Shown piece by piece: positions 1 to 64,000 of a stretch of 64,000 nt of DNA. Position numbers and translations under genes: made by a program. Source of the stretch: Eubacteriales bacterium. Lineage in GTDB: Bacteria; Bacillota; Clostridia; Oscillospirales; CAG-272. Within the stretch, counting starts at the first letter, position 1; each line of letters opens with the position of its first letter. Where the stretch lies: positions 552 through 64,551 of the forward strand of contig JAZRIF010000156.1 of the NCBI GenBank assembly GCA_045645165.1, read 5' to 3'. The notes under the pieces were generated by a model, which was not told where the DNA came from, made no database searches, and saw only the letters and a program-made list of their open reading frames with translations.

Positions 1-1
1 G

Positions 2-856
2 TCCTCCTACCTGCCCGACTCGTTGGGTTATCTGGTCAAGTCCAACAAGGTTCCCGTGGTCACGGTGCTCCACCGCGGCAATTACCTCCACTCCCCCTTC
101 TGGAACGTAAAGAAGAAGCGCAAGGTGCCCCTGCACACCACCATGACCCTCACCCTCACCGCCGAGGAGGCCGCTACCCTTACTCCCGACGAGATCAATG
201 CCCGCATCCGCGAGGCACTGACCTATAACGACTACAACTACCAGCTGGAGCGAGGATTCAAGATCACCGAGCCTTGGCGCGCCGAGGGTATCCATAAGAT
301 CCTCTACCGTTGCCCCCATTGCCAGACCGAGTTCAAAATGACCTCCAAAGGCGCTGACCTGACCTGCGCCGCCTGTGGCAAGACCTGGCACATGAACGAG
401 GACAGCACCCTCACCGCCACCGAGGGAGAGACTGAATTCACCCACATCCCCGACTGGTTCGAGTGGGAACGGCAATGCGTCCGCGAGGAGGTGCAAAACG
501 GTACCTACCGTTTCGAGGATACCGTGGATATCCATTCCATGCCCCGTTGCTACCGCTTCATGCCCCTGGGAGAGGGGAAGCTCACCCACGACCCCGAGAA
601 CGGATTTGTCCTCACGGGTCACTACCGCGGCGAGGACTACCGCATTCAGCGCAAACCCCTCCAGACCAACAGTCTCCACGTGGAGTACGATTTCCCCCAC
701 GTCAAGCCCTTTGACTGCGTGGATATCTCCACCGAAAATGACTCCTTCTACTGCTATCCCACCAAGGAAAACGTGGTGACCAAGCTGGCCTTCGCCACCG
801 AGGAGATTTATAAAATCCACGAGCCTGAGGCGAGACGTTTGCCTAACCGAAAATAA
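2..856 (+). CDS. C-terminal part of a PlsC-type (lysophospholipid) acyltransferase family protein with a zinc-ribbon-like CxxC...CxxC segment. The 5' end lies outside the window.
   Basis: The frame is open from the window edge, so the listed TTG at 23 is internal. There is a KVPVVTV acyltransferase-block-like motif and CPHC...CAAC pairs. Stop is at 854-856, followed by a hairpin terminator. Confidence 0.55.
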   Translation, partial: SSYLPDSLGYLVKSNKVPVVTVLHRGNYLHSPFWNVKKKRKVPLHTTMTLTLTAEEAATLTPDEINARIREALTYNDYNYQLERGFKITEPWRAEGIHKILYRCPHCQTEFKMTSKGADLTCAACGKTWHMNEDSTLTATEGETEFTHIPDWFEWERQCVREEVQNGTYRFEDTVDIHSMPRCYRFMPLGEGKLTHDPENGFVLTGHYRGEDYRIQRKPLQTNSLHVEYDFPHVKPFDCVDISTENDSFYCYPTKENVVTKLAFATEEIYKIHEPEARRLPNRK

Positions 857-866
857 GCATAACAAA

Positions 867-895
867 AGAGGTGCTGTCAAGAGCACCTCTTTTTA
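867..895. terminator. Bidirectional intrinsic terminator between convergent genes
   Basis: AGAGGTGCT (867-875) pairs with AGCACCTCT (882-890). The stem is flanked by an A-run upstream and TTTT downstream. Confidence 0.8.
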
Positions 896-898
896 TGT

Positions 899-1855
899 TC
901 AAAAATCAAACCCACACTCCCGTTTAAACTCCCGAAGCTTCTCCACGTATTCCTCCTGCCCCACGGGGAAGGCCAGACCGTGGCCTGCATTTTTGATGGT
1001 CACGAGCTTCTTGTGCCGTCCCGTGCAAATTTCACAGAGCCGTACGCTCATATCGTAGGGCACGAAATCGTCGGTGTCGCCGTGGGCAAAAACTACGGGG
1101 ACGCTACACCGCGCCATGGCCTCCATGGGGGAGTCCTCGTTCAGGTTAAAATGCCCGAACAGCTTCGCGCCCAAGGTGGCGCAGGGGTAGAGCAGGGCAG
1201 GAGGGAGCTTCATGTCACGCATGACCTTGGAAATGATCTCCCTCGGGGAGGTGTAGCCGCAATCCGCCAGTACGTATTGAATTTGAGGTGGAAGGGGTTG
1301 ACCTGCAGCCATCATGACGGTAGCCGCACCCATGGAAATACCCGTGAGGATGAGTTTTGCATCTTCGCCGAATTCTTTGACGGCGAAATCCACCCAAGCA
1401 AGGCAGTCCCGCTTCTCCAGAATACCGAAGGTGATGACGTTGCCATCCGAAAAGCCCGCCCCGCGGTGGTCGATGAGCAGGGCGCTGTGTCCCAGACGGA
1501 AGCAACGCTCCACGCCGCCGTTGAGATCTCTCTCGGCGTTGCCTTTGTAGCCGTGGAACATCAGCTCAATGGGTGCGCCGGGCGTTCGTTCAAAAAACTT
1601 TGCCCGCAGAGTCAGCCCGTCGAAGGATTGAATGGCATACTCCTTGTAGGGATAGGCGCGGATCATTTTCGTCCAGGCGATCATGTCCTCGCGGAAGACC
1701 TCGTAGATGTCCCCCTCGGGGATCTCGTACTCGTCCTCGCCGAGAACACGGCGGGCAGGGGCGCGGTACATCATGCGGTGGCAGACGTAGGCGGTGATGA
1801 GGATAGCCAGCGCGAGAAAGCCGACGATCCCCAGCCCGATCCACAGAAAGATCAT
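899..1855 (-). CDS. Alpha/beta hydrolase with an N-terminal membrane anchor
   Basis: GISMG nucleophile elbow (GxSxG), HGDTD near the C-terminus, and a hydrophobic N-terminus (IFLWIGLGIVGFLALAILI). I prefer the ATG at 1855, which has a GGAGG 6 nt upstream, over the TTG at 1870. Confidence 0.8.
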   Translation of the reverse strand: MIFLWIGLGIVGFLALAILITAYVCHRMMYRAPARRVLGEDEYEIPEGDIYEVFREDMIAWTKMIRAYPYKEYAIQSFDGLTLRAKFFERTPGAPIELMFHGYKGNAERDLNGGVERCFRLGHSALLIDHRGAGFSDGNVITFGILEKRDCLAWVDFAVKEFGEDAKLILTGISMGAATVMMAAGQPLPPQIQYVLADCGYTSPREIISKVMRDMKLPPALLYPCATLGAKLFGHFNLNEDSPMEAMARCSVPVVFAHGDTDDFVPYDMSVRLCEICTGRHKKLVTIKNAGHGLAFPVGQEEYVEKLREFKRECGFDF

Positions 1856-1856
1856 A

Positions 1857-2690
1857 TCACACCTCCGCAAGGTCGATGACCTGGGTTCCGTGGATCATGA
1901 CGTAGTGTCGCTTGACGCACCGCAGGGAGCTGATCCAGCCGCGGGTGACGACGGTTCCGTAGATGCCCGTGTCGTAGCCCCCGGGACCCATGTTGTCCCA
2001 CAGCCAGGTAGGCGTGGGCCACAGGCAGTAGTCGGGCTTGATGATGGCGTAGCAATCCTTTTTGACGCAGCCCTGGCCGTGATGGGCCATCTGCACGAAA
2101 TCAGCCTTCAGCTCCTCGTGAGGAACCTCGGCGATCAGCTGATCACCGCCCTCGGGACCCAAATCGCCGAGGAACAGGATACGCTTGCCGTCTGCCTCGA
2201 AGCGGAAGACGATGGAGGAATCGTTGATGGGGTTGCGGACGAGGGTCTCGTCAGGAGTGTGGAGGATGCGGACGGTGGCCGCGCCGCCATCAAAGGAGTA
2301 GACGTCGCCTGTCTGCACAATGACCTGACGGGTTCCCCGCTCAGACATGCACGCCCGCAAGCCGTTCAGAAGCTCCTCGGTCGTCCACTCGTCCTGCTTG
2401 GGAGCGTGATGGATGAGGAATTCGTCCGAGGGAAGGTGCCAGTACACGCTGTCAATGGTAATATCGGGATGCTCCTTCATCATGAACCATAAAGCACCCA
2501 CGTGGTCGTCGTGGAAGTGGGTGATGAACCAGGCATCCACGTGGCCGCCCAGCTCCTTGAGATATTCGTACAAGTAGGGGGTCTCGGAGGGGAAGCCTCC
2601 GTCCACCACGAGCCGCGTGTCGCCGCTCTCCAGAATGAAGGACGTATTGATGGTGTCGGTTACCGACTTAAGAAAATGAAGCTTGGCCAT
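1857..2690 (-). CDS. MBL-fold metallo-hydrolase
   Basis: HFHDDHVGA (HxHxDH) motif. AAGGAG RBS precedes the ATG at 2690. The stop lies 1 nt from the start of the next gene. Confidence 0.85.
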   Translation of the reverse strand: MAKLHFLKSVTDTINTSFILESGDTRLVVDGGFPSETPYLYEYLKELGGHVDAWFITHFHDDHVGALWFMMKEHPDITIDSVYWHLPSDEFLIHHAPKQDEWTTEELLNGLRACMSERGTRQVIVQTGDVYSFDGGAATVRILHTPDETLVRNPINDSSIVFRFEADGKRILFLGDLGPEGGDQLIAEVPHEELKADFVQMAHHGQGCVKKDCYAIIKPDYCLWPTPTWLWDNMGPGGYDTGIYGTVVTRGWISSLRCVKRHYVMIHGTQVIDLAEV

Positions 2691-2826
2691 GACAGTCTCC
2701 TTGAAATGATTTTTCTATATTATACCGCTGTTTCGGGGATTTGTCAACGGGGTAGGACGGAAAGAACCTGAGAGAATTTTCTCTGTACATATGTGTTCAC
2801 AAGGAAGTCATACAGAGTTTACAAAA

Positions 2827-2851
2827 ATCTTGTAAAATATTTATACAAGAT
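2827..2851. promoter_or_regulatory. Perfect 8-bp inverted repeat (ATCTTGTA-N9-TACAAGAT) upstream of the lipoprotein gene array; candidate operator
   Basis: Read directly from the sequence. It lies about 80 nt upstream of the ATG at 2928 in an AT-rich intergenic region. Confidence 0.35.
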
Positions 2852-2927
2852 CTGTAAGTTTTTGCGCTTTTTGGTGTCTTATATAAGTGAACGCGAAACA
2901 CACCGACTTTGAAAGGAGATACGTGCT

Positions 2928-4388
2928 ATGAGAAGAATGATTGTAAGATTGCTGACCCTTGCCGTATTGCTGACAGCCATGGCTCTCCCCATGACTGCCT
3001 GCGCCGACGAGACGGAACGCCTTGTCCGCATGGACGACGAAAAAAGGGCAGAACGGCTGATGGTATTGACCCAAAAAGCCATAGAAAACACGTCTTGCGT
3101 ACGGTTCAAACGGAGCGTCGATATCCGAAATCCTTACTATGCCTCCTTCCACACCGAAACCGAAACCGTCACCTGCATTGAAGGGGACGATGGAATCACC
3201 TACATCAGTAGTTCCAAGGATAAAACCAAGCTGGTCACAGAAGGAACATTCATCAATCGCAAGTGGGGATATGTCGATGGCACCTTTTTCACCTGCTACG
3301 AGGAAGGTGGGAATGAATCTCGCTACAAGGCGCCCATGACGCAAAGCGAGTTTGAGGCCTCCTATCTGGAGGATGGCGTGTGGGGACGACTCAGTTTCCT
3401 ATTTGATGAACTCTCCTGCACCACCTTTACCTCCGAGCATAAGGAGAACGGTGCGTGGATGGCCACTTATGAGGGCTTTTCAGAGGGAGAAACCAATTCG
3501 TTCCTGAAAGAGCTGGGCTATATCCCCGCGTTCATGACGGATTCCCATGACCCCAAGGATATGCTGGTGACGTTGCATATGGATGCCGACCTTCGCCCCG
3601 TTTGCCTCATGGTGGAGGTGCAGTTTCATCAAAATAAGAAATACTCTTCCCAAACTCCCTCTGTGAAGGTAACCTACGATTTTTTGGCGTGGGATACCGC
3701 CGAAGTCTCTGATTGGGCAAAGACGGAGAATCTGACAGACTATACCGAGCTTCCCGATATGGCGGTGCTGGATGCCTTTTTCGGAGGACTGACCGACTGG
3801 GAGCAGGGAAGCGGCTGTGCTGTTACCGTCACCACCGCCACTACTGCTACTGGACGGGACGAAAATGGTCAGCCCACCTCCGTGACGGGAGAGCTGACCC
3901 AAGATATCAACTTTTCCACTCCGGGAGGCTTGCGCTTCAACATGGAGTATGAGCAGGACGGAAAACGCTATGAGCTGGCCTACGCGGGCGGAGACCTCTT
4001 CCAGACGGTCTACGGGAAAAGCGGCAGTAAGCTTCAAAGCAAGTCTATGAAAATGCTGGATGCTCAAGCCTACGATACCGTAAAAAATCTCATCAATCCT
4101 ATGCAGATTTCTCCTGCAGACGTTACCACTGCCGAGATTCTCAACCAAGGACACGGACTGTACCGTTATAAGCTGGATGATGACGTCATTTCTGCCATAT
4201 GGAGCAGTCTGCAAGCCATTTATGGTGACGCCGATATCAAGACGGTGGACACCGAAGCCGAGCTGGAGGCCGAAGTACGGAACGGCATGCTGGTGGGCTA
4301 TACAGTGACCATTAGCGCAGAGCTGACCGTTAATGGTATTCCCGTGTTCACGGATACAACCGTAACCGTGGCCTTTGCCGAAATCTAA
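2928..4388 (+). CDS. Lipoprotein of unknown function, paralog 1 of 3 (the most divergent)
   Basis: Signal peptide plus lipobox (LPMTAC). GAAAGGAG RBS. It aligns by eye with the next two ORFs (RMD[DE]..RA, ATYEGF[ST]E motifs). Confidence 0.8.
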   Translation: MRRMIVRLLTLAVLLTAMALPMTACADETERLVRMDDEKRAERLMVLTQKAIENTSCVRFKRSVDIRNPYYASFHTETETVTCIEGDDGITYISSSKDKTKLVTEGTFINRKWGYVDGTFFTCYEEGGNESRYKAPMTQSEFEASYLEDGVWGRLSFLFDELSCTTFTSEHKENGAWMATYEGFSEGETNSFLKELGYIPAFMTDSHDPKDMLVTLHMDADLRPVCLMVEVQFHQNKKYSSQTPSVKVTYDFLAWDTAEVSDWAKTENLTDYTELPDMAVLDAFFGGLTDWEQGSGCAVTVTTATTATGRDENGQPTSVTGELTQDINFSTPGGLRFNMEYEQDGKRYELAYAGGDLFQTVYGKSGSKLQSKSMKMLDAQAYDTVKNLINPMQISPADVTTAEILNQGHGLYRYKLDDDVISAIWSSLQAIYGDADIKTVDTEAELEAEVRNGMLVGYTVTISAELTVNGIPVFTDTTVTVAFAEI

Positions 4389-4424
4389 GTAGAATATTTA
4401 TTAATCAAGAAAGGAATTTGCATC

Positions 4425-5870
4425 ATGAAAAAAATTATTACGATCCTCTTGACCGCGATTCTTTTCACAAGTCTTGTCCTTCCGTTGGCTTCCTGTTCGG
4501 AGTCCTCTCGCTTGAACCGTATGGATGAAGCCGAGCGCGCCGTGGCTTTCTACGAGATGGTGGAGGAAAACGGCAACAAGGCGACCTCCCTCTCGGTGAA
4601 GCAGAGCCTTTACCTGAAGTTGGATATCGGTGACGTGGCCTACGAGCAGCTCAACGAGGGTGTCTCCACCTACGAGGACAAGGACGGCGAGATATCCATG
4701 CTGGAGCAGACCACCACCACCGTATGGGTAGGGGGCGAGAAGACCGTCACCTATACCGACGAGGGATACATGAACGGCATGATGTTCACCTACAACAAGG
4801 AAGGCAAAGCCGTCTCCAAGCTTAAGTCCCCCATCACCTGGGAGGAGTACGAGGCCTTCCGGGACAACCAGATGGAGGATGTCCCCGAAATAGGTGTTGG
4901 CGAAGGCTTCTGTACGACCATGACCTGTAAGCAGGGCGATGACGGAATCTGGACGGCCACCTACGAGGGCTTTACCGAGCTGGGCATGAAGTACTTCCGC
5001 TACATCGTCAAGGGGCTGGAGACCGCCATTGAGGCCGAGCATACCCTCAAGGACGTGCGCCTGACCTACGTGGCAGACAAGGATCTCACTCCCCTGTCCC
5101 AAAAGATGGAGTTCATCTTTGACGAGAAGGAGGGTGCCGAGACCCGCGTGCCCGTCATCACCGCCGAAATGGAGATCACGGGTCTGAACAATACGGTCTT
5201 CTCCGAGGAATACGACATTTCGGACTTCACCGAGGTGGAGGATCTGCGCATCATTCGACGTTTTGCCGACGCCTTGGAAGACCGTATGACAGCAGATTGC
5301 GGTACATACACCTATACGCATCATCAGACCACCGTATCCGATGGAGAAATCACGGGTCGGGATTATGTAACGGATATTCGTTTTGATACGATAAAGGGCA
5401 GATTTTCTTTGGATATGACCAGTGAAGGCACAGAATGGAATAACGAAGCATTTTTCAGTCAGTATGTCTATTACGACGGCATTTGGCGGGCAAAAGAAAA
5501 AGACAGACAGACGGGAGAGATACTTGTCAATGAGGAATCTCCCATGACCGACAGCGAGGCTCGTTCCGTCCTTGTTTCTCGTTTGATAATCTCCGAATAC
5601 TACGCATTCGACATAATAAGCACCGAGGTTTTGGACGAAACAGCAGGAAAGTATCGTTTGTATTTTGGAGAACAAATGCGAAGCCGATATGCTGAAACCT
5701 ATGAAAACAGCGGTGGTAAGCTGACGGTCTTTGAATCCTATGTGGATGTTATCCTGGACGGAAATGTATTGAACGAGTATACATACTATCTCCATACGGG
5801 TGGACGTACAGGAAAGTCTATGGAGCAGGATAATCAAGTAAAGGCTGTTTGTTCTTTTGTCGACAAATAA
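4425..5870 (+). CDS. Lipoprotein of unknown function, paralog 2 of 3
   Basis: Signal peptide plus lipobox (LPLASC) and an RBS. The N-terminal ~275 aa are near-identical to paralog 3. Confidence 0.85.
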   Translation: MKKIITILLTAILFTSLVLPLASCSESSRLNRMDEAERAVAFYEMVEENGNKATSLSVKQSLYLKLDIGDVAYEQLNEGVSTYEDKDGEISMLEQTTTTVWVGGEKTVTYTDEGYMNGMMFTYNKEGKAVSKLKSPITWEEYEAFRDNQMEDVPEIGVGEGFCTTMTCKQGDDGIWTATYEGFTELGMKYFRYIVKGLETAIEAEHTLKDVRLTYVADKDLTPLSQKMEFIFDEKEGAETRVPVITAEMEITGLNNTVFSEEYDISDFTEVEDLRIIRRFADALEDRMTADCGTYTYTHHQTTVSDGEITGRDYVTDIRFDTIKGRFSLDMTSEGTEWNNEAFFSQYVYYDGIWRAKEKDRQTGEILVNEESPMTDSEARSVLVSRLIISEYYAFDIISTEVLDETAGKYRLYFGEQMRSRYAETYENSGGKLTVFESYVDVILDGNVLNEYTYYLHTGGRTGKSMEQDNQVKAVCSFVDK

Positions 5871-6766
5871 ATAACTGATGGCACGTCGGTTAGAATTTTT
5901 GTTTCATATTTTTCAATACTGAAAGGAATCTCTATTATGAAAAAACTGATTACTACTATGTTGGTCGCTGCCCTGTTGCTGGTGACCCTCACCCTGTCCC
6001 TGACCTCCTGCTCCCAGAGCCAAAAGCTTCTCCGCATGGATGAAGCCGAGCGCGCCGTTGCCTTCTTCGAGCTTGTAGAAGCCAAGGGAAATGAAGCAAC
6101 CTCCCTCTCGATAAAGCAGAAGATGTATTTGAAAATGGATATCGGCGACGTTGCCTACGAGCAGCTCAATGAGGGAACCGCCACGTACGTAGAAGAGGAT
6201 GGGGAGATGAGCTTCCTTGATCAGACCACCACCACCGTTTGGGTGGGGGGAGAGAAGACCGTTACCTATACCGACGAGGGATATATGGACGGTATGATGT
6301 TTACCTACAACAAGGAAGGGAAGGTCGAGTCCAAGCTCAAATCCCCCATTACAGGAGACGAGTACGAGGCATTCCGCGATAACCAGGTCGAGGATATCCC
6401 CGAAGTCAGCGTGGGTGAAGGCTTTTGCACCGATATGACCTGTACGCAGGACGAGGACGGCACCTGGACGGCCACCTACGAGGGCTTTACCGAGGAAGGA
6501 ATGAAATATTTCCTGTACATCGTTAAATCGGTTGAGACAGCCATCGAGGCCGAGCATACCCTCAAGGATGTGCGCTTGACCTACGTGGCCGACAAGGATC
6601 TCAACCCCGTTTCCCGTAAGATGGAGTACATCTTTGAGGAGAACGAGGACGCAGAGACCCGCGTGCCCGTCATTACCGCGGAAATGGAATTTAAGGGCAT
6701 CAACAACACCGTTTTCTCCGAGGAATATGATATTTCGAACTTTACCGAGGTGGAGGATCTGCGTGC
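4425..6766 (+). repeat. Tandem gene-level direct repeat: the 5' ~830 nt of two lipoprotein genes, with a period of 1515 nt
   Basis: The offset of 1515 nt is the same at two anchors: ATGGATGAAG at 4521/6036, and GAGGATCTGCG at 5238/6753. Confidence 0.85.
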
Positions 6767-7385
6767 GGTAGAGAATTTCACCTCTGCCCTGAACGATCGC
6801 CAGGTCGACGATGCGGGCTCCTTCCAGGTCACCACCAAGGCCGAAGCCAAATACGCAGGCCAGACCAACAATACCACTTCGGTACAGGACGTGACCTTCA
6901 AAAACTACAACGGCTATGAGTTTACCCTGGGCTACACCCAGGAGGGCTACGACGTGACTATCTCCTATAAGAACGGCAGTATGAGCACGGTCATTCGCGA
7001 TGAAAAGACGGGTGAGCGAGACAGCAGTACGGACGACATGTCGGATTTCGAGGCGCAGGCTATGGTACAGCAGCTCATGAACTCCGAGAACATTACCGCT
7101 CTGGATATCGTCGATGCCAAGATTGTTGACGAAGAGAGCGGATCCTACCGCTTCACGCTGGGTGACTCGGTCAAGAATGGACTGAACGAGCAGTACCAAG
7201 CCGCTTACGGAGCCAAGATCGATACCTTTAAGGGACACATCGAGGCTACCGTTGTGGACGGTAAACTCATGGAGTATACCTACCACGTCTATACCACGCT
7301 CAAGATCGAGGGTCAGACCATGCAGATCAACGTGGATTATACCGTGGAATTTTCCGAACTGACCGAGGATGGAGAAGCCGTTTGA
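5937..7385 (+). CDS. Lipoprotein of unknown function, paralog 3 of 3
   Basis: Signal peptide plus lipobox (LSLTSC) and an RBS. It shares its N-terminal module with paralog 2, but the C-terminal ~200 aa are unrelated by eye. Confidence 0.85.
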   Translation: MKKLITTMLVAALLLVTLTLSLTSCSQSQKLLRMDEAERAVAFFELVEAKGNEATSLSIKQKMYLKMDIGDVAYEQLNEGTATYVEEDGEMSFLDQTTTTVWVGGEKTVTYTDEGYMDGMMFTYNKEGKVESKLKSPITGDEYEAFRDNQVEDIPEVSVGEGFCTDMTCTQDEDGTWTATYEGFTEEGMKYFLYIVKSVETAIEAEHTLKDVRLTYVADKDLNPVSRKMEYIFEENEDAETRVPVITAEMEFKGINNTVFSEEYDISNFTEVEDLRAVENFTSALNDRQVDDAGSFQVTTKAEAKYAGQTNNTTSVQDVTFKNYNGYEFTLGYTQEGYDVTISYKNGSMSTVIRDEKTGERDSSTDDMSDFEAQAMVQQLMNSENITALDIVDAKIVDEESGSYRFTLGDSVKNGLNEQYQAAYGAKIDTFKGHIEATVVDGKLMEYTYHVYTTLKIEGQTMQINVDYTVEFSELTEDGEAV

Positions 7386-7403
7386 CCGACATAAAATCTT
7401 CAT

Positions 7404-8297
7404 ATGAAGCAAAAACTTATTGAAAAAATCTTTCTCCGTGTCATTGTCACGATTCTGGTCGGAACGATCGTAACCGTCGTTTTGTGGCTGTCTTTGCCTA
7501 CGTGGGAGGAGGATGAAATCTCCCGTACGACCGTGACTCTGTATAACTACCGCATGGAGAAAGTTGGCGCTGTTCCCAGGCGAAACGGAAGTTCCGACAT
7601 TGCGGCCTTGATCTATACTGCCTCCGACGGGGAAGAGTACCAGATCGCTATGTTCCACAAGAAGGAAGGGAAGGAACTCAAGGGAAAGACCGTCGAGATC
7701 CGTTACGCTGAGAATGCGAGTAGTTATGCTGGTGCTCATATGATCGTCGAGCTGACCGTGGATGGTGAGGCTGCATACACCTTGGCTGATTACAACGAGT
7801 TTCAGGAAAACCGACGAGCCGTATTTTTTTGGTGTTGGTTCGGGGTTTCGATACTGCCTAACCTTGCGCTGATCCTGGATGTTTTGGAGTACTTCGGCAT
7901 TGTCAAGCGGCGCCGTCGTTATCGCAAAAACCGTGAGGCCCATAAAGCGCAGATTCAAAATCTCGGGAATCGCCCTCGTAATTTTCCGAACACCGTCTGG
8001 ACGACCGAGGATGGCTCCCTTACCCTAACCGTTTTGCCCGATGGAACGGTTACGGGCACCATTCGCCTCCAGAATGGAGAAACCGTAACGTCCATTCCCG
8101 TCCTGTTCGACGATACCGCCCACACCACCATCCGCATGGCTGAAGTCAGAGCAGGGAAGCCACGGACTCCCTATATTGAAATTTGGGAGGCCACATACCA
8201 CAGTCCCGACGAGTTTGAGGCCATGCCTCAAAAGACCACCTACTTCAAGAAAGGAAAGACAGTTACCCTCCGTCGCACCGACGGGGAGAGGGAGTGA
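7404..8297 (+). CDS. Membrane protein of unknown function (about two TM segments with an Arg/Lys-rich juxtamembrane stretch)
   Basis: Hydrophobic segments IVTILVGTIVTVVLWL and FFWCWFGVSILPNLALILDVL, followed by KRRRRYRKNR. Co-directional with the lipoprotein array. I recognise no family. Confidence 0.6.
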   Translation: MKQKLIEKIFLRVIVTILVGTIVTVVLWLSLPTWEEDEISRTTVTLYNYRMEKVGAVPRRNGSSDIAALIYTASDGEEYQIAMFHKKEGKELKGKTVEIRYAENASSYAGAHMIVELTVDGEAAYTLADYNEFQENRRAVFFWCWFGVSILPNLALILDVLEYFGIVKRRRRYRKNREAHKAQIQNLGNRPRNFPNTVWTTEDGSLTLTVLPDGTVTGTIRLQNGETVTSIPVLFDDTAHTTIRMAEVRAGKPRTPYIEIWEATYHSPDEFEAMPQKTTYFKKGKTVTLRRTDGERE

Positions 8298-8298
8298 T

Positions 8299-8820
8299 AT
8301 GACCATGAAGGATTGGAAGTTTACCCACCCCCACGACCCCATGCTCCTCACCATGCACGACTGCTTCGTTACAAGGATCGAAGTGGAGGAGAGCGAGGAC
8401 GAGACCCGTATGGTCTGGCACCTCCCCGACGGCATCTGGGTCGCCCCCTCGATCTCGCACCATGAGGACGGCAAGACCTGTCGCACCGATGAGGCCTGCG
8501 TTGTTTTTGAGGCCAAGCACCTCGCCCACGAGTGGGATGCCGCTGCCGCCATCTGCATGAAAAGCCGTTGGCATGGCAAGGATAAACATATGAACACCGA
8601 AACCTGGGCATACATGACCATCGCCGAATTCATTGCCAAAATGCAGGAGGGTGGTTGGTCGCTGGAGATCATCAACACCTACACCGAGGGATATGCGTTC
8701 TACGTTACGGGCGAGATCCACACCCCGAAGGAGCGTCATTGGCGCCCATTCCGCATGACATTCTACGCCGAGACCGCCAACTACTACTGGGACGCTATCC
8801 ATCCCGACCGCGTGTGGTAA
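8299..8820 (+). CDS. Small soluble protein of unknown function
   Basis: The ATG at 8299 lies 1 nt after the upstream stop (8295-8297). The ORF listed from 8176 overlaps the previous gene, so I treat that part as a 5' extension. Confidence 0.55.
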   Translation: MTMKDWKFTHPHDPMLLTMHDCFVTRIEVEESEDETRMVWHLPDGIWVAPSISHHEDGKTCRTDEACVVFEAKHLAHEWDAAAAICMKSRWHGKDKHMNTETWAYMTIAEFIAKMQEGGWSLEIINTYTEGYAFYVTGEIHTPKERHWRPFRMTFYAETANYYWDAIHPDRVW

Positions 8821-8843
8821 GTACAATACAATAAGGAGATATC

Positions 8844-10016
8844 ATGAACAACCGCGTATTCCTCATTGTCCTCGACAGCTTCGGCATCGGGGAGATGCCC
8901 GACTCCTACAAATGGAACGACGAGGGAAGCAATACCCTCGGCGCCGTCCGAAACCATCCTGCTTTCGCTTGTCCCACCATGGAAAAGCTGGGTCTGTTTC
9001 ACATTGACGGCGTGTCCGACCCCGCCGAGCTTGCCGGCAAGCCCGCCCCTATGGCCGCTTACGCCCGCATGACCGAAGCATCCAACGGCAAGGATACTAC
9101 CATCGGCCATTGGGAGATCAGCGGCATCATCTCCCCCCGTCCTCTGCCCACCTACCCCGAGGGATTCCCACAGGAGGTGCTGGAGGAATTCACCCGCCGC
9201 ACGGGCTACGGCGTCCTCTGCAATAAGCCCTACTCGGGCACCGACGTCATCCGCGACTACGGCGAGGAGCATCTGGAAACAGGGAAGCTGATCGTCTACA
9301 CCTCCGCCGACAGCGTCTTCCAGATCGCCGCCCACGAGGATAAAGTGCCCATCGAGGAATTGTACCGCGTCTGCGACATCGCCCGCGATATGCTCACAAA
9401 CGAGTGGGACGGCGTCCACGCCGTGGGGCGCGTCATCGCCCGCCCCTTTGAGGGCACCCATCCCTTCAAGCGCACCGCCCGCCGCCACGACTACTCCATC
9501 GCGCCCCCCGCCTCCACCATGCTGGATACCATCAAGGCCGCAGGGCAGGACTGCATCGCCGTGGGCAAGATCACCGACATTTTCGTAGGGCAGGGCATCA
9601 CCGAAACCATCCGCACGGGATGCAACGCCGAGGGCATGACCGCCACCACCCGGGTAGCCGAGGGGGACTTCCACGGCATCTGCTTTACCAACTTGGTGGA
9701 CTTCGATATGGTCTACGGCCACCGCAATAACGTGGAGGGCTACGCCGCCGCACTGACCGAATTCGACCGTTGGCTAGCCGACTTTATCCCCGCGATGAAG
9801 GAGAACGACCTGCTCATCATCACCGCCGACCACGGCTGCGACCCCGCCACTCCCTCCACCGACCACTCCCGCGAGTACACCCCCATGCTGATGTACGGGA
9901 AGGGTGTGACTCCGAAGAACCTCGGTACCCGTAAGACCTTTGCGGATATCGCCGCCACGGTGCTGGATTTTCTGGGTCTGCCCACCGACGTGGCCGCAGG
10001 GAACAGTATGCTGTAA
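8844..10016 (+). CDS. deoB: Phosphopentomutase
   Basis: N-terminus VFLIVLDSFGIGEMPD and a C-terminal ITADHGCDP motif are typical of DeoB. Length is 390 aa. AAGGAG RBS. Confidence 0.9.
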   Translation: MNNRVFLIVLDSFGIGEMPDSYKWNDEGSNTLGAVRNHPAFACPTMEKLGLFHIDGVSDPAELAGKPAPMAAYARMTEASNGKDTTIGHWEISGIISPRPLPTYPEGFPQEVLEEFTRRTGYGVLCNKPYSGTDVIRDYGEEHLETGKLIVYTSADSVFQIAAHEDKVPIEELYRVCDIARDMLTNEWDGVHAVGRVIARPFEGTHPFKRTARRHDYSIAPPASTMLDTIKAAGQDCIAVGKITDIFVGQGITETIRTGCNAEGMTATTRVAEGDFHGICFTNLVDFDMVYGHRNNVEGYAAALTEFDRWLADFIPAMKENDLLIITADHGCDPATPSTDHSREYTPMLMYGKGVTPKNLGTRKTFADIAATVLDFLGLPTDVAAGNSML

Positions 10017-10034
10017 ATACGAAACCCTTCATTC

Positions 10035-10064
10035 GGGAGCTTCGCTTTGACGCAGCTCCCTTTT
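10035..10064 (+). terminator. Intrinsic terminator after deoB
   Basis: GGGAGCT (10035-10041) pairs with AGCTCCC (10054-10060), followed by TTTT. Confidence 0.7.
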
Positions 10065-10097
10065 CATATATGTGTGCTTGTATGCGTAGGAAATGTA

Positions 10098-10126
10098 TTG
10101 ACTTTTTCCTTGTTTTATGGTAGAAT
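10098..10126 (+). promoter_or_regulatory. Sigma-70-type promoter for the fnl operon
   Basis: TTGACT - 17 nt - TAGAAT. Confidence 0.6.
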
Positions 10127-10186
10127 CATATGAAAAAGAACAGGACGGCTGAACCGTTCGAAACAAGTAAACAAGAGGGGATCGCT

Positions 10187-11239
10187 ATGGCACTTTTTAC
10201 GGATAAAACGCTTTTGATCACGGGAGGAACGGGGAGCTTTGGCCGTGCCGTTCTGGATCGCGTGTTGACGGCGGAATTGCGGGAGATCCGCATTTTTTCC
10301 CGCGACGAGGAAAAGCAGCATGCGCTCCGCCATGAGTTGATGGCGAAGATGCCGCAGGTAGTCGGTAAGGTGAGATTTTACATCGGAGACGTCCGTGACG
10401 CCCATAGCTTGCAGTATGCCATGAATGGGGTGGATCTGGTATTCCACGCCGCCGCCCTCAAGCAAGTACCCTCCTGTGAGTTCTTCCCCATGGAAGCGGT
10501 CAAGACCAATATCCTGGGCACCGAAAACGTGTTGGATGCCGCTATCGCGGCGGGAGTCAGCCGCGTGATCTGCCTGTCTACCGATAAGGCCGCCTATCCC
10601 GTCAACGCCATGGGACTTTCCAAGGCTATGATGGAGAAGGTGGCCGTAGCCAAAGCCCGCACCATGGAGGCCGATGGAACGGTGATCTCCTGTACTCGCT
10701 ACGGCAACGTCCTCTGCTCCCGCGGGTCTGTGATCCCCTTGTGGATCCGTCAGCTGCGAGAGGGTCAGCCCATCACCGTGACCGACCCCTCCATGACCCG
10801 CTTCATCATGTCCTTGGACGAGGCCATCGATCTGGTCTTCTTTGCCTTCGAACATGGAAACAGCGGCGACATTCTTGTTCAGAAAGCCCCTGCCTGTACC
10901 ATCGAAACCCTGGCGCAGGCGACTCTGGAGCTGTTCGATACCACGGGGAACGGAAAGATTCAGACTATCGGTATTCGTCACGGCGAGAAGCTGTACGAAA
11001 CCCTGCTCACCAACGAGGAATGCGCCCGCGCCGAGGATTGCGGAGCCTTCTACCGCGTTCCCTGCGATCAGAGAGGCCTTCATTACGAGCAGTACTTTGA
11101 CCTTGGCAATACCGAGCGCAATCCCCTTGTGGAGTTTAATTCCCACAATACCCGCCTTTTGACCGTAGCCGAGGTCAAGGACAAGCTCTTGTCCCTCTCC
11201 TACATTCGGGAAGAGCTGGCGAAGGACGGGCGGTTATGA
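10187..11239 (+). CDS. fnlA: UDP-N-acetylglucosamine 4,6-dehydratase/5-epimerase (FnlA/CapE type)
   Basis: LLITGGTGSFG Rossmann motif at the N-terminus of an extended SDR about 350 aa long. I prefer the ATG at 10187, which follows AAGAGGGG. The gene is followed by CapF- and CapG-type genes. Confidence 0.8.
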   Translation: MALFTDKTLLITGGTGSFGRAVLDRVLTAELREIRIFSRDEEKQHALRHELMAKMPQVVGKVRFYIGDVRDAHSLQYAMNGVDLVFHAAALKQVPSCEFFPMEAVKTNILGTENVLDAAIAAGVSRVICLSTDKAAYPVNAMGLSKAMMEKVAVAKARTMEADGTVISCTRYGNVLCSRGSVIPLWIRQLREGQPITVTDPSMTRFIMSLDEAIDLVFFAFEHGNSGDILVQKAPACTIETLAQATLELFDTTGNGKIQTIGIRHGEKLYETLLTNEECARAEDCGAFYRVPCDQRGLHYEQYFDLGNTERNPLVEFNSHNTRLLTVAEVKDKLLSLSYIREELAKDGRL

Positions 11240-12381
11240 AAATTTTGATCACAGGTGCCCGGGGCTTTGTCGGTCGGAATCTGACCGCGGCTTTGGGGCG
11301 CACCCATGAAATTCTGCCGTACGACTTGCCATCCGACCCGACTATACTGGCTCATTACGCCGAGCAGACCGATTTTGTCATTCATCTGGCGGGGGTCAAC
11401 CGCGCGGATGATCCGCGGACTCTGTGGGACGGTAACGTCGGCTGTACCGAACGGTTGCTGATGACCCTGAAAGAGCAGGGAAACACCTGTCCCATCCTGT
11501 TCGCGTCTTCGGTTCAGGCGACGCTGGAGGGTCGATACGACAACCCCTACGGCCGGAGCAAGCGAGCCTGCGAGGAGCGGCTGTTTGCCTATTCCCGCGA
11601 AACGGGAGCAGAGGTGCTGATCTACCGCTTTCCCAACCTGTTCGGCAAGTGGTGCCGCCCCCACTACAACTCAGTCGTGGCGACCTTTTGCCATAATCTG
11701 ACCCGTGATCTGCCCATCGAGATACACCGTCCTAATGAAATGCTGGAGCTGGTCTATATCGACGATCTGATTGCCGAAATACAGAACGCTCTGGCGGGGA
11801 ATCCCCACCGAGAAGGGGAAGGATCTCCCTTCTGCTCGGTTTCCGTAACCCACTCCGCAACGGTGGGGGAGATCGCGTGTTTGTTGGAATCCTTCCGCGA
11901 CCGAGGGAGAACGCCCGCTGTTTCGGCTATGCCCGACGACAGCTTGGAAAAGAAGCTCTATGCCACCTACCTCTCCTACCTACCCGTTGATCAGGCCGTA
12001 CGCCCGCTGGATAGGCATAAAGATGCTCGCGGCTCGTTTACCGAGCTCATCCGCACGGATCTTTGCGGGCAAGTTTCGGTCAATACCATAAAGCCCGGTG
12101 TCACCAAGGGACAGCATTGGCACATGACCAAGCACGAGATCTTTACGGTGGTGGCGGGTGAGGGACTCATCCGTATGCGGCGGGTGGATGGCGACGAGGT
12201 GCTGGAATTCCCCGTTACGGGGGAGAAGCCCGAAGCCGTTCGCATTCTGCCCGGTTACGTCCACAGCATTACCAATCTGTCGGAAACGGCGGATCTTGTC
12301 ACGGTTATCTGGGCGAGTGAATGCTACGACCCCGCAAGGCCCGATACCTATCCCGAGGAGGTGGAACCCCATGAATCTTGA
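11236..12381 (+). CDS. fnlB: CapF/FnlB-type bifunctional reductase/epimerase (N-terminal SDR plus C-terminal cupin)
   Basis: ILITGARGFVGRNL Rossmann motif, with a C-terminal cupin-like GQHWH...F.VV.GEG. ATGA start/stop overlap with fnlA. Confidence 0.75.
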   Translation: MKILITGARGFVGRNLTAALGRTHEILPYDLPSDPTILAHYAEQTDFVIHLAGVNRADDPRTLWDGNVGCTERLLMTLKEQGNTCPILFASSVQATLEGRYDNPYGRSKRACEERLFAYSRETGAEVLIYRFPNLFGKWCRPHYNSVVATFCHNLTRDLPIEIHRPNEMLELVYIDDLIAEIQNALAGNPHREGEGSPFCSVSVTHSATVGEIACLLESFRDRGRTPAVSAMPDDSLEKKLYATYLSYLPVDQAVRPLDRHKDARGSFTELIRTDLCGQVSVNTIKPGVTKGQHWHMTKHEIFTVVAGEGLIRMRRVDGDEVLEFPVTGEKPEAVRILPGYVHSITNLSETADLVTVIWASECYDPARPDTYPEEVEPHES

Positions 12382-13549
12382 TTTCAGCAACGTGAAATTC
12401 CGTGATAACGGCAAACTCAAATTACTCATCATGGTGGGCACCCGACCCGAGATCATCCGCCTGTCTGCCGTGATCGGGAAGTGCCGCCGCTATTTCGACT
12501 GTCTCCTGGCTCATACGGGACAGAACTATGACTATACCCTCAGCGGAATTTTCTTCCGCGATCTGGGGGTGGATGCGCCCGATGTCTATCTTGACGCCGC
12601 AGGAGCGGATGTGGGTGAGACGGTGGGAAATATCATAAACGCCTCCTACAAGCTTATGGCGGCCATCCGTCCCGATGCGCTCCTGATTCTGGGCGACACC
12701 AACTCCTGCTTGTCTGCGATTTCCGCGAAGCGCCTGCATATTCCCATTTTCCACATGGAAGCCGGGAACCGTTGCATGGACGAATGTCTCCCCGAGGAGA
12801 CCAACCGCCGCATGGTTGATGTCATTTCAGACGTAAATTTGGCCTACTCCGAGCACGCTCGCCGCAATCTCCTTGCCTGCGGTCTTCCTTCCGAGCGCAC
12901 CTTCGTGACGGGCTCTCCCATGGCCGAGGTGCTTCGCGCCAACCTCGCGGCTATAGAAAACAGTGATATTCTCACCCGTTTGGGCTTGCCTTCCAAAGGA
13001 TATATACTCCTTTCCGCTCACCGCGAGGAAAACATCGACGATGAGGCGAATTTCAACGCTCTCTTTACCGCCATCAATCGTCTGGCCGAGCGGTACGGTA
13101 TACCCATCCTCTACCCCTGCCATCCCCGCGCCCGTAAGCGCCTGGAGGCGTCGGGCTTTGCTCTTGACCCCCGCGTGATGCTTCACGAGCCCTTGGGCTT
13201 TTTCGATTACAACCATCTCCAGATGAACGCATTCTGCGTGGTCTCCGACAGCGGAACCCTTCCCGAGGAGGCAAGCTTTTATACCTCCATCGGCAGACCC
13301 TACCCCGCTGTGTCCATCCGCACCTCCACCGAGCGTCCCGAGGCCATGGAGAAAGCCTGCTTTACCCTGGCGGGGATCCGCGAGGACAGTCTTCTGCAAG
13401 CGGTGGAAACCGCCGTGTCCTTGATTCAAAACGGTGACTGGGGCACCCCCGTCCCCGCCTATACCGACGAGGACGTATCCACCAAAATCGTCCGGATGAT
13501 CCAGTCCTACACCGCAGTCGTCAACCGTAACGTTTGGCGGAAATTCTGA
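12371..13549 (+). CDS. fnlC: UDP-N-acetylglucosamine 2-epimerase, non-hydrolysing (FnlC/CapG type)
   Basis: LLIMVGTRPEIIRLS N-terminal motif. The ATG at 12371 overlaps the fnlB end by 11 nt. The listed ORF start at 12158 lies inside fnlB. Confidence 0.85.
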   Translation: MNLDFSNVKFRDNGKLKLLIMVGTRPEIIRLSAVIGKCRRYFDCLLAHTGQNYDYTLSGIFFRDLGVDAPDVYLDAAGADVGETVGNIINASYKLMAAIRPDALLILGDTNSCLSAISAKRLHIPIFHMEAGNRCMDECLPEETNRRMVDVISDVNLAYSEHARRNLLACGLPSERTFVTGSPMAEVLRANLAAIENSDILTRLGLPSKGYILLSAHREENIDDEANFNALFTAINRLAERYGIPILYPCHPRARKRLEASGFALDPRVMLHEPLGFFDYNHLQMNAFCVVSDSGTLPEEASFYTSIGRPYPAVSIRTSTERPEAMEKACFTLAGIREDSLLQAVETAVSLIQNGDWGTPVPAYTDEDVSTKIVRMIQSYTAVVNRNVWRKF

Positions 13550-13560
13550 ACTCAAGAAAT

Positions 13561-14556
13561 ATGAAACCTGTATACGTACCAAATTATTACGCATCGTTCA
13601 AATGTATTGCCGACGCCTGCCGTCACTCCTGCTGTGTCGGTTGGGAGATCGACGTGGACGCCGATGCCCTTGCCCGCTTTGACACCGTGGAGGGAAGCAT
13701 GGGTGAGCGTCTGCGGCGTAGCATCGACCGAGAGGCCGACCCGCCCTGCTTCATCCTCACCCACGACGAGCGGTGCCCTTTTCTCAATGAAAAAGGCCTC
13801 TGCGACCTCATCACCGAGTTGAGCGAGGACTCCCTCTGCCACATCTGCGCCGACCATCCCCGCTTTCGCAATATCCTCCCCGACCGTGTGGAACTGGGAC
13901 TGGGGCTCTGCTGTGAGGCCGCCGCCGCATTGATTCTGGGGCAAACCGAGCCCTTTGCGGTGGTTGAGCTTTCCCCCGATGTGGCCGTTCGCGATCGTTA
14001 TGCTCATGAGGAGACTCGGGAGCTTGACGAAACGACCGCAGACCTTTTGGAGCGACGTGACCGTCTCCTCCCCATCCTCCAAGACCGTTCCATGCCTCTG
14101 TCCGACAGAATTCGTCGCGTTTTTTACCACAGCGACATAAACCTATGCGAGAGTGCCACGGACGCCTTCAAGAGCTTTCCGAACATCGCCGCCATCCTGC
14201 GGGATATGGAGCGGCTGGATCCCGCGTGGGATACCTGCCTCAACGCGTTGGAACGGTTGGATGGTGATCCGCTCTGCGAGCTGAACGGGGAGACCGACGT
14301 GGCCTACGAGAATCTGGTCTGCTATTTCCTCTACCGCTACATGACCGCCGACGCCACCTATTGGCCCGACGCGCGCCGTACCCGTACCGCCTTTGCCGCG
14401 CTCTGTACGGCCATCATCCACGCCATCCACCGCGCCACGGGCGGGAATGATTTGGATTCTCTCTGCGAGATCGCCCGTATGTTCTCCTCCGAGATCGAAT
14501 ATTCCGAGGAGAACCTGGAACGGCTGATGGGGGAAGTTGAGGATGCGGTATTCTGA
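13561..14556 (+). CDS. FliB-like (flagellin lysine-N-methylase family) Cys-rich protein
   Basis: N-terminal F.C...C...CC.GW.I..D signature (FKCIADACRHSCCVGWEIDVD), which I recall as the hallmark of the FliB family. The start is 12 nt after the fnlC stop. Confidence 0.55.
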   Translation: MKPVYVPNYYASFKCIADACRHSCCVGWEIDVDADALARFDTVEGSMGERLRRSIDREADPPCFILTHDERCPFLNEKGLCDLITELSEDSLCHICADHPRFRNILPDRVELGLGLCCEAAAALILGQTEPFAVVELSPDVAVRDRYAHEETRELDETTADLLERRDRLLPILQDRSMPLSDRIRRVFYHSDINLCESATDAFKSFPNIAAILRDMERLDPAWDTCLNALERLDGDPLCELNGETDVAYENLVCYFLYRYMTADATYWPDARRTRTAFAALCTAIIHAIHRATGGNDLDSLCEIARMFSSEIEYSEENLERLMGEVEDAVF

Positions 14557-14587
14557 CAGAAAATTACTGAGTCAAGGAGAATGACCT

Positions 14588-15394
14588 ATGGATATGGTTT
14601 TACTCACCGCTCTCGGTGTGGGTGGCGCGACGGTATTCGGCGCCGCCATCGGCTTTATTTTCAAGAAAGCCTCCCACCGTTTTTCGGATATTGTTCTGGC
14701 CTTTGCCGCGGGGGTTATGCTGGCGGCTGCGGTACTGGGTCTGATTATCCCCTCGGTAGACTATGGCTTTGCCATGTTCGCCCCCGCCCCCGAGGAGAGC
14801 GCATCCCCTGTGATCGCCAAGCTCATCGCCCTTGGCATGACGGTCGCGGGCATCTTTGTGGGGGCCCTGTGCCTCAATCTGGTGGATCGCCTGGTGCCCC
14901 ATCTGCATAAAATGGCCGACGTGGATCAGGAATCCCACCCCAACAACCGCAACGCGGGCAAGGTTCTCCTGTTCGTCATGGCCATCGCCATCCATAACCT
15001 CCCCGAGGGTATCGCCGCAGGCGTGGGCTTCGGATCGGGCAACACCGCCGAGGCGCTACTGATCGCGGGCGGTATCGCCCTCCAGAACATCCCCGAGGGC
15101 ATGGTCATCATTGGCCCCATGCTGGCCGCGGGCATCAAGCCCGGCAAGACCTTCGCGATTGCCCTGGGAACGGGACTGGTGGAGGTAGTGGGCACCCTCA
15201 TCGGCTACTTTGCCGTTACTGTCTCCGCCGCCATTCTGCCCTTTGCCCTGGCCTTTGCGGGCGGTACCATGCTCTACATCATCAGCGACGAAATGATCCC
15301 CGAGACCCACGCCCACGGCTGTGAGCGGGGCGCAACCTACGCCCTCCTGGTGGGATTCTGTGTGATGCTGGTGTCGGACATTCTGCTCGGATGA
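14588..15394 (+). CDS. ZIP-family divalent metal transporter (ZupT-like)
   Basis: Multi-TM protein with HNLPEGIA and QNIPEGM motifs. AAGGAG RBS. Confidence 0.85.
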   Translation: MDMVLLTALGVGGATVFGAAIGFIFKKASHRFSDIVLAFAAGVMLAAAVLGLIIPSVDYGFAMFAPAPEESASPVIAKLIALGMTVAGIFVGALCLNLVDRLVPHLHKMADVDQESHPNNRNAGKVLLFVMAIAIHNLPEGIAAGVGFGSGNTAEALLIAGGIALQNIPEGMVIIGPMLAAGIKPGKTFAIALGTGLVEVVGTLIGYFAVTVSAAILPFALAFAGGTMLYIISDEMIPETHAHGCERGATYALLVGFCVMLVSDILLG

Positions 15395-15412
15395 CAGTGC
15401 GATATAACGAAA

Positions 15413-15444
15413 GAAAACCTCTACTGCCGTAGAGGTTTTCTTTT
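15413..15444 (+). terminator. Intrinsic terminator after the ZIP gene
   Basis: GAAAACCTCTAC / GTAGAGGTTTTC 12-bp stem with a TGCC loop, followed by TTTT. Confidence 0.85.
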
Positions 15445-15476
15445 GGTTTGGGCGATTCAAATTTGGGTTTATCGAG

Positions 15477-15625
15477 GGGGCTTTGCCCCTGCACCCCACC
15501 AAAGAACTTTTTGAAAAAAGTTCTTTGGAATCTCAAAAACTTTCAAAAAGAATTATTAAATTATATTTTTTGAAAGTTCTTGAAAAGGGGTCTGGGGAAA
15601 AACTTCTTTCAAGAAGTTTTTCCCC
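15477..15625. repeat. Composite multi-hairpin intergenic element (four consecutive palindromes)
   Basis: Four palindromes in series: GGGGC-TTT-GCCCC (15477-15489); CCAAAGAACTTTTT/AAAAAGTTCTTTGG (15499-15528); AACTTTCAAAAA...TTTTTGAAAGTT (15537-15578); GGGGAAAAACTTCTT/AAGAAGTTTTTCCCC (15594-15625). Confidence 0.7.
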
Positions 15626-15668
15626 AGGCGCCCTCTCGCTCCCCTACAAACTGCAATTCATCACTCCA

Positions 15669-16430
15669 TCAAAATTCCATCAACCGCCCATCCGTCGTCA
15701 CGGTCACCACCCGCCAGGGCAGGAACTTTCCGCTGGCCTGGATCGCACGCTTGGCCGCGTTTTCGATGCCGCCGCAGCAGGGAACCTCCATCCGTACGAT
15801 GGTTATGCTCTTGATGTTGTTGTTTTGAATGATGGCGGTCAGCTTGTCGGCGTAATCCCCCTCGTCCAGCTTGGGACAACCGATGAGAGTCACGCGGCCC
15901 TTGATGAACTCCTCGTGGAAATTGCCGTAGGCATAGGCCGTGCAGTCGGCGGCAATGAGCAGGTTGGCACCGTCAAAGTAGGGCGCGTTCACGGGTACCA
16001 GCTTGATCTGCACGGGCCACTGGGACAGACGGCTGGTCACGGGTGCCGAGGACACCGAGCAAGCCGATTCGTCCCGCGCGATGCGTTTGGAGTTGGTGCT
16101 GGGACAACCGCAGGGAAGCTTTGCGCCGCCGCCGACCCCGTGGGCAGGCATAGCAGGAGCGGTGGGACGGGCGAGAGGCTTACTCTGCGCCTTCTGCGCC
16201 TTGGCGGCCAGTACAGCCGCTTCGTCGTAGGCGGGAGCCTCACGCTCCTCAAAGGTGATCGCCCCCGTGGGGCAAGCGGGCAAACAGTCGCCCAGCCCGT
16301 CGCAGTAATCCTCACGGGTCAGCACGGCCTTGCCCTCTACCATTTCAATGGCCCCCTCGTGGCAGGCGGCGGCACAGGCTCCGCAACCGTTGCACAGGTC
16401 TCTGTTGATGTGTATGATCTTGCGCTTCAT
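15669..16430 (-). CDS. 4Fe-4S dicluster ferredoxin-domain protein with a Cys-containing C-terminal extension
   Basis: CNGCGACAAAC and CDGLGDCLPACP cluster motifs. I prefer the ATG at 16430, which follows GGAGG. The TTG at 16445 overlaps that RBS. Confidence 0.75.
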   Translation of the reverse strand: MKRKIIHINRDLCNGCGACAAACHEGAIEMVEGKAVLTREDYCDGLGDCLPACPTGAITFEEREAPAYDEAAVLAAKAQKAQSKPLARPTAPAMPAHGVGGGAKLPCGCPSTNSKRIARDESACSVSSAPVTSRLSQWPVQIKLVPVNAPYFDGANLLIAADCTAYAYGNFHEEFIKGRVTLIGCPKLDEGDYADKLTAIIQNNNIKSITIVRMEVPCCGGIENAAKRAIQASGKFLPWRVVTVTTDGRLMEF

Positions 16431-16459
16431 ATATTTTTCCTCCAAAATTGAAATTGTTC

Positions 16460-16488
16460 TTGACTTTGTGGCTCCATTATACTATAAT
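16460..16488 (+). promoter_or_regulatory. Strong sigma-70-type promoter for the Crp/Fnr gene
   Basis: TTGACT (16460-16465) - 17 nt - TATAAT (16483-16488). Confidence 0.7.
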
Positions 16489-16502
16489 AAAAGCAGAAAG
16501 TC

Positions 16503-16518
16503 TGTTGAATTTTCAACA
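16503..16518. promoter_or_regulatory. Perfect 16-bp palindrome TGTTGAATTTTCAACA; candidate Crp/Fnr-family operator
   Basis: The TGTTG-N6-CAACA architecture has the same geometry as CRP/FNR boxes. It lies about 15 nt downstream of the -10 box and 14 nt upstream of the regulator's start codon. Confidence 0.55.
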
Positions 16519-16531
16519 AAACGGAGTTTTT

Positions 16532-17191
16532 ATGAAAAAATATTTGCCCATTCTCCAAAAATCTCCCCTGTTTGCCGCCATTGACCCCGAACAGCTTCTG
16601 TCCCTTTTGACTTGTCTCGGCGGAACTGTCAAAAGCTACGCCCGAGGAGAAACCGTGTTCCGCGAGGGCGACTGCCCCACCCATCTGGGTGTTGTCCTGA
16701 CGGGGGAGGTACACATCACCCGCACCGATTATTACGGAAACCGCAGTATCGTCGCTACCGTTACCGCGCCCCGTTTGTTCGGTGAGACCTTCGCCTGCGC
16801 CGAGGTGGACGCCCTCCCCGTAGATGTGATCGCTTCGGAAAACACCGAGATCCTCATGATCGACATTCACCGCATCACCATGCCCTGTTGTAACGCTTGC
16901 TCCTTCCATCACAGGATCATTTTCAATCTCATGAAGCAGACCGCCGCCAAAAATCTTCTGTTCCACCGCAAGCTGGAGATACTGGCCGGGCGCACCACAC
17001 GGGATAAACTGATGACCTACCTTCTCATGGAGGCCAAGGAGCAGGGAAGCAATACCCTCACCATCCCCTACGACCGCCAGGAGCTGGCGGATTACCTGGA
17101 GGTAGACCGCAGCGGCCTCTCCGCCGAGATCGGCAAGCTCCGACGGGAAGGGGTGCTTACGGCAGAGAAAAACCGGTTTGTGTTGCTCTGA
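16532..17191 (+). CDS. Crp/Fnr-family transcriptional regulator
   Basis: N-terminal cNMP-binding-like beta-roll (LFAAIDPEQL...GETVFREGD) and a C-terminal HTH (RQELADYLEVDRSGLSAEIGKLRREG). I prefer the ATG at 16532 to the TTG at 16448. Confidence 0.85.
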   Translation: MKKYLPILQKSPLFAAIDPEQLLSLLTCLGGTVKSYARGETVFREGDCPTHLGVVLTGEVHITRTDYYGNRSIVATVTAPRLFGETFACAEVDALPVDVIASENTEILMIDIHRITMPCCNACSFHHRIIFNLMKQTAAKNLLFHRKLEILAGRTTRDKLMTYLLMEAKEQGSNTLTIPYDRQELADYLEVDRSGLSAEIGKLRREGVLTAEKNRFVLL

Positions 17192-17285
17192 ACGAATTTT
17201 TTTCGTTCGCTTTCGTCGAAATCCCTTTACATGAATCCGGAATTATGCTATAATGAAGGTGGAAAACATGTAGAAAGGCATTCTT

Positions 17286-18434
17286 ATGAACATTACACCC
17301 TTTTACCGTCGGTACAGCGCGGTGCGATTGCTCATTGCGCCCTACCGCATGAAGACTGATTTTGAAACCGTCAAGACCGTTGCCATCATCGATGAGCTCA
17401 TCAACCGTGCCGAGACAGTTAACTCCGGCGCTTACGCGGGCGGCCGCTTTGGCGGCGCCGTGGGGCACACCGTGGAGAATCTCATGGGGCGCGCTGAGAA
17501 GTACGCTCACGCTCTTGCGCGGGGGGAGTACCCCCTCAAGGGGATGTTCACCGAGCCGGGTATGTCCCTCATTGACCATACCTTCGTGGAGAAGGACGGG
17601 AAAATGCACCTGTTCTACAACCGCGGCTACATCGGCTTTGAGTGGGACGGCCGCTTCGTGGATACCGTTGGACATGCTGTGACTGAGGATCTCATCCATT
17701 GGGATATCTATCCGCCCTGCCTCACCGCCGATGCGGGCGCACCCGATGACTACCAAATGTGGTCGCCCGGTGTGACCGAGCGAGACGGACGATACTACAT
17801 GTACTATACGGGCGTCAATATCCATATCGCCCAAACCATCTGCATGGCCACCTCCGACGATCTGTACACCTGGAAAAAACATCCCCGAAATCCCGTGGTT
17901 TTGCCCGGAGACTGGACGGAGTGGAGAGAAGACCGCTGGTCGGATTGCCGCGACTCCATGGTATTTGTGGATGACGACGGCACCGCCTACATGTACTACT
18001 GCACCTCCCGCAAAAAGCCCGATGGCGGGTTTGAAACAGCCTTAGGTATCGCATCCTCCACCGACATGGTGAACTGGCAGGATCGCGGAGCCTACCACTT
18101 TGACATCTGCGACATTACCCTGGAATCTCCCTTCGTCCTGAAACGGGACGGTCGCTACTATCTGTTCTACACCAACTGCGGCTACGGAACGGCTTACGCC
18201 GTATCCGACAACCCCGTGGACGGCTGGCAGAGTCTGGGTATGCTTCTGGAAAAGAAGGGAGACCCGCCGGCCTGCCCCGCCAATGTCCCCTCCTGCGCCG
18301 AGGTCTTCTCCTTCAAGGGGAATTGGTACATTTCCTGTGCTCAGCGTGAGCCCGGATGCGAGCAATACCTGGAGATCTTCAAGCTGACTTGGAATCACGA
18401 CGGTACCGTTACCGTCGGAGACCGATTGGAATAA
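17286..18434 (+). CDS. Five-bladed beta-propeller glycoside-hydrolase-like protein (GH32/43/68 superfamily), with no signal peptide
   Basis: Repeated W..H/Y..NPV and DGxYYMYYT/DGRYYLFYT blade motifs, plus a CRDSMVF (RDP-like) motif. The exact family is not assignable by eye. Confidence 0.55.
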   Translation: MNITPFYRRYSAVRLLIAPYRMKTDFETVKTVAIIDELINRAETVNSGAYAGGRFGGAVGHTVENLMGRAEKYAHALARGEYPLKGMFTEPGMSLIDHTFVEKDGKMHLFYNRGYIGFEWDGRFVDTVGHAVTEDLIHWDIYPPCLTADAGAPDDYQMWSPGVTERDGRYYMYYTGVNIHIAQTICMATSDDLYTWKKHPRNPVVLPGDWTEWREDRWSDCRDSMVFVDDDGTAYMYYCTSRKKPDGGFETALGIASSTDMVNWQDRGAYHFDICDITLESPFVLKRDGRYYLFYTNCGYGTAYAVSDNPVDGWQSLGMLLEKKGDPPACPANVPSCAEVFSFKGNWYISCAQREPGCEQYLEIFKLTWNHDGTVTVGDRLE

Positions 18435-18473
18435 GAAAAATTCGGAATCACATAAACTGAAAGGAGTCACCCC

Positions 18474-19232
18474 ATGAAAGATACCGCTGTACTCGCCCGC
18501 TGCAATCTCTTTGCCGTTTTGGGCGCTATCCCCCATTTGCTCAAACTCGATCCCGAGGCCGCCGCGCTGGTGGCAGGGAAGAACATCAAGGTCGGCTTTT
18601 CGGTCAAGAACGGACCCAAGGCTACCCTCATTTTCAAGGACGGTGAGGCCGAGATGGTCAAGGGCACAGCCGGCTGCTCCATCAAACTCTGGTTCCCCTC
18701 AGGCGAAAAGTTCAACGCCATGATCGACGGCAAGGGAAGTCCTGTTCCCGTCAGCGGGTTCCATCATATCGGATTTCTTTTGGGCGCGTTCACCAAACTG
18801 ACGGATCTTCTTTCCGCCTACCTGCGCCCCGAACCCGAAAAGCTGGCGGATCCTGTTTTCTTTGAGCGCTCCACCACCCTCATGCTCTACGTCATCGGCC
18901 GCGCCATCGTGCAGATCGGCAATCACGACAAGGTGGGTCAGTTCTCGGCCTCCAACATCACCGACGGCAAGATCAAGCTTGGTATCGGGGATGATCTCTC
19001 GGTTGCCATCCACTGCAAAGATCACCACCTTATGTTTAACCATACCCCCAATGACAAAGGTGTGACCTCCCGGATGGTGTTCGACAGCCTCACCACAGCC
19101 CGCGACCTGTTTGACGGCCGTATCAACGCCATTGCCGCCGTAGGTATGGGACAAGTCCGCATCAGCGGTATGATCTCCCAGGTAGATAACGTCAACCGCA
19201 TCCTCGACCGCGTTGCCATCTATCTGGCGTAA
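18474..19232 (+). CDS. Protein with two SCP2-like (sterol-carrier/lipid-binding) modules
   Basis: There are two copies of an SCP2-type C-terminal pattern: FNAMIDGKGSPVPVSG... and DLFDGRINAIAAVGMGQVRISGMISQV... GAAAGGAG RBS. Confidence 0.45.
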   Translation: MKDTAVLARCNLFAVLGAIPHLLKLDPEAAALVAGKNIKVGFSVKNGPKATLIFKDGEAEMVKGTAGCSIKLWFPSGEKFNAMIDGKGSPVPVSGFHHIGFLLGAFTKLTDLLSAYLRPEPEKLADPVFFERSTTLMLYVIGRAIVQIGNHDKVGQFSASNITDGKIKLGIGDDLSVAIHCKDHHLMFNHTPNDKGVTSRMVFDSLTTARDLFDGRINAIAAVGMGQVRISGMISQVDNVNRILDRVAIYLA

Positions 19233-19250
19233 GTAAAGGAGGAAATCAGT

Positions 19251-20504
19251 ATGCATAAGATCAACGATTATACCAAATCCCGCGAGGCCTTTGCCCGCGC
19301 CGTCAAGGTCATCCCCTCGGGTATCTACGGCCATCAGGGCCCTGCCGAGGGCTGCTACGTCCCCGTAGAGGCATTTCCTCTGTATTCTTCCAAAGCTCAG
19401 GGTACCTACCTCTGGGATCTGGACGGCAACCGCTTCATCGACTACATGTGCGCCTACGGCCCCAACGTCCTGGGCTACCACGATCCCGACGTAGATGCCG
19501 CCGCTGCCCGTCAGCGCGCTATCTCCGACTGTACCACCCTTCCGAATCCCATCATGATCGACTTCGCCGATCTCTTGGTGGATACGGTGGCCTGCGCCGA
19601 TTGGGCGTTCTTCGCCAAGAACGGCGGTGACACCACCACTCTCGCCGTCATGACCGCCCGCGCCTACACCCACAGAAAGAAGATCGTCTTCTTCAAGGGC
19701 TACTACCACGGCGTTGCGCCCTGGACCCAGAAGATCGACTACGCGGGTGTCATCGAAGAGGACGTCATGCATAATCTTTACTGCGAGTGGAATAATTTCG
19801 AGCAGCTCTCCGAGATCTTCGACACCTACAAGGGAGAGATCGCGGCGGTGATCGCCCAGCCCTACATGCACGGCAACTTCATGGACAACCAGCTCCCCGC
19901 CGAGGGCTTCTGGCAGAAGGTCAGAAAGCTCTGCACCGATACCGACACCGTCCTCATCGTGGACGATGTTCGCGCGGGCTTCCGCTTGGATCTGGCGGGC
20001 TCGGATCACTACTTCGGCTTTGAGGCTGACCTCATCTGCTTCTGCAAGGCGCTGGCCAACGGCTACAACGTCTCGGCTCTTTGCGGTAAGGACTTCCTCA
20101 AGAATACCGTTTCCTCCATGTCCTACACCGGCTCCTACTGGATGTCTGCCGTCCCCTTCGCCGCGGGTATCGCCTGCATCGAGAAGATGAAGCGCCTGGA
20201 TTCCCCCCGTATCCTCATCGAAAAGGGAACCAAGCTTTCCGAGGGACTGATTTCCACTGCCACCAAGTACGGCTTCGACCTTCGCGTGACGGGCGTGCCC
20301 TCCCTGTTCTACCTCCGCTTGGCCGATGACCCCTCCCTGCGTCTGCATCAGGAGTGGATCGCCGAGTGCGTCAAACGCGGCGTGTTCTTCACCAACCACC
20401 ACAATCACTTCATCAACGCCGCACTTTCGGATGAGGACATCGCCGAGACCGTGGAGATCGCCGACGAGGCCTTTGCGGTGCTTCGCGATCGTTATCCCCT
20501 GTGA
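19251..20504 (+). CDS. Class-III (GSA-aminomutase-like) PLP-dependent aminotransferase
   Basis: The N-terminus resembles glutamate-1-semialdehyde aminomutase family members (VIPSG...YLWDLDGNRFIDY). A candidate PLP-lysine lies in ICFCKALANG. AAGGAGG RBS. Confidence 0.75.
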   Translation: MHKINDYTKSREAFARAVKVIPSGIYGHQGPAEGCYVPVEAFPLYSSKAQGTYLWDLDGNRFIDYMCAYGPNVLGYHDPDVDAAAARQRAISDCTTLPNPIMIDFADLLVDTVACADWAFFAKNGGDTTTLAVMTARAYTHRKKIVFFKGYYHGVAPWTQKIDYAGVIEEDVMHNLYCEWNNFEQLSEIFDTYKGEIAAVIAQPYMHGNFMDNQLPAEGFWQKVRKLCTDTDTVLIVDDVRAGFRLDLAGSDHYFGFEADLICFCKALANGYNVSALCGKDFLKNTVSSMSYTGSYWMSAVPFAAGIACIEKMKRLDSPRILIEKGTKLSEGLISTATKYGFDLRVTGVPSLFYLRLADDPSLRLHQEWIAECVKRGVFFTNHHNHFINAALSDEDIAETVEIADEAFAVLRDRYPL

Positions 20505-21001
20505 GGTCTGCCGTGATCCGAATCCTATTCGTCTGCCACGGCAACATCTGCCGCAGTCCCATGGCGGAATTCGTGTTCCGCAAAAAAGCCGCCGAGAGAG
20601 GGGTATCCCCCCTCTTTTCGGTATCCTCTGCCGCTACCTCCACCGAGGAGATTTGGAACGGCGTGGGCAATCCCGTCTACCCGCCCGCTCAACGGGAGCT
20701 CCGTAAGCACGGCATCACCTGCGACGGCAAACGAGCGGTTCAGGTCACCAAGGCCGACTACGCCGCCTACGATTACCTGCTCTGCATGGACGGAAACAAC
20801 ATCCGCAATCTCATGCGTATCATCGGAAGCGACCCACAGGGCAAGGTGCACCGCTTTATGGAGCCTACTGCCCGTGGTGGCGACGTAGCCGATCCTTGGT
20901 ACACCGACCGCTTTGACGTAACCTACCGCGACATCGACGAGGGCTGTGACGCTTGGCTGGATCTCCTCATCCCCGAGGCAAGAAAAAAGGGAGGCGAGTG
21001 A
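20501..21001 (+). CDS. Low-molecular-weight protein-tyrosine phosphatase / arsenate-reductase fold
   Basis: Active-site loop VCHGNICRSP (CX5R-S) and a DPWY motif. The GTG start overlaps the upstream stop (GTGA). Confidence 0.85.
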   Translation: MRSAVIRILFVCHGNICRSPMAEFVFRKKAAERGVSPLFSVSSAATSTEEIWNGVGNPVYPPAQRELRKHGITCDGKRAVQVTKADYAAYDYLLCMDGNNIRNLMRIIGSDPQGKVHRFMEPTARGGDVADPWYTDRFDVTYRDIDEGCDAWLDLLIPEARKKGGE

Positions 21002-21002
21002 G

Positions 21003-21740
21003 ATGACATATGCCACTTCCGTCGTAAAAGCCAAATTCATTGCCCGTCCCAACCGCTTTATCGCGCAGGTGGAGCTGGATGGCGAGATTCTTACCGTTCA
21101 CGTCAAGAACACGGGACGGTGTAAGGAACTGCTTCCCGCAGGTGCCACCGTGTATCTGGCCGCATCCGAGAACAGCGCCAAGGCGCAACGCAAGACCCCC
21201 TACGATCTTGTGGCTGTGGAGAAGGTCAAGGCCGACGGAACCACCCTGTTCATCAACATGGATTCCCAGGCTCCCAACGCCATCGCCGCCGAGTGGTTGC
21301 GTGAGAGCGGTTTGTTTTCTCCCGATGCTATCTTCAAGCGAGAAGTTACCCACGGGGATTCCCGCTTCGATTTCTGCATTATGGATGAGCGGGGAACGAC
21401 GGCATACCTGGAGGTTAAGGGCTGTACCCTGGAGCGGGACGGCGTAGCCTATTTTCCCGACGCGCCCACCGAGCGAGGGGTCAAGCACATCCGCGAGCTG
21501 ACAACCCTTGCCCGTGAGGGTCATCCCGCCTATATCCTGTTCGTGGTGCAAATGAAGGGAATCACCGCCTTACGACCCAACGACGAAACCCACAGGGCAT
21601 TCGGTGACGCCCTCCGTGAGGCCGATGCTGCCGGGGTACGGATCCTTGCCGTGGACTGTACGGTCAAGGCCGCGCCCACGGAAGACGGCACGCTTTCTCT
21701 TTCGGTCACCGCTGACCGGCCAATCCCCGTAGAACTGTAA
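21003..21740 (+). CDS. sfsA: SfsA-family DNA/sugar-fermentation stimulation protein
   Basis: The N-terminus (F..RPNRFIA.V..DG....VHV.NTGR..ELL) is typical of SfsA. The ATG at 21003 directly follows the upstream stop. Confidence 0.8.
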   Translation: MTYATSVVKAKFIARPNRFIAQVELDGEILTVHVKNTGRCKELLPAGATVYLAASENSAKAQRKTPYDLVAVEKVKADGTTLFINMDSQAPNAIAAEWLRESGLFSPDAIFKREVTHGDSRFDFCIMDERGTTAYLEVKGCTLERDGVAYFPDAPTERGVKHIRELTTLAREGHPAYILFVVQMKGITALRPNDETHRAFGDALREADAAGVRILAVDCTVKAAPTEDGTLSLSVTADRPIPVEL

Positions 21741-21751
21741 AGGAGATACCT

Positions 21752-22078
21752 ATGATCGATTTTCAGAATATGCCCGACACCGTCCTCCCCCACTTCAAGG
21801 GAGGTGAGGGTGAAATGATCGCCAAAATGTTTGGCGACGACCTCAACCGCATTCTTCTCGCACGCCTGGCTCCCGGTCATTCGGTGGGACTCCATACCCA
21901 CGAGACCTCCTCGGAGATCATGTATTTCTTGTCGGGCAAGGGAACCATCACTACCGATGGCATATCTGAGCCTGTTTTCGCCGGGGCTTGCCACTACTGC
22001 AAAAAGGGGAGCAGCCATACTCTTCTCAATGACGGAGAGGAAGAGCTTGTATTCTTCGCGGTGGTGCCGCAGCAGTAA
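21752..22078 (+). CDS. Cupin-domain protein
   Basis: 108 aa with G.SVGLHTHE...E..Y.L.G and C..G..H.L cupin motifs. AAGGAG RBS. Confidence 0.7.
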   Translation: MIDFQNMPDTVLPHFKGGEGEMIAKMFGDDLNRILLARLAPGHSVGLHTHETSSEIMYFLSGKGTITTDGISEPVFAGACHYCKKGSSHTLLNDGEEELVFFAVVPQQ

Positions 22079-22097
22079 GGAAAAAGTGCCGTAACCC

Positions 22098-22126
22098 TTG
22101 ACTTTCCTTTGCAGATATGCTATAAT
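22098..22126 (+). promoter_or_regulatory. Sigma-70-type promoter for asnA
   Basis: TTGACT - 17 nt - TATAAT. Confidence 0.7.
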
Positions 22127-22161
22127 ATTTCCATATATTTTTCCCGAGGAGGGAACTTCCC

Positions 22162-23172
22162 ATGAACAAATGTTATATCCCCGAGGGTTACCGCCCTCCG
22201 CTGGATGCTTACGATACCCAGCGTGCCATTTCCTACATCAAAAATCACTTCCAGACCGAGTTCCAGAACGCCTTGAATCTCAAGCGCGTTTCTGCCCCCC
22301 TGTTCGTCACCGACGCATCGGGTTTGAACGATAACCTCAACGGCTACGAGCGCCCCGTTTCCTTTGACGTCCCCGCCATCGGCGTGGAGGCCGAGGTGGT
22401 GCATTCTCTGGCAAAATGGAAGAGATTGGCCCTCAAGCGCTACGGCTTTACCGTAGGGCATGGTCTCTACACCGATATGAACGCTATTCGCCGTGACGAG
22501 GAGCTGGATAACATCCACTCCATCTACGTGGATCAGTGGGACTGGGAGAAGGTCATCACCCCCGAGACTCGTACCATCGAGTACCTTCAGCTCATCGTCC
22601 GCGCCATCGTCCGCGCCATCTGCGATACCAACGACCAGCTCCGCGTGCGTTTCCCCCAGTTGACTACCGTCCTGGAGCGGGACGTGACCTTTGTCACCTC
22701 TCAGGAATTGGAGGATATGTATCCTGACCTGAAAACCGGTTCCGAGCGGGAAAAGGCTTTCGTAAAGGAGCATCATACCGCCTTCATCATGCAGATCGGC
22801 GGGAAACTGAGATCGGGCAACCGTCACGACGGTCGCGCTCCCGACTACGACGACTGGCAGCTCAACGGCGATTTATTCTTCTGGGACGAGGTGCTGGGTC
22901 GCGCTTTGGAGATCTCCTCCATGGGTATCCGCGTGGATCCCGAGTCTCTGGATCGCCAGCTCGCGGTCTCCGGTTGTGACGACCGCAGAAATCTCCCCTT
23001 CCACAGAATGCTTCTGAGCGGGGAACTGCCCCTGACCATCGGTGGTGGTATCGGCCAGTCCAGACTCTGTATGCTCATGATGGGCTGTTGCCACATCGGT
23101 GAGGTACAGTCTTCCATTTGGGATGCCGAAACCGTAAAAGCTTGCGAAGCTGCAGGAGTACCGCTGCTGTAA
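22162..23172 (+). CDS. asnA: Aspartate--ammonia ligase (asparagine synthetase A)
   Basis: 336 aa. The N-terminus (...T..AI..IK..F...L...L.L.RVSAPLFV) and C-terminus (GGGIGQSRLCM) are characteristic of AsnA. Confidence 0.9.
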   Translation: MNKCYIPEGYRPPLDAYDTQRAISYIKNHFQTEFQNALNLKRVSAPLFVTDASGLNDNLNGYERPVSFDVPAIGVEAEVVHSLAKWKRLALKRYGFTVGHGLYTDMNAIRRDEELDNIHSIYVDQWDWEKVITPETRTIEYLQLIVRAIVRAICDTNDQLRVRFPQLTTVLERDVTFVTSQELEDMYPDLKTGSEREKAFVKEHHTAFIMQIGGKLRSGNRHDGRAPDYDDWQLNGDLFFWDEVLGRALEISSMGIRVDPESLDRQLAVSGCDDRRNLPFHRMLLSGELPLTIGGGIGQSRLCMLMMGCCHIGEVQSSIWDAETVKACEAAGVPLL

Positions 23173-23236
23173 TCGAGTTTTGCAAAATATCTAAAAATTT
23201 TTTTGCGTACAAATCCATATTTATTCAACAAAAATA

Positions 23237-23265
23237 TTGCAAAATACAAGCAAAAGTGATATAAT
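23237..23265 (+). promoter_or_regulatory. Sigma-70-type promoter for purC
   Basis: TTGCAA - 17 nt (ending in TGA) - TATAAT. Confidence 0.65.
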
Positions 23266-23347
23266 GAACGAGTAAGATTCAAACGCCGCATAGGTGCGTC
23301 CGAGAATCGTCAAAATTCATGTGAAATTTGCGAAAAGGAGCAAAATT

Positions 23348-24049
23348 ATGAAGAAGATTTACGCAGGCAAGACCAAGGATGTGTACGAGCTGGAAAACGG
23401 CAACGTACTGCTCAAGTTCAAGGACGATTGCACCGGCAAGGACGGCGTGTTCGATCCCGGCGAGAACTCTGTCGGACTCACCATCGAGGGTATTGGTAAG
23501 GCTAATCTCCAGACCTCCGTCTACTATTTCGAGATGCTGAAGGCCGCCGGTATCAAGACTCACTACGTCTCCGCTGACGTGGAGAACGCCACCATGGAGG
23601 TTCTGCCCGCTGAGAACTTCGGTAAGGCTCAGGGCGGTAACGGCCTGGAGGTTATCTGCCGTCTGGTTGCCACCGGCAGCTTCATCCGCCGCTACGGCGA
23701 GTATATCAAGAACGGTACCCGCATCGAGGGCGGCTACGTGGAGTGCACCTTCAAGAATGACGAGAAGGGCGATCCCCTGGTTACCGGCGAGGGTCTGGCA
23801 GTTCTGGGCGTTATGACCCCCGAAATGTTCGAGACCATGAAGAAGCAGACCATTGCCATCACCAAGATCGTGGCTGACGATCTCCGTACCATCGGTCTGG
23901 ATCTGTGGGATATCAAGTTCGAGTTCGGCTATACCAAGGACGGTGAGGTCGTGCTGATTGACGAGATCGCCTCCGGTAACATGCGTGTCTACAAGGGTGA
24001 TGCCATTGTAGAGCCCGTTGAACTGACCAAGCTGATTCTTAACCGCTAA
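23348..24049 (+). CDS. purC: Phosphoribosylaminoimidazole-succinocarboxamide (SAICAR) synthase
   Basis: The [18 protein letters not shown]... N-terminus is typical of PurC. I prefer the ATG at 23348, which follows AAAGGAG, over the GTG at 23294. Confidence 0.85.
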
Positions 24050-24061
24050 TACAATACGGAT

Positions 24062-24093
24062 AAAAAAGAACCGCGGCACGCCGCGGTTCTTTT
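24062..24093. terminator. Bidirectional intrinsic terminator (purC / GH43 convergent pair)
   Basis: AAAAAA-GAACCGCGG-CACG-CCGCGGTTC-TTTT. Confidence 0.85.
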
Positions 24094-24192
24094 CATTGTG
24101 ATGCGCTCGATATGCGTTATGAATGGGCTGTGAGAGCCCTTCGGAAGTGTATGAATTCAGCGAATCGGGTAACGTGCAACGGCTGACTCAAT

Positions 24193-25086
24193 TCAGCTTT
24201 CAACTCGCTCCACGATCTCAAATCCGTCATCGGTTTCCCGGATCTTGAACAACCGAGGCCGCTCGTTGGGGTTGACGTTGGTGCTGTGGAGAATGAGGTA
24301 AGTTTCGCCGTCGAACCCGTCAAAGATCATGCCGTGACCGCCGTCGTCATCGTAGATATACTCGTCGGCATGCCGCCAAGGACCCAGAATGGAGCCGCTG
24401 TCACTGATGGCCAGCGCTTCTACGTACCAATACTGGGGGCCTGCGTGGAAGCCGGACCACAGCATGTACAGCTTGCCGTTCTTGCCTTTGCGGAAGAAAG
24501 GGCCGTCGGTTACGAAGTTACGGGCGTTGATATCCACGAGGGAGTACGCCCAATCCACGTCTCCTGCGCGGAGGATGACCTGTGACTCTCCGGCGGGGGC
24601 AGAAAGATCGGGAGTCAGAGGCATGGCGTCGATGGTACCGTCCCCGATCTGGCTCCATTCGTGGCAGAAGGCAGTCCAGGGTGTTCCGTTCTCATCTACG
24701 TAGAAGGTGGCATCCAGACAAGCCCATCCCTCGGGGGTAATGGGGCCGTCGGTGAAGGGAAGAAAGGGACCCATGGGGCTGTCACTCTTCAAAATCTGGG
24801 AGCAACGCAGGCGTGTCTCGCTGCGGAAGCTGGCGAACATGTAGTAAGCATCCCCGTAGTGATATACCTCGGGGGCGAAGAAATCTCTGTCCGACCAGAA
24901 ATCATCGGGGCGAGTAAAGCATTCGTGGGGCTCGCTCCACTCGATCAGATCCGTAGACGTGTAAACGTCCAGACCCTGCCAGGGAATGACCTTGGTGGTC
25001 GCACCTCGACGGGTTCCGTAGAGGTAGTAAATGCCGTTTTCAGCGAAGATAAAAGGATCGCGGAGATGAATATCCTGCAATTTCAT
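24193..25086 (-). CDS. GH43-family glycoside hydrolase (arabinanase/xylosidase type), cytoplasmic
   Basis: LRDPFIF near the N-terminus, plus repeated beta-propeller blade motifs (YYLYGT, YYMFAS, DGPFF). I prefer the ATG at 25086, which has an upstream RBS. Confidence 0.75.
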   Translation of the reverse strand: MKLQDIHLRDPFIFAENGIYYLYGTRRGATTKVIPWQGLDVYTSTDLIEWSEPHECFTRPDDFWSDRDFFAPEVYHYGDAYYMFASFRSETRLRCSQILKSDSPMGPFLPFTDGPITPEGWACLDATFYVDENGTPWTAFCHEWSQIGDGTIDAMPLTPDLSAPAGESQVILRAGDVDWAYSLVDINARNFVTDGPFFRKGKNGKLYMLWSGFHAGPQYWYVEALAISDSGSILGPWRHADEYIYDDDGGHGMIFDGFDGETYLILHSTNVNPNERPRLFKIRETDDGFEIVERVES

Positions 25087-25127
25087 AAGGATTTTCCTTT
25101 CAACTGAATTTTGCTCATATTGTTTCG

Positions 25128-26282
25128 TTACCGATTGTTCTTTTTCATGATAAATGCGGCGCACACCGACGCAAGCAGGAGGGTGGCACAGGAGATAACC
25201 GATGCGCATCCGTTTTGAACCATAGGCTCAGGAATATCCGTTCCGATAGGTGCTGTTACGGTTTCCACAGGAGTTTGTGCGGTTTCTTTGGGAGTATTCG
25301 TGACTGCCTCGGGAGTACCCGTTGTGACTTCGGACATATGGGTTGTTTCCTCGGGGAAATTCGTAGTCTCTTCGGGAACTTTCGTAGTCTCCTCGGAAAC
25401 TTTCGTTTCCTCACTTTCGTCGGAAAGACCGAGGGAAAGACCCAGATACTTGGCCAGTAATTTGGCAATTTCCGTGTGCCCCTTGGCATTGGGATGAATA
25501 TCGTATGCCAGGATGTTCGTAAGACCCACAGCATCACTGTCGATTACCGAGGGAACATCCATAATCTCATAGCCGTATACTTGGCCTGTGGTTTCGATGA
25601 TGCTATTGATAGAATCAAGAACCATCCCGCCAAAATCTCCAAATGCGCTGAATCCGGGGACGTTCTTCATAGGGTTATATTGCTTCAAGAAAAGCACTCT
25701 CGCGTTGGGAGCGTTCTCCTTGATAAAGCTGGCGATCGTGTGGAGATTCGTTCCGAGACTCGCAAGTGTGGCGGCGATCATCGCCTTGAATCCGGGATCA
25801 TTTGCAAGGGCAGCATAGCCGTCTGCATTGACGCTCATCAGCACGGCCGCCGCTTCCGCAAAGTCGGTGACGGTTCTTCCTGCTATTTGGGATGCGATCG
25901 TGGGAATCAGACCCAAGAGATCGTTTCCGCCGATGGTGATGATGATCATTTCTGCCGCCTTCACCTCGTTTTCGAGGCTGGGGATCAGCTTGGCAAGATC
26001 CGCACTCGTATCTCCGTTTACGGCGCGGTTGATATAGGTCTTACCACCTTCAAGTCCCATGGCCTTTGCGATCATGTTCGCATAGGAATCGCACAGATAG
26101 GGGGAGCCTCCGTATTCGTAATTGTCCAAACCGTAACCCGTGGTGAGTGAGTCGCCCAACGCGAGCAACGTCTGGGGATGAGAATTGTTTGTTGATTCAG
26201 CCGAGACCGGGCAGGTCACAGCGAATGCAAGTACGACCATGGCAATCGCGAGTATCAGGATTTTTTTGATATGATTTTTCAT
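25128..26282 (-). CDS. Secreted SGNH/GDSL esterase with a T/E/P-rich linker and a C-terminal TM anchor
   Basis: Signal peptide. Block I ALGDSLTTG, block III GGNDL, block V DIHPNAKGH. The C-terminus ends ...CATLLLASVCAAFIMKKNNR. Confidence 0.8.
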   Translation of the reverse strand: MKNHIKKILILAIAMVVLAFAVTCPVSAESTNNSHPQTLLALGDSLTTGYGLDNYEYGGSPYLCDSYANMIAKAMGLEGGKTYINRAVNGDTSADLAKLIPSLENEVKAAEMIIITIGGNDLLGLIPTIASQIAGRTVTDFAEAAAVLMSVNADGYAALANDPGFKAMIAATLASLGTNLHTIASFIKENAPNARVLFLKQYNPMKNVPGFSAFGDFGGMVLDSINSIIETTGQVYGYEIMDVPSVIDSDAVGLTNILAYDIHPNAKGHTEIAKLLAKYLGLSLGLSDESEETKVSEETTKVPEETTNFPEETTHMSEVTTGTPEAVTNTPKETAQTPVETVTAPIGTDIPEPMVQNGCASVISCATLLLASVCAAFIMKKNNR

Positions 26283-26730
26283 TTGTGTGCATCCTCTCTG
26301 CTTCGTCTTTTCCGGAGGAGATTTCTCTCTGTATCATAACATATTTTTTCTTGTTTGTCAAGAAATTGACGTGAATTTTTCAGAGTAAGACAGAAGAGAC
26401 CGTTATGCTGACTGGTTTGCTGACGATTTCGGTTTCGGGTTGAAAAAATACCTTTGGCTATAGATCATTCACAATTATATGCTATAATGAAACGGTCGTT
26501 TATGATGGCTTTTTGGGGATGTTTTATGAAATGAGAACTTTACTTTAGCAGACGCTTACGCTCCGCCAGCCATTCAGAAAAGACTAAAAATGATCTTGGA
26601 TCTTTTCCATAACAGGCTTTTTAGAACCGATGAGACATCCCAAATGACCGAACAGACAAAAAACAACATTTCCCCATGTTCATGTGCTATAATGGACTCG
26701 TAAGCAAAAATATCATGGAGGATAAGACAG

Positions 26731-27459
26731 ATGCTGGCTATCAAAACAATGGAGCTTGTCAAACGGTATCCAAAACTGACTGCCGTGGACGATCTTAATC
26801 TGGAGATCCAACAAGGGGAGTTGTTTTCTTTGTTGGGTGTCAATGGAGCCGGAAAAACAACGACCATAAAAATGCTGACAGGGTTGACCAAGCCATCCCA
26901 TGGAGATGCCTTTGTGGGTGGTTACAGTATCGCGAAGCAAGCAGATCAGGTTAAGCAGATCATTGGCGTATCTCCCCAAGAGACCGCTGTTGCACCGAAT
27001 CTTTCGGTGAAAGAAAATCTGGAGTTGATCTGCGGTATCCACAGGTTCTCCAAAGAAAAAACGAAAAATAAAATCAGAGAGCTTTCCGACCAATTTGCAC
27101 TGGATGAGGTGATACAAAGGAAAGCAGGGAAGCTTTCCGGTGGGTGGCAACGCCGTGTCAGCATTGCGATGGCGCTGATCAGCGAACCTCAAATCCTATT
27201 TCTGGACGAACCTACGCTTGGCTTGGATGTCATTGCAAGACACGATCTATGGGAAATGATTCGTTCGTTGAAGGGGAATGTGACAATCATCCTGACAACA
27301 CACTACATGGAGGAAGGCGAGGCGCTTTCAGACCGCATCGGTATTATGAAAAGCGGAAGACTCCTTGCAGTGGGAACAGTCGAAGAACTGAAAAGGGAAG
27401 CCGGAACCAATGACTTTGAAACTGCTTTCGTTTCGATTGTGAAGGAGGCTCGGGTATGA
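26731..27459 (+). CDS. ABC transporter ATP-binding protein (ABC-2 exporter type)
   Basis: Walker A GVNGAGKTT, signature LSGGWQRR, Walker B ILFLDEPT. GGAGGA RBS. Confidence 0.9.
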   Translation: MLAIKTMELVKRYPKLTAVDDLNLEIQQGELFSLLGVNGAGKTTTIKMLTGLTKPSHGDAFVGGYSIAKQADQVKQIIGVSPQETAVAPNLSVKENLELICGIHRFSKEKTKNKIRELSDQFALDEVIQRKAGKLSGGWQRRVSIAMALISEPQILFLDEPTLGLDVIARHDLWEMIRSLKGNVTIILTTHYMEEGEALSDRIGIMKSGRLLAVGTVEELKREAGTNDFETAFVSIVKEARV

Positions 27460-28187
27460 GAATGCTGACGTTTAGCCAAAGATGTACCAAAGAGATTTTG
27501 CGTGATCCGATCAATCTCGGTTTTGGCTTGGGATTTCCTTTGGTCTTGTTGTTCCTTCTTAGCGCGATTCAGGCCAACATTCCGGTGAGCCTGTTTGAAA
27601 TCGACACGCTGACCCCGGGTATTACCGTATTCGGCCTGTCGTTTATGACCCTTTTTTCGGCGACGTTGATCGCCAAAGACCGTGAAAGCGCCCTCCTGCA
27701 GCGGTTGTATACGACCCCTCTCCGAGGAGTTGACTTTATCATTGGGTATATGCTTCCGCTTTTGCCGCTTGCCCTTGGACAAATCATGATGTGTTACCTG
27801 TTTGCCATTCCCTTAGGTCTGACCGTTAGCGTGAATGTTCTGTATGCAATCATCGGAATCATTCCCATGGCGATTTTCAATATTGCCTTGGGGCTTTTGT
27901 GTGGCAGCGCTCTGGGTGTGAAGCAGGTTGGCAGTATCTGCGGCGCTTTGCTGACCAATCTTTCCGCATGGCTTTCGGGGGTATGGTTTGATCTGAGTCT
28001 TGTGGGCGGTACTTTCAAAAAAATAGCCAATGCGCTTCCATTTGTTCACGCGGTAGAAATGGAGAAAGCATTATTCAACGGGAACTTTGAGGTTGCAGTC
28101 GAGCACATTCTGCCGATCGCTTTGTATAGCGTATTCATAACGGTGATTGCTGTGCTCTGTTTCCTCAGACAAATGAAAAAGCAGTAA
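27456..28187 (+). CDS. ABC-2 type transporter permease
   Basis: About six TM segments. ATGA overlap with the ATPase gene. Confidence 0.8.
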   Translation: MRMLTFSQRCTKEILRDPINLGFGLGFPLVLLFLLSAIQANIPVSLFEIDTLTPGITVFGLSFMTLFSATLIAKDRESALLQRLYTTPLRGVDFIIGYMLPLLPLALGQIMMCYLFAIPLGLTVSVNVLYAIIGIIPMAIFNIALGLLCGSALGVKQVGSICGALLTNLSAWLSGVWFDLSLVGGTFKKIANALPFVHAVEMEKALFNGNFEVAVEHILPIALYSVFITVIAVLCFLRQMKKQ

Positions 28188-28199
28188 GGATTTGAGACG

Positions 28200-28643
28200 A
28201 TGAAATACAAACTCATTATCGATAAAAATGCAGAGGAAGAAATAATCGCAATCGTTCATGCACCTTCTTCTCTGACACAGCAGATCGAGAATCTTGTCTG
28301 TTGTTTTTCCGGCGTGGACAGCATCATGGGGTACAGGGATGACGAGATGCGAAAATTGACTTTCGATGAAATTGAATGCGTTACCGTTCTTGACAGAAAA
28401 GTGATCGCCATTGATACGGACGGAAACCGTTACCGCGTTCAGGAGAGGCTCCGTGATTTAGAGAATATTTTGCCCTCCTATTTCATCCGTATTAACAAAT
28501 CCACTCTGGCCAATGAACACCGTATTCTGCGATTCGATGCGGCGTTCAGCGGCGGCGTGGACGCCGTGTTCCAATGCGGCTATCGGGACTATGTTTCCAG
28601 ACGTTGTTTTGTGGAAATCAGAAGGAGGTATGAAGGAATATGA
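28200..28643 (+). CDS. Stand-alone LytTR-domain DNA-binding protein (no receiver domain)
   Basis: C-terminal FIRINKSTLANEHRILRFD LytTR signature. 147 aa. Confidence 0.8.
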   Translation: MKYKLIIDKNAEEEIIAIVHAPSSLTQQIENLVCCFSGVDSIMGYRDDEMRKLTFDEIECVTVLDRKVIAIDTDGNRYRVQERLRDLENILPSYFIRINKSTLANEHRILRFDAAFSGGVDAVFQCGYRDYVSRRCFVEIRRRYEGI

Positions 28644-29083
28644 GAAGGATTGTTTTGGATTTTTTACGCCGCGGTTTGATCGCTTGCGGGATAGGCCCGA
28701 TCGTTTTGGCAATATTATATCTGATTTTGCAGCAGCGAGGTTCCGTAGATGCGCTACCTGTCAATCAGGTCTGTATAGGGATATTTTCACTATCCGTCCT
28801 TGCCTTTATTGCGGGCGGTATGAATGCCATTTATCAGATTGAACGGTTACCCCTGATGGTGGCGATCTTGATTCATGGCGGGGTTTTATATATCAGCTAT
28901 TTGGGTGCTTATCTAATCAACGATTGGCTGGAATGGGGGATCATACCGATTTTGGTTTTTTCGGGTATTTTTATTGTGGGTTATTTGATGATCTGGGCGA
29001 TCATTTACTCCATAATCAAGCGGAACACCACCCAACTCAATGAAAAGCTGAAGTTGAAGCAGAAAACTGCAGAAGGGAAGTAA
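28640..29083 (+). CDS. Small polytopic membrane protein (DUF3021-like), partner of the LytTR protein
   Basis: Four predicted TM helices. ATGA overlap with the LytTR gene. I recall this pairing as typical of LytTR regulatory systems. Confidence 0.65.
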   Translation: MRRIVLDFLRRGLIACGIGPIVLAILYLILQQRGSVDALPVNQVCIGIFSLSVLAFIAGGMNAIYQIERLPLMVAILIHGGVLYISYLGAYLINDWLEWGIIPILVFSGIFIVGYLMIWAIIYSIIKRNTTQLNEKLKLKQKTAEGK

Positions 29084-29089
29084 GAAAGG

Positions 29090-29126
29090 GTATTGCCCCC
29101 ATTCCGAAAAGGAGTGGGGGCAATAC
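29090..29126 (+). terminator. Stem-loop after the LytTR/membrane pair
   Basis: GTATTGCCCCCA / TGGGGGCAATAC 12-bp stem. The trailing T-run is weak. Confidence 0.5.
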
Positions 29127-29256
29127 TATGTTAAATTGAATATTTTACAAAACAGAATCAAAATCGAATTTCCATATGAAAAATCTTGATTTTTTCTCTA
29201 TAATATGTTATAATAAAAAAGTATAGGTATATCCAGTTGAGAAAGGAGTCTTGTCC

Positions 29257-30180
29257 GTGAATATTCTCCATATGAAATATGCAGTCGAGGTTGCGAGACT
29301 CGGCTCTCTTAACAAAGCAGCGGAAACCCTGATGATCGCGCAGCCCAACATCAGCCGTTCCATTAAGGAACTGGAAGCAGATCTCGGTATCACCATCTTC
29401 CAGCGAAGCGCAAAGGGTATGGTGCTGACTCTCGATGGTGAGGAGTTTATGGACTATGCGCGGGATATTCTTCATCGCATTGAGAAAATTGAGCAATCCT
29501 ACCGCGACGGTTCCCATAAAAAACGAAAGTTTTCTATATCTGTTCCACGCGCGTGCTATATTTCGACGGCATTAGCCGAGTTCTCCAAAAATATTGGGGA
29601 TAGTGATGTGGAGATTTACTATAAGGAAACCAACTCCAAGAAGACCATCAAAAAGCTGGTGGAAAATGAATATAAGCTGGGTATCATCCGCTATTCCGAG
29701 AATTACGATAAGTATTATAAAACCATGTTGGAGGAAAAGGGATTTACTTGCGAGCTGGTAGCCGAATTTTCTTATGTACTTATTATGAGTCGAGACAATC
29801 CTTTGGCCTCTAAGGAAACCATTACCTACGATGATCTCTCCGATTACATCGAGATCGCTCACGCAGACCCTTATGTGCCTACACTTGCTATGTCCAAGGT
29901 CTTCCGTGAGGAGATTCCCGATAACATCGGGCAACGTATTTTCGTATTCGAACGGGCGAGTCAGTTCGATCTTCTTTCGGAGAATCCCAAAACGTTTATG
30001 TGGGTATCTCCTGCCTCCCAACAAATATTGAACCGATACAATCTCGTGCAACGTGTTTGCGAGGGAAACAAAAAGATTTACAAGGATGTCCTGATCTACC
30101 ACAAGAGCTACAAACTCACGAAACTGGATAAAGATTTCATTACGTCTCTGTGCGAGGCAAAACGAAAGTTCATCAAATAG
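29257..30180 (+). CDS. LysR-family transcriptional regulator
   Basis: N-terminal HTH (LHMKYAVEVARLGSLNKAAETLMIAQPNISRSIKELE). The GTG at 29257 lies 8 nt after AAAGGAG, whereas the listed TTG at 29251 is too close to the RBS. Confidence 0.85.
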   Translation: MNILHMKYAVEVARLGSLNKAAETLMIAQPNISRSIKELEADLGITIFQRSAKGMVLTLDGEEFMDYARDILHRIEKIEQSYRDGSHKKRKFSISVPRACYISTALAEFSKNIGDSDVEIYYKETNSKKTIKKLVENEYKLGIIRYSENYDKYYKTMLEEKGFTCELVAEFSYVLIMSRDNPLASKETITYDDLSDYIEIAHADPYVPTLAMSKVFREEIPDNIGQRIFVFERASQFDLLSENPKTFMWVSPASQQILNRYNLVQRVCEGNKKIYKDVLIYHKSYKLTKLDKDFITSLCEAKRKFIK

Positions 30181-30390
30181 AATGCAAAAAGGAAGATCAT
30201 TTGTCCTCCTGCCTTCCTGTTTTGTGATCCCGTCATATGTGGTTTTATCTATATGATTCGTTTGTTTATTGATATTCGGCGTATCGATTGGAGTTATATC
30301 GATATGCATAATACCGATATAACATTTTAATTATTCCCAAAAGTAAAAAGATGTGATAGAATATATCCGTACAAACCAAGGAGGTGGCGC

Positions 30391-31020
30391 ATGAACGGAT
30401 ATTCTATTCCTAAAGCAACACTGGGAAGACTTCCGCTGTATGTCCGGTATTTGAAAAACTTGCCCGCCGAGGGCGGCACAACGATCTCGGCTACCGCCAT
30501 AGCCAAGGGGCTTTCTCTGGGCGATGTGCAGGTGCGTAAGGATCTTGCGGCTGTCAGTGGCGCGGGAAAACCCAAAATCGGATACGAACGGGAAAAATTG
30601 ATCTGCGATCTGGAACGTCATCTCGGATATGAGAGGCTGACGAACGCCGTATTGGTCGGTGCAGGGAAGCTCGGAAGAGCGCTTTTGGATTTTGACGGCT
30701 TTGAGGAATTCGGTGTAAAGATCATTGCGGGCTTTGACTGCAATGAACAGGCCATGAAAGTTAGAAAAGGCGCAAAATTCATCCTGCCCATTGAGGATAT
30801 CGGCGGTTACTGTAAAGAACACGACGTAAAGCTGGGGATCATCACGGTGGGGCAAGGCTCCGCCCAGAACGTCTGCGACAAACTGGTGGAAAGCGGGATT
30901 CAAGCCATTTGGAATTTCGCTCCTTGCTCGTTAAAGGTCCCGGACGGCGTGCTTTTGAAGCAGGAAAATCTGGCTCTCTCCCTGGCGTATCTCAATAACC
31001 AAATCAGTAAATCAATATAG
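30391..31020 (+). CDS. rex: Redox-sensing transcriptional repressor Rex
   Basis: IPKATLGRLPLYVRYL winged-helix N-terminus plus the Rossmann motif VLVGAGKLGRAL. 209 aa. Confidence 0.9.
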   Translation: MNGYSIPKATLGRLPLYVRYLKNLPAEGGTTISATAIAKGLSLGDVQVRKDLAAVSGAGKPKIGYEREKLICDLERHLGYERLTNAVLVGAGKLGRALLDFDGFEEFGVKIIAGFDCNEQAMKVRKGAKFILPIEDIGGYCKEHDVKLGIITVGQGSAQNVCDKLVESGIQAIWNFAPCSLKVPDGVLLKQENLALSLAYLNNQISKSI

Positions 31021-31035
31021 GAGGACATAGACAAA

Positions 31036-33732
31036 ATGGAACTCAAAACATATGAAATCGTGGACAGCGTGGAAGCTTTGCAGGACGCAATAGGCCGCGT
31101 CAGAGCTGCCCAAAAGATATTCAGCACGTACACCCAGAAGCAGGTGGATCAGATCTTCCTGGCCGCAGCCACCGCCGCCGATAAAGCACGCATCAGCCTC
31201 GCCAAGCTGGCCGTAGCTGAGACGGGCATGGGCATCGTGGAGGACAAGGTCATCAAGAATCACTACGCCGCTGAGTACATCTACAACGCATACAAGGATA
31301 CCAAGACTTGTGGCGTGATCGAGGAAGACAAAGCCTACGGCATCCAAAAGATTGCCGAGCCCATCGGCGTTATTGCCGCCGTGATTCCCACTACCAATCC
31401 CACCTCTACCGCCATTTTTAAGTGCCTCCTGGCCCTCAAGACCCGTAACGCTATCATCATCTCCCCTCACCCCCGTGCCAAGAACTCCACCATTGCCGCC
31501 GCCAAGCTTATTCTGGAGGCTGCTGTGGCCGCAGGTGCACCCGAGGGCATCATCGACTGGATCGACGTTCCCTCGCTGGACATGACCAATACCGTCATGA
31601 AGGAGGCCGATATCATTCTGGCTACCGGTGGTCCCGGCATGGTCAAGGCCGCTTACTCCAGCGGTAAGCCCGCTCTGGGTGTAGGCGCAGGCAACACCCC
31701 TGCCATCATTGATGAGACCGCTGACATTCTGCTGGCCGTCAACTCCATTATCCACTCCAAGACCTTCGATAACGGTATGATCTGTGCTTCCGAGCAGTCG
31801 GTCATCGTTCTTGAGAGCATTTACGATATGGTCAAGGCCGAGTTTGCTGCCCGCGGTTGTTATTTCCTCAGTCCCGCCGAGACCGAGAAGGTTCGCAAGA
31901 CCATTCTCATCAACGGCGCGTTGAACGCTCGCATCGTAGGTCAGAAGGCTTCTCGTATCGCCGAGCTGGCCGGTGTGACCGTGCCCGCAGGCACCAAGAT
32001 CCTCATTGGTGAAGTGGAAAGCGTGGAGCTGTCTGAAGAATTTGCCCACGAGAAGCTCTCTCCCGTGCTGGCTATGTATAAGGCCAAGACCTTTGCCGAG
32101 GCTCTGGACAAAGCCGACAGACTGGTTGAGGACGGTGGCTTCGGTCATACCTCCTCCCTGTACATCAACGAGATTACCGAAAAGGATAAGTTGGCAGCCT
32201 ATACGTCTCGTATGAGAACCTGCCGCATCCTCGTCAATACTCCCTCCGCCCACGGCGGCATCGGCGACCTGTATAACTTCAAACTCGCACCCTCTTTGAC
32301 TTTGGGTTGCGGCTCTTGGGGTGGTAACAGCGTTTCCGAGAACGTGGGTGTCAAGCACCTGCTCAATATTAAGACTGTGGCCGAGAGGAGAGAGAATATG
32401 CTTTGGTTCAGAACCCCCGAGAAGATTTACATCAAGAAGGGTTGCCTCCCCGTAGCCCTTGACGAGCTCAAAACCGTTCGTGGCGCAAAGAAAGCCTTCA
32501 TTGTCACCGATACCTTCCTGTACGAGAACGGCTATGCCAAGCCCATTACCGATAAACTGGATGAAATGGGCATTCAGCATACGACCTTCTTTAACGTTCA
32601 ACCCGATCCCACTCTGGCCAACGCTACCGAGGGCGCAGCACAGATGAAGGCCTTCCGGCCTGACACCATCATTGCCCTGGGCGGCGGTTCTGCTATGGAT
32701 GCGGCCAAAATCATGTGGGTGCTGTACGAGCATCCCGAGGTTGACTTCATGGACATGGCCATGCGCTTCATCGACATCCGAAAGCGCATCTACACCTTCC
32801 CCAAGATGGGTGAGAAGGCTTACTTTATCGCCATTCCCACCTCTGCCGGTACGGGCTCCGAGGTTACTCCCTTTGCGGTCATTACGGATGAGAAGACGGG
32901 CATCAAGTACCCGCTGGCCGACTATGAGCTTCTGCCCAATATGGCCATCATCGACACGGATTTCCATATGTCCGCCCCCAAGGGTCTGACCGCCGCTTCG
33001 GGTATCGACGCCGTGACCCACGCCGTGGAGGCCTACGCCGCCATGCTGGCTACCGACTATACCGATGGTCTGGCACTCCAGGCACTCAAGAACATCTTTA
33101 AGTACCTCCCTCGCGCCTATGACAACGGCCAGACCGACGTGGAGGCTCGCGAGAAGATGGCCAATGCCGCTACCATTGCCGGTATGGCCTTCGCCAACGC
33201 CTTCCTGGGCATCTGTCACTCCATGGCCCATAAGCTTGGCGCATTCCATCACCTGCCCCACGGCGTGGCCAACGCGCTGATGATCGAGGAAGTACTTCGC
33301 TTCAACGCTTTCGAGGCTCCCGCCAAGATGGGTACCTTCTCCCAGTACGATCATCCTCACACCTTGACTCGCTACGCCGAGATCGCCGATCATTTGAATC
33401 TGGGCGGTGTTACGGAGGAGGAGAAGCTGGAGAATCTCATCAAGGCCATCAATGATCTCAAGGCCCGCGTAGGCATCAAGGCTACCATCAAGGATTATGG
33501 CATTGACGAGGCTGATTTCCTGGCTCGTCTGGATGACATGGTGGAGCAGGCCTTCGATGATCAGTGCACCGGTGCCAACCCCCGCTATCCTCTCATGAGC
33601 GAGATCAAGCAGATGTACCTCAACGCCTACTACGGGAACCATTTCGTAGAGGCGGATATGCCCCCTGTGGTGCTGACCGTAGATGCTCCCGATGCCATCA
33701 AGGCTCCCTATCACAAGGGCAAAAGAGCTTAA
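31036..33732 (+). CDS. adhE: Bifunctional acetaldehyde-CoA / alcohol dehydrogenase
   Basis: 898 aa, with an N-terminal ALDH domain and a C-terminal iron-ADH domain (GGGSAMDAAK, HSMAHKLG). It starts 15 nt after rex. Confidence 0.95.
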   Translation: MELKTYEIVDSVEALQDAIGRVRAAQKIFSTYTQKQVDQIFLAAATAADKARISLAKLAVAETGMGIVEDKVIKNHYAAEYIYNAYKDTKTCGVIEEDKAYGIQKIAEPIGVIAAVIPTTNPTSTAIFKCLLALKTRNAIIISPHPRAKNSTIAAAKLILEAAVAAGAPEGIIDWIDVPSLDMTNTVMKEADIILATGGPGMVKAAYSSGKPALGVGAGNTPAIIDETADILLAVNSIIHSKTFDNGMICASEQSVIVLESIYDMVKAEFAARGCYFLSPAETEKVRKTILINGALNARIVGQKASRIAELAGVTVPAGTKILIGEVESVELSEEFAHEKLSPVLAMYKAKTFAEALDKADRLVEDGGFGHTSSLYINEITEKDKLAAYTSRMRTCRILVNTPSAHGGIGDLYNFKLAPSLTLGCGSWGGNSVSENVGVKHLLNIKTVAERRENMLWFRTPEKIYIKKGCLPVALDELKTVRGAKKAFIVTDTFLYENGYAKPITDKLDEMGIQHTTFFNVQPDPTLANATEGAAQMKAFRPDTIIALGGGSAMDAAKIMWVLYEHPEVDFMDMAMRFIDIRKRIYTFPKMGEKAYFIAIPTSAGTGSEVTPFAVITDEKTGIKYPLADYELLPNMAIIDTDFHMSAPKGLTAASGIDAVTHAVEAYAAMLATDYTDGLALQALKNIFKYLPRAYDNGQTDVEAREKMANAATIAGMAFANAFLGICHSMAHKLGAFHHLPHGVANALMIEEVLRFNAFEAPAKMGTFSQYDHPHTLTRYAEIADHLNLGGVTEEEKLENLIKAINDLKARVGIKATIKDYGIDEADFLARLDDMVEQAFDDQCTGANPRYPLMSEIKQMYLNAYYGNHFVEADMPPVVLTVDAPDAIKAPYHKGKRA

Positions 33733-33750
33733 TCAAAGGAGGAATGAATC

Positions 33751-34509
33751 ATGAATCTGGATCGAGTGATTGCAGTCAGAAACAATAAAACCGTCTACCG
33801 TGACGGCGACCGTTGCGTGAAGGTATTCAATGCAGAATACTCCAAGGCAGACGTCCTGAGCGAAGCTCTTAACCAGGCTCGTATCGAAGAAACGGGTCTG
33901 CATATTCCCAAGGTGTTGGAAGTCACCATGATTGAGGGAAAGTGGGCGATCGTTTCCGAATACATCAAGGGTAAGACGCTGGCTCAACTGATTGCCGAGA
34001 CCGGTGACGATACCGACAAGAGAAATGAGTATATCAATCTTCTTGTGGATATCCAGATGGGGATACACGGAAAGACCTGTCCTCTCCTGAATAAGCTGAA
34101 GGACAAGATGAGCCGCAAGATCTCCGAGACCGAGTTTGATGCGACCACCCGCTATGATCTCCACACCCGCCTGGAGTCCATGCCCAAGCATAATAAGGTC
34201 TGCCACGGCGATTTCAATCCTTCCAACGTCATTATCGCCGAGGATGGTACTCCTTACGTTTTGGATTGGTCTCACGCCACGCAGGGTAACGCCTCTGCCG
34301 ACGTAGCCCGCACGTACCTTTTGTTTTGGCTGAGCGGCGACAGTGCCTCCGCAGAATATTACCTGAATACTTTCTGCGAAAAGAGCGGTACCGCCAAACA
34401 GTACGTGCAGAAGTGGATGCCCATCGTGGCCGCTTCCCAGTCCGTCAAGGGTAACGAGCAAGAGCGCGAGTTTCTTATGAGCTGGGTCAACGTTGTTGAT
34501 TATCAGTAA
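33751..34509 (+). CDS. Small kinase-fold protein (aminoglycoside-phosphotransferase/CotS-like), putative protein kinase
   Basis: Catalytic-loop HGDFNPSNVI and metal-binding LDWSHA motifs. 252 aa. AAGGAGG RBS 18 nt after adhE. Confidence 0.7.
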   Translation: MNLDRVIAVRNNKTVYRDGDRCVKVFNAEYSKADVLSEALNQARIEETGLHIPKVLEVTMIEGKWAIVSEYIKGKTLAQLIAETGDDTDKRNEYINLLVDIQMGIHGKTCPLLNKLKDKMSRKISETEFDATTRYDLHTRLESMPKHNKVCHGDFNPSNVIIAEDGTPYVLDWSHATQGNASADVARTYLLFWLSGDSASAEYYLNTFCEKSGTAKQYVQKWMPIVAASQSVKGNEQEREFLMSWVNVVDYQ

Positions 34510-34528
34510 TCGGAACGTGAGAATGCAC

Positions 34529-34558
34529 GGGGAAAACTTCCTACAAGAGGTTTTCCCC
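34529..34558 (+). other. T-less stem-loop between the kinase and ferredoxin genes (possible attenuator or processing site)
   Basis: GGGGAAAAC / GTTTTCCCC stem with no U-tract. The arm sequence resembles the hairpin at 15594-15625. Confidence 0.35.
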
Positions 34559-34625
34559 TATCCCGCTTCAAGAACTTTCAAAAATACAACAAATAAAACA
34601 GAAAATGAATATGCGAGGTAAAAAT

Positions 34626-34868
34626 ATGCTGAAAATTACGGTTTGTATCGGTAGCTCCTGCCACATCAAGGGTTCGCGTCAGGTCGTCGCGCAGTTGCAG
34701 CGCTTGATCGCTGAGCATAATCTCGGTGAGAAGGTTGAACTTGGCGGCACCTTCTGCATGGGTAAGTGCCAGCAGGGTGTGTGTGTCACCGTAGATGACA
34801 CCTTCCACTCAGTCTCCCCTGACACGGTGGAAGAATTCTTCGCCAATGAAATTCTTGCAAAGGTTTAA
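34626..34868 (+). CDS. Thioredoxin-like [2Fe-2S] ferredoxin (NuoE/HndA-like), copy 1
   Basis: CIGSSCH...CMGKC four-Cys pattern. The ATG at 34626 lies 6 nt after GAGGT. Confidence 0.75.
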   Translation: MLKITVCIGSSCHIKGSRQVVAQLQRLIAEHNLGEKVELGGTFCMGKCQQGVCVTVDDTFHSVSPDTVEEFFANEILAKV

Positions 34869-34880
34869 GAGGTAACGATT

Positions 34881-35144
34881 ATGCTGTTCGTTCAGGTTTG
34901 TGTTGGTTCGTCTTGCCATATCAAGGGTTCTGCCGATATCGTGGTGCTTTTGGAGAAAGCCGTGGAGGAACATCACCTTGAGGACGAGGTCGTGCTTTCG
35001 GGTAGCTTCTGTATCGGAAAGTGTAACCGCGTCGGCGTGACCATTCAGGTAAACGATGACGTTTTCGTTGGCGTGACGAGAGAGAATTTCAATGAATTCT
35101 TTACGAAAAATATTCTTGACGTGATTGAGAAGGAAAGGATGTGA
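34881..35144 (+). CDS. Thioredoxin-like [2Fe-2S] ferredoxin (NuoE/HndA-like), copy 2
   Basis: CVGSSCH...CIGKC pattern. It is a paralog of the preceding ORF. Confidence 0.75.
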   Translation: MLFVQVCVGSSCHIKGSADIVVLLEKAVEEHHLEDEVVLSGSFCIGKCNRVGVTIQVNDDVFVGVTRENFNEFFTKNILDVIEKERM

Positions 35145-36829
35145 TGATTGTGGCTAACTGCTTGACGCTCAAAAAATCCAACTGTAAGAACTGCTATAAG
35201 TGTGTTCGGCACTGTCCTGTAAAGGCCATTCGCTTTTCGGGGAACCAAGCTCACATCATCGGCAATGAGTGCATTCTGTGCGGTCATTGTTTTGTCGTTT
35301 GTCCTCAGAATGCCAAGGAGATTGTAGACGGCACCGAAAAGGCGCGGGTTCTGCTTCAGAGCGGTGCCCCCGTTTACGTGAGCCTGGCGCCCTCTTTTAT
35401 CGCCAACTACGAAGGTGTCGGCATCGAGTCCATGCGCCGCGCTTTGCAAAAACTGGGCTTTGCTGACGTGGAGGAGACCGCCATTGGCGCTACGATTGTT
35501 AAGACCGAGTACGAGCGTATGCTTCGCGAGGAACAGAGAGATATCATCATCACCTCCTGCTGTCACTCGATTAACCTTCTGATCCAAAAATATTTCCCCG
35601 GTTGCTTGGAGTATTTGGCTGACGTTATGTCGCCTATGCAGGCGCACTGTGCAGCCATCAAGACAAGAAATCCGGAGGCTAAGACCGTGTTCATCGGTCC
35701 TTGCGTGGCCAAAAAGGACGAGGCAGAGTACTATGAAGGTATCGTGGATGCTGTCCTCACGTTTGAAGAGCTGACCAACTGGTTTAAGGCCGAAGGAATA
35801 GAGCTTGAGCAAGAGCTGGACAATACCTCCGCAAGCCGCGCTCGCTTTTTCCCGACGACAGGTGGTGTTCTGAAGACTATGGCTCAGGATGCTTCCAAAT
35901 ATACATATCTCGCACTGGATGGTGTGGAAAACTGTATTGCAGCCCTTAAGGATATTGAGAGCGGTAAGATCCACAAGTGCTTCATCGAAATGTCTGCCTG
36001 CGTGGGTAGCTGCATCGGTGGTCCCGTCATGGAGAAGTATCACAGAAGTTCTCCGATCAAAGACTATGTGACCGTTGCAGGTTACGCGGGAGAGCGTGAT
36101 TTTGACGTGAAACAGCCCGCTCCCATGAGCCTCAAAAAGAACTTTACCATGATCGCGCATAAACTCACGCAGCCCTCTGAGACGGAGATCATGTCGGTAC
36201 TCCGTCAGATGGGCAAATTCAAGCCCTCCGACGAGCTGAACTGCGGTACCTGTGGCTATAATTCCTGCCGTGAAAAGGCAATCGCCATCATTCATGGCAA
36301 GGCCGAGGCCTCCATGTGCCTGCCCAACTTGTTGGATAAGGCCGAGAGTTTCTCGGATACCATCGTTCGCAATACCCCCTATGGCCTCATTGTGCTGAAT
36401 GAGAACCTGGAGGTTCAGCAGGTCAATCGCGCCGCCCGTAAGATCATGAACATTCGCTCCTCCTCCGATGTGCTGGGTGAGCCTGTGATCCGTATTTTGG
36501 ATCCCACCGTATTCTCTCAGGTCATGGGTAGTGGTCGTAGTGTGCGGGACCAGCGAGTCTATCTTGCCGAGTACAAGAAGTACGTGGAGCAGACCGTGGT
36601 CTACGACCCCGATTCTCACCTCTTGGTAGGTATTATGCGGGACATTACGGATGACGAGGCTGAGCGAGAAAAGAAGGCTCGCATCAATAAGCAGACTGTT
36701 GAGGTTGCGGATACCGTGGTGGAAAAGCAGATGCGTATCGTACAGGAGATCGCGTCCCTCTTGGGCGAGACGGCCGCTGAAACCAAGATCGCCCTGACCA
36801 AGCTAAAGGAGTCTATCGGCGATGAATGA
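35144..36829 (+). CDS. hydS: Sensory-type [FeFe]-hydrogenase homolog (HydS-like) with a C-terminal Cys cluster and a PAS-like domain
   Basis: N-terminal 2x[4Fe-4S] motifs (CKNCYKCVRHCP, CILCGHCFVVCP). H-cluster-like motifs TSCCH, GPCVAKK and EMSACVGSCIGGP. An extra CGTCGYNSC...C cluster and a ~130-aa C-terminal PAS-like region. The start overlaps the upstream stop (TGATG). Confidence 0.75.
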   Translation: MIVANCLTLKKSNCKNCYKCVRHCPVKAIRFSGNQAHIIGNECILCGHCFVVCPQNAKEIVDGTEKARVLLQSGAPVYVSLAPSFIANYEGVGIESMRRALQKLGFADVEETAIGATIVKTEYERMLREEQRDIIITSCCHSINLLIQKYFPGCLEYLADVMSPMQAHCAAIKTRNPEAKTVFIGPCVAKKDEAEYYEGIVDAVLTFEELTNWFKAEGIELEQELDNTSASRARFFPTTGGVLKTMAQDASKYTYLALDGVENCIAALKDIESGKIHKCFIEMSACVGSCIGGPVMEKYHRSSPIKDYVTVAGYAGERDFDVKQPAPMSLKKNFTMIAHKLTQPSETEIMSVLRQMGKFKPSDELNCGTCGYNSCREKAIAIIHGKAEASMCLPNLLDKAESFSDTIVRNTPYGLIVLNENLEVQQVNRAARKIMNIRSSSDVLGEPVIRILDPTVFSQVMGSGRSVRDQRVYLAEYKKYVEQTVVYDPDSHLLVGIMRDITDDEAEREKKARINKQTVEVADTVVEKQMRIVQEIASLLGETAAETKIALTKLKESIGDE

Positions 36830-37994
36830 TTTGTGCGCAGATATTGGCTATAAAAGCATCAATCATGTAGGTGAGGAGCTTTGCGGTGACCACGTGGATG
36901 TGGTGGAAGAAAACGAAAACTCCACTGTGATCGTGCTGGCAGACGGTCTTGGATCGGGCGTGAAAGCGAGTATTCTTTCCACCCTGACCTCCAAGATTAT
37001 TTCCACCATGATGGCGGCAGGCCTTCCCATCGAGGAGTGCGTGTCCACCATCGCCGCCACCCTGCCCGTTTGCTCGGTGCGTGGGGTAGCGTACTCCACA
37101 TTTACCATTATGCATATTCAGAATAACGAGACGGCAGAGATCATTCAGTACGATAATCCTCACGTCATCGTCATTCGGGATTACCAACAGTACGATTATC
37201 CCAAGACCGAAATGAATATCGGTGGCAAAAAGATTTACAAATCCACCATTCGCCTGCAAGAGGATGATGTGTTCATCGCCATGAGCGCCGGCTGTCCCCA
37301 TGCCGGCATGGGCGGTAAATACAACTTTGGTTGGAAGCGTGAGGAGATCGCAGGCTTCATGCAAGCGCTCGTAGCCGGCGGATATACTGCGAAGAATCTT
37401 TCCACCATGCTGGTAGACGAGTGTGACAAGCTCTACGGTCACAAGCCCGGTGACGACACTACCGCCTGCGTGGTCAAGATCCGTAAGCGCGAGCCTATGA
37501 ATATTCTGTTCGGTCCCCCCTCCAACCGAGACGATGCGGGACGCATGATGTCTCTGTTCTTCTCTAAAGAAGGGAAGCACATCATCTGTGGCGGCACTAC
37601 GTCCTCCATCGCTGCCAAGTACCTGGGCAAAAAGGTGCAGGTCAGCTTGAGCTTCGAGCGGAGCGATATTCCTCCCATTGCCTACATCGAGGGCGTGGAT
37701 CTGGTGACGGAAGGTGTTATCACCATGAATAAAGTCATTCAGTACGCTAAGGACTACTTGGGAGAGAACGCTCTCTACGAGGACTGGAATTTCAAGAAGG
37801 ACGGCGCATCTCTCATCAGCCGTTTGTTGTTTGAGGAAGCCACCGATATCAATTTCTACGTGGGCAGAGCCGTCAACCCCGCCCACCAGAATCCCGACCT
37901 CCCCATTAACTTCAACATTAAGATGAACCTTGTTGAGGAGCTTTCGGAATGCTTGAGAAAAATGGGTAAACGTATTAAGGTCAGTTATTTTTAA
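36822..37994 (+). CDS. PP2C/SpoIIE-family protein serine/threonine phosphatase with a C-terminal extension
   Basis: GDHVDV...VLADGLGSGVKASILS motif. 8-nt overlap with hydS. Confidence 0.75.
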   Translation: MNDLCADIGYKSINHVGEELCGDHVDVVEENENSTVIVLADGLGSGVKASILSTLTSKIISTMMAAGLPIEECVSTIAATLPVCSVRGVAYSTFTIMHIQNNETAEIIQYDNPHVIVIRDYQQYDYPKTEMNIGGKKIYKSTIRLQEDDVFIAMSAGCPHAGMGGKYNFGWKREEIAGFMQALVAGGYTAKNLSTMLVDECDKLYGHKPGDDTTACVVKIRKREPMNILFGPPSNRDDAGRMMSLFFSKEGKHIICGGTTSSIAAKYLGKKVQVSLSFERSDIPPIAYIEGVDLVTEGVITMNKVIQYAKDYLGENALYEDWNFKKDGASLISRLLFEEATDINFYVGRAVNPAHQNPDLPINFNIKMNLVEELSECLRKMGKRIKVSYF

Positions 37995-38004
37995 GGAGAA
38001 AATC

Positions 38005-39441
38005 ATGCGTAAATTCGACACAAAAGTTCAGCACTTAAAGTATAAAGTACTTCGTGAAGTGGCTCGTCTCGCGTGGGAAGACAAGCTTCTCGAGAATATG
38101 ATGGATATTCCCAAAAAGCTGGCTCCCGGAAAAGAACCTACCATGCGTTGCTGTGTTTACAAGGAGCGCGCTATTCTGGGGGAGCGCGTCAAACTGGCCA
38201 TGGGCGGCGACAAGGAGAATCCCAACGTCATTGAGGTTATTGAGATCGCTTGTGACGAGTGTCCCGTCGGCGGCTACGAGGTTACCAACGCCTGCCGTGG
38301 CTGTCTCGCTCACCGTTGCGAGGATGTCTGCAAATTCGGCGCACTGACCTTCGATCGTGACCATGTGGCTCACATTGATAAATCTAAGTGTAAGGAGTGC
38401 GGTGCCTGTGCTAAGGTCTGCCCCTTCACCGCCATTGTTCATCGCAAGCGTCCTTGCCAGAACGCTTGTAAGGTCAAGGCTATCTCCATGAATGAGGAAA
38501 AAGCGGCCAAGATCGACAACTCCAAGTGCATCCAGTGCGGCGCTTGCGTATACCAGTGTCCTTTCGGTGCGATTACCGACAAGTCCTTCATGCTCAACGC
38601 CATTGACATTCTCAAGAAGAGCGAACGCAACACCCGCGGCGGCAACTACAAGGTCTACGCCGTTGTGGCTCCCTCTATCTCCAGCCAGTTCTCTTATGCC
38701 AAACTGGGCCAGGTCATCACAGGCCTGAAGAAGCTGGGCTTCCACGACGTGATCGAGGCGGCTCTGGGCGCGGATATGGTAGCCATGGCCGAGGCTAAAG
38801 AGCTTTCCGAAAAGGGACTGCTCACCAGTTCCTGCTGTCCTGCCTTTGTACAGTACATCAAGGCGAACTTCCCCAATCTCGTGGAGCACATTTCTCACAA
38901 TATGTCGCCCATGGCTGTGCTGGCTAAGTACATCAAGGAAACCACACCCAATTCCAAAGTTATCTTCATCGGTCCCTGTACTGCCAAGAAGGCTGAGGCA
39001 CAGCTGGAGTCGGTCAAGCCTTGGGTGGATACCGTTCTCACCTTTGAAGAACTGCAGGCGCTTTTCGATAGTCGCGATTTCGACCTGTCTACTTTTGAGG
39101 AGGGCGTGTTGGATAATGCTTCCTACTTCGGCCGTATCTTCGCTCGAAGCGGCGGTCTGACCGATGCGGCAGTACAGGCAATGAAGGAGCAGAATATCGA
39201 CTTCGAGATCAAGCCCGTTGTTTGCGACGGTATTGAAGCCTGCCGTATGGCGCTTCTCAAGCTCAGTAAGAGCCAGGCCGCTCTGGGCGGAAACTTCATC
39301 GAGGGTATGGCCTGTGTTGGCGGTTGTATCAACGGTGCGGGATGCCTGACCCATGGTGAGAAGAACAAGGCAGACGTGGATAAATACGGTCGTGAGGCTT
39401 TTGAGAAGAACATCACCGATGCAATCTCTCTGCTGAAATAA
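38005..39441 (+). CDS. hydA: Monomeric [FeFe]-hydrogenase (ferredoxin-dependent, group-B-like)
   Basis: Multiple CxxCxxCxxxCP clusters. H-cluster motifs TSSCCP, GPCTAKK and GMACVGGCINGAG. AAGGAG RBS. Confidence 0.85.
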   Translation: MRKFDTKVQHLKYKVLREVARLAWEDKLLENMMDIPKKLAPGKEPTMRCCVYKERAILGERVKLAMGGDKENPNVIEVIEIACDECPVGGYEVTNACRGCLAHRCEDVCKFGALTFDRDHVAHIDKSKCKECGACAKVCPFTAIVHRKRPCQNACKVKAISMNEEKAAKIDNSKCIQCGACVYQCPFGAITDKSFMLNAIDILKKSERNTRGGNYKVYAVVAPSISSQFSYAKLGQVITGLKKLGFHDVIEAALGADMVAMAEAKELSEKGLLTSSCCPAFVQYIKANFPNLVEHISHNMSPMAVLAKYIKETTPNSKVIFIGPCTAKKAEAQLESVKPWVDTVLTFEELQALFDSRDFDLSTFEEGVLDNASYFGRIFARSGGLTDAAVQAMKEQNIDFEIKPVVCDGIEACRMALLKLSKSQAALGGNFIEGMACVGGCINGAGCLTHGEKNKADVDKYGREAFEKNITDAISLLK

Positions 39442-39534
39442 AGACCCGATTTTTCGCTTTCCGCGGTGTCCGACGTGACGGAGTTCTCTCAGATACTGCG
39501 TGAAAAACATCACCGAAGCATGACATAACAGTAG

Positions 39535-39575
39535 ATCCCGACGATCCTCAAGCAGAGAATCGTCGGGATTTTTGG
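39535..39575 (+). terminator. Intrinsic terminator ending the rex-hydA gene string
   Basis: ATCCCGACGAT / ATCGTCGGGAT 11-bp stem followed by TTTTT. Confidence 0.8.
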
Positions 39576-39669
39576 CTGCCTTCAAATCGGCATCGAAATG
39601 CTTTTTTGTGTCTCTTGGCTTGGATTCACTCCACATTCCGATGCTTTCGGTTAAAAATATATTTTTCTC

Positions 39670-39698
39670 TTGAAATTTTGCAAAAATTGTGGTATACT
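39670..39698 (+). promoter_or_regulatory. Sigma-70-type promoter for the phosphatase-lipoprotein gene
   Basis: TTGAAA - 17 nt (ending in TGG) - TATACT. Confidence 0.55.
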
Positions 39699-39751
39699 GC
39701 ATTTGTGGATCCTGCAGATCTATATAAAGATATACAAGGAAAGGATTATCC

Positions 39752-42460
39752 ATGAAGAAACTTGTTAGAGTTATATCTGTCCTGTCAATTGCCGGGTTTG
39801 TTCTGACATCGTGCGCCTGTACAGGGAATGAAACGGATGATACAGAATCGAATACCTCCGCTTCTACGGAACCCGTGTCCTCTTCCAAGACCGAAACCGA
39901 CGAATCGCTGCCCAAGCCCGAGCGTGAGGTCTACCAGGATCTTTCCTTTGAAGTGCCTGCCTATGCGGATCCGGGAACAAAAACCTGCACGGTACAAACC
40001 GAGGGAACGGGCGATTCCGGCCAAGTCAAATTGGATTTCACCGCGACCAATGGATCGTATGTCATCTCCTCTACGAAAATCGGCTTCAGCTGTCACGATG
40101 TGGCCGCGTGCACGGATTGCGGCTACGTGGACACCGAGGATGGCGGTGCATATCTCATGTCCTCCAAGGGCTTGGATCAGGGTGGCGTTACGGTAACCCT
40201 GGCGACCCCCATCCTGGCATCCTCCGTGACGGGCATGACCTTGACGTTCAAAACAACGGCCGAAGCCGCGAGCAGTTCCATGCGTATCCTTCCGACAGCG
40301 GAGACCAACAACGCCGCCTTCGTCAACTCCTGCGCTTCCATGGCAGGGGCTACGAAAAAATGGGTTACGGTGGATCTCGGTATGGAGGATTTCGCGGATA
40401 TCGCGGACAGCGACGGCTATATTCGCGGATTTCAAATGTACTTCCGCAACAAGAACAAAGCCGATTGCTATGTGCAGAGCATCGATTTTACCATCAATCC
40501 GGACAAATTCCTACTCGTTGACGAAGTCATTGGAAATTGTTTCTATCAGCAAGGTGCCGTAGATGCGATTGCCGAAATGATCGCGTCTCGCCTTACCTCT
40601 GCCGATATTCGGGCAGAGATCGTCGTAACCGGTGCGTCCTATCGAAAAAACACCACTACCTCCGCAGGCTCTTTGAGATACAAGGTAACCGCAACCATGC
40701 CTGATGGTACCAAGGTGGTGCAGCAGCACACGGCCGTGATTCCCGCCATTACGGGGGCGTGGCTGGATACCTCGGACGGCCAATACGGCGCGTCCCACGA
40801 CTCCATGGGCCAATGGCAAGAGACCTTTGACCCAAGCGGCATTCTGTTTTTGACCGACAATCGCCTTACCTGCGCGGAAGGGATAGATCGCATAGAGTAC
40901 GCCGTCATCGGAAAAGATACCAAATTTGACGATGAAGCGATCACGTGGCTGATGCCGCAAATGCTCGACATGAACGAAACCGGCTTTTCTCATATGCTGG
41001 TCAACGCTTTCATGGACATGAATGATGCCCTCATCGAAGGAGAGACCTACCGTCTGCTGGTGCGGGGCGTGACCCAACGGGACAATTACATACTCCACAT
41101 TGATATCCCCTTCGTGTATTCTACGCTCTCCAAGGAGGCCACGGAGCTGCTGGAGGCCGCAGGAAAAGCTGTAGAAGGTGCGGATTTCATTTGCGCTGAG
41201 TCCGTCGAGGATAAGGTAGGGTTCGTGCGGGATCAACTTTCCACGCTGATTCAAAACGAAAGTGTTGCCGTTGACGTGACTGTGTTGGGAGAGGGTGTTC
41301 ATTCTCTGCGCTTGCGGGTAGCTCTGCGATGCGTGACCGAAATCTCCGAGGCTCGCCTGCCCACGTATATCTTGAACGGAGAAAAGATCATGGACGTTTA
41401 CAATTACGAAGGTCGCGCTTTCCTTTATGAGGACGTGACGATACCGTATACCGACGAGAAAAGCAGCCTTTCTCTGATCTCTCCTTACGACGGAGATTCC
41501 CACGTTATTTTGGCTGCCGATTGCATTTGCGACCACGCTAAGGCTCCGCTTTCTGATATAGAGAATCCGAATTACGGATATATGCAGGGCGAGCATTGCA
41601 CCCCGCCTCCTGTCAGCCTTGTCTGGTCGGATGCAAAGGGGACGAAAGGGAAGCAATATACGGTTTGCATCTCTACCAACCGGGATATGAGCCACGCTCA
41701 GGAAATCATCGTGACCGATACCTGTGCTGATGTATACAATTTGAATGTTGGTACCCAATATTTCTGGCAGGTGAGATCGGAGGATGAGGCCTCCCTCGTG
41801 CAGACCTTTACAACCGAGGTGGGTTATCCTCGTTTTATCAAGCTGGACGGTGTCTCCAACGTGCGGGATATTGGCGGCTATATCACCGTGGACGGTAAGC
41901 GGGTCAAACAGAATCTGGCCTACCGCTCCGCCCAACTGGAGAGCATTACCGCTGAGGGCTTGGCGGTTGCCTTGCATCAACTGAATATTCGCACGGATCT
42001 TGACCTGCGCGGGGGATCCACTACTCCCTTGGGTCAGACTGTGCAACATATTTCTGTCCCTATGCAATGGTACGAGCATATTTTTGAGGAGGAGATGCAC
42101 GCAGCTGTTCGCAAAACCGTCGCAACCTTCGCATACAAGGAAAATTATCCCATCCTGTTCCACTGCTCCATGGGACGTGACCGCACCGGAACGACGGCGT
42201 TTTTGATCCTCGGACTTCTTGGGGTGGATGAGGATACCCTGCGACATGAATATTACGCGTCCTTCTTCTCCCAGCAGGGTGCTTTTGATGAAGCCGAATT
42301 CTCCCTGCTCATCATCAACATGAACCGATTGGTGAAGGGCTTTGATGAATACGGCGATGCCGACGATACGCTTCAAGAAAAGATTCAGTCCTACTTGCTC
42401 CACATCGGTGTCACCGAGGCTGAAATTCAAAGTATTCGGGAAATTTGGTTAGAGTCGTAA
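39752..42460 (+). CDS. Large lipoprotein with a C-terminal CX5R tyrosine-phosphatase-like (Y_phosphatase3-type) domain
   Basis: Signal peptide plus lipobox (VLTSCAC). About 650 aa of unassigned beta-rich sequence. The C-terminal domain carries NVRDIGG...LDLRG...FHCSMGRDRTGT. Confidence 0.75.
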   Translation: MKKLVRVISVLSIAGFVLTSCACTGNETDDTESNTSASTEPVSSSKTETDESLPKPEREVYQDLSFEVPAYADPGTKTCTVQTEGTGDSGQVKLDFTATNGSYVISSTKIGFSCHDVAACTDCGYVDTEDGGAYLMSSKGLDQGGVTVTLATPILASSVTGMTLTFKTTAEAASSSMRILPTAETNNAAFVNSCASMAGATKKWVTVDLGMEDFADIADSDGYIRGFQMYFRNKNKADCYVQSIDFTINPDKFLLVDEVIGNCFYQQGAVDAIAEMIASRLTSADIRAEIVVTGASYRKNTTTSAGSLRYKVTATMPDGTKVVQQHTAVIPAITGAWLDTSDGQYGASHDSMGQWQETFDPSGILFLTDNRLTCAEGIDRIEYAVIGKDTKFDDEAITWLMPQMLDMNETGFSHMLVNAFMDMNDALIEGETYRLLVRGVTQRDNYILHIDIPFVYSTLSKEATELLEAAGKAVEGADFICAESVEDKVGFVRDQLSTLIQNESVAVDVTVLGEGVHSLRLRVALRCVTEISEARLPTYILNGEKIMDVYNYEGRAFLYEDVTIPYTDEKSSLSLISPYDGDSHVILAADCICDHAKAPLSDIENPNYGYMQGEHCTPPPVSLVWSDAKGTKGKQYTVCISTNRDMSHAQEIIVTDTCADVYNLNVGTQYFWQVRSEDEASLVQTFTTEVGYPRFIKLDGVSNVRDIGGYITVDGKRVKQNLAYRSAQLESITAEGLAVALHQLNIRTDLDLRGGSTTPLGQTVQHISVPMQWYEHIFEEEMHAAVRKTVATFAYKENYPILFHCSMGRDRTGTTAFLILGLLGVDEDTLRHEYYASFFSQQGAFDEAEFSLLIINMNRLVKGFDEYGDADDTLQEKIQSYLLHIGVTEAEIQSIREIWLES

Positions 42461-42486
42461 GACGTACCGACAATAAGATTTTAACG

Positions 42487-42516
42487 ATCGCCGAGGATGA
42501 TTTCATCCTCGGCGAT
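42487..42516 (+). terminator. Perfect 14-bp hairpin after the phosphatase-lipoprotein gene
   Basis: ATCGCCGAGGATGA / TCATCCTCGGCGAT. There is no clear U-tract. Confidence 0.5.
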
Positions 42517-42530
42517 ATGATTGAAAAAAG

Positions 42531-42593
42531 AAATCCGAACTATTTCGATTGACGAAATAGTTCGGATTTGTTACGTTTGGTGACCCGTACGGG
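42531..42593. repeat. Hairpin + GGTGAC unit (member of the hairpin-GGTGA repeat family)
   Basis: 17-bp stem AAATCCGAACTATTTCG / CGAAATAGTTCGGATTT, then GTTACGTTT-GGTGAC-CCGTACGGG. Confidence 0.6.
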
Positions 42594-42706
42594 AATCTGA
42601 AACCCTGCGTGCGCATAAGAAAAAACTTGTCCCCGAAACATCGTGCGCACGCTTTGCCAAGTCCTTGGGGACTTGGCGGGGCTCAGATTCGCTCAACAAA
42701 TTCGAC

Positions 42707-42780
42707 AGAAACAGAAAAAGCACTGCTATTGCAGTGCTTTTTCTGTTTCTGGTGAGCCATTGCTTGGATATGTCGAACAC
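42707..42780. repeat. Hairpin + TGGTGAGCCATT...ATATGTCGAACAC unit, copy 1
   Basis: 20-bp stem AGAAACAGAAAAAGCACTGC / GCAGTGCTTTTTCTGTTTCT (42707-42750), followed by the conserved motif at 42750-42780. Confidence 0.7.
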
Positions 42781-42901
42781 GGGAATTTCGCTTCGCGAAA
42801 ATTCGCACGCTCTACGCCTTGCAAGCGAGCTTGCAGATCTCCGAGCGGCGAAACCGAACCCATGCGTGCTTCGCACGCCGTGCCGCTCCTGACGAGTAAA
42901 C

Positions 42902-42974
42902 AAAAACAACCTAACCCGAAAGTGTTCGAGTTAGGTTGTTTTTGGTGAGCCATTACCCGAATATGTCGAACACC
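42902..42974. repeat. Hairpin + TGGTGAGCCATT...ATATGTCGAACACC unit, copy 2
   Basis: 14-bp stem AAAAACAACCTAAC / GTTAGGTTGTTTTT (42902-42943), followed by the motif at 42943-42974. Confidence 0.7.
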
Positions 42975-43050
42975 TTGATGGGCTCTACCAATAACACTTC
43001 GAGTGTATTGTAGCATATCACTTTGAATTTGTCAAGATAAAGTATCGAAA

Positions 43051-43404
43051 TCAGGCCCACATCTCTATCCGTATCGTCCAACACCCCTCCTCATCCTTTT
43101 GCATTGAAGTCCTCGGCAAATTCCTCACACCAACAAAAAAGGAACAGCCCCGATCATCGTCAGGGCCGTTCCGTAGCGGCGTATTGAAGTGGATTTCTAT
43201 TTTGTCGTTGTAGAGTACGATCTTGCGGATGAACAGATTGATCAGCATAGCTCCCTCCATTTTCAGTGCCTCCGCGTAATACTCACGGATCGCGCTTTCG
43301 GGAACTTTCACGACCGCCTTGCTTTGCTCGATCAGGATCTCCTTTTCCAGCTCACCTTGCTGCTGCTCCAGCTCGTGCAAACGCTTGTTTGTGGTCACGG
43401 ACAT
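43051..43404 (-). pseudogene. 3' remnant of a large serine recombinase gene
   Basis: The 117-aa ORF resembles the C-terminal coiled-coil and tail of Tn4451/TndX-like large serine recombinases (RLHELEQQQGELEKE...IRKIVLYNDKIEIHFN). There is an in-frame stop 3 codons upstream of the first ATG and no resolvase catalytic domain. Confidence 0.6.
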
Positions 43405-43506
43405 GATGCCTTAGCCTAAACACTTTCACATCTTTTCAACCAATTCCAAGTTTTCACAATCTTTTACAACCTATTCTTTTCCTCCATTCTCTCTTTACAC
43501 CTTCCC

Positions 43507-43679
43507 ACCATCAGAACCCACCGAAGCCGTCAAGGGAAAAAGGAAAAAGTATTGCAGTCATGTCATGAAAAAAGAGCCGATTTGAAAGACAGTTTTTCTG
43601 TCAACCAAATCGGCTCTATGAATTTTCAGCGATACTTTTTCCCCTGTAACGCTTGACGGGGGCGGTGGCGTTCTGATAG
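43507..43679. repeat. Roughly 170-bp imperfect palindrome with a nested central hairpin
   Basis: The outer arms (43507-43551 and 43631-43679) share CATCAGAAC..CCACCG..CCGTCAAG..GGAAAAAGTAT in inverted orientation. The inner stem is AGAGCCGATTTG (43573-43584) / CAAATCGGCTCT (43606-43617), with an innermost GACAG/CTGTC pair. Confidence 0.6.
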
Positions 43680-43718
43680 AATCTACCTGAAACTTAAACA
43701 TTGTCCGAGGCTCGTGGT

Positions 43719-44543
43719 TCAAGGAGATGATGTCTCTTTCACCAACGCCAGATATTCACGGGGGGATATAGCCATCTTCCGCTTGAAGACGGTGGAAAAA
43801 TATTGGGCATCGGGATAGCCGCACCGCAGGGCCACGTCGCTGATGCTTGTAAAGCCTTGCTTCAGCATGGTGCAGGCGTGCTGGATACGCACCGTGTGGA
43901 GATATTCAACAATTCCCACTCCAACATGCCGTTTGAACACATTGGAAAGGTATTTTTTGTTATATTTCAACTCACTTCCCAGTTTTTCCAGCGAAAACTC
44001 GGAGTCAGAAAAATGCTCGTCCACATATTTCTGGATCATGGAGACTACGTCATTTACCCCATCCTCATGCGATGGGAAGCAACACATTTGCTCACCCAAA
44101 TAGGCGAAGGTGTAGAGCAGGACTGCTTCGCTGGCAATGTCCGACAATTCTGAGTGAAAGCAAATTCCATTTTTCCAGACCGTAGCCAGATCCTTGCAAC
44201 TCTTCATGATGGGGGTTTTTGGGGAGATACTCAGCTTGTCAAGAAGTCGATTACCCCGAGCACCAAGAAAACTGATGTACATATATTGAAAATCCGACAC
44301 AGACTCGATGGCAAAGGGTTCAGAAGGGAAAGAAAAGAATACATCACCTTCCGTAACAGTACGAATTTCTCCCTTGGTGTGGAACTTACCTTCCCCTTGG
44401 GTAACGAGATAGACTGTATAGAGTGACTTCAAATGCAGGCCCGTATAGACCTGTTCCTTCGTTTCCAGAACAAAATGGACGGTATGAATGCTGTGGTCGT
44501 TGACTTCGCGAGGAACAAAGCGGCAAATGTTCTGCTTGACCAT
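43719..44543 (-). CDS. AraC-family transcriptional regulator (cupin-like sensor plus 2x HTH)
   Basis: C-terminal AraC HTH signature (ISDVALRCGYPDAQYFSTVFKRKMAISPREY). I prefer the ATG at 44543, which follows AAGGAGG. Confidence 0.85.
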   Translation of the reverse strand: MVKQNICRFVPREVNDHSIHTVHFVLETKEQVYTGLHLKSLYTVYLVTQGEGKFHTKGEIRTVTEGDVFFSFPSEPFAIESVSDFQYMYISFLGARGNRLLDKLSISPKTPIMKSCKDLATVWKNGICFHSELSDIASEAVLLYTFAYLGEQMCCFPSHEDGVNDVVSMIQKYVDEHFSDSEFSLEKLGSELKYNKKYLSNVFKRHVGVGIVEYLHTVRIQHACTMLKQGFTSISDVALRCGYPDAQYFSTVFKRKMAISPREYLALVKETSSP

Positions 44544-44748
44544 AAAAGCTCCTCCTTGGAGTAGTATATTTTTAGTATACCACAATTTGTTTTGGAAGTC
44601 AACCTTGAGGTAACGATTTTAAAAAAACAAGTAGATTTTACCTACTGACTATTCAAAAAATCTATGGTATAATAAAAATGCTGTACGGATAGTCAAATTA
44701 CGATTAGCCATACACGCTATTCTATCCAATAGAAAGGAATCATCTCTT

Positions 44749-46041
44749 ATGAAAAAAGTTAGAATTGGAGTTTTGGGTGCCTACCGTGGCACAAGCATGA
44801 TCAACTACTGCAAGCGTGCCGACCACGCTGAGGTAGTGGCCATTTGCGATAAGAGTCCAGAGGCACTGGACGCCCAGCGTGCCGCAGCAGAAGGACTTGA
44901 CATTACCTTTTACGATCATTTTGACAAGTTCATCGAGCACGACATGGACGCCGTGGTGCTGGCCAATTACGCCAATGAGCATGCCCCCTTCGCTATCCGT
45001 TGCTTGAAGCGAGGCCTTCATGTTTTCTCCGAGGTACTGCCTGTGCAAAACATGAAAGAGGCGGTAGAACTGGTGGAGGCCGTGGAGGAGAGTGGTCTGG
45101 TCTATGCTTACGGTGAGAACTACTGCTATATGCCCGCCACCTATGAGATGAAAAAGCTCTACGAGAGCGGTGAAATTGGTGAATTCGAGTACGCCGAGGG
45201 TGAATACATCCATAACTGCGAATCCATCTGGCACTCCATTACATACGGTGAGCCTGACCATTGGCGCAACAGCGGATACTCTACTTTCTATTGTACCCAC
45301 TCGCTGGGGCCTATCATCCATACCACAAAGCTTCGTCCCGTGTCTGTTACGGGCTTTGAAGCTACCAGAAATGCCCGTAGTCTGCGTGTCGGACGTAAGA
45401 GTGCTCAGTTCGGCATTGAGATGGTGACGCTCGAAAACGGTGGTATTGTCAAGTCCATTCACGGCGATCTTTACAAGAACTCCATTTGGTACACTATGTA
45501 CGGCTCCAAGGGACGCATGGAGTGCGGACGCGAGGATGCTTGTGATGGTCATATCTGCAAGATTTATATCAATAAGGATGAGTATGATGGCGGTTACGAA
45601 ACCGGTTCTCTGCGTTCCTATTTCCCTGAACACAAGGTCGATGGCGATGCGTCTGGATTTGGTCACGGCGGTTCGGATTTCTTCTCCATGTACTATTTCA
45701 TAAAGAAGATTCTGGGTGATGAGGACGCAGACACCATCGATGTATATGAGGCTCTGGATATGTTCCTCCCCGGTCTGTTCGCCTACCGCTCTATTCTGGC
45801 GGGTGGTATTCCCATGGCGGTTCCTAACCTACGTAATAAGGAAGAACGTGAGATCTGGAGAAATGACCCCGCCTGCACTGATCCTAAGGCTGCGGGAGAT
45901 ATGCTTCTGCCTAACTTCTCTGCAGGCACACCCGAGATTCCACAGGAGGTCTATGATTATCAAGCGGCTTTGTGGGCAGAAGAGTGTACTAAGACCGAAG
46001 GTACTTACCGCACCGGTGCTCTGAGTCAGGGTAGCAAATAA
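44749..46041 (+). CDS. Gfo/Idh/MocA-family NAD(P)-dependent oxidoreductase (430 aa, cytoplasmic)
   Basis: N-terminal Rossmann motif VRIGVLGAYRGTS....AEVVAICD and an EKP-like region. There is no signal peptide. Confidence 0.8.
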   Translation: MKKVRIGVLGAYRGTSMINYCKRADHAEVVAICDKSPEALDAQRAAAEGLDITFYDHFDKFIEHDMDAVVLANYANEHAPFAIRCLKRGLHVFSEVLPVQNMKEAVELVEAVEESGLVYAYGENYCYMPATYEMKKLYESGEIGEFEYAEGEYIHNCESIWHSITYGEPDHWRNSGYSTFYCTHSLGPIIHTTKLRPVSVTGFEATRNARSLRVGRKSAQFGIEMVTLENGGIVKSIHGDLYKNSIWYTMYGSKGRMECGREDACDGHICKIYINKDEYDGGYETGSLRSYFPEHKVDGDASGFGHGGSDFFSMYYFIKKILGDEDADTIDVYEALDMFLPGLFAYRSILAGGIPMAVPNLRNKEEREIWRNDPACTDPKAAGDMLLPNFSAGTPEIPQEVYDYQAALWAEECTKTEGTYRTGALSQGSK

Positions 46042-46216
46042 GGATCGTGATACAGAGGTTGATATAAAAAGCCTCTGGTCCGAGATAAAAGAAGAACCGA
46101 TATTCACTCCATCATAGCAAAATGGAAAGAAAACTTGGCGTATAAGCCCTTTAAATTCCTTAACCAAAACGCATAATGAAGTGATTCGGTTCTTTCTTAC
46201 TTTTACTACAGTTAGG

Positions 46217-47578
46217 ATGGATATTTCTGTGAGCTCGACTCTTTCCTTCAGTAAGGTCTATAACTTTCGCGATCCCGATGCTCGCGGACGAGTTTGTGTC
46301 CTGATCTACACCGTTGTGGAGTATTTTTTGGTTTACATCACTTCGGGTATTTTTTACACCCAGTTTTTACAAAGCTACAGTGTGGATATCACGGGCGTGG
46401 GAATTCTAAATTTCGTCCCCTTCCTAGCCTCCATGTTCGTGTTCTTCACTCCGGGACTCCTCAACCGCTTTCCCAAAAGACGGTGGCTCCTCGCGGTCTG
46501 TAAATTCATGTACTACCTTCTCAACGTGGCGGGACTGACTCTGCTCCCTGCGCTGATTGAGGATTACACTTTGCTTCTGGGGTGCATGATTGTGATTTCT
46601 TTTTTGGCATCCCTCTTTAACGTTATCGCCACGGCGGGCTACGCTGCTTGGCATATTCGTTTCCAGCCGGAAGAGGTGCGTGCCTACCATATGACTGTCA
46701 GTCAGTTTTTTAATGCCATTGTGTCGGGCATTCTCATGCTCTGCGCTGGTTGGCTTTGTGATAACCTCCCTGAATGGTTCATTTTGGCACTGCGCTATTT
46801 TGCCTTCGGTTTGGGTGTTATCAATGTAGTTTTCTTGCTATTACCCCGTGAAGTGGAGTATCCTGTTGTCCGTTCCCCACGCTTTACGGACATCATCTCC
46901 ATTCCTATTCGCAACAAGAAGTTCATGCGCACCATGCTCATTGTATTCCTGTGGCAGTTTTCCATGTACTGTTACTCATCCCAGCTCAACTACTACCTGT
47001 TGGACACGATCGGCATGACCCAGACCTTTTACAATATTATCATCTTTCTCTACGGCCCATTCTTTATGCTCTTCATGAGCTTCTGGCGAAAGAGGATTGA
47101 GAGAACATCTTGGTTTAAGGTGTTTGCCTACGCCTTGGCTCTCGTTGCTCCCTTGCAGATCGTCTATGGCTTTGTTCAGCCAGGGGATTTCACTGTCACA
47201 TTAGGTTCTCTGGCTTTGACCATCCCTCTGTACGTTCCTCTTGCGCTGATCGTTCGTTTGCCCCAACATTTCGGCGGCGTGGGACATAATGTAGCCTTCG
47301 CTAACTTCCAGTACATCAATATGCCCCTAACGAATCGGGACGCGTTTACCTCCTTCTATCAGATCGTCTTCAATCTCGGGTCTCTGGCCGGTATGCTCTT
47401 CGGTATCGTGTTCACCGAGATGACTGAGGACTTTTCTTTCACCGCCTTTGGGTACACTTACCAAACAGGGACACCTCTCTTGACTATGATCTGTGGTGTT
47501 GTGCAGTTCATCATTGTGGCCTATGTACTGATCGGGCGCAAGAGGCTAGAACCCGATGCGGATGCGGAGCACGCTTGA
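46217..47578 (+). CDS. MFS-type (possibly glycoside/cation symporter-like) transporter
   Basis: About 12 hydrophobic segments throughout. The start is uncertain (ATG 46217 versus GTG 46181), and the RBS is weak. Confidence 0.65.
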   Translation: MDISVSSTLSFSKVYNFRDPDARGRVCVLIYTVVEYFLVYITSGIFYTQFLQSYSVDITGVGILNFVPFLASMFVFFTPGLLNRFPKRRWLLAVCKFMYYLLNVAGLTLLPALIEDYTLLLGCMIVISFLASLFNVIATAGYAAWHIRFQPEEVRAYHMTVSQFFNAIVSGILMLCAGWLCDNLPEWFILALRYFAFGLGVINVVFLLLPREVEYPVVRSPRFTDIISIPIRNKKFMRTMLIVFLWQFSMYCYSSQLNYYLLDTIGMTQTFYNIIIFLYGPFFMLFMSFWRKRIERTSWFKVFAYALALVAPLQIVYGFVQPGDFTVTLGSLALTIPLYVPLALIVRLPQHFGGVGHNVAFANFQYINMPLTNRDAFTSFYQIVFNLGSLAGMLFGIVFTEMTEDFSFTAFGYTYQTGTPLLTMICGVVQFIIVAYVLIGRKRLEPDADAEHA

Positions 47579-47743
47579 TTTTTTTGGCAAAAGCACTCGG
47601 ATTTTGGGGGCTTTCAACTTCGATGTAATACATGAAATTTGAGTCAGGAATGCGATTCGCCGCTCATTTTTCGTCTTTTTGCCATTGAATCGCAGAATTT
47701 AATGTTGGGAACTCATGTTCGGTTCCCTGAAAGGAGCGCTACC

Positions 47744-49216
47744 ATGAAACAAACGAAAAGACTCCTTTGTATGATCCTTGCCCTACTGATGCTGGTCCTG
47801 CCGTTGACTGCTTGCGGAGGTCAGACTGACGATCCTGTTGTGAGTGATACTGTCGATGGCACCGTAACTAGTGAGGTCGAGACTGTCGACCCCGTCGAGG
47901 ATGCCCTAACCGCTCTCCGCGGGGAGGTGGACTGGCAAGGGGGGGATATCGGAATGCTCTACATCAATATGTTTGGTTATCCCGAGGAAGTAGAGGCTGT
48001 AGCCAATACAGGAGACAGTACCGGAAGCGGCGTGATCAACGATGCGGTCTGGGAGAGAAATACGCTCTTCGAGGAGTATGGCAACCTTAATTTCGTTCTA
48101 ATCCCTATTGATACCGATAATGCATCAGGACATGTTCAAAGGGAAGTACAGGCCGGTACGGGGGATTTCCAGCTCGTTACTCAACCTACCGGTTATACAG
48201 CAGGATTGGCTACTACAGGCGTACTTTATAACTACTTGAATCTGGATATCGATTATGACGTTGAATGGTGGGACGCAGGCACGCTGGATTTTGCCCTGGA
48301 CGGACGTGTGTTCTTCATGAATGGTCCCTTTAATTTTGTGGACGACGATGTCACCTACCTCATGACTTTTAACAAAAAACTCCACAACGACTATAATCTT
48401 GCAAATCCTTATGATCTGGTACGTAGCGGTGACTGGACTATGGAAACATTCCTTTCCACCGTAAAGGGGTTGTCTACCGATAATGGAGACGGTGTGTGGA
48501 ATGATGAGGATACCTATGCTTTGGCTTCATCGGGCTCCTGGGATACCTTCTTCTACGCAGCAGATCTGAAATTTGTCAATAGTAGCCGAGAGCTGGAACA
48601 TCCCGAGTTGGCAATGGATGAGTCGGATTTGGAACGGGCGCTCAACCTGCTGGAGTGGACCCGCACGCTATTCCATAACGACAATATCAAATATCAAGGT
48701 CCCGAGGCAACAAACATTTTTGTGGATAACCGTGCCTTCTATTTCATGGAGGTGGCCAGTTTGCTTCGTAGCTTGAACGCTCAGATGGAGGAGGAATATG
48801 GTGTTATTCCCGCCCCCAAGTACGACAAGAACCAGAAACATCACACCGCTTGGAGCCATGATATCGGTTCAACCCTTTCCATGCCAACCACAGTGGGTGA
48901 GCTTGACAACGATGCTTTTTCCCGTGTGCTGGAGCTCTACGTGGTTCTGTCCCAGAAACTCGTCCGCCCTGCTTACTATGATACCATGCTGACTACGAGA
49001 AATGTCCGTGACTCTGATTCTGCTGAAATGCTCCATTTGATATTCAGCCACCGTATTTATGACATGGCTGTATATTTTGGCGAGTTAGGTTTCCGAGAGC
49101 TGTTCAGTATATCGGTAGGCGGTGCGAACAAGTTTTCCTCCGGTTATAACCGCGCTGCCTCCGGTTTTGACAAGCGTGTGGAAAAGATCCTTAAGCAACT
49201 GAATGAAGCGGAATAA
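47744..49216 (+). CDS. Lipoprotein, ABC-type extracellular solute-binding protein-like (orphan: no permease or ATPase genes nearby)
   Basis: The ATG at 47744 follows AAAGGAG. Signal peptide plus lipobox (LPLTACGG). The size and sequence style match large family-1 sugar SBPs, which is a recollection and not verified. Confidence 0.55.
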   Translation: MKQTKRLLCMILALLMLVLPLTACGGQTDDPVVSDTVDGTVTSEVETVDPVEDALTALRGEVDWQGGDIGMLYINMFGYPEEVEAVANTGDSTGSGVINDAVWERNTLFEEYGNLNFVLIPIDTDNASGHVQREVQAGTGDFQLVTQPTGYTAGLATTGVLYNYLNLDIDYDVEWWDAGTLDFALDGRVFFMNGPFNFVDDDVTYLMTFNKKLHNDYNLANPYDLVRSGDWTMETFLSTVKGLSTDNGDGVWNDEDTYALASSGSWDTFFYAADLKFVNSSRELEHPELAMDESDLERALNLLEWTRTLFHNDNIKYQGPEATNIFVDNRAFYFMEVASLLRSLNAQMEEEYGVIPAPKYDKNQKHHTAWSHDIGSTLSMPTTVGELDNDAFSRVLELYVVLSQKLVRPAYYDTMLTTRNVRDSDSAEMLHLIFSHRIYDMAVYFGELGFRELFSISVGGANKFSSGYNRAASGFDKRVEKILKQLNEAE

Positions 49217-49346
49217 ACCTTATGCGTTGTGATGCTTGAAAACTAGGTTAGAGTTTAACAAATGATTACGGTTCAACGGTTCACTAAATAAATGAGCAGA
49301 CATATGGTAAACAAATTCGATTTGTTTCAGAAGAAAGGATAAAGAA

Positions 49347-51647
49347 ATGAAGAAAATATTTGCTCTCGTATTAACAGTATTCTTATTGGCAGGTATGTTT
49401 TTGATTCTGGCAGTAGCTGATGAATCCGCAGACGAACAATTCATCACGATTTTTGAAGAGAATTTTGAAGATTACGAAAACAATGTCAATGTCAGCTCCA
49501 CATTGATGCCCAACTTTTTCGTATGCGACTATAATGCCATTGGCGACGGTGTCATCCACGTGCAGGAAACCGCCAATGGCAACCTGCATTTGAAATCCCA
49601 TGTCTTTACCCAGATCTATTCCGCCACTCCAATTGTGGGTGCCTATGAGTTCTCGCTGGACATTCTTGAGGCACAAGGCCTGGTGCAGACCGGTGTATTC
49701 ATCCGCGCGCCCAAAACAGATGCGGTATTTTACGAGGCAGACGGCCACCCCGATACCTCTACAGGCCAGGCGGGATTGTTCCTCTACGTTCGTGATGCCA
49801 TTCTTGGTGTCAATGTTAAAACCTACGACGAAAATGCTTCGAGTACTGCGTTCCTTCAAAACAACACTGTGGAATTCTCTTTGCCGGAGGGTGTTACATA
49901 TCCATATACGATCCGTGCGGTAGATACCGGCGCGGAGATTACCCTGCATGTCAACGATACCTTGATTTGCAGCGTGACCTTCTCGGATCCCGGCAAGGTA
50001 TACAGTAACCACCAGTCCAAAGGCAAGTTCTTCGGTACAGCCAAACTCTTCGATGCCGAGGGCAAGGAGCTGGCAACCTATACCGACCCTCTGTTGTCCA
50101 GTGATGCCTCTTACATCGGTTGGACGACTCGCGCTGCTGATATGCGCGTAGACAATATTTCCGTTAAGGCTGAGGCGGCTTATCAGACCTTGCTGGCTAT
50201 AGGCAAACTTCCTACGGAGGTAACGGAGAATAACGTGAGCGAGGCTAAAGAGTTGGCTGAAATTGCTCGTGAACTGTATAATGCTCTACCAGAGGAAAAG
50301 AAAGCCCTGGTGAACAATTACAGCAAGCTTACTGCTGCTGAGGAATCGATCGATGCCATTGAGAACGCCACCGAACCCGAGACCGATGAATCCACAGACA
50401 AACAATTTATTACGATTTTTGAAGAGGATTTTGAAGAGTACGAAAAAGATGTCAATGTCAGTTCCACTTTGATGCCTAACTTTTTCGTGTGCGACTATAA
50501 TGCCATTGGTGACGGTGTTATCCATGTGCAGGAAGCCGCCAACGGTAACTTGCATTTGAAATCCCATGTCTTTACCCAGATCTATTCCGCTACTCCCATT
50601 GTAGGCGCCTATGAGTTCTCGCTGGATATTCATGAGGCACAAGGTCTGGTACAGACCGGCGTATTCATCCGCGCACCCAAGACCAACTCGGCTTACTACG
50701 AGGCTGATGGTCACCCCGATACCTCCACGGGTCAGGCGGGATTGTTCCTATATGTTCGTGATGCCAATCTTGGGGTCAATATTAAAACATATGACGAGAA
50801 CGCAAGCGGAACTTCTTATTTGCAGAATAATACAATCAACTTCTCTCTCCCTGAGGGAGTTACCTATCCTTACACTATCCGCGTGGAGGATACCGTCTCT
50901 GAAATTCGCATATATGTGAACGACACATTGATCTGCCAGGTAACCCTATCGGATCCCGGCAAGGTCTACGGTAGCCACCAGTCCGAGGGCAAGTTCTTCG
51001 GTACAGCCAAACTCTACGATGCCGAGGGCAAGGAGCTGGCGACTTATACTGATCCTCTGTTGTCCAGCGACGCATCCTACATCGGTTGGACGACCCGTGC
51101 TGCTGATATGCGCGTAGACAATATTACTGTTATGGCTGAGGCTGCTTATCAGACCTTGCTGGCTATAGGCAAGCTTCCCACAAAGGTAACGGAGAAGAAT
51201 GTGATTGAGGCTAAGGAATTGGCTGAAATTGCTCGCGAACTGTATGATGCTTTGCCCGAGGAAAAAAAGGTGTTGGTGAACAATTACAGTAAGCTTACTG
51301 CTGCCGAGGAATCGATCGATGCCATTGAGAATGCCACCGAGCCCGAGACCGATCCTGTTACCGAACCGGAGACCGATCCCGTTACTGAACCCGAGACAGA
51401 CCCCGAGACTGATCCCGTTACCGAACCCGAAACTCAGCCTGAAACCGAACCTGAGTCCAACGCCCCTAACGGCGATACCACCAATGCACCCGAATCCGAG
51501 GCGAACACGGATAAGTTATCCGACGACACCAGCAAGTCTAATGACAAGGATGTTGATAATTCTCTGATCACCTGGATCCTCATCGCCATTATGATCGTGG
51601 CTGTTCTGTGTGCGGCAGGCTTTATTGTCATTAAGGTCAGAAAGTGA
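49347..51647 (+). CDS. Cell-surface protein with two near-identical ~322-aa modules (jelly-roll/LamG-like domain plus helical domain), a PETD-repeat linker and a C-terminal TM anchor
   Basis: Signal peptide, an internal tandem duplication, EPETDPVT repeats, and a C-terminal ...LITWILIAIMIVAVLCAAGFIVIKVRK. Confidence 0.8.
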   Translation: MKKIFALVLTVFLLAGMFLILAVADESADEQFITIFEENFEDYENNVNVSSTLMPNFFVCDYNAIGDGVIHVQETANGNLHLKSHVFTQIYSATPIVGAYEFSLDILEAQGLVQTGVFIRAPKTDAVFYEADGHPDTSTGQAGLFLYVRDAILGVNVKTYDENASSTAFLQNNTVEFSLPEGVTYPYTIRAVDTGAEITLHVNDTLICSVTFSDPGKVYSNHQSKGKFFGTAKLFDAEGKELATYTDPLLSSDASYIGWTTRAADMRVDNISVKAEAAYQTLLAIGKLPTEVTENNVSEAKELAEIARELYNALPEEKKALVNNYSKLTAAEESIDAIENATEPETDESTDKQFITIFEEDFEEYEKDVNVSSTLMPNFFVCDYNAIGDGVIHVQEAANGNLHLKSHVFTQIYSATPIVGAYEFSLDIHEAQGLVQTGVFIRAPKTNSAYYEADGHPDTSTGQAGLFLYVRDANLGVNIKTYDENASGTSYLQNNTINFSLPEGVTYPYTIRVEDTVSEIRIYVNDTLICQVTLSDPGKVYGSHQSEGKFFGTAKLYDAEGKELATYTDPLLSSDASYIGWTTRAADMRVDNITVMAEAAYQTLLAIGKLPTKVTEKNVIEAKELAEIARELYDALPEEKKVLVNNYSKLTAAEESIDAIENATEPETDPVTEPETDPVTEPETDPETDPVTEPETQPETEPESNAPNGDTTNAPESEANTDKLSDDTSKSNDKDVDNSLITWILIAIMIVAVLCAAGFIVIKVRK
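49437..51368 (+). repeat. In-frame tandem duplication, 2 x 966 nt
   Basis: An identical offset of 966 nt holds at three anchors: CAATT[CT]AT[CT]ACGATTTTTGAAGAG at 49437/50403, TGTCTTTACCCAGATCTATTCCGC at 49601/50567, and GAGGAATCGATCGATGCCATTGAGAA at 50340/51306. Confidence 0.9.
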
Positions 51648-51654
51648 GTTCGCC

Positions 51655-54564
51655 ATGACCGTTACAAAGAAGCACGTAAAGTATAGATGGGTGGCACTGG
51701 GACTGCTGCTGGCAGTTTTGGTCACTTCTTTCCCCCTCATGGCATTGGCCGACGGGAGCAGCACCCTGAATGCTTTGGATATTACGTCCGATGATCGAGC
51801 TTATGATTGGGTGACCCATGGCAAAACGACTTACACTTACGACTTTTCTGCAACTGATATCACTGTTTACTCAAAAGACGAAGCGTTGGCTACCTCCTCC
51901 TTGCGTACCAACATGATTTTCGACGGCCATACCCTGTCCTGCAAGGAGGGGAAAACCTTCTCCTTCGGTTCATCGATCTTCTTGGGTGACGATTATGGCC
52001 TCTACGGTGGCGAGATGTCGGTGGATGCGGTTGTCACGGGAGGGAAGGTATCCATCGGTACCCGCCTCTCCCGCACCGCCACCGATGCTAAGCACCGTGG
52101 TATCTGGTTTAGCTTCGATGGAACTGATACAGTAACGGTTTCTGAGCCCGAAAGCCGTTTGTCCGCTGCTGTCAAGGCAAGCAAGCCCGCTTCGGTGGGA
52201 AAACTCACAGTTAAGGACAAGGCTTCGGTCATTGAGCTGTATCTGGACGGGACTCTGCTCTGCTCGGTTGCCTACAATAGCTACACAGGAGGCATCGCAA
52301 TACTGGATGCACATGGGAACACCCTTGCCTCCAAGGATTCTACTGACGTTCGTCCTGCAGGCTATTTCACCATCTATGCTGATAAGATGGCAGGTCACAT
52401 CGATAACGTGACTTTTGAGCATAACGATCTGACAGTGGAAAAGACAGACGCGAAGGGCTTCTCTATCGACTACACTACCTGGGTCGCTACCGACGACCGC
52501 GACCGTACCACCCCCACGGGCATTGATATCCGCGAAGAGAAGCAAGTCGGTCTATTCTATTTTCTTAATCGCGGTTTCCACGACACAGAGGATATACTGG
52601 ACAACACACGCATTTTCTTGGAAAACGACCTGGAAGGCCTTAACGAGCACTTGACAACTCCCGGTCATAGCGGCGGCTACTTTTGGGCTGAACCTTACTT
52701 TGGTTACTACAAAAGCAACAGCGAGTGGGTCTTCCGTAAGCATGCCTACCAGCTTGAGGCTGCCGGTGTAGATTTCATTTTTCTGGACTTCACTAATGGT
52801 GCCTACTATCCCCAAGAACTCCAAGTTCTGCTGGATACCTGGCTGGAAATGCGCCGCGAGGGTACCGATACTCCTGATATCTGTGTTTTTAGCGGTATCA
52901 GCTATAGTGCTGTTATGAGTGCTCTACAAGGTTCCGTGTACTCTGAAGAGGGGTTTGACAAGTACGGTGAGCTCTACTACCAGTATCAGGGTAAGCCTTT
53001 GACGCTGGTCAATGAATTTCCCCTAACGGCTCCCTCGTCGGAACTGGAGAAATGGATGTCCGACTCTTTCACCCTCCGCAATTGCTGGGCGTGGACGGAC
53101 GAAGATGGTAGCTGGAATTGGTTGCAAGAATACGCACAGCGCAAGGAAACCATCCGCTACACTCTTGGCGGTCCCGGTCGTGACATAAATGGTAACTTTG
53201 AGCAGTTGGCTCTCTGTATGGGTCACCATCCTACCACCTCCAAGGGGCGTTCCTATGACGGCATCAAGATTACCCGTTGTCCCGAGAATGACTATGGCTT
53301 CTCTATGGATTCCGGTGCAGGCTTGGGCTTCGCTGCCCAGTTTGAGGCGATCATGCACTACGATCCTAACATGGTCATGATCACAGGATGGAACGAGTGG
53401 ACGGCAGGGTTGGATCATACCAGCTCGGGGTACGACACCTTTGCTGGCTCTACCGATTTGGGTTTCCAGTTTGTGGATCAGTTCAACACCGAATTCTCAC
53501 GTGACGGAGAGCCCATGAAACTCCGTCAGGGTGAGGAGTCTGTTGGATACGGCGACAACTACTATTACCAGATGGTTGGCTACATCCGCCAATACAAAGG
53601 GACGGGAGCAGTCACCCAGGCCTCGGGACAGGTATCCATTGATCTTTCCAATCATACCGTGTGGGATAATGTAGGCCCTGTATACGGCGACAACGTGTGC
53701 GATGTGGAGTGGCGTAATGAGACCGGTACATTCGCCAATCTCACCTATGTCAATAACACTGGTCGAAACGATCTTGTGACCTCTAAGGTTTCCCAGGATA
53801 GCGAGTACCTTTACTTTGCTGTCACTACCGCTGAAGATCTCATCATCGACGACGGTCAGAACTGGATGAATCTCTATGTAGATATCGATAATAATCCCAC
53901 TACAGGCTGGGAGGGCTTTGACCTCGCCCTTAACCGACACCGCGATGGTCACTATGTTTCGGTGGAATCCATGGCTGGCGGTTGGGCAGGTGCCCATATC
54001 GCGCAGGCGCTCTATACCGTGACTGGCAATCAAATGGTGATCCGTCTTTCCAAGGACGCTGTAGGCATCAGCGGGCACGTCTCCACCCTTTGCTTCAAGT
54101 GGGCGGATAACTCCACCCTAACAGGCAATATCATGGAATTCATGGATTTGGGCGACACCGCCCCCAATGATCGTTTCTCCTATATGTATGTCTGCCCCGA
54201 AGGTGAAGGAAACGCTGAGGTAACTACAGGTACTTATACTCTATTGACTGCCGATGGCTCTGCTGTGGACACTCGCGACGAATCCAATGCGCTCCCCGGC
54301 TTTGAGGATACCAATAAACCTACGAACGACACGAACACTCCTGATACAAATACTACGGACACGAACATTCCCGACACGAACTCTCCGAATGAACCCTCAA
54401 CTAAGGGTGAGACCGCCGAGACACCGGATGTTTCCAACAAGCCTGTGGAGCAGGAGTATCCAATCGAACTTAAGATAACAATTGTTCTTACAGGCGTTGT
54501 ATTGGGTGTGTGTTGTTTCGCTTGTATCGTAGTAGCGGATTTTGTCAAGAAAAAGAAAAAGTGA
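51655..54564 (+). CDS. Cell-surface putative glycoside hydrolase (N-terminal jelly-roll module, central TIM-barrel-like region with a GWNEW motif, beta-sandwich, DTN-repeat linker, C-terminal TM anchor)
   Basis: I prefer the ATG at 51655. Signal peptide. Motifs FIFLDFTNG and MITGWNEWTAG. C-terminus ...VLGVCCFACIVVADFVKKKKK. The family is not assignable by eye. Confidence 0.6.
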   Translation: MTVTKKHVKYRWVALGLLLAVLVTSFPLMALADGSSTLNALDITSDDRAYDWVTHGKTTYTYDFSATDITVYSKDEALATSSLRTNMIFDGHTLSCKEGKTFSFGSSIFLGDDYGLYGGEMSVDAVVTGGKVSIGTRLSRTATDAKHRGIWFSFDGTDTVTVSEPESRLSAAVKASKPASVGKLTVKDKASVIELYLDGTLLCSVAYNSYTGGIAILDAHGNTLASKDSTDVRPAGYFTIYADKMAGHIDNVTFEHNDLTVEKTDAKGFSIDYTTWVATDDRDRTTPTGIDIREEKQVGLFYFLNRGFHDTEDILDNTRIFLENDLEGLNEHLTTPGHSGGYFWAEPYFGYYKSNSEWVFRKHAYQLEAAGVDFIFLDFTNGAYYPQELQVLLDTWLEMRREGTDTPDICVFSGISYSAVMSALQGSVYSEEGFDKYGELYYQYQGKPLTLVNEFPLTAPSSELEKWMSDSFTLRNCWAWTDEDGSWNWLQEYAQRKETIRYTLGGPGRDINGNFEQLALCMGHHPTTSKGRSYDGIKITRCPENDYGFSMDSGAGLGFAAQFEAIMHYDPNMVMITGWNEWTAGLDHTSSGYDTFAGSTDLGFQFVDQFNTEFSRDGEPMKLRQGEESVGYGDNYYYQMVGYIRQYKGTGAVTQASGQVSIDLSNHTVWDNVGPVYGDNVCDVEWRNETGTFANLTYVNNTGRNDLVTSKVSQDSEYLYFAVTTAEDLIIDDGQNWMNLYVDIDNNPTTGWEGFDLALNRHRDGHYVSVESMAGGWAGAHIAQALYTVTGNQMVIRLSKDAVGISGHVSTLCFKWADNSTLTGNIMEFMDLGDTAPNDRFSYMYVCPEGEGNAEVTTGTYTLLTADGSAVDTRDESNALPGFEDTNKPTNDTNTPDTNTTDTNIPDTNSPNEPSTKGETAETPDVSNKPVEQEYPIELKITIVLTGVVLGVCCFACIVVADFVKKKKK

Positions 54565-54652
54565 ATGTTTTGAGAAACATCTTCTATTTCTGTGATATTC
54601 ACTTTGAATTTCGGAGTTAAGCCAAAGGATTATTCCTGATTGGAGAACGAAA

Positions 54653-57600
54653 ATGGAAAGAAAGCAGATTATACAGAATTTTGCATCCCCCTCGGTCGCC
54701 TATCGCGGCAAGCCCTTCTGGTCCTGGAACGGCGAGCTTCGCGGGGAAGAATTGGTGCGCCAGGCTCACGTCATGAAGGAGATGGGGCTGGGCGGCTACT
54801 TCATGCACTCCCGCGCAGGTCTCATCACCGAGTACCTGGGGGATGAGTGGTTTGACCTCATCAACGAGGTGGCCGACGCCGCCGAGGAGGATGGCATGGA
54901 GGCATGGCTCTACGACGAGGACAGATGGCCCTCGGGTTCCGCAGGCGGTAAGGTTACCGTGGATCCGCAGTACCGTATGAAGTCCCTTTACGTTTTCGAG
55001 TCAGCCCCCGACAAAGTGGATTGGAACGATGAATCCTTCGCTCTCTATGTTGCCAAGCTGGACGGCCTCAATCTCTATACCTACAAGGAGCTGGACACCT
55101 TGTCCATCGCCTGCTGTAAGTGCGCCGCCCGCAAGGTCAAGGAGGCGATCGCTGAGCTAGACGCTACTGCCGCAAATGAGCCCGGTGTGTGGAAGGCTCT
55201 TCGCTTCGCCATCGTCCCCGATGCCCCCAGCTCAGGATATAACGGCACCACCTACATCGATACCATGAGCCGCAAGGCCACCGATAAGTTCATCGAGATG
55301 ACCCACGAGGAGTATGCCAAGCACTGCGGAGACCGCCTTGGTAAGAGCATCAAGGGCATCTTCACCGACGAGCCTCACCGCGGCCATTGCTTCGATAATC
55401 TTCGCGAAAACGATGGTGTCATGTCCTGCGCCATTGCATGGACTGACGACATTTTCGAGGAGTTTGAGACCCGCTACGGCTTTGCCTGCCGTCCCATCCT
55501 CCCCGAACTGTTCTACCGTAAGAACGGCGAGATCGTGGCCCCTGTCAAGCTCCACTACATCGATCTGGCCAACGCCCTCTTCCTGGAGCGTTTCGCCAAG
55601 CCTCTGAACGACTGGTGCAATGACCATGGCATCCAGTTCACGGGTCACGTTCTCCATGAGGACAGCCTCATGAACCAGACCGTCCCCAACGGCTCCCTCA
55701 TGCGCTTCTACGAGTACATGGGCTACCCTGGCGTGGATGTGTTGACTGAACACAGTCGTTGCTATTGGATCGTCAAACAACTGGCTTCAGCCACCCGTCA
55801 GTTGGGGAAGAAATGGCTGCTATCAGAGCTGTATGGCTGTACCGGATGGCAGTTCGACTTCAAGGCTCACAAGACCGTGGGTGACTGGCAGGCGCTATTT
55901 GGCATCAACCTCCGTTGCCAGCATCTGTCCTGGTACACCATGGAGGGCGAGTCCAAGCGCGACTACCCCGCCTCTATTCTCCATCAGTCTCCCTGGTACA
56001 AGGATTATGGCAAGGTAGAGGATTATTTCGCCCGCATGGGTTTAGTGCTCTCTGAAGGCAAGGCGGCCTGTGATGTCCTGCTTCTGAATCCCATTGAGTC
56101 AGTATGGTGCCAGGCTTATGTGGGTTGGGCATCCTGGATTTTCAATGTTTCTCCCGACGTGGTGCCTTATGAACATCGCTATGCTCAGCTTTTCCACTAT
56201 CTTACTGACCATCAGATTGACTTCGACTACGGCGAAGAAGAAATGATGTCCCGCATGGCCTCGGTTGACGCCGTGAACGGTACCCCCGTCCTCCGTGTCG
56301 GTCAGGCCACCTACAAGACCGTCATCGTCTCCAATATGCTCACCATCCGGCCTACTACCCTGGCCCTCCTCAAGGACTTCATGGACATCGGCGGTAAGGT
56401 CATCTTCTGCGGTGACGCTCCTACTTATGTCAACGCCATCGCCTCCGACGAGCCCGCCAAGCTGGCCGAGCAGGGAATCACCATCCCCTACGACGAGGAA
56501 ATCCTCGTGGCTACCATCCGCGAGAATGCCTGTGAGTTCGTCTCCATCACCAATGGCGAGGGTGAGGCCGAGAAGGCGGTCTTCGCTCAGGTGCGTAAGA
56601 ACTTCGGTGACGACGGTTACGCCGTTGTGGTACTGAACACAGATCGCGGTCAGCCCAGAGAGAATCTGACCCTGGCTATCAAGGCTACTGCCGGTTATGC
56701 CGTGGAGGAGTGGGATCTGGAGACAGGTGATCGCTATGACGCCTCTGCCCTTGCGGGTGAGGTCAGCGGTACCTACTACATCAGCATGGATCTGGAGGCC
56801 GCAGGCACCCGTTGCTTCGTCCTCACCAAGACCCCAGACGAGCTGCCCGCCGTCACCGAGTATGAGACGGTAGCATCCGAGACCCTGACGGGCGAGTTCC
56901 CCTACGCTGCCCACGAGCCCAACGTCTGCGTTCTTGACTGGTGCAAGTGGCGCTGGAAGGATGGGGAGTGGCACGACGAGGCTGAAGCTCTTTGGACAGA
57001 CAGACAGATCCGTTCGGACATTGGCATCGAGTGGCGCGGCGGCGGTATGCTCCAGCCCTGGTATGCTAAGCTCAACGATACCAAGAAGTACGGCGAGCTT
57101 CAGCTTTCCTACGAATTCTTCATTGACGAGATGCCCGAGTTCGACGTGATCCTGGCGGGTGAGCGCCCCGAGCTGAACCAGTACAAGATCAACGGCGTGG
57201 AGCTGCACAACGACGATATCAACGACTTCTGGGTAGACGACTGCTTTAAGAAGATGAAGATCCCTGCAGGTGCCCTCAAACTGGGCCGCAACGAGGTCAC
57301 CATCGACGTTACCTTCATGCGTACTACCAATGTCGAAGCGCTCTACCTTGTCGGTATCTTCGGCGTCAAGGTGGACGGCAAGAAGCGCACCATCGTGGGC
57401 ACCCCCGGCCTCATCGGCTGTGACAACTACGCCGCTTATAATATGCCCTTCTACACGGGTAACATGGAGTATATCCTCACCCCTGAGGATTTCGAGAACA
57501 TCCTGGGCGACGCCGCGAAGGATGCCGACCGTATCGTCCTGACTCCCAAGGAGTTCACGGGCAGTTGCGTCAAGGTCGTAGCCGCGGGCAAGACCACCGT

Positions 57601-57847
57601 CCTGGGCTGGGATCCCTACGAGGTCGACGTCACCGAGGCCTACAAGAACGGCTTGCCAATCAGCGTGATCGTAGAGGGCGTCCGTACCAACGTCTTTGGT
57701 CCTCTCCATGAGGTAGCCAAGCCCGCAGGCTCCTGTGGTCCCGAAAACTTTGTGACGGGCGGAGATCAGTGGACAGATAACTACAGCCTGCTCCGCAGCG
57801 GTTTGCGAGGCTTTGTTTTCAAAGCACAGAAAACTATGGCGAAATAA
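54653..57847 (+). CDS. Large intracellular glycoside hydrolase, GH106-like (alpha-L-rhamnosidase-type) by N-terminal motif
   Basis: 1064 aa with no signal peptide. The N-terminus YRGKPFWSWNGEL...MKEMGLGGYFMHSRAGL...WLYDEDRWPSGSAGG matches my recollection of the GH106-type N-terminal TIM-barrel signature. The family call is unverified. Confidence 0.5.
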   Translation: MERKQIIQNFASPSVAYRGKPFWSWNGELRGEELVRQAHVMKEMGLGGYFMHSRAGLITEYLGDEWFDLINEVADAAEEDGMEAWLYDEDRWPSGSAGGKVTVDPQYRMKSLYVFESAPDKVDWNDESFALYVAKLDGLNLYTYKELDTLSIACCKCAARKVKEAIAELDATAANEPGVWKALRFAIVPDAPSSGYNGTTYIDTMSRKATDKFIEMTHEEYAKHCGDRLGKSIKGIFTDEPHRGHCFDNLRENDGVMSCAIAWTDDIFEEFETRYGFACRPILPELFYRKNGEIVAPVKLHYIDLANALFLERFAKPLNDWCNDHGIQFTGHVLHEDSLMNQTVPNGSLMRFYEYMGYPGVDVLTEHSRCYWIVKQLASATRQLGKKWLLSELYGCTGWQFDFKAHKTVGDWQALFGINLRCQHLSWYTMEGESKRDYPASILHQSPWYKDYGKVEDYFARMGLVLSEGKAACDVLLLNPIESVWCQAYVGWASWIFNVSPDVVPYEHRYAQLFHYLTDHQIDFDYGEEEMMSRMASVDAVNGTPVLRVGQATYKTVIVSNMLTIRPTTLALLKDFMDIGGKVIFCGDAPTYVNAIASDEPAKLAEQGITIPYDEEILVATIRENACEFVSITNGEGEAEKAVFAQVRKNFGDDGYAVVVLNTDRGQPRENLTLAIKATAGYAVEEWDLETGDRYDASALAGEVSGTYYISMDLEAAGTRCFVLTKTPDELPAVTEYETVASETLTGEFPYAAHEPNVCVLDWCKWRWKDGEWHDEAEALWTDRQIRSDIGIEWRGGGMLQPWYAKLNDTKKYGELQLSYEFFIDEMPEFDVILAGERPELNQYKINGVELHNDDINDFWVDDCFKKMKIPAGALKLGRNEVTIDVTFMRTTNVEALYLVGIFGVKVDGKKRTIVGTPGLIGCDNYAAYNMPFYTGNMEYILTPEDFENILGDAAKDADRIVLTPKEFTGSCVKVVAAGKTTVLGWDPYEVDVTEAYKNGLPISVIVEGVRTNVFGPLHEVAKPAGSCGPENFVTGGDQWTDNYSLLRSGLRGFVFKAQKTMAK

Positions 57848-58105
57848 GAGGAGTATACTACTCAATAAGGAAACGATGTCAACACAAAGGATAATGATGT
57901 GACTGGCGTTATTTGTGGGGTAAATATTGACACAGTAATTATTCTGGTACTTGTCATCGTCAAATTGAAAAAGCAATAATGCATTCACTGACTTCGTGTT
58001 AGCCGGAGGATTCGTGAAGCTAACCTATCTCCTTTCTTATGGGAGCCGCTCCCCCGCCCGCAAGGGTGGGGGAGTTTGTCAAATATGCACCATTGGAGGT
58101 TAATC

Positions 58106-58321
58106 ATGCCCAAAACAGACCGTTTTCGCGCCCTCTACGTCCTGAAATACCTGTGGGAACATACCGACGAGGAGCACCCCGTAACGTTGGCACAGATTCA
58201 AACTCATCTCTCCGAGCCGGGGATAGGATGGCAATTTTTGACGCAATCCTCAAACACGCGGATGTACGGCTTGCCTGCTTTGCTCATGCAAGCGATGACT
58301 AGATCGGTATCGGTGATATAG
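58106..58321 (+). pseudogene. 5' fragment of a WYL-domain / HTH transcriptional regulator gene, disrupted after about 40 codons
   Basis: MPKTDRFRALYVLKYLWEHTDEEHPVTLAQIQTHLSEPGI is a typical N-terminal wHTH of WYL regulators, preceded by GGAGGT. From about 58226 onward the reading frame carries unrelated sequence and stops at 58321. Confidence 0.6.
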
Positions 58322-58389
58322 CCAAGACCTGAGATCTTGTCGATATCATCTCTTCGATACCGGGTAACACTGTAGACTACTTTTTTCAT
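58204..58389 (-). CDS. Short ORF, probably the 5' fragment of a lost gene, abutting the WYL fragment
   Basis: Strong AGGAGG RBS 7 nt before the ATG at 58389, and TTGACA-17-TAATGG upstream. Its 3' end runs into the WYL fragment on the opposite strand, so the true C-terminus is probably missing. Confidence 0.35.
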   Translation of the reverse strand: MKKVVYSVTRYRRDDIDKISGLGYITDTDLVIACMSKAGKPYIRVFEDCVKNCHPIPGSER

Positions 58390-58544
58390 TTTGGATTACC
58401 TCCTGATTTTTTATTTTGCCTTTCGGCAGAACCAGGGGAGCACTGTTCGGGTGAAGTCGTGTCCATTACGAATGCTGAATGAATCTGTCAACGCGAGGTA
58501 CAGTCCCTTACGAATACAAGAAAAAATATTGCATTTGGATACAG

Positions 58545-58575
58545 AAAAGGCCAAGTATTGCTACCTGGCCTTTTT
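58545..58575. terminator. Orphan bidirectional terminator-like hairpin
   Basis: AAAAGGCCA / TGGCCTTTT stem with a 12-nt loop. Confidence 0.4.
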
Positions 58576-58685
58576 GCTATTATTTCATTTTTCAGCGATA
58601 ATTTTTCACGTTGACTGATTCGAGAACTGTGCTAAACTGGTGACGACGAAAGGCTAAAAAATCGGGGATTATATAAATGAACAGA

Positions 58686-58714
58686 TTGACTAATTCATTG
58701 AGATCGTGTATAAT
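58686..58714 (+). promoter_or_regulatory. Near-consensus sigma-70 promoter for the orphan HNH-like gene
   Basis: TTGACT - 17 nt (ending in TG) - TATAAT. Confidence 0.7.
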
Positions 58715-58778
58715 GTAATCGAAATATGTAGATGGTCATGGAAATAGAGTATTCATAAAAATTTTAAGGAGAATTATC

Positions 58779-59594
58779 ATGAAATCTGTAAAACATCCAG
58801 GTCAATGTAAAATATGCGGACAGTTAAAGGAATTAACTGCGGAACACATCCCCCCTAAAAATGCCTTTAACTCTTCAAATGTGGTGGTTTTACCTTTTGA
58901 AGAGGTTATAAAAACCATGGCTGGGGAAGATGGAAGAATGCCATGGGATACACAAGGATTAAAAGGAACAGTTCAACAAGGTGGACACAAGAAATATTGC
59001 CTTTGTCGCGAATGCAATAACAATACTGGATCATGGTATATGAGGGAATATACTGATTTTGCCAAAACCGTCAATGCTATGATTCAGCAAGAAAGCCTAT
59101 CCGTTGGGAATTCGTATTCTTTTGTAATAAAAAACTTATACCCTTTACGTATTTACAAAGCAATGATGACTTTGATGTGTGATATAAATAATAATTGCTT
59201 TGGAGATGAGCTTCTTCGCCGGTTCCTTATGAACAGAGAAGAGAAGCGTATCAACACATCTAAGTATTCGCTATATATGTATTTTGTTTCTACACAAATG
59301 CCGCGAATTAGTGGTCTTTCGGGGATTGTAAATATAAATAACTTAGGAGAAAATGTATTAGTTTCTGAAATGTCATCGTATCCTATAGGTTTTGCACTTT
59401 ATCTGGATAAACCAACTAACTATACCCCTTTTGGAATAAACATAGATATGTTTGCTACATTTGATTATGATGCAAAATGTGATTTGCATTTCGGCGGTGT
59501 ACCGTATTTGGATATAAACAGTCAATTTCCAGCAGACTATCGTTCAAAAGACGACATTGTAAAATGTGCAGAGAATACAGTAAATTCAATGTAG
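58779..59594 (+). CDS. Orphan AT-rich gene: protein with an N-terminal HNH-like/zinc-ribbon signature and an unknown C-terminal domain
   Basis: CKICG-x9-EHIPPKNAFN...CLCRECNNNTG. This combines two CxxC pairs, an E-H dyad and Asn residues, resembling a beta-beta-alpha-Me finger. AAGGAG RBS. Codon usage and base composition are clearly AT-richer than in neighbouring genes. Confidence 0.6.
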   Translation: MKSVKHPGQCKICGQLKELTAEHIPPKNAFNSSNVVVLPFEEVIKTMAGEDGRMPWDTQGLKGTVQQGGHKKYCLCRECNNNTGSWYMREYTDFAKTVNAMIQQESLSVGNSYSFVIKNLYPLRIYKAMMTLMCDINNNCFGDELLRRFLMNREEKRINTSKYSLYMYFVSTQMPRISGLSGIVNINNLGENVLVSEMSSYPIGFALYLDKPTNYTPFGINIDMFATFDYDAKCDLHFGGVPYLDINSQFPADYRSKDDIVKCAENTVNSM

Positions 59595-59760
59595 AGCAAC
59601 TAAAAACAATGATCGTCAAAACTTGTGGTTTGTATATTTCCTGCCGCAATAATGGAATAATCTGATAATATCCTTGATTTAGAGACGAGTTTGAGGGTAA
59701 AGCTCTATAGTTTTCCTATGAGAGTTTTTCAGATTTCAAAAGCCAGTTAGTAGCGAAAAA

Positions 59761-59787
59761 GCGCGCAACTCATTTCGAACTGCGCGC
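59761..59787 (-). terminator. Intrinsic terminator for the minus-strand AraC gene
   Basis: GCGCGCA / TGCGCGC stem. On the minus strand it is followed directly by TTTTT. Confidence 0.6.
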
Positions 59788-59825
59788 CTACTTATTTTTT
59801 GCAAAGAAAAACCTGCATAAGCCGA

Positions 59826-59857
59826 GGTGTTCGACATATGCAGGTAATGGTGAGCCA
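59826..59857. repeat. Inverted copy of the GGTGTTCGACATAT...TAATGG...CCA motif (copy 3 of the repeat family)
   Basis: GGTGTTCGACATATGCAGGTAATGGTGAGCCA matches the reverse complement of 42943-42974 at 26 of 32 positions, counted by hand. Confidence 0.6.
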
Positions 59858-60007
59858 ACTTCAAACTAAATCGAATTTGATTTATACGCTTTCTACTGCA
59901 TTGCTATCACTTTCTATTACCCTGCTCAATAGCAACATAACAAATAATATCAAGAAATTACAGCTGAAAAATTGACTTGCTTGTTTTGCTCTTTTCAAAC
60001 ACATGAG

Positions 60008-61060
60008 CTAAGAAATGCGGTAAGCACTGGGTGTATGTCCCGTCTGCGCCATAAACGCCTTGTAAAAGGAGCTACAGCTCTCAAAGCCGACCTCCGTGCT
60101 GATGTCTGACACCGAAAGCTCGGTCTCCTTAAGGAGGCGGCAAGCCTCATTGATTTTAAGTCTACGCTGAATGGAGACGAAATTTGTTTGTGTCTGGGCT
60201 TTAATCAATCGGCTGACGTAGGACGGAGAATAATTGAATGCCTTGGCCACGCTCTGCAAGGTTGCCTCCTTATAGTGCTGCTTGAGGTAATTGAGTATGG
60301 AGGGAACCGCTGAATGCGGATAAAGGGGAAGGTTGTCCGAAGAGCCGTTCTGAGCCGCCGATCTTTCGGATAAAAGAGCGAAAAAGCTTTTCATCATCCA
60401 GACATAGGGCAGATCATCGGCATTGCAGTTTTTTTGACGGAGTTTTTCCAGTATCAGGAGCTGCAAGAGCTCGTGAGCCGCCTCGGGACAGTCGGTGCCC
60501 TTGATAAAATGGTACTTGGAAAGGTTGGAGCAGAAAAAACTATGGTAAAGAAATGACACAAGAGGGGATCTGTAATCATTCAGTAAGCTGCGATAGGTGA
60601 CCTCAAAGGAGGAGGCCTTCAGCAGTATATTGAAGAGCAAGCCGTCGCAACGGTTCATGCTGTGCTCGGTAAAGGGAGGGATCACACACAGATCCCCCGG
60701 ATTCATAGCCAGCACTCGTCCGTCAATGGTATGCTCCGCACGGCCGTCCAACAGATAGGACATTTCGAAAAATTCATGGGTGTGAAGAAACGGCGGCATA
60801 TGACGGACGTGATGGGACACGTAGATCTGACGGTTATCCTCCGGAAAGTAAAACTTTTCCAACAACAGATCCACAGGACGGGGGGTGATCTGCGGCAAAT
60901 ACATATTGTGCTGCTTTACATCCTCCATATCCGTGGATGCCAGAAAGCCGGACAGATCACCGCTTTGGACGGCTCTGTGGTATTGCTCATATATTTCCTC
61001 GCCGTACATATCGGGACGGGTTAATTCATAAAACTCGTCTTGATGATTATTTCGGAACAT
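60008..61060 (-). CDS. AraC-family transcriptional regulator
   Basis: C-terminal AraC HTH (VSDISTEVGFESCSSFYKAFMAQTGHTPSAYR). I prefer the ATG at 61060, which follows GGGGGAGGG. Confidence 0.85.
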   Translation of the reverse strand: MFRNNHQDEFYELTRPDMYGEEIYEQYHRAVQSGDLSGFLASTDMEDVKQHNMYLPQITPRPVDLLLEKFYFPEDNRQIYVSHHVRHMPPFLHTHEFFEMSYLLDGRAEHTIDGRVLAMNPGDLCVIPPFTEHSMNRCDGLLFNILLKASSFEVTYRSLLNDYRSPLVSFLYHSFFCSNLSKYHFIKGTDCPEAAHELLQLLILEKLRQKNCNADDLPYVWMMKSFFALLSERSAAQNGSSDNLPLYPHSAVPSILNYLKQHYKEATLQSVAKAFNYSPSYVSRLIKAQTQTNFVSIQRRLKINEACRLLKETELSVSDISTEVGFESCSSFYKAFMAQTGHTPSAYRIS

Positions 61061-61251
61061 AAAGGCCCTCCCCCGGTAATCAATATCCGTATACAGTATA
61101 GCACGGATGAAGCCCTCTGTCAATAATAATTGTTAGCCAATGTCAAAAAATGACACAATATTTGTCAACGGAGAGCATTGCAATCAGCGTAGGTAAATAA
61201 TATAATAAAACTGTCATTTCCAAGTATTCATCACCCATATCGGAGGACGCT

Positions 61252-63732
61252 ATGTACGCAGACAATATTTTTTCTGATGACCCCACCGTCGTGCAAATGT
61301 ACATCGATGGAGCAACAAATCCGATCCCCGTGGAGATCCCTAAGTCAAAGAGAGGGATCGGACTTCGGGTGCAGGTAAATGCCCCTTTTTCGGGGGTCCG
61401 CATGGGCTTCCCCACCTGGGGCACCGCGGGCACCTACTGCACTCTTTCGGTCTATCGTTGGGATACCGATTACCGGACCACTATTGCCGCAGAGCCTCTG
61501 CTCGACCTGCACATTACCGATATTCAGGACTGCGCTTTTCGGGACATCCCCTTTGGCCGTCAGTTCGCACCGGGCGAATACCTGCTCATGGTACACAGCG
61601 GCGGAGGCCCCGACGGCAAGCTGCCGGGAGTCTGGCGTTTTACGTCGAACATCAGCTGCGGTCAGATGTATAAAAGCGGAAAGAAATCCGAAGGCGAGGT
61701 GCAACTCTGGATGATGTTCGATAAGACCCCCATCATCCCCTTCGGCTCCATGGATGCCCTGTATACCAACGAGGCGTCGGCAACAGAGAAATCCGATGCT
61801 GTCGCCGCCTATCGCGCCTTGATTCGGAATCTGTCCGCCTTCCCGACCTCCTTTAAGATCGGGGACACCCAATACCACGGCTTCGGCAAGGACTTCAAGG
61901 TACTGGATCGCAACGTGGAGACCGGCGATCTCTCCGAAACCACCACCATCCGATTTGGATATCAGGATACGTTGGAGATCCTTCTGGTCGCTACCCTGTA
62001 CCCCGAATACGCCGCCTACGAATGGACGCTCTACTTTACCAACGTAGGTACCGAGAATTCTCCCACCATATCCGAGATCAACGGTTGTGACTATACCATT
62101 CGTGCCGACAATCCCCATCTGCGGGGTATATACGGAGACGGCGGCTACGACGGTATAGCCAATATGCCCTACGATATCAACATATCGGGCATGAACATGG
62201 AGATCAATAACGAGACGGGACGAAGTACCTATGGCCGATTCCCCTACTTCCAGGTGACCCATAACAGCGGCGGCGTGTTCTTCGCGGTGGGCTGGCCGGG
62301 TCAGTGGCGTGCGGGCTTTGACTCCCGGAACGGAAACCTACGCGTGTATGACGGCCAGGTCAAGCTGGATACCTACCTGCGCCCGGGTCAGACCATACGG
62401 ACGCCTCTCTCCAGCTTCTTGTTCTATAATGGAAGCGACAATGACCGTGCCACCAATCTTTGGAGAAAATTCTACATTGACTGCAATATGCGGAAACCCG
62501 GTGGAGAGACCTTTGAACCGGCCGTGGCGGCGGTCACCTCCTGGATGTATGGTGAAATGGTGGGCGCGAATGAAGCGAATCAGATCGACGCTATCAAGAC
62601 TTACCACGATAACGGCATTGCCCTGGACTATTTCTGGATGGATGCCGGCTGGTATTACAAGACGGGAACCCAATCCTTGGACGTTTGGCTGCCTACGGGC
62701 ACGTGGTACGTAGATGAATCCCGTTTCCCGACCAAGTTCAAGGCTATTTCGGATTATGCCCACAGCAAGGGAACCAAGACCATTCTGTGGTTTGAGCCCG
62801 AGGTGGTGCGTCTGGATCCCGCCCTGTTCGGAGAGACCAGCGTCCGCAAGGAGTGGTTACTCCCCAACAGCGCCACCAAGCTGATCGATTACGGCAATCC
62901 CGAGGCTCGAGAGTGGCTGCTCAACCGTGTTTGTACCATTCTGGAGGAGGGTGACATCGACCTCTACCGCCAGGATTACGGTGTTGCTTCTCCCGCCTCC
63001 GAGTGGCAGTCCAACGACCCCGCGGGGCAAATCGGTATCACCGAGAATCTCTACGTGCAGGGCTACCTCTGGTTCCTGGACGGCATTATTGCCAGATTCC
63101 CCGACATGATGATCGACTCCTGCGCGGCGGGCGGCGGTCGTAACGATCTGGAGACCATGCGCCGTGCAGTGCCTCTCCATAAGAGCGACAGTGCCTATTC
63201 GGAGCATGATATCAAGCAGAGCATGAACGCATCCCTGTTCGCCTGGCTCCCCTACTTCGGTACCGTTGTGGATGGACCTGCTACTTGCAACCGTGTGGAT
63301 CGCTACGGGCTGCGCTCCTCCTTCTGCAGCTTCCCCGTACTTGAATACAATCTGAACTCGTCGGAGCTGGATTGGCAGACCGCGAAGGCCTGTGTCGACG
63401 AATGGGAGCAGATCAAGGACTTCTACGACGACGATTACTATTTGCTGTCCGAATGGAATCGCTCGGATAGCGAGTGGACGGCCTGGGAATTCTACGACCC
63501 TGTAAGCGGGAAGGGATTTTTCGAGGTGTTCCGCCCCGCGAAAGCGGCTGACAGCAGCTTTACCGTTCAGCTGAAGGGCCTGAAGAATTCCGCCTCCTAC
63601 AAGCTGACCGACACCGAAGGCCGCTTTGAGGTCACTGTCTCGGGCTCCGAGTTGAAAAAGGCAGGCTACACGATTACGCTGGCAGAGGCGTACAGCAGCG
63701 CCGTGGTGCTGATCGAGGAAGTACCCTCCTGA
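61252..63732 (+). CDS. Clan GH-D (GH36-like) alpha-galactosidase-family glycoside hydrolase, cytoplasmic
   Basis: Motifs DYFWMDAGWY, LYRQDYG and IDSCAAGGGRND resemble the GH36 DDGW / KWD / CxGGGGRxD signatures. 826 aa, no signal peptide. Confidence 0.6.
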   Translation: MYADNIFSDDPTVVQMYIDGATNPIPVEIPKSKRGIGLRVQVNAPFSGVRMGFPTWGTAGTYCTLSVYRWDTDYRTTIAAEPLLDLHITDIQDCAFRDIPFGRQFAPGEYLLMVHSGGGPDGKLPGVWRFTSNISCGQMYKSGKKSEGEVQLWMMFDKTPIIPFGSMDALYTNEASATEKSDAVAAYRALIRNLSAFPTSFKIGDTQYHGFGKDFKVLDRNVETGDLSETTTIRFGYQDTLEILLVATLYPEYAAYEWTLYFTNVGTENSPTISEINGCDYTIRADNPHLRGIYGDGGYDGIANMPYDINISGMNMEINNETGRSTYGRFPYFQVTHNSGGVFFAVGWPGQWRAGFDSRNGNLRVYDGQVKLDTYLRPGQTIRTPLSSFLFYNGSDNDRATNLWRKFYIDCNMRKPGGETFEPAVAAVTSWMYGEMVGANEANQIDAIKTYHDNGIALDYFWMDAGWYYKTGTQSLDVWLPTGTWYVDESRFPTKFKAISDYAHSKGTKTILWFEPEVVRLDPALFGETSVRKEWLLPNSATKLIDYGNPEAREWLLNRVCTILEEGDIDLYRQDYGVASPASEWQSNDPAGQIGITENLYVQGYLWFLDGIIARFPDMMIDSCAAGGGRNDLETMRRAVPLHKSDSAYSEHDIKQSMNASLFAWLPYFGTVVDGPATCNRVDRYGLRSSFCSFPVLEYNLNSSELDWQTAKACVDEWEQIKDFYDDDYYLLSEWNRSDSEWTAWEFYDPVSGKGFFEVFRPAKAADSSFTVQLKGLKNSASYKLTDTEGRFEVTVSGSELKKAGYTITLAEAYSSAVVLIEEVPS

Positions 63733-63782
63733 CAGAACTTCACGGGCAGCTTGCTGACGTAGAATTATCGAAGCGAATCATT

Positions 63783-63829
63783 AAAACAAGCCTAACCCGA
63801 AGTAATTCGGATTAGGCTTGTTTTGGTGA
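63783..63829. terminator. Bidirectional terminator hairpin + GGTGA (copy 4 of the repeat family)
   Basis: AAAACAAGCCTAA(C)CCGAA / TTCGG(A)TTAGGCTTGTTTT, then GGTGA. The arm sequence is homologous to the hairpin at 42902-42943. Confidence 0.75.
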
Positions 63830-63850
63830 AACGTAAAACAACCTTTTCAA

Positions 63851-64000
63851 TCAGTAAAGCCCGCGGTACAGGGTCAGAAGCGTGTTCTCGTCCACCGCCT
63901 TGTCCGCAAGCACCAGCATATCGTCGGTACGGATGACAGTCTTGCCGCAGGACTCTAGCAAGGGGAGGATATCCACGTATTCGACACCGTAGTGGTTGTA
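63851..64000 (-). CDS. 3' end of an unidentified gene (the 5' part lies outside the window)
   Basis: Open frame of 49 codons from the window edge to the TGA (complement of 63851-63853). It translates ...LADKAVDENTLLTLYRGLY*. It is convergent with the GH36-like gene and shares the terminator. Confidence 0.4.
   Translation of the reverse strand, partial: YNHYGVEYVDILPLLESCGKTVIRTDDMLVLADKAVDENTLLTLYRGLY

Follow-up and report, generated by a model that had tools for sequence, protein, structure and literature searches.

A new copy of the Ruminococcus albus 7 hydrogenase and alcohol dehydrogenase gene cluster in an uncultured Oscillospirales bacterium and its proposed H2 signalling

The closest described system is the pRUMAL01 gene cluster of Ruminococcus albus 7, which Zheng et al. 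(2014, via PMC5707799) reportedly described as Rex-AdhE-kinase-two ferredoxins-HydS-PP2C-HydA2. According to published work on its orthologs, accumulating H2 switches the cluster on and syntrophic co-culture switches it off (PMC6776011), and its products comprise a sink for NADH (AdhE, forming ethanol) and a hydrogenase that uses ferredoxin only. For the eight R. albus genes the decrease in low-H2 co-culture was 111-fold (Greening et al. 2019, PMC6776011). A related operon of Thermoanaerobacterium saccharolyticum and T. thermosaccharolyticum, hfsABCD, was originally read as “the main hydrogenase” and is genetically linked to ethanol yield (PMC5707799, PMC11837493). Deletion of hfsB raises ethanol, loss of this HydS homolog re-routing the flux (PMC5707799). 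HfsC is described as a Ser phosphatase and HfsD as HydA2-like (PMC11837493). In Clostridium (Acetivibrio) thermocellum the genes Cthe_0422-0430 are co-regulated as one block (PMC3848806), and Cthe_0425-0426 were classed as a dimeric sensory hydrogenase, C D(M2f) (PMC3561251). TmHydS of Thermotoga maritima, a spectroscopically characterised group C enzyme, is a low-activity sensor with M353 and M497 replaced by G and S, and M2f/M2e sensors are reported to lack the proton-relay cysteine C299 (PMC8163306). Linkage to PP2C is the context that defines subtype C3 of group C (PMC5037454). The literature draws an analogy with HoxBC-HoxJ-HoxA of Cupriavidus necator, where hydrogenase expression is governed in the same way by a weakly active regulatory hydrogenase and its PAS-type transducer; the proteins are unrelated there, being [NiFe] and histidine kinase/response regulator versus [FeFe], PP2C and an APH-fold kinase. 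An H2/redox relay tied to ethanol and H2 output is a published hypothesis (PMC6776011, PMC5707799, PMC11837493), and signal transduction by sensory [FeFe]-hydrogenases was described as unknown in a 2024 review (PMC11376134). A sequence-only reading of the DNA considered here had arrived at the same relay, which is reasonable but not new. It had also allowed for independent transcription of the genes with no response to H2; this does not apply, as the R. albus ortholog responds about 111-fold (PMC6776011).

The window, by which we mean the whole stretch of 64,000 nucleotides, stems from an uncultured Oscillospirales bacterium of gut or rumen, a host other than R. albus 7, and its gene string is a new copy of the known R. 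albus 7 system. The ORF check gave eight genes of a single direction between 30391 and 39441 (rex, adhE, kinase, fdxA, fdxB, hydS, pp2c and hydA; Table 1), separated in this order by 15, 18, 116, 12, −1, −8 and 10 nt. The sequence-only reading had given the same gaps, which were correct on recomputation, and the same gene identities, every one of which is now backed by Pfam and NCBIfam; it had counted nine co-directional genes, where the common direction holds and the number within these limits is eight. A ninth conserved co-directional gene, encoding a LysR-type regulator, is located just outside them, directly 5′ of the rex cluster, and had been left out.

Table 1. Genes and sequence elements of the cluster (positions in the window; “.” marks an element given no strand)
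Feature	Position	Strand	Basis and remarks
LysR-type transcriptional regulator, 309 aa	29251..30180	+	Pfam HTH_1 1.3e-17 + LysR_substrate
Hexamer array, 4 units	30268..30318	.	ATTGAT, ATCGAT, ATCGAT, ACCGAT, exact 15-bp spacing
Operon promoter-like site	30334..30362	+	Scanner match; −35 TTCCCA 30334-30339; extended −10 TGnTAGAAT 30354-30362
Rex-family redox-sensing repressor, 209 aa	30391..31020	+	NCBIfam NF003994
Bifunctional acetaldehyde-CoA/alcohol dehydrogenase AdhE, 898 aa	31036..33732	+	Pfam Aldedh + Fe-ADH + ADH_Fe_C
APH-fold kinase, 252 aa	33751..34509	+	Pfam APH PF01636
Stem-loop, 12 bp, no U-run	34529..34558	+	In the 116-nt kinase-fdxA gap
Thioredoxin-like [2Fe-2S] ferredoxin A, 80 aa	34626..34868	+	Pfam PF01257
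Thioredoxin-like [2Fe-2S] ferredoxin B, 87 aa, paralog of A	34881..35144	+	Pfam PF01257
HydS, putative sensory [FeFe]-hydrogenase	35141..36829	+	Pfam; start 35144 or GTG 35141
PP2C (SpoIIE/RsbU-type) Ser/Thr phosphatase	36822..37994	+	Pfam SpoIIE; 8-nt overlap with hydS
Monomeric [FeFe]-hydrogenase, HydA2/HfsD type, group B, presumably ferredoxin-dependent	38005..39441	+	NCBIfam TIGR04105
Intrinsic terminator	39535..39573	+	11-bp GC-rich stem, then five-T run

Gene order and gene count are identical in R. albus 7 and in the window, the upstream LysR gene (RUMAL_RS17345 in R. albus 7) included, so that the parallel drawn in the sequence-only reading turned out to be gene for gene. Identities between the two are 50% for Rex, 75% for AdhE, 72.5% for the kinase, 76% for fdxA, 55% for fdxB, 68% for HydS (89% to that of the nearest MAG), 79% for PP2C (about 390 aa in both) and 74% for HydA (HydA2, 478 aa in both), and the two HydS proteins share (S/T)SCCH, GPC..KK, EMSAC.GSC, Cx2Cx4Cx16C and PAS. 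They differ in the kinase-fdxA gap (116 nt with a hairpin in the window versus 17 nt) and in the number of ATCGAT units (3-4 versus 2). Practically all of the 80 loci fetched retain the fdx-fdx-hydS-pp2c-hydA core, and the synteny is therefore not due to chance. To the same core corresponds hfsABCD, i.e. a small protein, HfsB (HydS with PAS), HfsC and the ferredoxin-linked hydrogenase HfsD, an operon that by published descriptions is devoid of rex, adhE and the kinase gene, all three of which are present in the window. Cthe_0422-0430 (Clo1313_1799-1791) follow the order of the window as rex-adhE-kinase-fdx-hydS-pp2c and share with it the divergent Rex paralog, the ATCGAT array 5′ of rex (four ATCGAT-type units) and a 71%-identical kinase, but have one ferredoxin gene instead of two, no upstream LysR gene and, in place of the monomeric group B enzyme, a trimeric bifurcating hydrogenase, hydCBA (NuoE/NuoF/HydA). 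This adhE-linked arrangement had not been mentioned in the sequence-only reading. Relatives without adhE carry an L-lactate dehydrogenase gene between pp2c and hydA, which supports the logic of an NADH sink. The window adds no new system, but it shows the module to be very frequent among uncultured gut Oscillospirales, close relatives of HydS being encoded by more than 585 GTDB species. H2 sensing and the switch between acetate/H2 and ethanol/lactate in gut and rumen fermenters bear on the mitigation of methane and on strains for biofuels.

The HydS gene is linked to a PP2C gene, and its product combines two [4Fe-4S] clusters, the H-domain, a Cx2Cx4Cx16C cluster, PAS and a C-terminal helical tail in the domain order of TmHydS (PMC8163306). 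Matches to the Fer4 family occupy residues 11-58, Fe_hyd_lg_C was recognised at 3.6e-53 and PF04060 FeS at 1.8e-9. The H-cluster motifs, the additional C-terminal Cys cluster and the PAS-like domain of the sequence-only reading were all recovered, and PAS, whose absence had been allowed for there, passed narrowly (24.8 bits against a cut-off of 22.6). The C-terminal cluster is exact, with CGTCGYNSC followed by C 16 residues on; TSCCH, GPCVAKK and EMSACVGSC are read in the sequence, and L1, L2 and L3 were aligned to the Desulfovibrio large subunit. Relative to the latter M353 is changed to G and M497 to S, as in TmHydS (PMC8163306), and S319 to A. Loss of the proton-relay cysteine C299 and of the other proton-pathway residues, expected of such a sensor, was not found in HydS, where only S319 is replaced: the equivalent Cys, aligned to Desulfovibrio C178, is retained in TSCC. 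By literature C299 is lost in the M2f type of TmHydS, whereas besides the window HydS 90 of 93 PP2C-linked relatives have (S/T)SCCH (GPC..KK and EMS.C.GSC occur in 93/93). A purely non-catalytic role of HydS is therefore not assured, which counts against the explanation preferred below. With respect to catalytic NCBIfam models HydS stays below the cut-offs (B1, 218 vs 450; A, 88 vs 406).

Both small proteins encoded upstream of hydS match 2Fe-2S_thioredx with Cx4C...Cx3C and are the paralogous thioredoxin-like ferredoxins that had been proposed (PF01257 in each). The start of fdxA is fixed at 34626 by a conserved RBS and ATG. Ferredoxin A is likely the small subunit of a “dimeric” sensory hydrogenase; ferredoxin B occurs in most but not all relatives, a single copy being present in A. 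thermocellus and Monoglobus. The protein encoded after pp2c is a monomeric hydrogenase of catalytic type, as claimed earlier, with 567.5 bits to TIGR04105 FeFe_hydrog_B1 at a cut-off of 450; its R. albus ortholog HydA2 is labelled group A1 in PMC6776011, as naming differs between schemes.

In the phosphatase the PP2C domain (residues 1-222) has invariant metal-binding Asp residues and an intact catalytic core, and is fused to a highly conserved alpha/beta domain (residues 225-390). The AF2 model (pLDDT 87.5, pTM 0.85) has SpoIIE, RsbU and RsbX as the best Foldseek matches, resembling in this the partner-switching modules composed of SpoIIE/RsbU PP2C, STAS protein and GHKL kinase. The window cluster differs from them in having neither STAS nor GHKL kinase and in that the linked kinase is of the APH fold: a search of the cluster with Pfam gave no match to a STAS protein or a GHKL/anti-sigma-type kinase, as the sequence-only reading had stated for STAS and anti-sigma partners. 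For the C-terminal domain of the phosphatase no Pfam match and no significant PDB match were found, and comparison with SpoIIAA gave an hhalign probability of 0.1%, i.e. this domain is not STAS-like. The 8-nt overlap of hydS and pp2c, described earlier and found again, has its counterpart of a few nt in all loci holding both genes, which supports their coupling.

The kinase passes PF01636 (53.8 bits vs a cut-off of 23.2, 3e-14), while its Pkinase score of 19 bits is below the gathering threshold of 31.7, in line with its earlier description as APH/CotS-like and not Hanks-type. The catalytic core is intact (K24, E38, H152-G-D154, N159, D172), with H152-G-D154, N159 and D172 of the HxDxxxxN...D motifs invariant. 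It was found beside the sensor module in 40/64 hydS-anchored loci, with or without adhE and rex, and in 4/4 kinase-anchored contexts, where it is directly upstream of fdx-fdx-hydS-pp2c-hydA. As judged by these comparisons, the kinase is a module-specific component kept from Ruminococcus to C. thermocellum, an organism in which genetics exist. Since the kinase family also stands directly 5′ of fdx-fdx-hydS-pp2c-hydA without adhE and rex, neither Rex nor AdhE can be its general target. Of the three phospho-targets suggested in the sequence-only reading HydA still stands among the candidates, while Rex and AdhE are weakened as universal ones, as kinase and core occur without adhE, rex or both. 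The search is narrowed accordingly, with AdhE and Rex dropped as general phospho-targets.

Rex exceeds the cut-off of the equivalog NF003994 (237.8 vs 130 bits) and consists of Put_DNA-bind_N (N-terminal winged helix) and CoA_binding (Rossmann, NADH) domains with the GxGxxG motif retained as GAGKLG. Sequence identity amounts to 51% with the adhE-linked A. thermocellus Rex and to 31% with that of B. subtilis, and VQVRKDLAAVSGAGKPKIGY stands in place of “IRRDFSYFG...”; by these features the window Rex is a divergent adhE-linked paralog. Canonical Rex operators are TTGTTAA-N4-TTAACAA or TTGTGAA-N4-TTCACAA, and a scan for the 16-nt core (TGTTAA/TGTGAA-N4-TTAACA/TTCACA) found none with up to two mismatches anywhere in the operon of the window. 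The spacing of the promoter is conserved across relatives, most of which have TGTTAAAATATTAACA over the −10, and at least 20 related clusters have a canonical Rex box across the −10; in the window the corresponding position is degenerate. The wiring of Rex to this operon, as assumed earlier, is uncertain in this genome, since the canonical operator is absent and Rex is a divergent paralog.

The hexamer array is situated upstream of the −35 of the operon, and AYCGAT-N9-AYCGAT has matches only there in the 64-kb window. Pairs with the 15-bp spacing precede 16 of 20 rex-first clusters against 2 of 54 others (Fisher p ~1e-10, the loci being phylogenetically non-independent), and the array is likely the operator of the cluster-encoded divergent Rex. 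The regulator encoded upstream matches HTH_1, with LysR_substrate just below the cut-off (27.7 vs 28 bits), and has its own promoter-like site at 29186-29214. In about 30 related loci an ortholog immediately precedes the cluster, also where rex or adhE/kinase are missing. A LysR operator would be expected as a T-N11-A dyad at about −65 of the promoter it serves. In lysR-linked loci a TTATC-N6-GATAA dyad is conserved at about −66; the array region aligns to this dyad of lysR-adhE type loci, and the window's own dyad TTATATCGATATGCATAA (30294-30311, centre about −66 from the inferred transcription start) lies inside the array region. The roles of LysR and ATCGAT are assigned as candidates from comparative genomics, with both elements overlapping in the window. 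Such a basis counts against the preferred explanation, but regulator and array offer concrete trans and cis candidates for the transcriptional output.

As an ortholog of the R. albus 7 pRUMAL01 cluster, this gene string would be the Oscillospirales/Ruminococcus form of the described “high-H2 fermentation module”, and we consider this explanation, with the H2 signalling proposed for it, fairly probable. In this scheme HydS with its small [2Fe-2S] subunit(s) would bind H2 or turn it over slowly, and the state of the H-cluster would be passed through the C-terminal [4Fe-4S] cluster and PAS to the translationally coupled PP2C, which together with the dedicated APH-fold kinase would determine whether a target is phosphorylated. 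By co-occurrence this target may be one of the invariant core components (HydS, the ferredoxins, the C-terminal domain of PP2C, HydA) or a transcription factor, and not AdhE or Rex. Transcription would start at the promoter 5′ of rex under control of the adjacent LysR-type regulator, acting via the dyad near −66, and of Rex-family proteins: in most relatives through the canonical box over the −10 and in the window, where the box is decayed, probably through the phased ATCGAT array as the operator of the divergent Rex. Against this explanation count the absence of the canonical Rex box from the operon and the verdict of the 2024 review on signal transduction (PMC11376134). Ser/Thr positions specifically conserved in kinase-containing clusters were not found in the core proteins, which also speaks against it.

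Rather than the partner of PP2C, the APH-fold protein may be a small-molecule kinase acting on a metabolite or cofactor, with PP2C served by a kinase from another locus or by an otherwise phosphorylated substrate; we consider this alternative unlikely. Structurally the kinase model (AF2 pLDDT 87.7) comes nearest to APH-family small-molecule kinases, which counts against the signalling scheme: its best Foldseek matches are all aminoglycoside, hygromycin, CotS/YtaA and methylthioribose kinases (APH(3′)-Ia, APH(4)-Ia, YtaA and MTR kinase, TM 0.5-0.6; E ~1e-8 for APH(3′)-Ia), with no Hanks kinase among the 50 listed. The best PDB sequence match is the choline kinase LicA, and the best NCBIfam match, the uncharacterised family TIGR02172, is far below its cut-off, thiamine-kinase and APH matches being weak. 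Furthermore, with at least 8000 members of 389-391 aa the family of PP2C far exceeds that of the kinase (about 3300), and PP2C lacks an adjacent kinase gene in 24 of 64 informative loci, e.g. in Monoglobus, a frequency that itself weakens the preferred explanation. The phospho-relay of the sequence-only reading is for these reasons upheld as to the presence of both genes, while their pairing is weakened. On the other hand, the kinase gene adjoins the sensor module in every sampled context with no small-molecule pathway genes alongside, and its 71% identity across orders, above the 52% of HydS, is unusual for a peripheral small-molecule kinase and suggests protein-protein constraints. Some APH-fold proteins are, besides, protein kinases.

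It is rather improbable that HydS, the ferredoxins, PP2C and HydA form a single multi-subunit Hfs hydrogenase, in which HydS would serve slow catalysis or electron transfer and regulation would be incidental. Tight overlaps and spacing do suggest a stoichiometric complex, the proton-relay Cys is kept in the 90 of 93 homologs mentioned above, and both hydrogenase activity and H2 fall when the complete hfs operon is deleted (PMC5707799). However, hydrogenase activity rises and the flux shifts on deletion of hfsB alone (PMC5707799), the phenotype is restored when only hfsD is expressed (PMC11837493), and PAS, PP2C and the replacements of M353 and M497 are features of the low-activity sensor TmHydS (PMC8163306); moreover, in A. 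thermocellus the hydrogenase behind the hydS-pp2c pair is of another, bifurcating kind. Unlikely, too, is a purely transcriptional, NADH-driven control, with Rex and LysR sensing redox state or a metabolite and with HydS, PP2C and kinase left to tune enzyme activity post-translationally, for instance that of HydA or, where present, AdhE. The Rex boxes of related clusters and the conserved LysR gene with its dyad fit this reading, as do the ADH/ALDH activity changes of T. saccharolyticum, which do not track adhE transcripts and hint at post-transcriptional control (PMC5707799). It is opposed by the operon of the window, devoid of the canonical box, by the R. albus response, which follows the H2 level (PMC6776011), and by the kinase-bearing clusters without adhE, which deprive AdhE of the role of general target.

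The signalling output of this widespread module could, further, be a pair of devices new to the literature: a divergent Rex with its own 15-bp-phased ATCGAT operator and no canonical box, acting with LysR, and a dedicated, very highly conserved APH-fold kinase opposed to PP2C with an alpha/beta C-terminal domain, which together may make up a new H2-reporting Ser/Thr switch without STAS, Hanks or GHKL components. We put this joint reading forward only tentatively, holding it to be unlikely as a whole.

The operon may, besides, consist of two dosage units. The 91-nt segment 34510-34600, which contains the stem-loop of the kinase-fdxA gap, folds at −22.1 kcal/mol (z = −3.4), and relatives have hairpins of other sequence at the same place. 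This stem-loop may be a partial terminator or a processing/stabilising hairpin; its conservation counts against the preferred explanation, since the operon may be split there. Otherwise the string has one promoter-like site 5′ of rex and one strong terminator 3′ of hydA. The latter, noticed in the sequence-only reading and overlooked by a simple scanner because its loop exceeds 8 nt, was confirmed as a hairpin with a fold of −27.6 kcal/mol (z = −5.9; 0/200 shuffles equally stable), the T-run of which starts at the last base of the stem.

The sequence-only reading gave the cluster coordinates and the intergenic distances of 15, 18, 116, 12, −1, −8 and 10 nt correctly, but the number of co-directional genes within 30391-39441 is eight rather than the nine it had counted. 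The identities it proposed are each backed by domain searches (see the table), and the H-cluster-like motifs it ascribed to HydS, a putative sensory [FeFe]-hydrogenase, are present in the sequence. The terminator placed after hydA is real as well; its run of five T starts at the last base of the stem, and a simple scanner did not call it because its loop exceeds 8 nt. The gene that comes next, starting at 39752, has a separate promoter-like site (39670-39698). The gene for a LysR-type regulator, which directly precedes the cluster in the same direction, was absent from that reading. Hairpins are found at the same spot after the kinase gene in related loci, differing in sequence from the one registered here, which suggests a partial terminator or processing site dividing rex-adhE-kinase from the hydrogenase genes.

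Features of the cluster and of other regions, with positions in the window
Feature	Position	Evidence or remark
Crp/Fnr-family regulator region	16461-17188 (+)	cNMP_binding and HTH_Crp_2
Palindrome	16503-16518	perfect, TGTTGAATTTTCAACA
Transporter and regulator genes	26731-29083 (+)	G+C 43-47%, 50-58% elsewhere
lysR	29251-30180	
ATCGAT array	30268-30318	ATTGAT, ATCGAT, ATCGAT, ACCGAT; exact 15-bp spacing
−35 element	30334-30339	
Extended −10 element	30354-30362	TGnTAGAAT
rex	30391-31020	NF003994, 238 bits (cut-off 130)
adhE	31036-33732	Aldedh and Fe-ADH domains
APH-fold kinase	33751-34509	PF01636, 53.8 bits; Pkinase, 19 bits (below cut-off 31.7)
Hairpin	34529-34558	12 bp, no U-run
fdxA	34626-34868	thioredoxin-like [2Fe-2S], 80 aa, Cx4C...Cx3C
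fdxB	34881-35144	thioredoxin-like [2Fe-2S], 87 aa, Cx4C...Cx3C
hydS	35144 (or GTG 35141)-36829	562 aa; Fer4, Fe_hyd_lg_C, PF04060, PAS (24.8 bits, cut-off 22.6)
pp2c	36822-37994	SpoIIE-type, 390 aa
pp2c, C-terminal domain	37494-37994	residues 225-390
hydA	38005-39441	478 aa; TIGR04105 'monomeric [FeFe] hydrogenase, B1', 567 bits (curated cut-off 450)
Terminator	39535-39573	−27.6 kcal/mol, z = −5.9
Phosphatase-like protein	39752-42460 (+)	902 aa; Y_phosphatase3, 1e-34

When plasmid records were searched at the protein level, an ortholog of HydS, 68% identical, was located on plasmid pRUMAL01 of R. albus 7. The annotated order there (LysR regulator, Rex, AdhE, a 249-aa 'phosphotransferase', two (2Fe-2S) ferredoxin-domain proteins, then the [Fe-Fe] hydrogenase large subunit corresponding to HydS, a SpoIIE phosphatase and a 478-aa hydrogenase) is exactly that of the window, with identities ranging from 50% (Rex) to 79% (PP2C). 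This 'putative eight-gene cluster' was down-regulated 111-fold when R. albus 7 was grown with an H2 consumer (Greening et al., PMC6776011), and its control by H2 sensing via HydS and the phosphatase was proposed by the same authors after Zheng et al. 2014 (PMC6776011; also PMC10838669, PMC5707799). The hfsABCD operon of Thermoanaerobacterium, in which deletion of hfsB raised the ethanol yield, represents the core of the system: a small Fe-S protein, HydS, phosphatase and ferredoxin-linked hydrogenase (PMC5707799, PMC11837493). Another arrangement, met through a distant PP2C homolog, is that of A. thermocellus (CP013828, 1996-13251), where Rex, AdhE, a 249-aa APH kinase, one ferredoxin, HydS and PP2C precede a trimeric bifurcating NuoE/NuoF/HydA hydrogenase instead of the group B enzyme. 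These genes are Cthe_0422-0430 and form one regulated block (PMC3848806); Cthe_0425-0426, the ferredoxin and HydS, have been classed as 'dimeric sensory hydrogenase C D(M2f)' (PMC3561251), and phosphatase-linked sensory enzymes make up subtype C3 in the HydDB scheme (PMC5037454). Close relatives of HydS occur in more than 585 GTDB species; among genomes, MAGs bearing the names Clostridia, Eubacteriales, Acutalibacteraceae or 'Ruminococcus' come nearest, with HydS identity of at most 89%. Thus, the cluster is a further instance of a system already known and widespread, here in a host from uncultured gut or rumen Clostridia, and its orthology to the R. albus, C. thermocellum and hfs modules is nearly certain. 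The H2/redox-sensing phospho-relay envisaged for it is already the published hypothesis, which our data support in part; the sense-and-phospho-switch model as a whole we regard as moderately probable.

The C-terminal cysteine cluster of HydS reads exactly Cx2Cx4Cx16C. Alignment with the Desulfovibrio enzyme revealed replacement of three H-cluster or proton-path residues, M353 by G (in GPCVAKK), M497 by S (in EMSAC) and S319 by A, and retention, in the motif TSCC, of the cysteine equivalent to C299 (C178 in Desulfovibrio numbering). The motifs GPC[VI][AS]KK and EMS[AS]CxGSC are present in all 93 homologs from PP2C-linked clusters, and (S/T)SCCH in 90 of them. Both methionine replacements are shared with TmHydS, whereas the proton-relay cysteine, kept here, is stated to be lost in M2f/M2e enzymes (PMC8163306). 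HydS thus departs from sensory enzymes in one of their defining features, and, judging by these residues, it may be capable of some turnover. A homolog from Acetoanaerobium (37% identical), whose motif is TSSCP and whose gene is not accompanied by one for PP2C, belongs to a different subgroup and was left out. Wherever hydS and pp2c are both present in related loci, the two genes share a few nucleotides, which argues for their translational coupling and for a 1:1 complex of the products.

The phosphatase was modeled by AlphaFold2 on 95 sequences (pLDDT 87.5, pTM 0.85). Residues 1-222 form a PP2C domain with invariant metal-binding Asp residues and SpoIIE, RsbU and RsbX as the nearest structures, while the rest of the chain folds in the model into a second compact domain of alpha/beta type, highly conserved, in which GGT(TS) is invariant where a strand meets a helix. 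For this second domain Pfam gave no match with the single sequence and 21 members, and profile searches against PDB returned only insignificant hits (3k6q, E = 0.05; SIS protein 3trj, E = 0.09-0.3). Comparison by hhalign rejected a STAS-like fold (probability of 0.1% against SpoIIAA) and made a SIS-like fold unconvincing (2.9% against GmhA). Among the best 50 matches listed by Foldseek for the whole model, only PP2C proteins were found. The family comprises at least 8000 members of constant length (389-391 aa), and those aligned, including Monoglobus- and Acetivibrio-type proteins, are 57-94% identical to the protein of the window.

Assignment of the kinase to the APH/CotS-like rather than Hanks-type enzymes was borne out by the domain scores. 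Its model (pLDDT 87.7) is closest to APH(3')-Ia, APH(4)-Ia, YtaA and methylthioribose kinase (TM ~0.5-0.6). Since the catalytic residues K24, E38, HGD152-154, N159 and D172 are invariant, the protein is a predicted active phosphotransferase of a fold class dominated by small-molecule kinases. The alternative on which the sequence-only reading would have failed, a small-molecule (antibiotic or choline) kinase, is thereby neither confirmed nor rejected. Its family makes up 315 clusters at 50% clustering (E ≤ 1e-30), nearly all of ~250 aa. The genomic context argues that the kinase belongs to the sensor module: it adjoins the module in 40 of the 64 hydS-anchored loci with enough upstream sequence, adhE never occurs in such loci without it, and in all four kinase-anchored contexts it lies directly upstream of fdx-fdx-hydS-pp2c-hydA, with variable leading genes (lysR alone; lysR, phosphoesterase and rex; rex and adhE; adhE alone). 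Between the window and A. thermocellus the kinase is 71% identical, HydS 52% and Rex 51%. Rex and AdhE had been named as possible phospho-targets, but clusters with the kinase and without adhE, rex or both exist, so that neither protein can be its general target. PP2C often has no neighbouring kinase, and a scan of fdxA, fdxB, HydS, PP2C and HydA found no Ser/Thr conserved in kinase-bearing clusters only. In some variants a gene for a YfcE-like metallophosphoesterase (Metallophos_2), a third phospho-related enzyme near the cluster, is located between lysR and rex or the kinase gene (L058, 5946-6566; L086, 1801-2349; L087, 572-1120).

Ten related clusters lacking adhE (L002, L005, L007, L018, L044, L046, L056, L066, L071 and L080) have an insert of ~1 kb between pp2c and hydA, and the only one of the ten inserts examined, in L005 (10864-11811), is an L-lactate dehydrogenase gene. 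By its content, lactate dehydrogenase would replace AdhE there as an NADH sink inside the same regulatory module. What stays constant across variants is that the sensor, PP2C and usually the kinase accompany a hydrogenase and a dehydrogenase that consumes NADH, and this theme fits the published physiology. At high H2 the bifurcating hydrogenase can no longer dispose of NADH, and both an NADH sink and a ferredoxin-only H2 outlet are needed.

Control of transcription may involve both LysR and Rex-family proteins. About 30 related loci, R. albus 7 among them, have an ortholog of lysR in the same place, also when rex, or adhE and kinase, are absent. In the intergenic layout shared by relatives, a TTATC-N6-GATAA-type dyad precedes the inferred start by ~66 bp, which is the usual place of a LysR recognition site, and the −35 element is ATTCCCA. 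At least 20 loci also have a Rex box, TGTTAAAATATTAACA exactly or nearly so, that overlaps the −10 element. Both promoter elements are kept in the window, where the Rex box is, judging by the sequence, decayed: no canonical Rex operator was found in or near the operon with an 18-mer (≤3 mismatches) or a 16-mer core (≤2 mismatches). The hexamers of the ATCGAT array form the sole 15-bp-spaced pairs of this kind in the 64-kb window. Such pairs precede 16 of 20 rex-first clusters and only 2 of 54 others (Fisher p ~1e-10, the loci not being phylogenetically independent), and in A. thermocellus four ATATCGATA units lie upstream of rex just downstream of a consensus promoter. Recognition by LysR alone was rejected, because the arrays track the presence of rex and occur upstream of it without lysR nearby (L046, where upstream ORFs were read; L053, L064 and L067, with no lysR match; A. 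thermocellus). We infer the array to be a candidate operator of the cluster-encoded Rex paralog. This protein shares 51% identity with the Rex linked to adhE in A. thermocellus and only 31% with Rex of B. subtilis. In C. thermocellum a canonical Rex binds TTGTTAA-N4-TTAACAA and a second, divergent Rex has no known motif (PMC8457756); the latter is the counterpart of our paralog. AYCGAT-N9-AYCGAT pairs outside the rex promoter (L008, 12381-12401, just after hydA; L005, 3324-3344; L081, 646-666; L076, 6663-6683) are possible further targets of the same factor.

A site at 16503 matching the Rex pattern with two mismatches was rejected as a Rex box. It is part of the perfect palindrome that follows a near-consensus promoter (TTGACT-17-TATAAT) and lies 13 nt before the start of the Crp/Fnr-family regulator, and is probably an autoregulatory Crp/Fnr box. 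The 902-aa protein encoded directly downstream of the cluster is hydrophobic at its N-terminus and resembles tyrosine phosphatases in its C-terminal domain; its residues 1-690 gave no Pfam match, the protein no NCBIfam match, and no such gene lies near the cluster in any related locus compared. Upstream of lysR, in the segment of reduced G+C content, are encoded an ABC transporter ATPase, an ABC-2 permease, a small LytTR DNA-binding protein and a DUF3021 membrane protein.

Follow-up and report, generated by a model that had tools for sequence, protein, structure and literature searches.

A stand-alone gene for a candidate zinc-stabilised HNH nuclease in an AT-rich islet of an Eubacteriales genome

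Introduction

The classification of the His-Me finger superfamily includes Group 1 and an uncharacterised Group 8 that contains HNH_5 only, and HNH domains are found in Type II enzymes and polymorphic toxins (Jablonska et al. 2017, PMC5714182). The HNH_5 model (PF14279) has the motif order CxxC-G ... E-H-[IV]-P ... L-C-x2-C-N, and Endonuclease_7 (PF02945), represented by phage T4 endonuclease VII, combines an H-N-N pattern and a Cys4 zinc site with a helix that starts 'C-x2-C-N-x3-G'. Endonuclease VII is a phage enzyme, small and domain-swapped, that resolves Holliday junctions, and HNH genes that stand free are classic examples of homing endonucleases. The Type IV methyl-directed restriction enzyme EcoKMcrA, also of the HNH kind, is encoded by a single gene without a cognate methylase, has a second domain, and is carried by a mobile element, the prophage e14, where it adjoins a recombinase. 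Cap5 is the HNH-SAVED effector of CBASS, while PrrC and RloC, found in Type I R-M operons, are ATPase-fused anticodon RNases.

Here we describe a gene near the end of the window, the 64,000-nt stretch of Eubacteriales DNA analysed in this work, whose product belongs to an unnamed protein family. The family has the same motif order as HNH_5 and shares the H-N-N pattern, Cys4 site and helix start of Endonuclease_7, but it adds to HNH_5 an insertion that splits the core and a 160-aa C-terminal domain outside any model, and it differs from endonuclease VII in its C-terminal domain and in being nearly missing from phage records. Like EcoKMcrA, the gene stands alone, encodes a second domain, lacks a cognate methylase and is borne by mobile elements, but the domain order is opposite, with HNH C-terminal in McrA and N-terminal in the focal protein. 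When the focal N-terminal domain was compared with the EcoKMcrA HNH domain (residues 203-269) by hhalign, both CxxC knuckles aligned at a probability of only 3.5%, and the McrA catalytic His fell in the focal insertion, not opposite H23; this match was discarded as too weak. The modified-DNA-binding domain of EcoKMcrA, SRA and EVE show no detectable similarity to the focal C-terminal domain. The combination of an N-terminal HNH with a non-nuclease domain at the C-terminus, which might control activity, resembles the plan of Cap5, although neither the focal protein nor its relatives matched a SAVED domain and no cyclase gene was noted among the Pfam-annotated neighbourhoods of homologs or the families most often found at +/-1. 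PrrC and RloC share a genomic habit with six family loci that lie between hsd genes, but they are unrelated in sequence, PADLOC shows no relation, and most members of the family are not hsd-embedded.

Results and Discussion

The gene and its transcription unit

The original prediction started the gene at 58686, a position that belongs to the -35 hexamer of its promoter; the coding sequence begins at 58779. The unit comprises the following features.

58544..58580, forward strand: terminator-like hairpin and U-run upstream of the gene (inverted repeat I5)
58686..58714, forward strand: sigma-70-type promoter, TTGACT-17 nt-TATAAT, 11/12 match, read directly from the sequence
58766..58772, forward strand: strong ribosome-binding site AAGGAGA, 6 nt 5' of the ATG, read from the sequence
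58779..59594, forward strand: intact coding sequence with ATG start, 271 aa (open reading frame list and translation)
59761..59800, forward strand: intrinsic-terminator-like GC stem (GCGCGCA/TGCGCGC) and U-run, 167 nt past the stop

The promoter was found where it had been predicted and is the top-scoring site in 57800-60200. This interval holds 12 promoter-like sites compared to 7.2 +/- 2.8 in shuffles, indicating that weak matches are inflated by AT-richness. The promoter segment is absent from close-homolog loci, where blastn homology begins at 58761. Both hairpins on the forward strand are unusually stable (upstream, -15.6 kcal/mol, z = -3.5; downstream, -18.9 kcal/mol, z = -3.1), with 0/200 equally stable shuffles in each case, and the upstream one, being terminator-like, would shield the gene from transcription arriving from upstream. 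Read from the sequence, the gene is a self-contained monocistronic unit of promoter, ribosome-binding site, coding sequence and terminator. The coding sequence is under purifying selection, with dN/dS of 0.03-0.05 against its closest relatives, and an exact-protein look-up found no identical protein on record for the 271-aa product.

The N-terminal domain

The protein divides into two domains.

58779..59093, forward strand: N-terminal domain, aa 1-105, putative Cys4-zinc HNH/EndoVII-like core (invariant residues, profile matches)
59112..59591, forward strand: C-terminal alpha/beta domain, aa 112-271 (AF2 pLDDT above 90)

The family spans 2,326 clusters at 50% identity, with members of 255-300 aa; the focal protein has 93 close homologs, and scanning a species-genome set with a 41-sequence family alignment found 284 relatives. 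Its translation carries CKICG...AEHIPPKNAFN...CLCRECNNNTG in that order, as originally reported. Conservation of the Cys and His residues among homologs had been proposed as a test of the nuclease reading, and C10, C13, H23, N31, C76, C79 and N80 never vary across 135 members with a mean column identity of 24%, while at least 90% of members keep E22. At sequence level the two CxxC knuckles, C10/C13 and C76/C79, form a Cys4 site, and the invariant set as a whole matches the signature of HNH/endonuclease VII enzymes, a putative Cys4-zinc site with H-N-N.

Profile searches gave matches of graded strength. Pfam HNH_5 was matched below threshold by 109/135 members (best E 1.2e-5), Endonuclease_7 by 32/135 and Pfam HNH by 25/135, and some of the 135 members weakly matched treble-clef and rubredoxin-like models. 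The focal protein scored 12.5 bits against HNH_5 as a whole and 18.7 bits as the N-terminal domain alone, short of the gathering score of 27.5 bits; its C76-x2-C79-N80 segment lay on HNH_5 positions 33-45. A conserved insertion of ~35-40 residues (about aa 32-70) splits the HNH core. With aa 32/34-66/70 cut out in silico, the spliced core scored 22.7-24.0 bits, still below the HNH_5 gathering score, and gave unbroken alignments to three models: HNH_5 (positions 1-45/56, E 3.7e-5 to 9.3e-5), Endonuclease_7 (23-71/82, E 1e-3) and Pfam HNH (1-45/47, E 0.027). The likeness to HNH that was first noticed in the sequence is supported by the HNH_5 matches in the family and the spliced alignment, but not by any Pfam match at gathering score, and the non-canonical spacing is accounted for by the conserved insertion.

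In the AF2 model the N-terminal domain consists of strand 16-23, strand 71-76 and helix 77-104. H23 closes the first strand, preceded by the acidic E22 as in the His-Me catalytic site, and N80, which immediately follows the second CxxC, lies within the opening turn of the helix. Foldseek against the PDB returned nothing at E<=0.001, and no HNH entry among the matches listed, for either the full model (pLDDT 90) or a separate model of the N-terminal domain (pLDDT 79.5); the top matches of the full model (BlaR1/PBP, roadblock and PAS, probability <=0.3) were noise. Profiles built from 41 and from 135 sequences drew no PDB match at E<=10. A nuclease-like fold was another test proposed at the outset; the HNH fold is unconfirmed because Foldseek returned no HNH nuclease, a miss that the 35-40-residue insertion and the small size of the motif may have caused.

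These searches bear on whether the domain might be a catalytically inactive treble-clef zinc finger, for example a regulator or adaptor with a nucleic-acid or protein ligand, whose likeness to HNH is a trace of ancestry. Its only structural neighbours in the N-terminal search were treble-clef zinc proteins (eS26, ZAD), all non-significant, some members weakly match treble-clef or rubredoxin-like Pfam models, and every HNH match is sub-threshold. Inactive HNH derivatives usually lose catalytic residues, however, whereas in this family the residues needed only for catalysis, H23, E22 and N80, are, like the four zinc cysteines, invariant or nearly so despite wide divergence, and the spliced core aligns with three HNH-clan models along the full length of their catalytic motif. 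We consider an inactive finger improbable.

The C-terminal domain and a proposed mechanism

The C-terminal domain is conserved at P122, L123, K127, F133, E197, P202, G204, D253 and R255 across the 135 members. Its ~160 aa had no Pfam match in any of these members and no PDB or Foldseek match, and neither Pfam nor PDB fold comparison detected a modified-DNA-binding domain (McrA N-domain, SRA, EVE/PUA or SBD). The focal protein had no match in NCBIfam either, so the early observation that the remainder of the protein resembles nothing recognisable held for Pfam, NCBIfam, PADLOC and the PDB. The lone significant Foldseek match of the full model was BFVD A0A8S5THI9, a 266-aa Myoviridae protein with no characterised role (E 3e-6, TM 0.44, 14% identity), and 90/135 members matched full-length a phage family with no assigned function, PHROG 21495 (best E 1.4e-12). 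Both are remote relations and equally uncharacterised. Literature searches turned up no named system for the family and no published experiment on any member; what we say of the function of this gene we infer from sequence and context.

In the mechanism we propose, the zinc held by C10/C13 and C76/C79 would be structural. H23, which closes strand 16-23, would serve as general base, and E22 would bind the catalytic divalent metal together with N80 from the opening turn of the long helix, with DNA as the probable substrate. Since there is no immunity or antitoxin partner, such a nuclease must be restrained in some other way. The C-terminal domain, which is tightly packed, and the insertion at aa 32-70 could provide target recognition, restraint of the nuclease, or both. 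Restraint might come from recognising only DNA with some foreign feature, as in Type IV restriction, or from activation triggered by infection, as in abortive infection.

Distribution of the family and gene neighbourhoods

The family is taxonomically patchy, spread over many phyla and present in hundreds of species, and it is common in gut Clostridia. Distant relatives are carried by conjugative or mobilizable plasmids, and members occur on plasmids of lactic-acid bacteria. A tblastn search of 50,697 phage records gave no match, and 2.9 million viral contigs contained only 7 loci, several of them close to contig ends.

We clustered 576 neighbouring ORFs of at least 70 aa from 74 loci. At this cut-off no neighbour family held a fixed adjacent position and there was no conserved partner gene; the commonest cluster occurred at variable positions in 10/74 loci. 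Tyr integrases lay near homologs in 10 loci and Ser recombinases in 8, MmeI-type IIG enzymes recurred in 3, Dcm in 4 and IS elements in 4, and AbiGi/AbiGii, SLFN-AlbA_2, RVT, ArdA and Rhs cassettes (the last in L003) were also close by. The union of the neighbour-cluster lists puts a mobile- or defence-type gene within +/-5 genes in at least 33/74 loci, a raw count rather than an enrichment; one marine locus (L001) has no obvious defence genes. The setting of homologs had been named as a second test of the prediction, and the neighbourhoods were mobile or defence-type, not housekeeping; neither this test nor that of residue conservation refuted the prediction. The proposal of a defence module gains from these neighbourhoods but found no counterpart in PADLOC v2.0.0, which gave 0 matches at E<=1 for the focal protein and no consistent match for 135 relatives.

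The same company raises the question of whether the nuclease serves the mobile element that carries it, as a homing-type enzyme, addiction factor or entry-exclusion factor, instead of defending the host against phages. Integrases, serine recombinases, ArdA, Rep and IS elements constantly accompany the family, members are found on conjugative and mobilizable plasmids, and the focal gene has outlived its decayed neighbours as a self-contained cassette. Free-standing HNH genes of the homing type also belong to His-Me finger Group 1 (PMC5714182). Against this, the phage and viral searches were nearly empty (0 tblastn matches among 50,697 phage records and 7 loci among 2.9 million viral contigs), no NUMOD, IENR or HTH DNA-binding modules were detected in the family, and the genome-set match list, with per-genome copy number outside its scope, notes no multi-copy pattern. 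Neighbours and insertion sites differ at almost every locus, with no conserved target gene interrupted. The residence in a phage, intron or intein beside a conserved target that characterises free-standing homing HNH genes was not found here. A selfish or element-maintenance role therefore appears unlikely, though of some weight.

In six of the 74 loci, from Clostridia, Geobacter and Cryosericum and so from three phyla, the homolog is embedded among hsdR, hsdS and hsdM, and in L012, L023 and L079 its reading frame overlaps or nearly abuts hsd genes, which suggests co-translation. By analogy with PrrC in EcoprrI, the protein could be an accessory or back-up effector of Type I R-M, held latent by Hsd and freed upon phage anti-restriction. 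However, this arrangement is limited to those 6/74 loci, while the copy in the window and most others have no nearby hsd and possess their own promoter or other neighbours. The family has no sequence relation to PrrC or RloC, nor does PADLOC reveal one, making this a poor candidate for the general role.

A third possibility is that the gene encodes an orphaned Type II R-M endonuclease or else a toxin, from a toxin-antitoxin or polymorphic-toxin pair whose other member has been lost here. HNH domains are known in both Type II enzymes and polymorphic toxins (PMC5714182), Rhs cassettes occur near the homolog in L003, and DNA methylases are close by in several loci. Yet among neighbouring ORFs of at least 70 aa no conserved methylase, immunity or antitoxin gene adjoins the homologs across the 74 loci, the islet contains no methylase gene, and there is no fusion to Rhs or to a delivery domain, in keeping with lengths of 255-300 aa. 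A partnerless toxin under a near-consensus promoter would also be expected to kill its host. We regard an orphan endonuclease or toxin as very improbable, and because there is no conserved partner gene at the 70-aa cut-off, toxin-antitoxin, Type II R-M and two-gene Abi systems were rejected as a general explanation for the family.

Candidate function

The reading we prefer, to which we give about an even chance, is that the gene encodes a stand-alone, self-restrained, zinc-stabilised His-Me finger DNA endonuclease of the HNH/endonuclease-VII type (H-N-N), carried as defence-type cargo of mobile elements and defence islands. An anti-phage role is plausible, judged by genomic context alone. A more ambitious version, which we put forward tentatively and think somewhat doubtful, is that the C-terminal domain and the insertion in the HNH core constitute a new sensor, with a new fold, that keeps the zinc-HNH nuclease off until it meets some part of a phage or a modification typical of foreign DNA, and that the family is a widespread, hitherto unrecognised single-protein immune system carried across phyla on integrative elements and plasmids.

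Should the defence reading be true, the gene would be a compact 0.8-kb one-gene immune module overlooked by PADLOC v2, Pfam and NCBIfam, and the recognition target of its C-terminal domain, once defined, would add a new sensor-nuclease pairing. The split HNH core illustrates how profile thresholds miss such enzymes. Comparable candidate nucleases are numerous, and a specialist would be only moderately surprised by this one.

The islet around the gene

The gene lies in DNA with a GC content of 0.33-0.39 (about 58500-59850), compared to 0.55-0.62 in the flanking genes, which encode a GH106-like protein of 1064 aa, an AraC-family regulator and a GH36/melibiase-like protein of 826 aa. The AT-rich islet between GC-rich genes was correctly recognised at the outset, as was the fact that it holds a single intact gene: the remaining ORFs in 57848-60007 are a 57-codon stump and an HTH stump of ~39 codons. 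The features around the gene are as follows.

58106..58222, forward strand: N-terminal stump of about 39 codons of a winged-helix, possibly WYL-type, regulator, ending at ~58222 (ORF, tblastn)
58204..58389, reverse strand: truncated copy of 'p99', a small gene conserved in the island, keeping the first ~57 of its 99 codons (alignment)
58390..58653, no strand: intergenic DNA of the island backbone, common to L011 (blastn)
59806..59845, reverse strand: convergent terminator of the host araC-family gene (inverted repeat I4)

The original prediction described the neighbour as a WYL-regulator remnant. A truncated regulator is indeed present, but its WYL identity is weakly supported: in tblastn the 40-aa stump peptide weakly matched the N-terminal ends of two proteins, one with an annotated WYL domain that Pfam confirms (E 0.4) and one winged-helix protein with no annotation (E 0.02). 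The p99 stump aligned to intact 99-aa genes in L011 and L007-L009, where homologs of the focal gene sit 2-7 kb from intact p99. Homology to p99 stops at about 58219-58222, abutting the HTH stump, and metagenome contigs part from the window sequence before 58218; these contigs were fragmentary and showed neither an empty site nor a complete island. The stretch 58223-58653 is 79% identical to L011 (blastn). At the opposite end, the terminator at 59806..59845 (-20.4 kcal/mol, z = -5.2) marks the right-hand limit of the acquired DNA.

Judged by these alignments, the AT-rich islet is the deletion remnant of a larger integrative island in which the focal gene survived the decay, a point that the original prediction missed. 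The window is thus an example of a single defence-type cassette outlasting the mobile island that brought it in. A pair of inverted repeats on either side of the gene (58587-58604 and 59955-59972, 16/18 matching) was considered as element ends and rejected, since by our estimate such a match is about what chance would produce in AT-rich DNA. In gut metagenomes, the backbone at 58390..58653 is commoner than the focal gene by depth profile, with loose ends at 58634-58666.

A predicted HNH core split by a conserved insertion

The four knuckle cysteines (C10, C13, C76 and C79) and H23, from which the original prediction of an HNH-like nuclease was drawn, are invariant across an alignment of 135 homologs of the focal protein (24% mean column identity), as are P25, P26, N31, G69, N80, G84, Y87 and P202, while E22 and Q67 are conserved in at least 90% of the sequences. 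Cys4-zinc H-N-N enzymes of the HNH/endonuclease-VII type have a CxxC knuckle, then a His preceded by an acidic residue where a strand ends, and an Asn, then a second CxxC whose next residue is the metal-ligand Asn that opens a helix, and the order of conserved residues in the focal family reads as that expected for such an enzyme. The AF2 full-chain model (pLDDT 90.3, pTM 0.87) has a strand at 16-23 ending at H23, a second at 71-76 and then a helix that begins at residue 77.

Against Pfam, the whole focal protein scored 12.5 bits with HNH_5 (cut-off 27.5), and 109 of the 135 relatives matched HNH_5 (best E 1.2e-5), 32 matched Endonuclease_7 and 25 matched HNH, all below Pfam thresholds. When residues 32/34-66/70 were deleted in silico before profile comparison, the spliced core aligned contiguously to positions 1-45 of 56 in HNH_5 (E 3.7e-5 to 9.3e-5), and it also aligned to Endonuclease_7 (23-71 of 82, E 1e-3) and HNH (1-45 of 47, E 0.027), with all three matches sub-threshold. 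The contiguous match suggests that the non-canonical spacing noted originally reflects a conserved insertion, carrying a family-wide PW together with Q67 and G69, that splits an otherwise ordinary HNH core.

No HNH structure came up in Foldseek searches with the full model or with a separate model of the N-terminal domain (pLDDT 79.5); the top matches to the N-terminal domain were treble-clef zinc proteins at non-significant scores. That the protein is an inactive zinc-finger binder, to be weighed here beside the treble-clef matches and the invariant H23 and N80, is distinctly unlikely. In hhalign comparison with EcoKMcrA, the HNH domain of that protein was selected and both knuckles were aligned, at a probability of 3.5% and with the His placed differently. 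The HNH/endonuclease-VII superfamily has been classified (PMC5714182); the focal protein shows four of its defining features at the sequence level and falls short of the curated score threshold. Membership of the HNH superfamily is well supported by sequence, with the fold not confirmed by predicted structure, and the focal protein is predicted to work like an HNH nuclease, as originally proposed.

A C-terminal domain without known relatives

In the AF2 model, residues 112-271 form an alpha/beta domain containing a six-stranded sheet (pLDDT above 90), in which K127, E197, D253 and R255 are the conserved polar residues. This domain had no Pfam match in any of the 135 members and neither a sequence match nor a significant Foldseek match in the PDB, and its sole significant Foldseek match in BFVD was an uncharacterized 266-aa phage protein. 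Modeled alone, the N-terminal domain reached a pTM of 0.49 versus 0.87 in the whole chain, and the listed relatives were matched across both domains, shorter and probably partial ones aside, so the two domains look like one integrated enzyme rather than a swappable module. From its sequence, the best description of the family is a split HNH core to which a domain lacking known relatives is attached.

A complete transcription unit in a decayed island

An AT-rich islet (GC 0.33-0.39 over ~58500-59850, versus 0.55-0.62 in the flanking genes) holding an intact 271-aa ORF with its own promoter was confirmed. It was correctly described as wedged between sugar-utilization genes:

GH106-like protein, 1064 aa
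AraC-family regulator, on the strand opposite to the focal gene
GH36/melibiase-type protein, 826 aa

Inside the same cluster, directly 5' of the GH106-like gene, lies a 984-aa ORF (51610-54564, plus strand) with no Pfam match at E<=0.001.

Features of the islet and its 5' edge (window coordinates)
~58106-58222, plus strand: winged-helix (HTH) gene stump, a ~39-codon start that meets the p99 stump at ~58222
58204-58389, minus strand: p99 stump, codons 1-57 of a 99-codon gene with intact copies in L011 and L007-L009
58544-58580: terminator-like hairpin with U-run, 5' of the promoter, more stable than 200/200 shuffles
58686 (start of -35 hexamer), plus strand: promoter TTGACT-17-TATAAT, 11/12 match
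6 nt 5' of the ATG, plus strand: ribosome-binding site AAGGAGA
58779-59594, plus strand: focal ORF, ATG start, 271 aa
59761-59800: GC stem and U-run hairpin, 167 nt 3' of the stop codon, more stable than 200/200 shuffles
59806-59845, minus strand: convergent hairpin that fits the araC gene, more stable than 200/200 shuffles

The promoter is present as predicted, with 58686 marking its -35 hexamer and 58779 the start of the coding sequence, and it is the top-scoring site within 57800-60200. This region held 12 promoter-like sites, where shuffles gave 7.2 +/- 2.8, and its weaker matches accordingly carry little weight. Together, the promoter, ribosome-binding site and flanking hairpins indicate a complete monocistronic unit. 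The dN/dS of the window gene versus its closest relatives was 0.03-0.05, with dS near saturation, indicating strong constraint on the coding sequence. An 18-nt inverted repeat (58587-58604 / 59955-59972, 16/18 complementary) brackets the gene, but is probably not an element end, since a rough estimate puts the chance expectation for a stretch this AT-rich at about one such pair.

Upstream, 58223-58653 shares 79% identity with L011:478-907 and 74% with part of L007-L009, loci of other genomes that carry focal-gene homologs 2-7 kb away and also hold ArdA, Rep, serine recombinase and AbiG genes. That the two stumps face each other and meet at a single position points to an internal deletion, and the focal gene is the sole intact survivor of the island. 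The peptide of the winged-helix stump aligned at E 0.4 with the N-terminal end of one WYL protein confirmed by Pfam and at E 0.02 with a winged-helix protein that carries no annotation, so its original identification as a WYL-regulator remnant, though plausible, is not established. Contigs from gut metagenomes depart from the window sequence before 58218 and again beyond ~58634-58666, and one metagenome contig spans 58400-59144 with four differences. In four gut metagenomes 58337-58670 was several-fold deeper than the focal gene (123x versus 10x in run X2), which argues that this backbone is probably part of a mobile element that several genomes share or that occurs in several copies.

The conserved 99-aa gene, intact at L011:345-644 and L007:5468-5767 in islands that also carry the focal family, adjoins ArdA in L011 and has no Pfam match. 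Just 5' of the HTH stump, a G/C-rich palindrome-like stretch, GGGAGCCGCTCCCCCGCCCGCAAGGGTGGGGGAG, lies at 58040-58075 in surroundings of moderate GC.

A large family without a name

The 93 close relatives are all unnamed, and none has precomputed Pfam domains. A full HMMER scan covering 1.84 billion representatives yielded 2,326 clusters at E<=1e-3 and 591 at the stricter E<=1e-30; the relatives listed are 240-342 aa long (mostly 255-300, excluding a few shorter, probably partial sequences), and most matched end to end. A one-genome-per-species scan yielded 284 relatives, mostly from Clostridia (Lachnospiraceae, Oscillospiraceae, Acutalibacteraceae), with other carriers including Paenibacillus, Geobacter, Bradyrhizobium, Chloroflexi, Acidobacteria and Myxococcota. 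This large family is nameless in Pfam, NCBIfam and PADLOC: PADLOC v2 has no model that matches the focal protein or its relatives, and literature searches returned no corresponding named system. Of the 135 members, 90 matched the uncharacterized family PHROG 21495.

Distant relatives occur on 17 plasmids, 13 of them typed conjugative or mobilizable, with carriers including Listeria, Weissella, Enterococcus, Lactiplantibacillus, Leuconostoc and Streptomyces. No tblastn match was found in 50,697 phage records, and 2.9 million viral contigs contained seven loci, four within ~1 kb of a contig end. The focal protein belongs to none of the described defense, Abi, homing-endonuclease or toxin-antitoxin families tested. 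A selfish or element-maintenance nuclease, to be considered alongside the plasmid carriage, is a rather unlikely reading.

Genomic neighborhoods and proposed function

ORFs were called in 80 species loci, and 576 neighbors were clustered from the 74 loci in which the focal ORF was recovered. Across these 74 loci no neighbor family held a fixed adjacent position, the commonest occurring in 10 at positions -4 to +5.

Gene types recurring near focal-family genes
Tyrosine integrases: 10 loci
Large serine recombinases: 8 loci
Type I R-M subunits: 6 loci
DUF4379 zinc-finger repeat proteins: 5 loci
Dcm-type methylases: 4 loci
IS transposases: 4 loci
MmeI-type IIG enzymes: 3 loci

A mobility or R-M gene lies within five genes in at least 33 of the 74 loci, a purely descriptive count. 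Pfam-annotated contigs add AbiGi/AbiGii, AAA_14-DUF4143, SLFN-AlbA_2, reverse transcriptase, SHOCT, Rhs cassettes, ArdA and KilA-N, while one marine locus shows no obvious genes of these kinds. Of the original interpretation, which is supported in part, the HNH-like chemistry and the horizontally acquired, defense-type context hold, with integrases, recombinases and R-M genes recurring near homologs.

The focal-family gene sits among hsdR, hsdS and hsdM in six loci from Clostridia, Geobacter and Cryosericum (L012, L023, L044, L049, L054 and L079). A family member lies between hsdS and hsdM at L012:2679-6140, L023:6183-9876 and L079:8677-12544, where frames overlap or nearly abut (gaps of -44 to +85 nt), an arrangement suggestive of joint transcription with the restriction system. 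An accessory or back-up effector of Type I R-M would be at home in these six of 74 loci, and as a reading of the focal protein seems improbable. An orphaned toxin or Type II endonuclease, set beside the varied neighbors and the lack of a conserved immunity partner, is more improbable still.

A stand-alone HNH-type DNA endonuclease of the defense-island kind is our best reading, held with about even confidence. C10, C13, C76 and C79 would bind a structural zinc, H23 would act as general base, E22 and N80 would hold the catalytic metal, and the insertion and C-terminal domain would set what is cut, or when. With its promoter close to consensus and no immunity partner conserved, such an endonuclease must be intrinsically safe for its host. 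It may recognize a property of foreign DNA in a Type IV-restriction-like mode, which fits the company of R-M systems, or it may be auto-inhibited until infection in an abortive-infection-like mode. The focal gene is a credible, widespread candidate defense gene with an unexplained domain, and one of many such candidates.

Some neighbors are confined to particular loci. A 431-432-aa AAA_14/DUF4143 ATPase gene occupies position -1 in L013, L014 and L007-L010, 33-61 nt upstream on the same strand in two separate family lineages; this may be a lineage-specific pairing, and the gene is absent from the window. DUF4379 treble-clef zinc-finger proteins (~620 aa, six repeats) adjoin the family in five loci (L027 and L060-L063, at +1 or -1), with another at L011:11813-12757. 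In L005/L006, the focal homolog is followed 3' by an SLFN-AlbA_2/HATPase_c_4 protein, a 507-aa protein with a weak RVT_1 match and then a serine recombinase, an island that looks like a stack of candidate defense genes.
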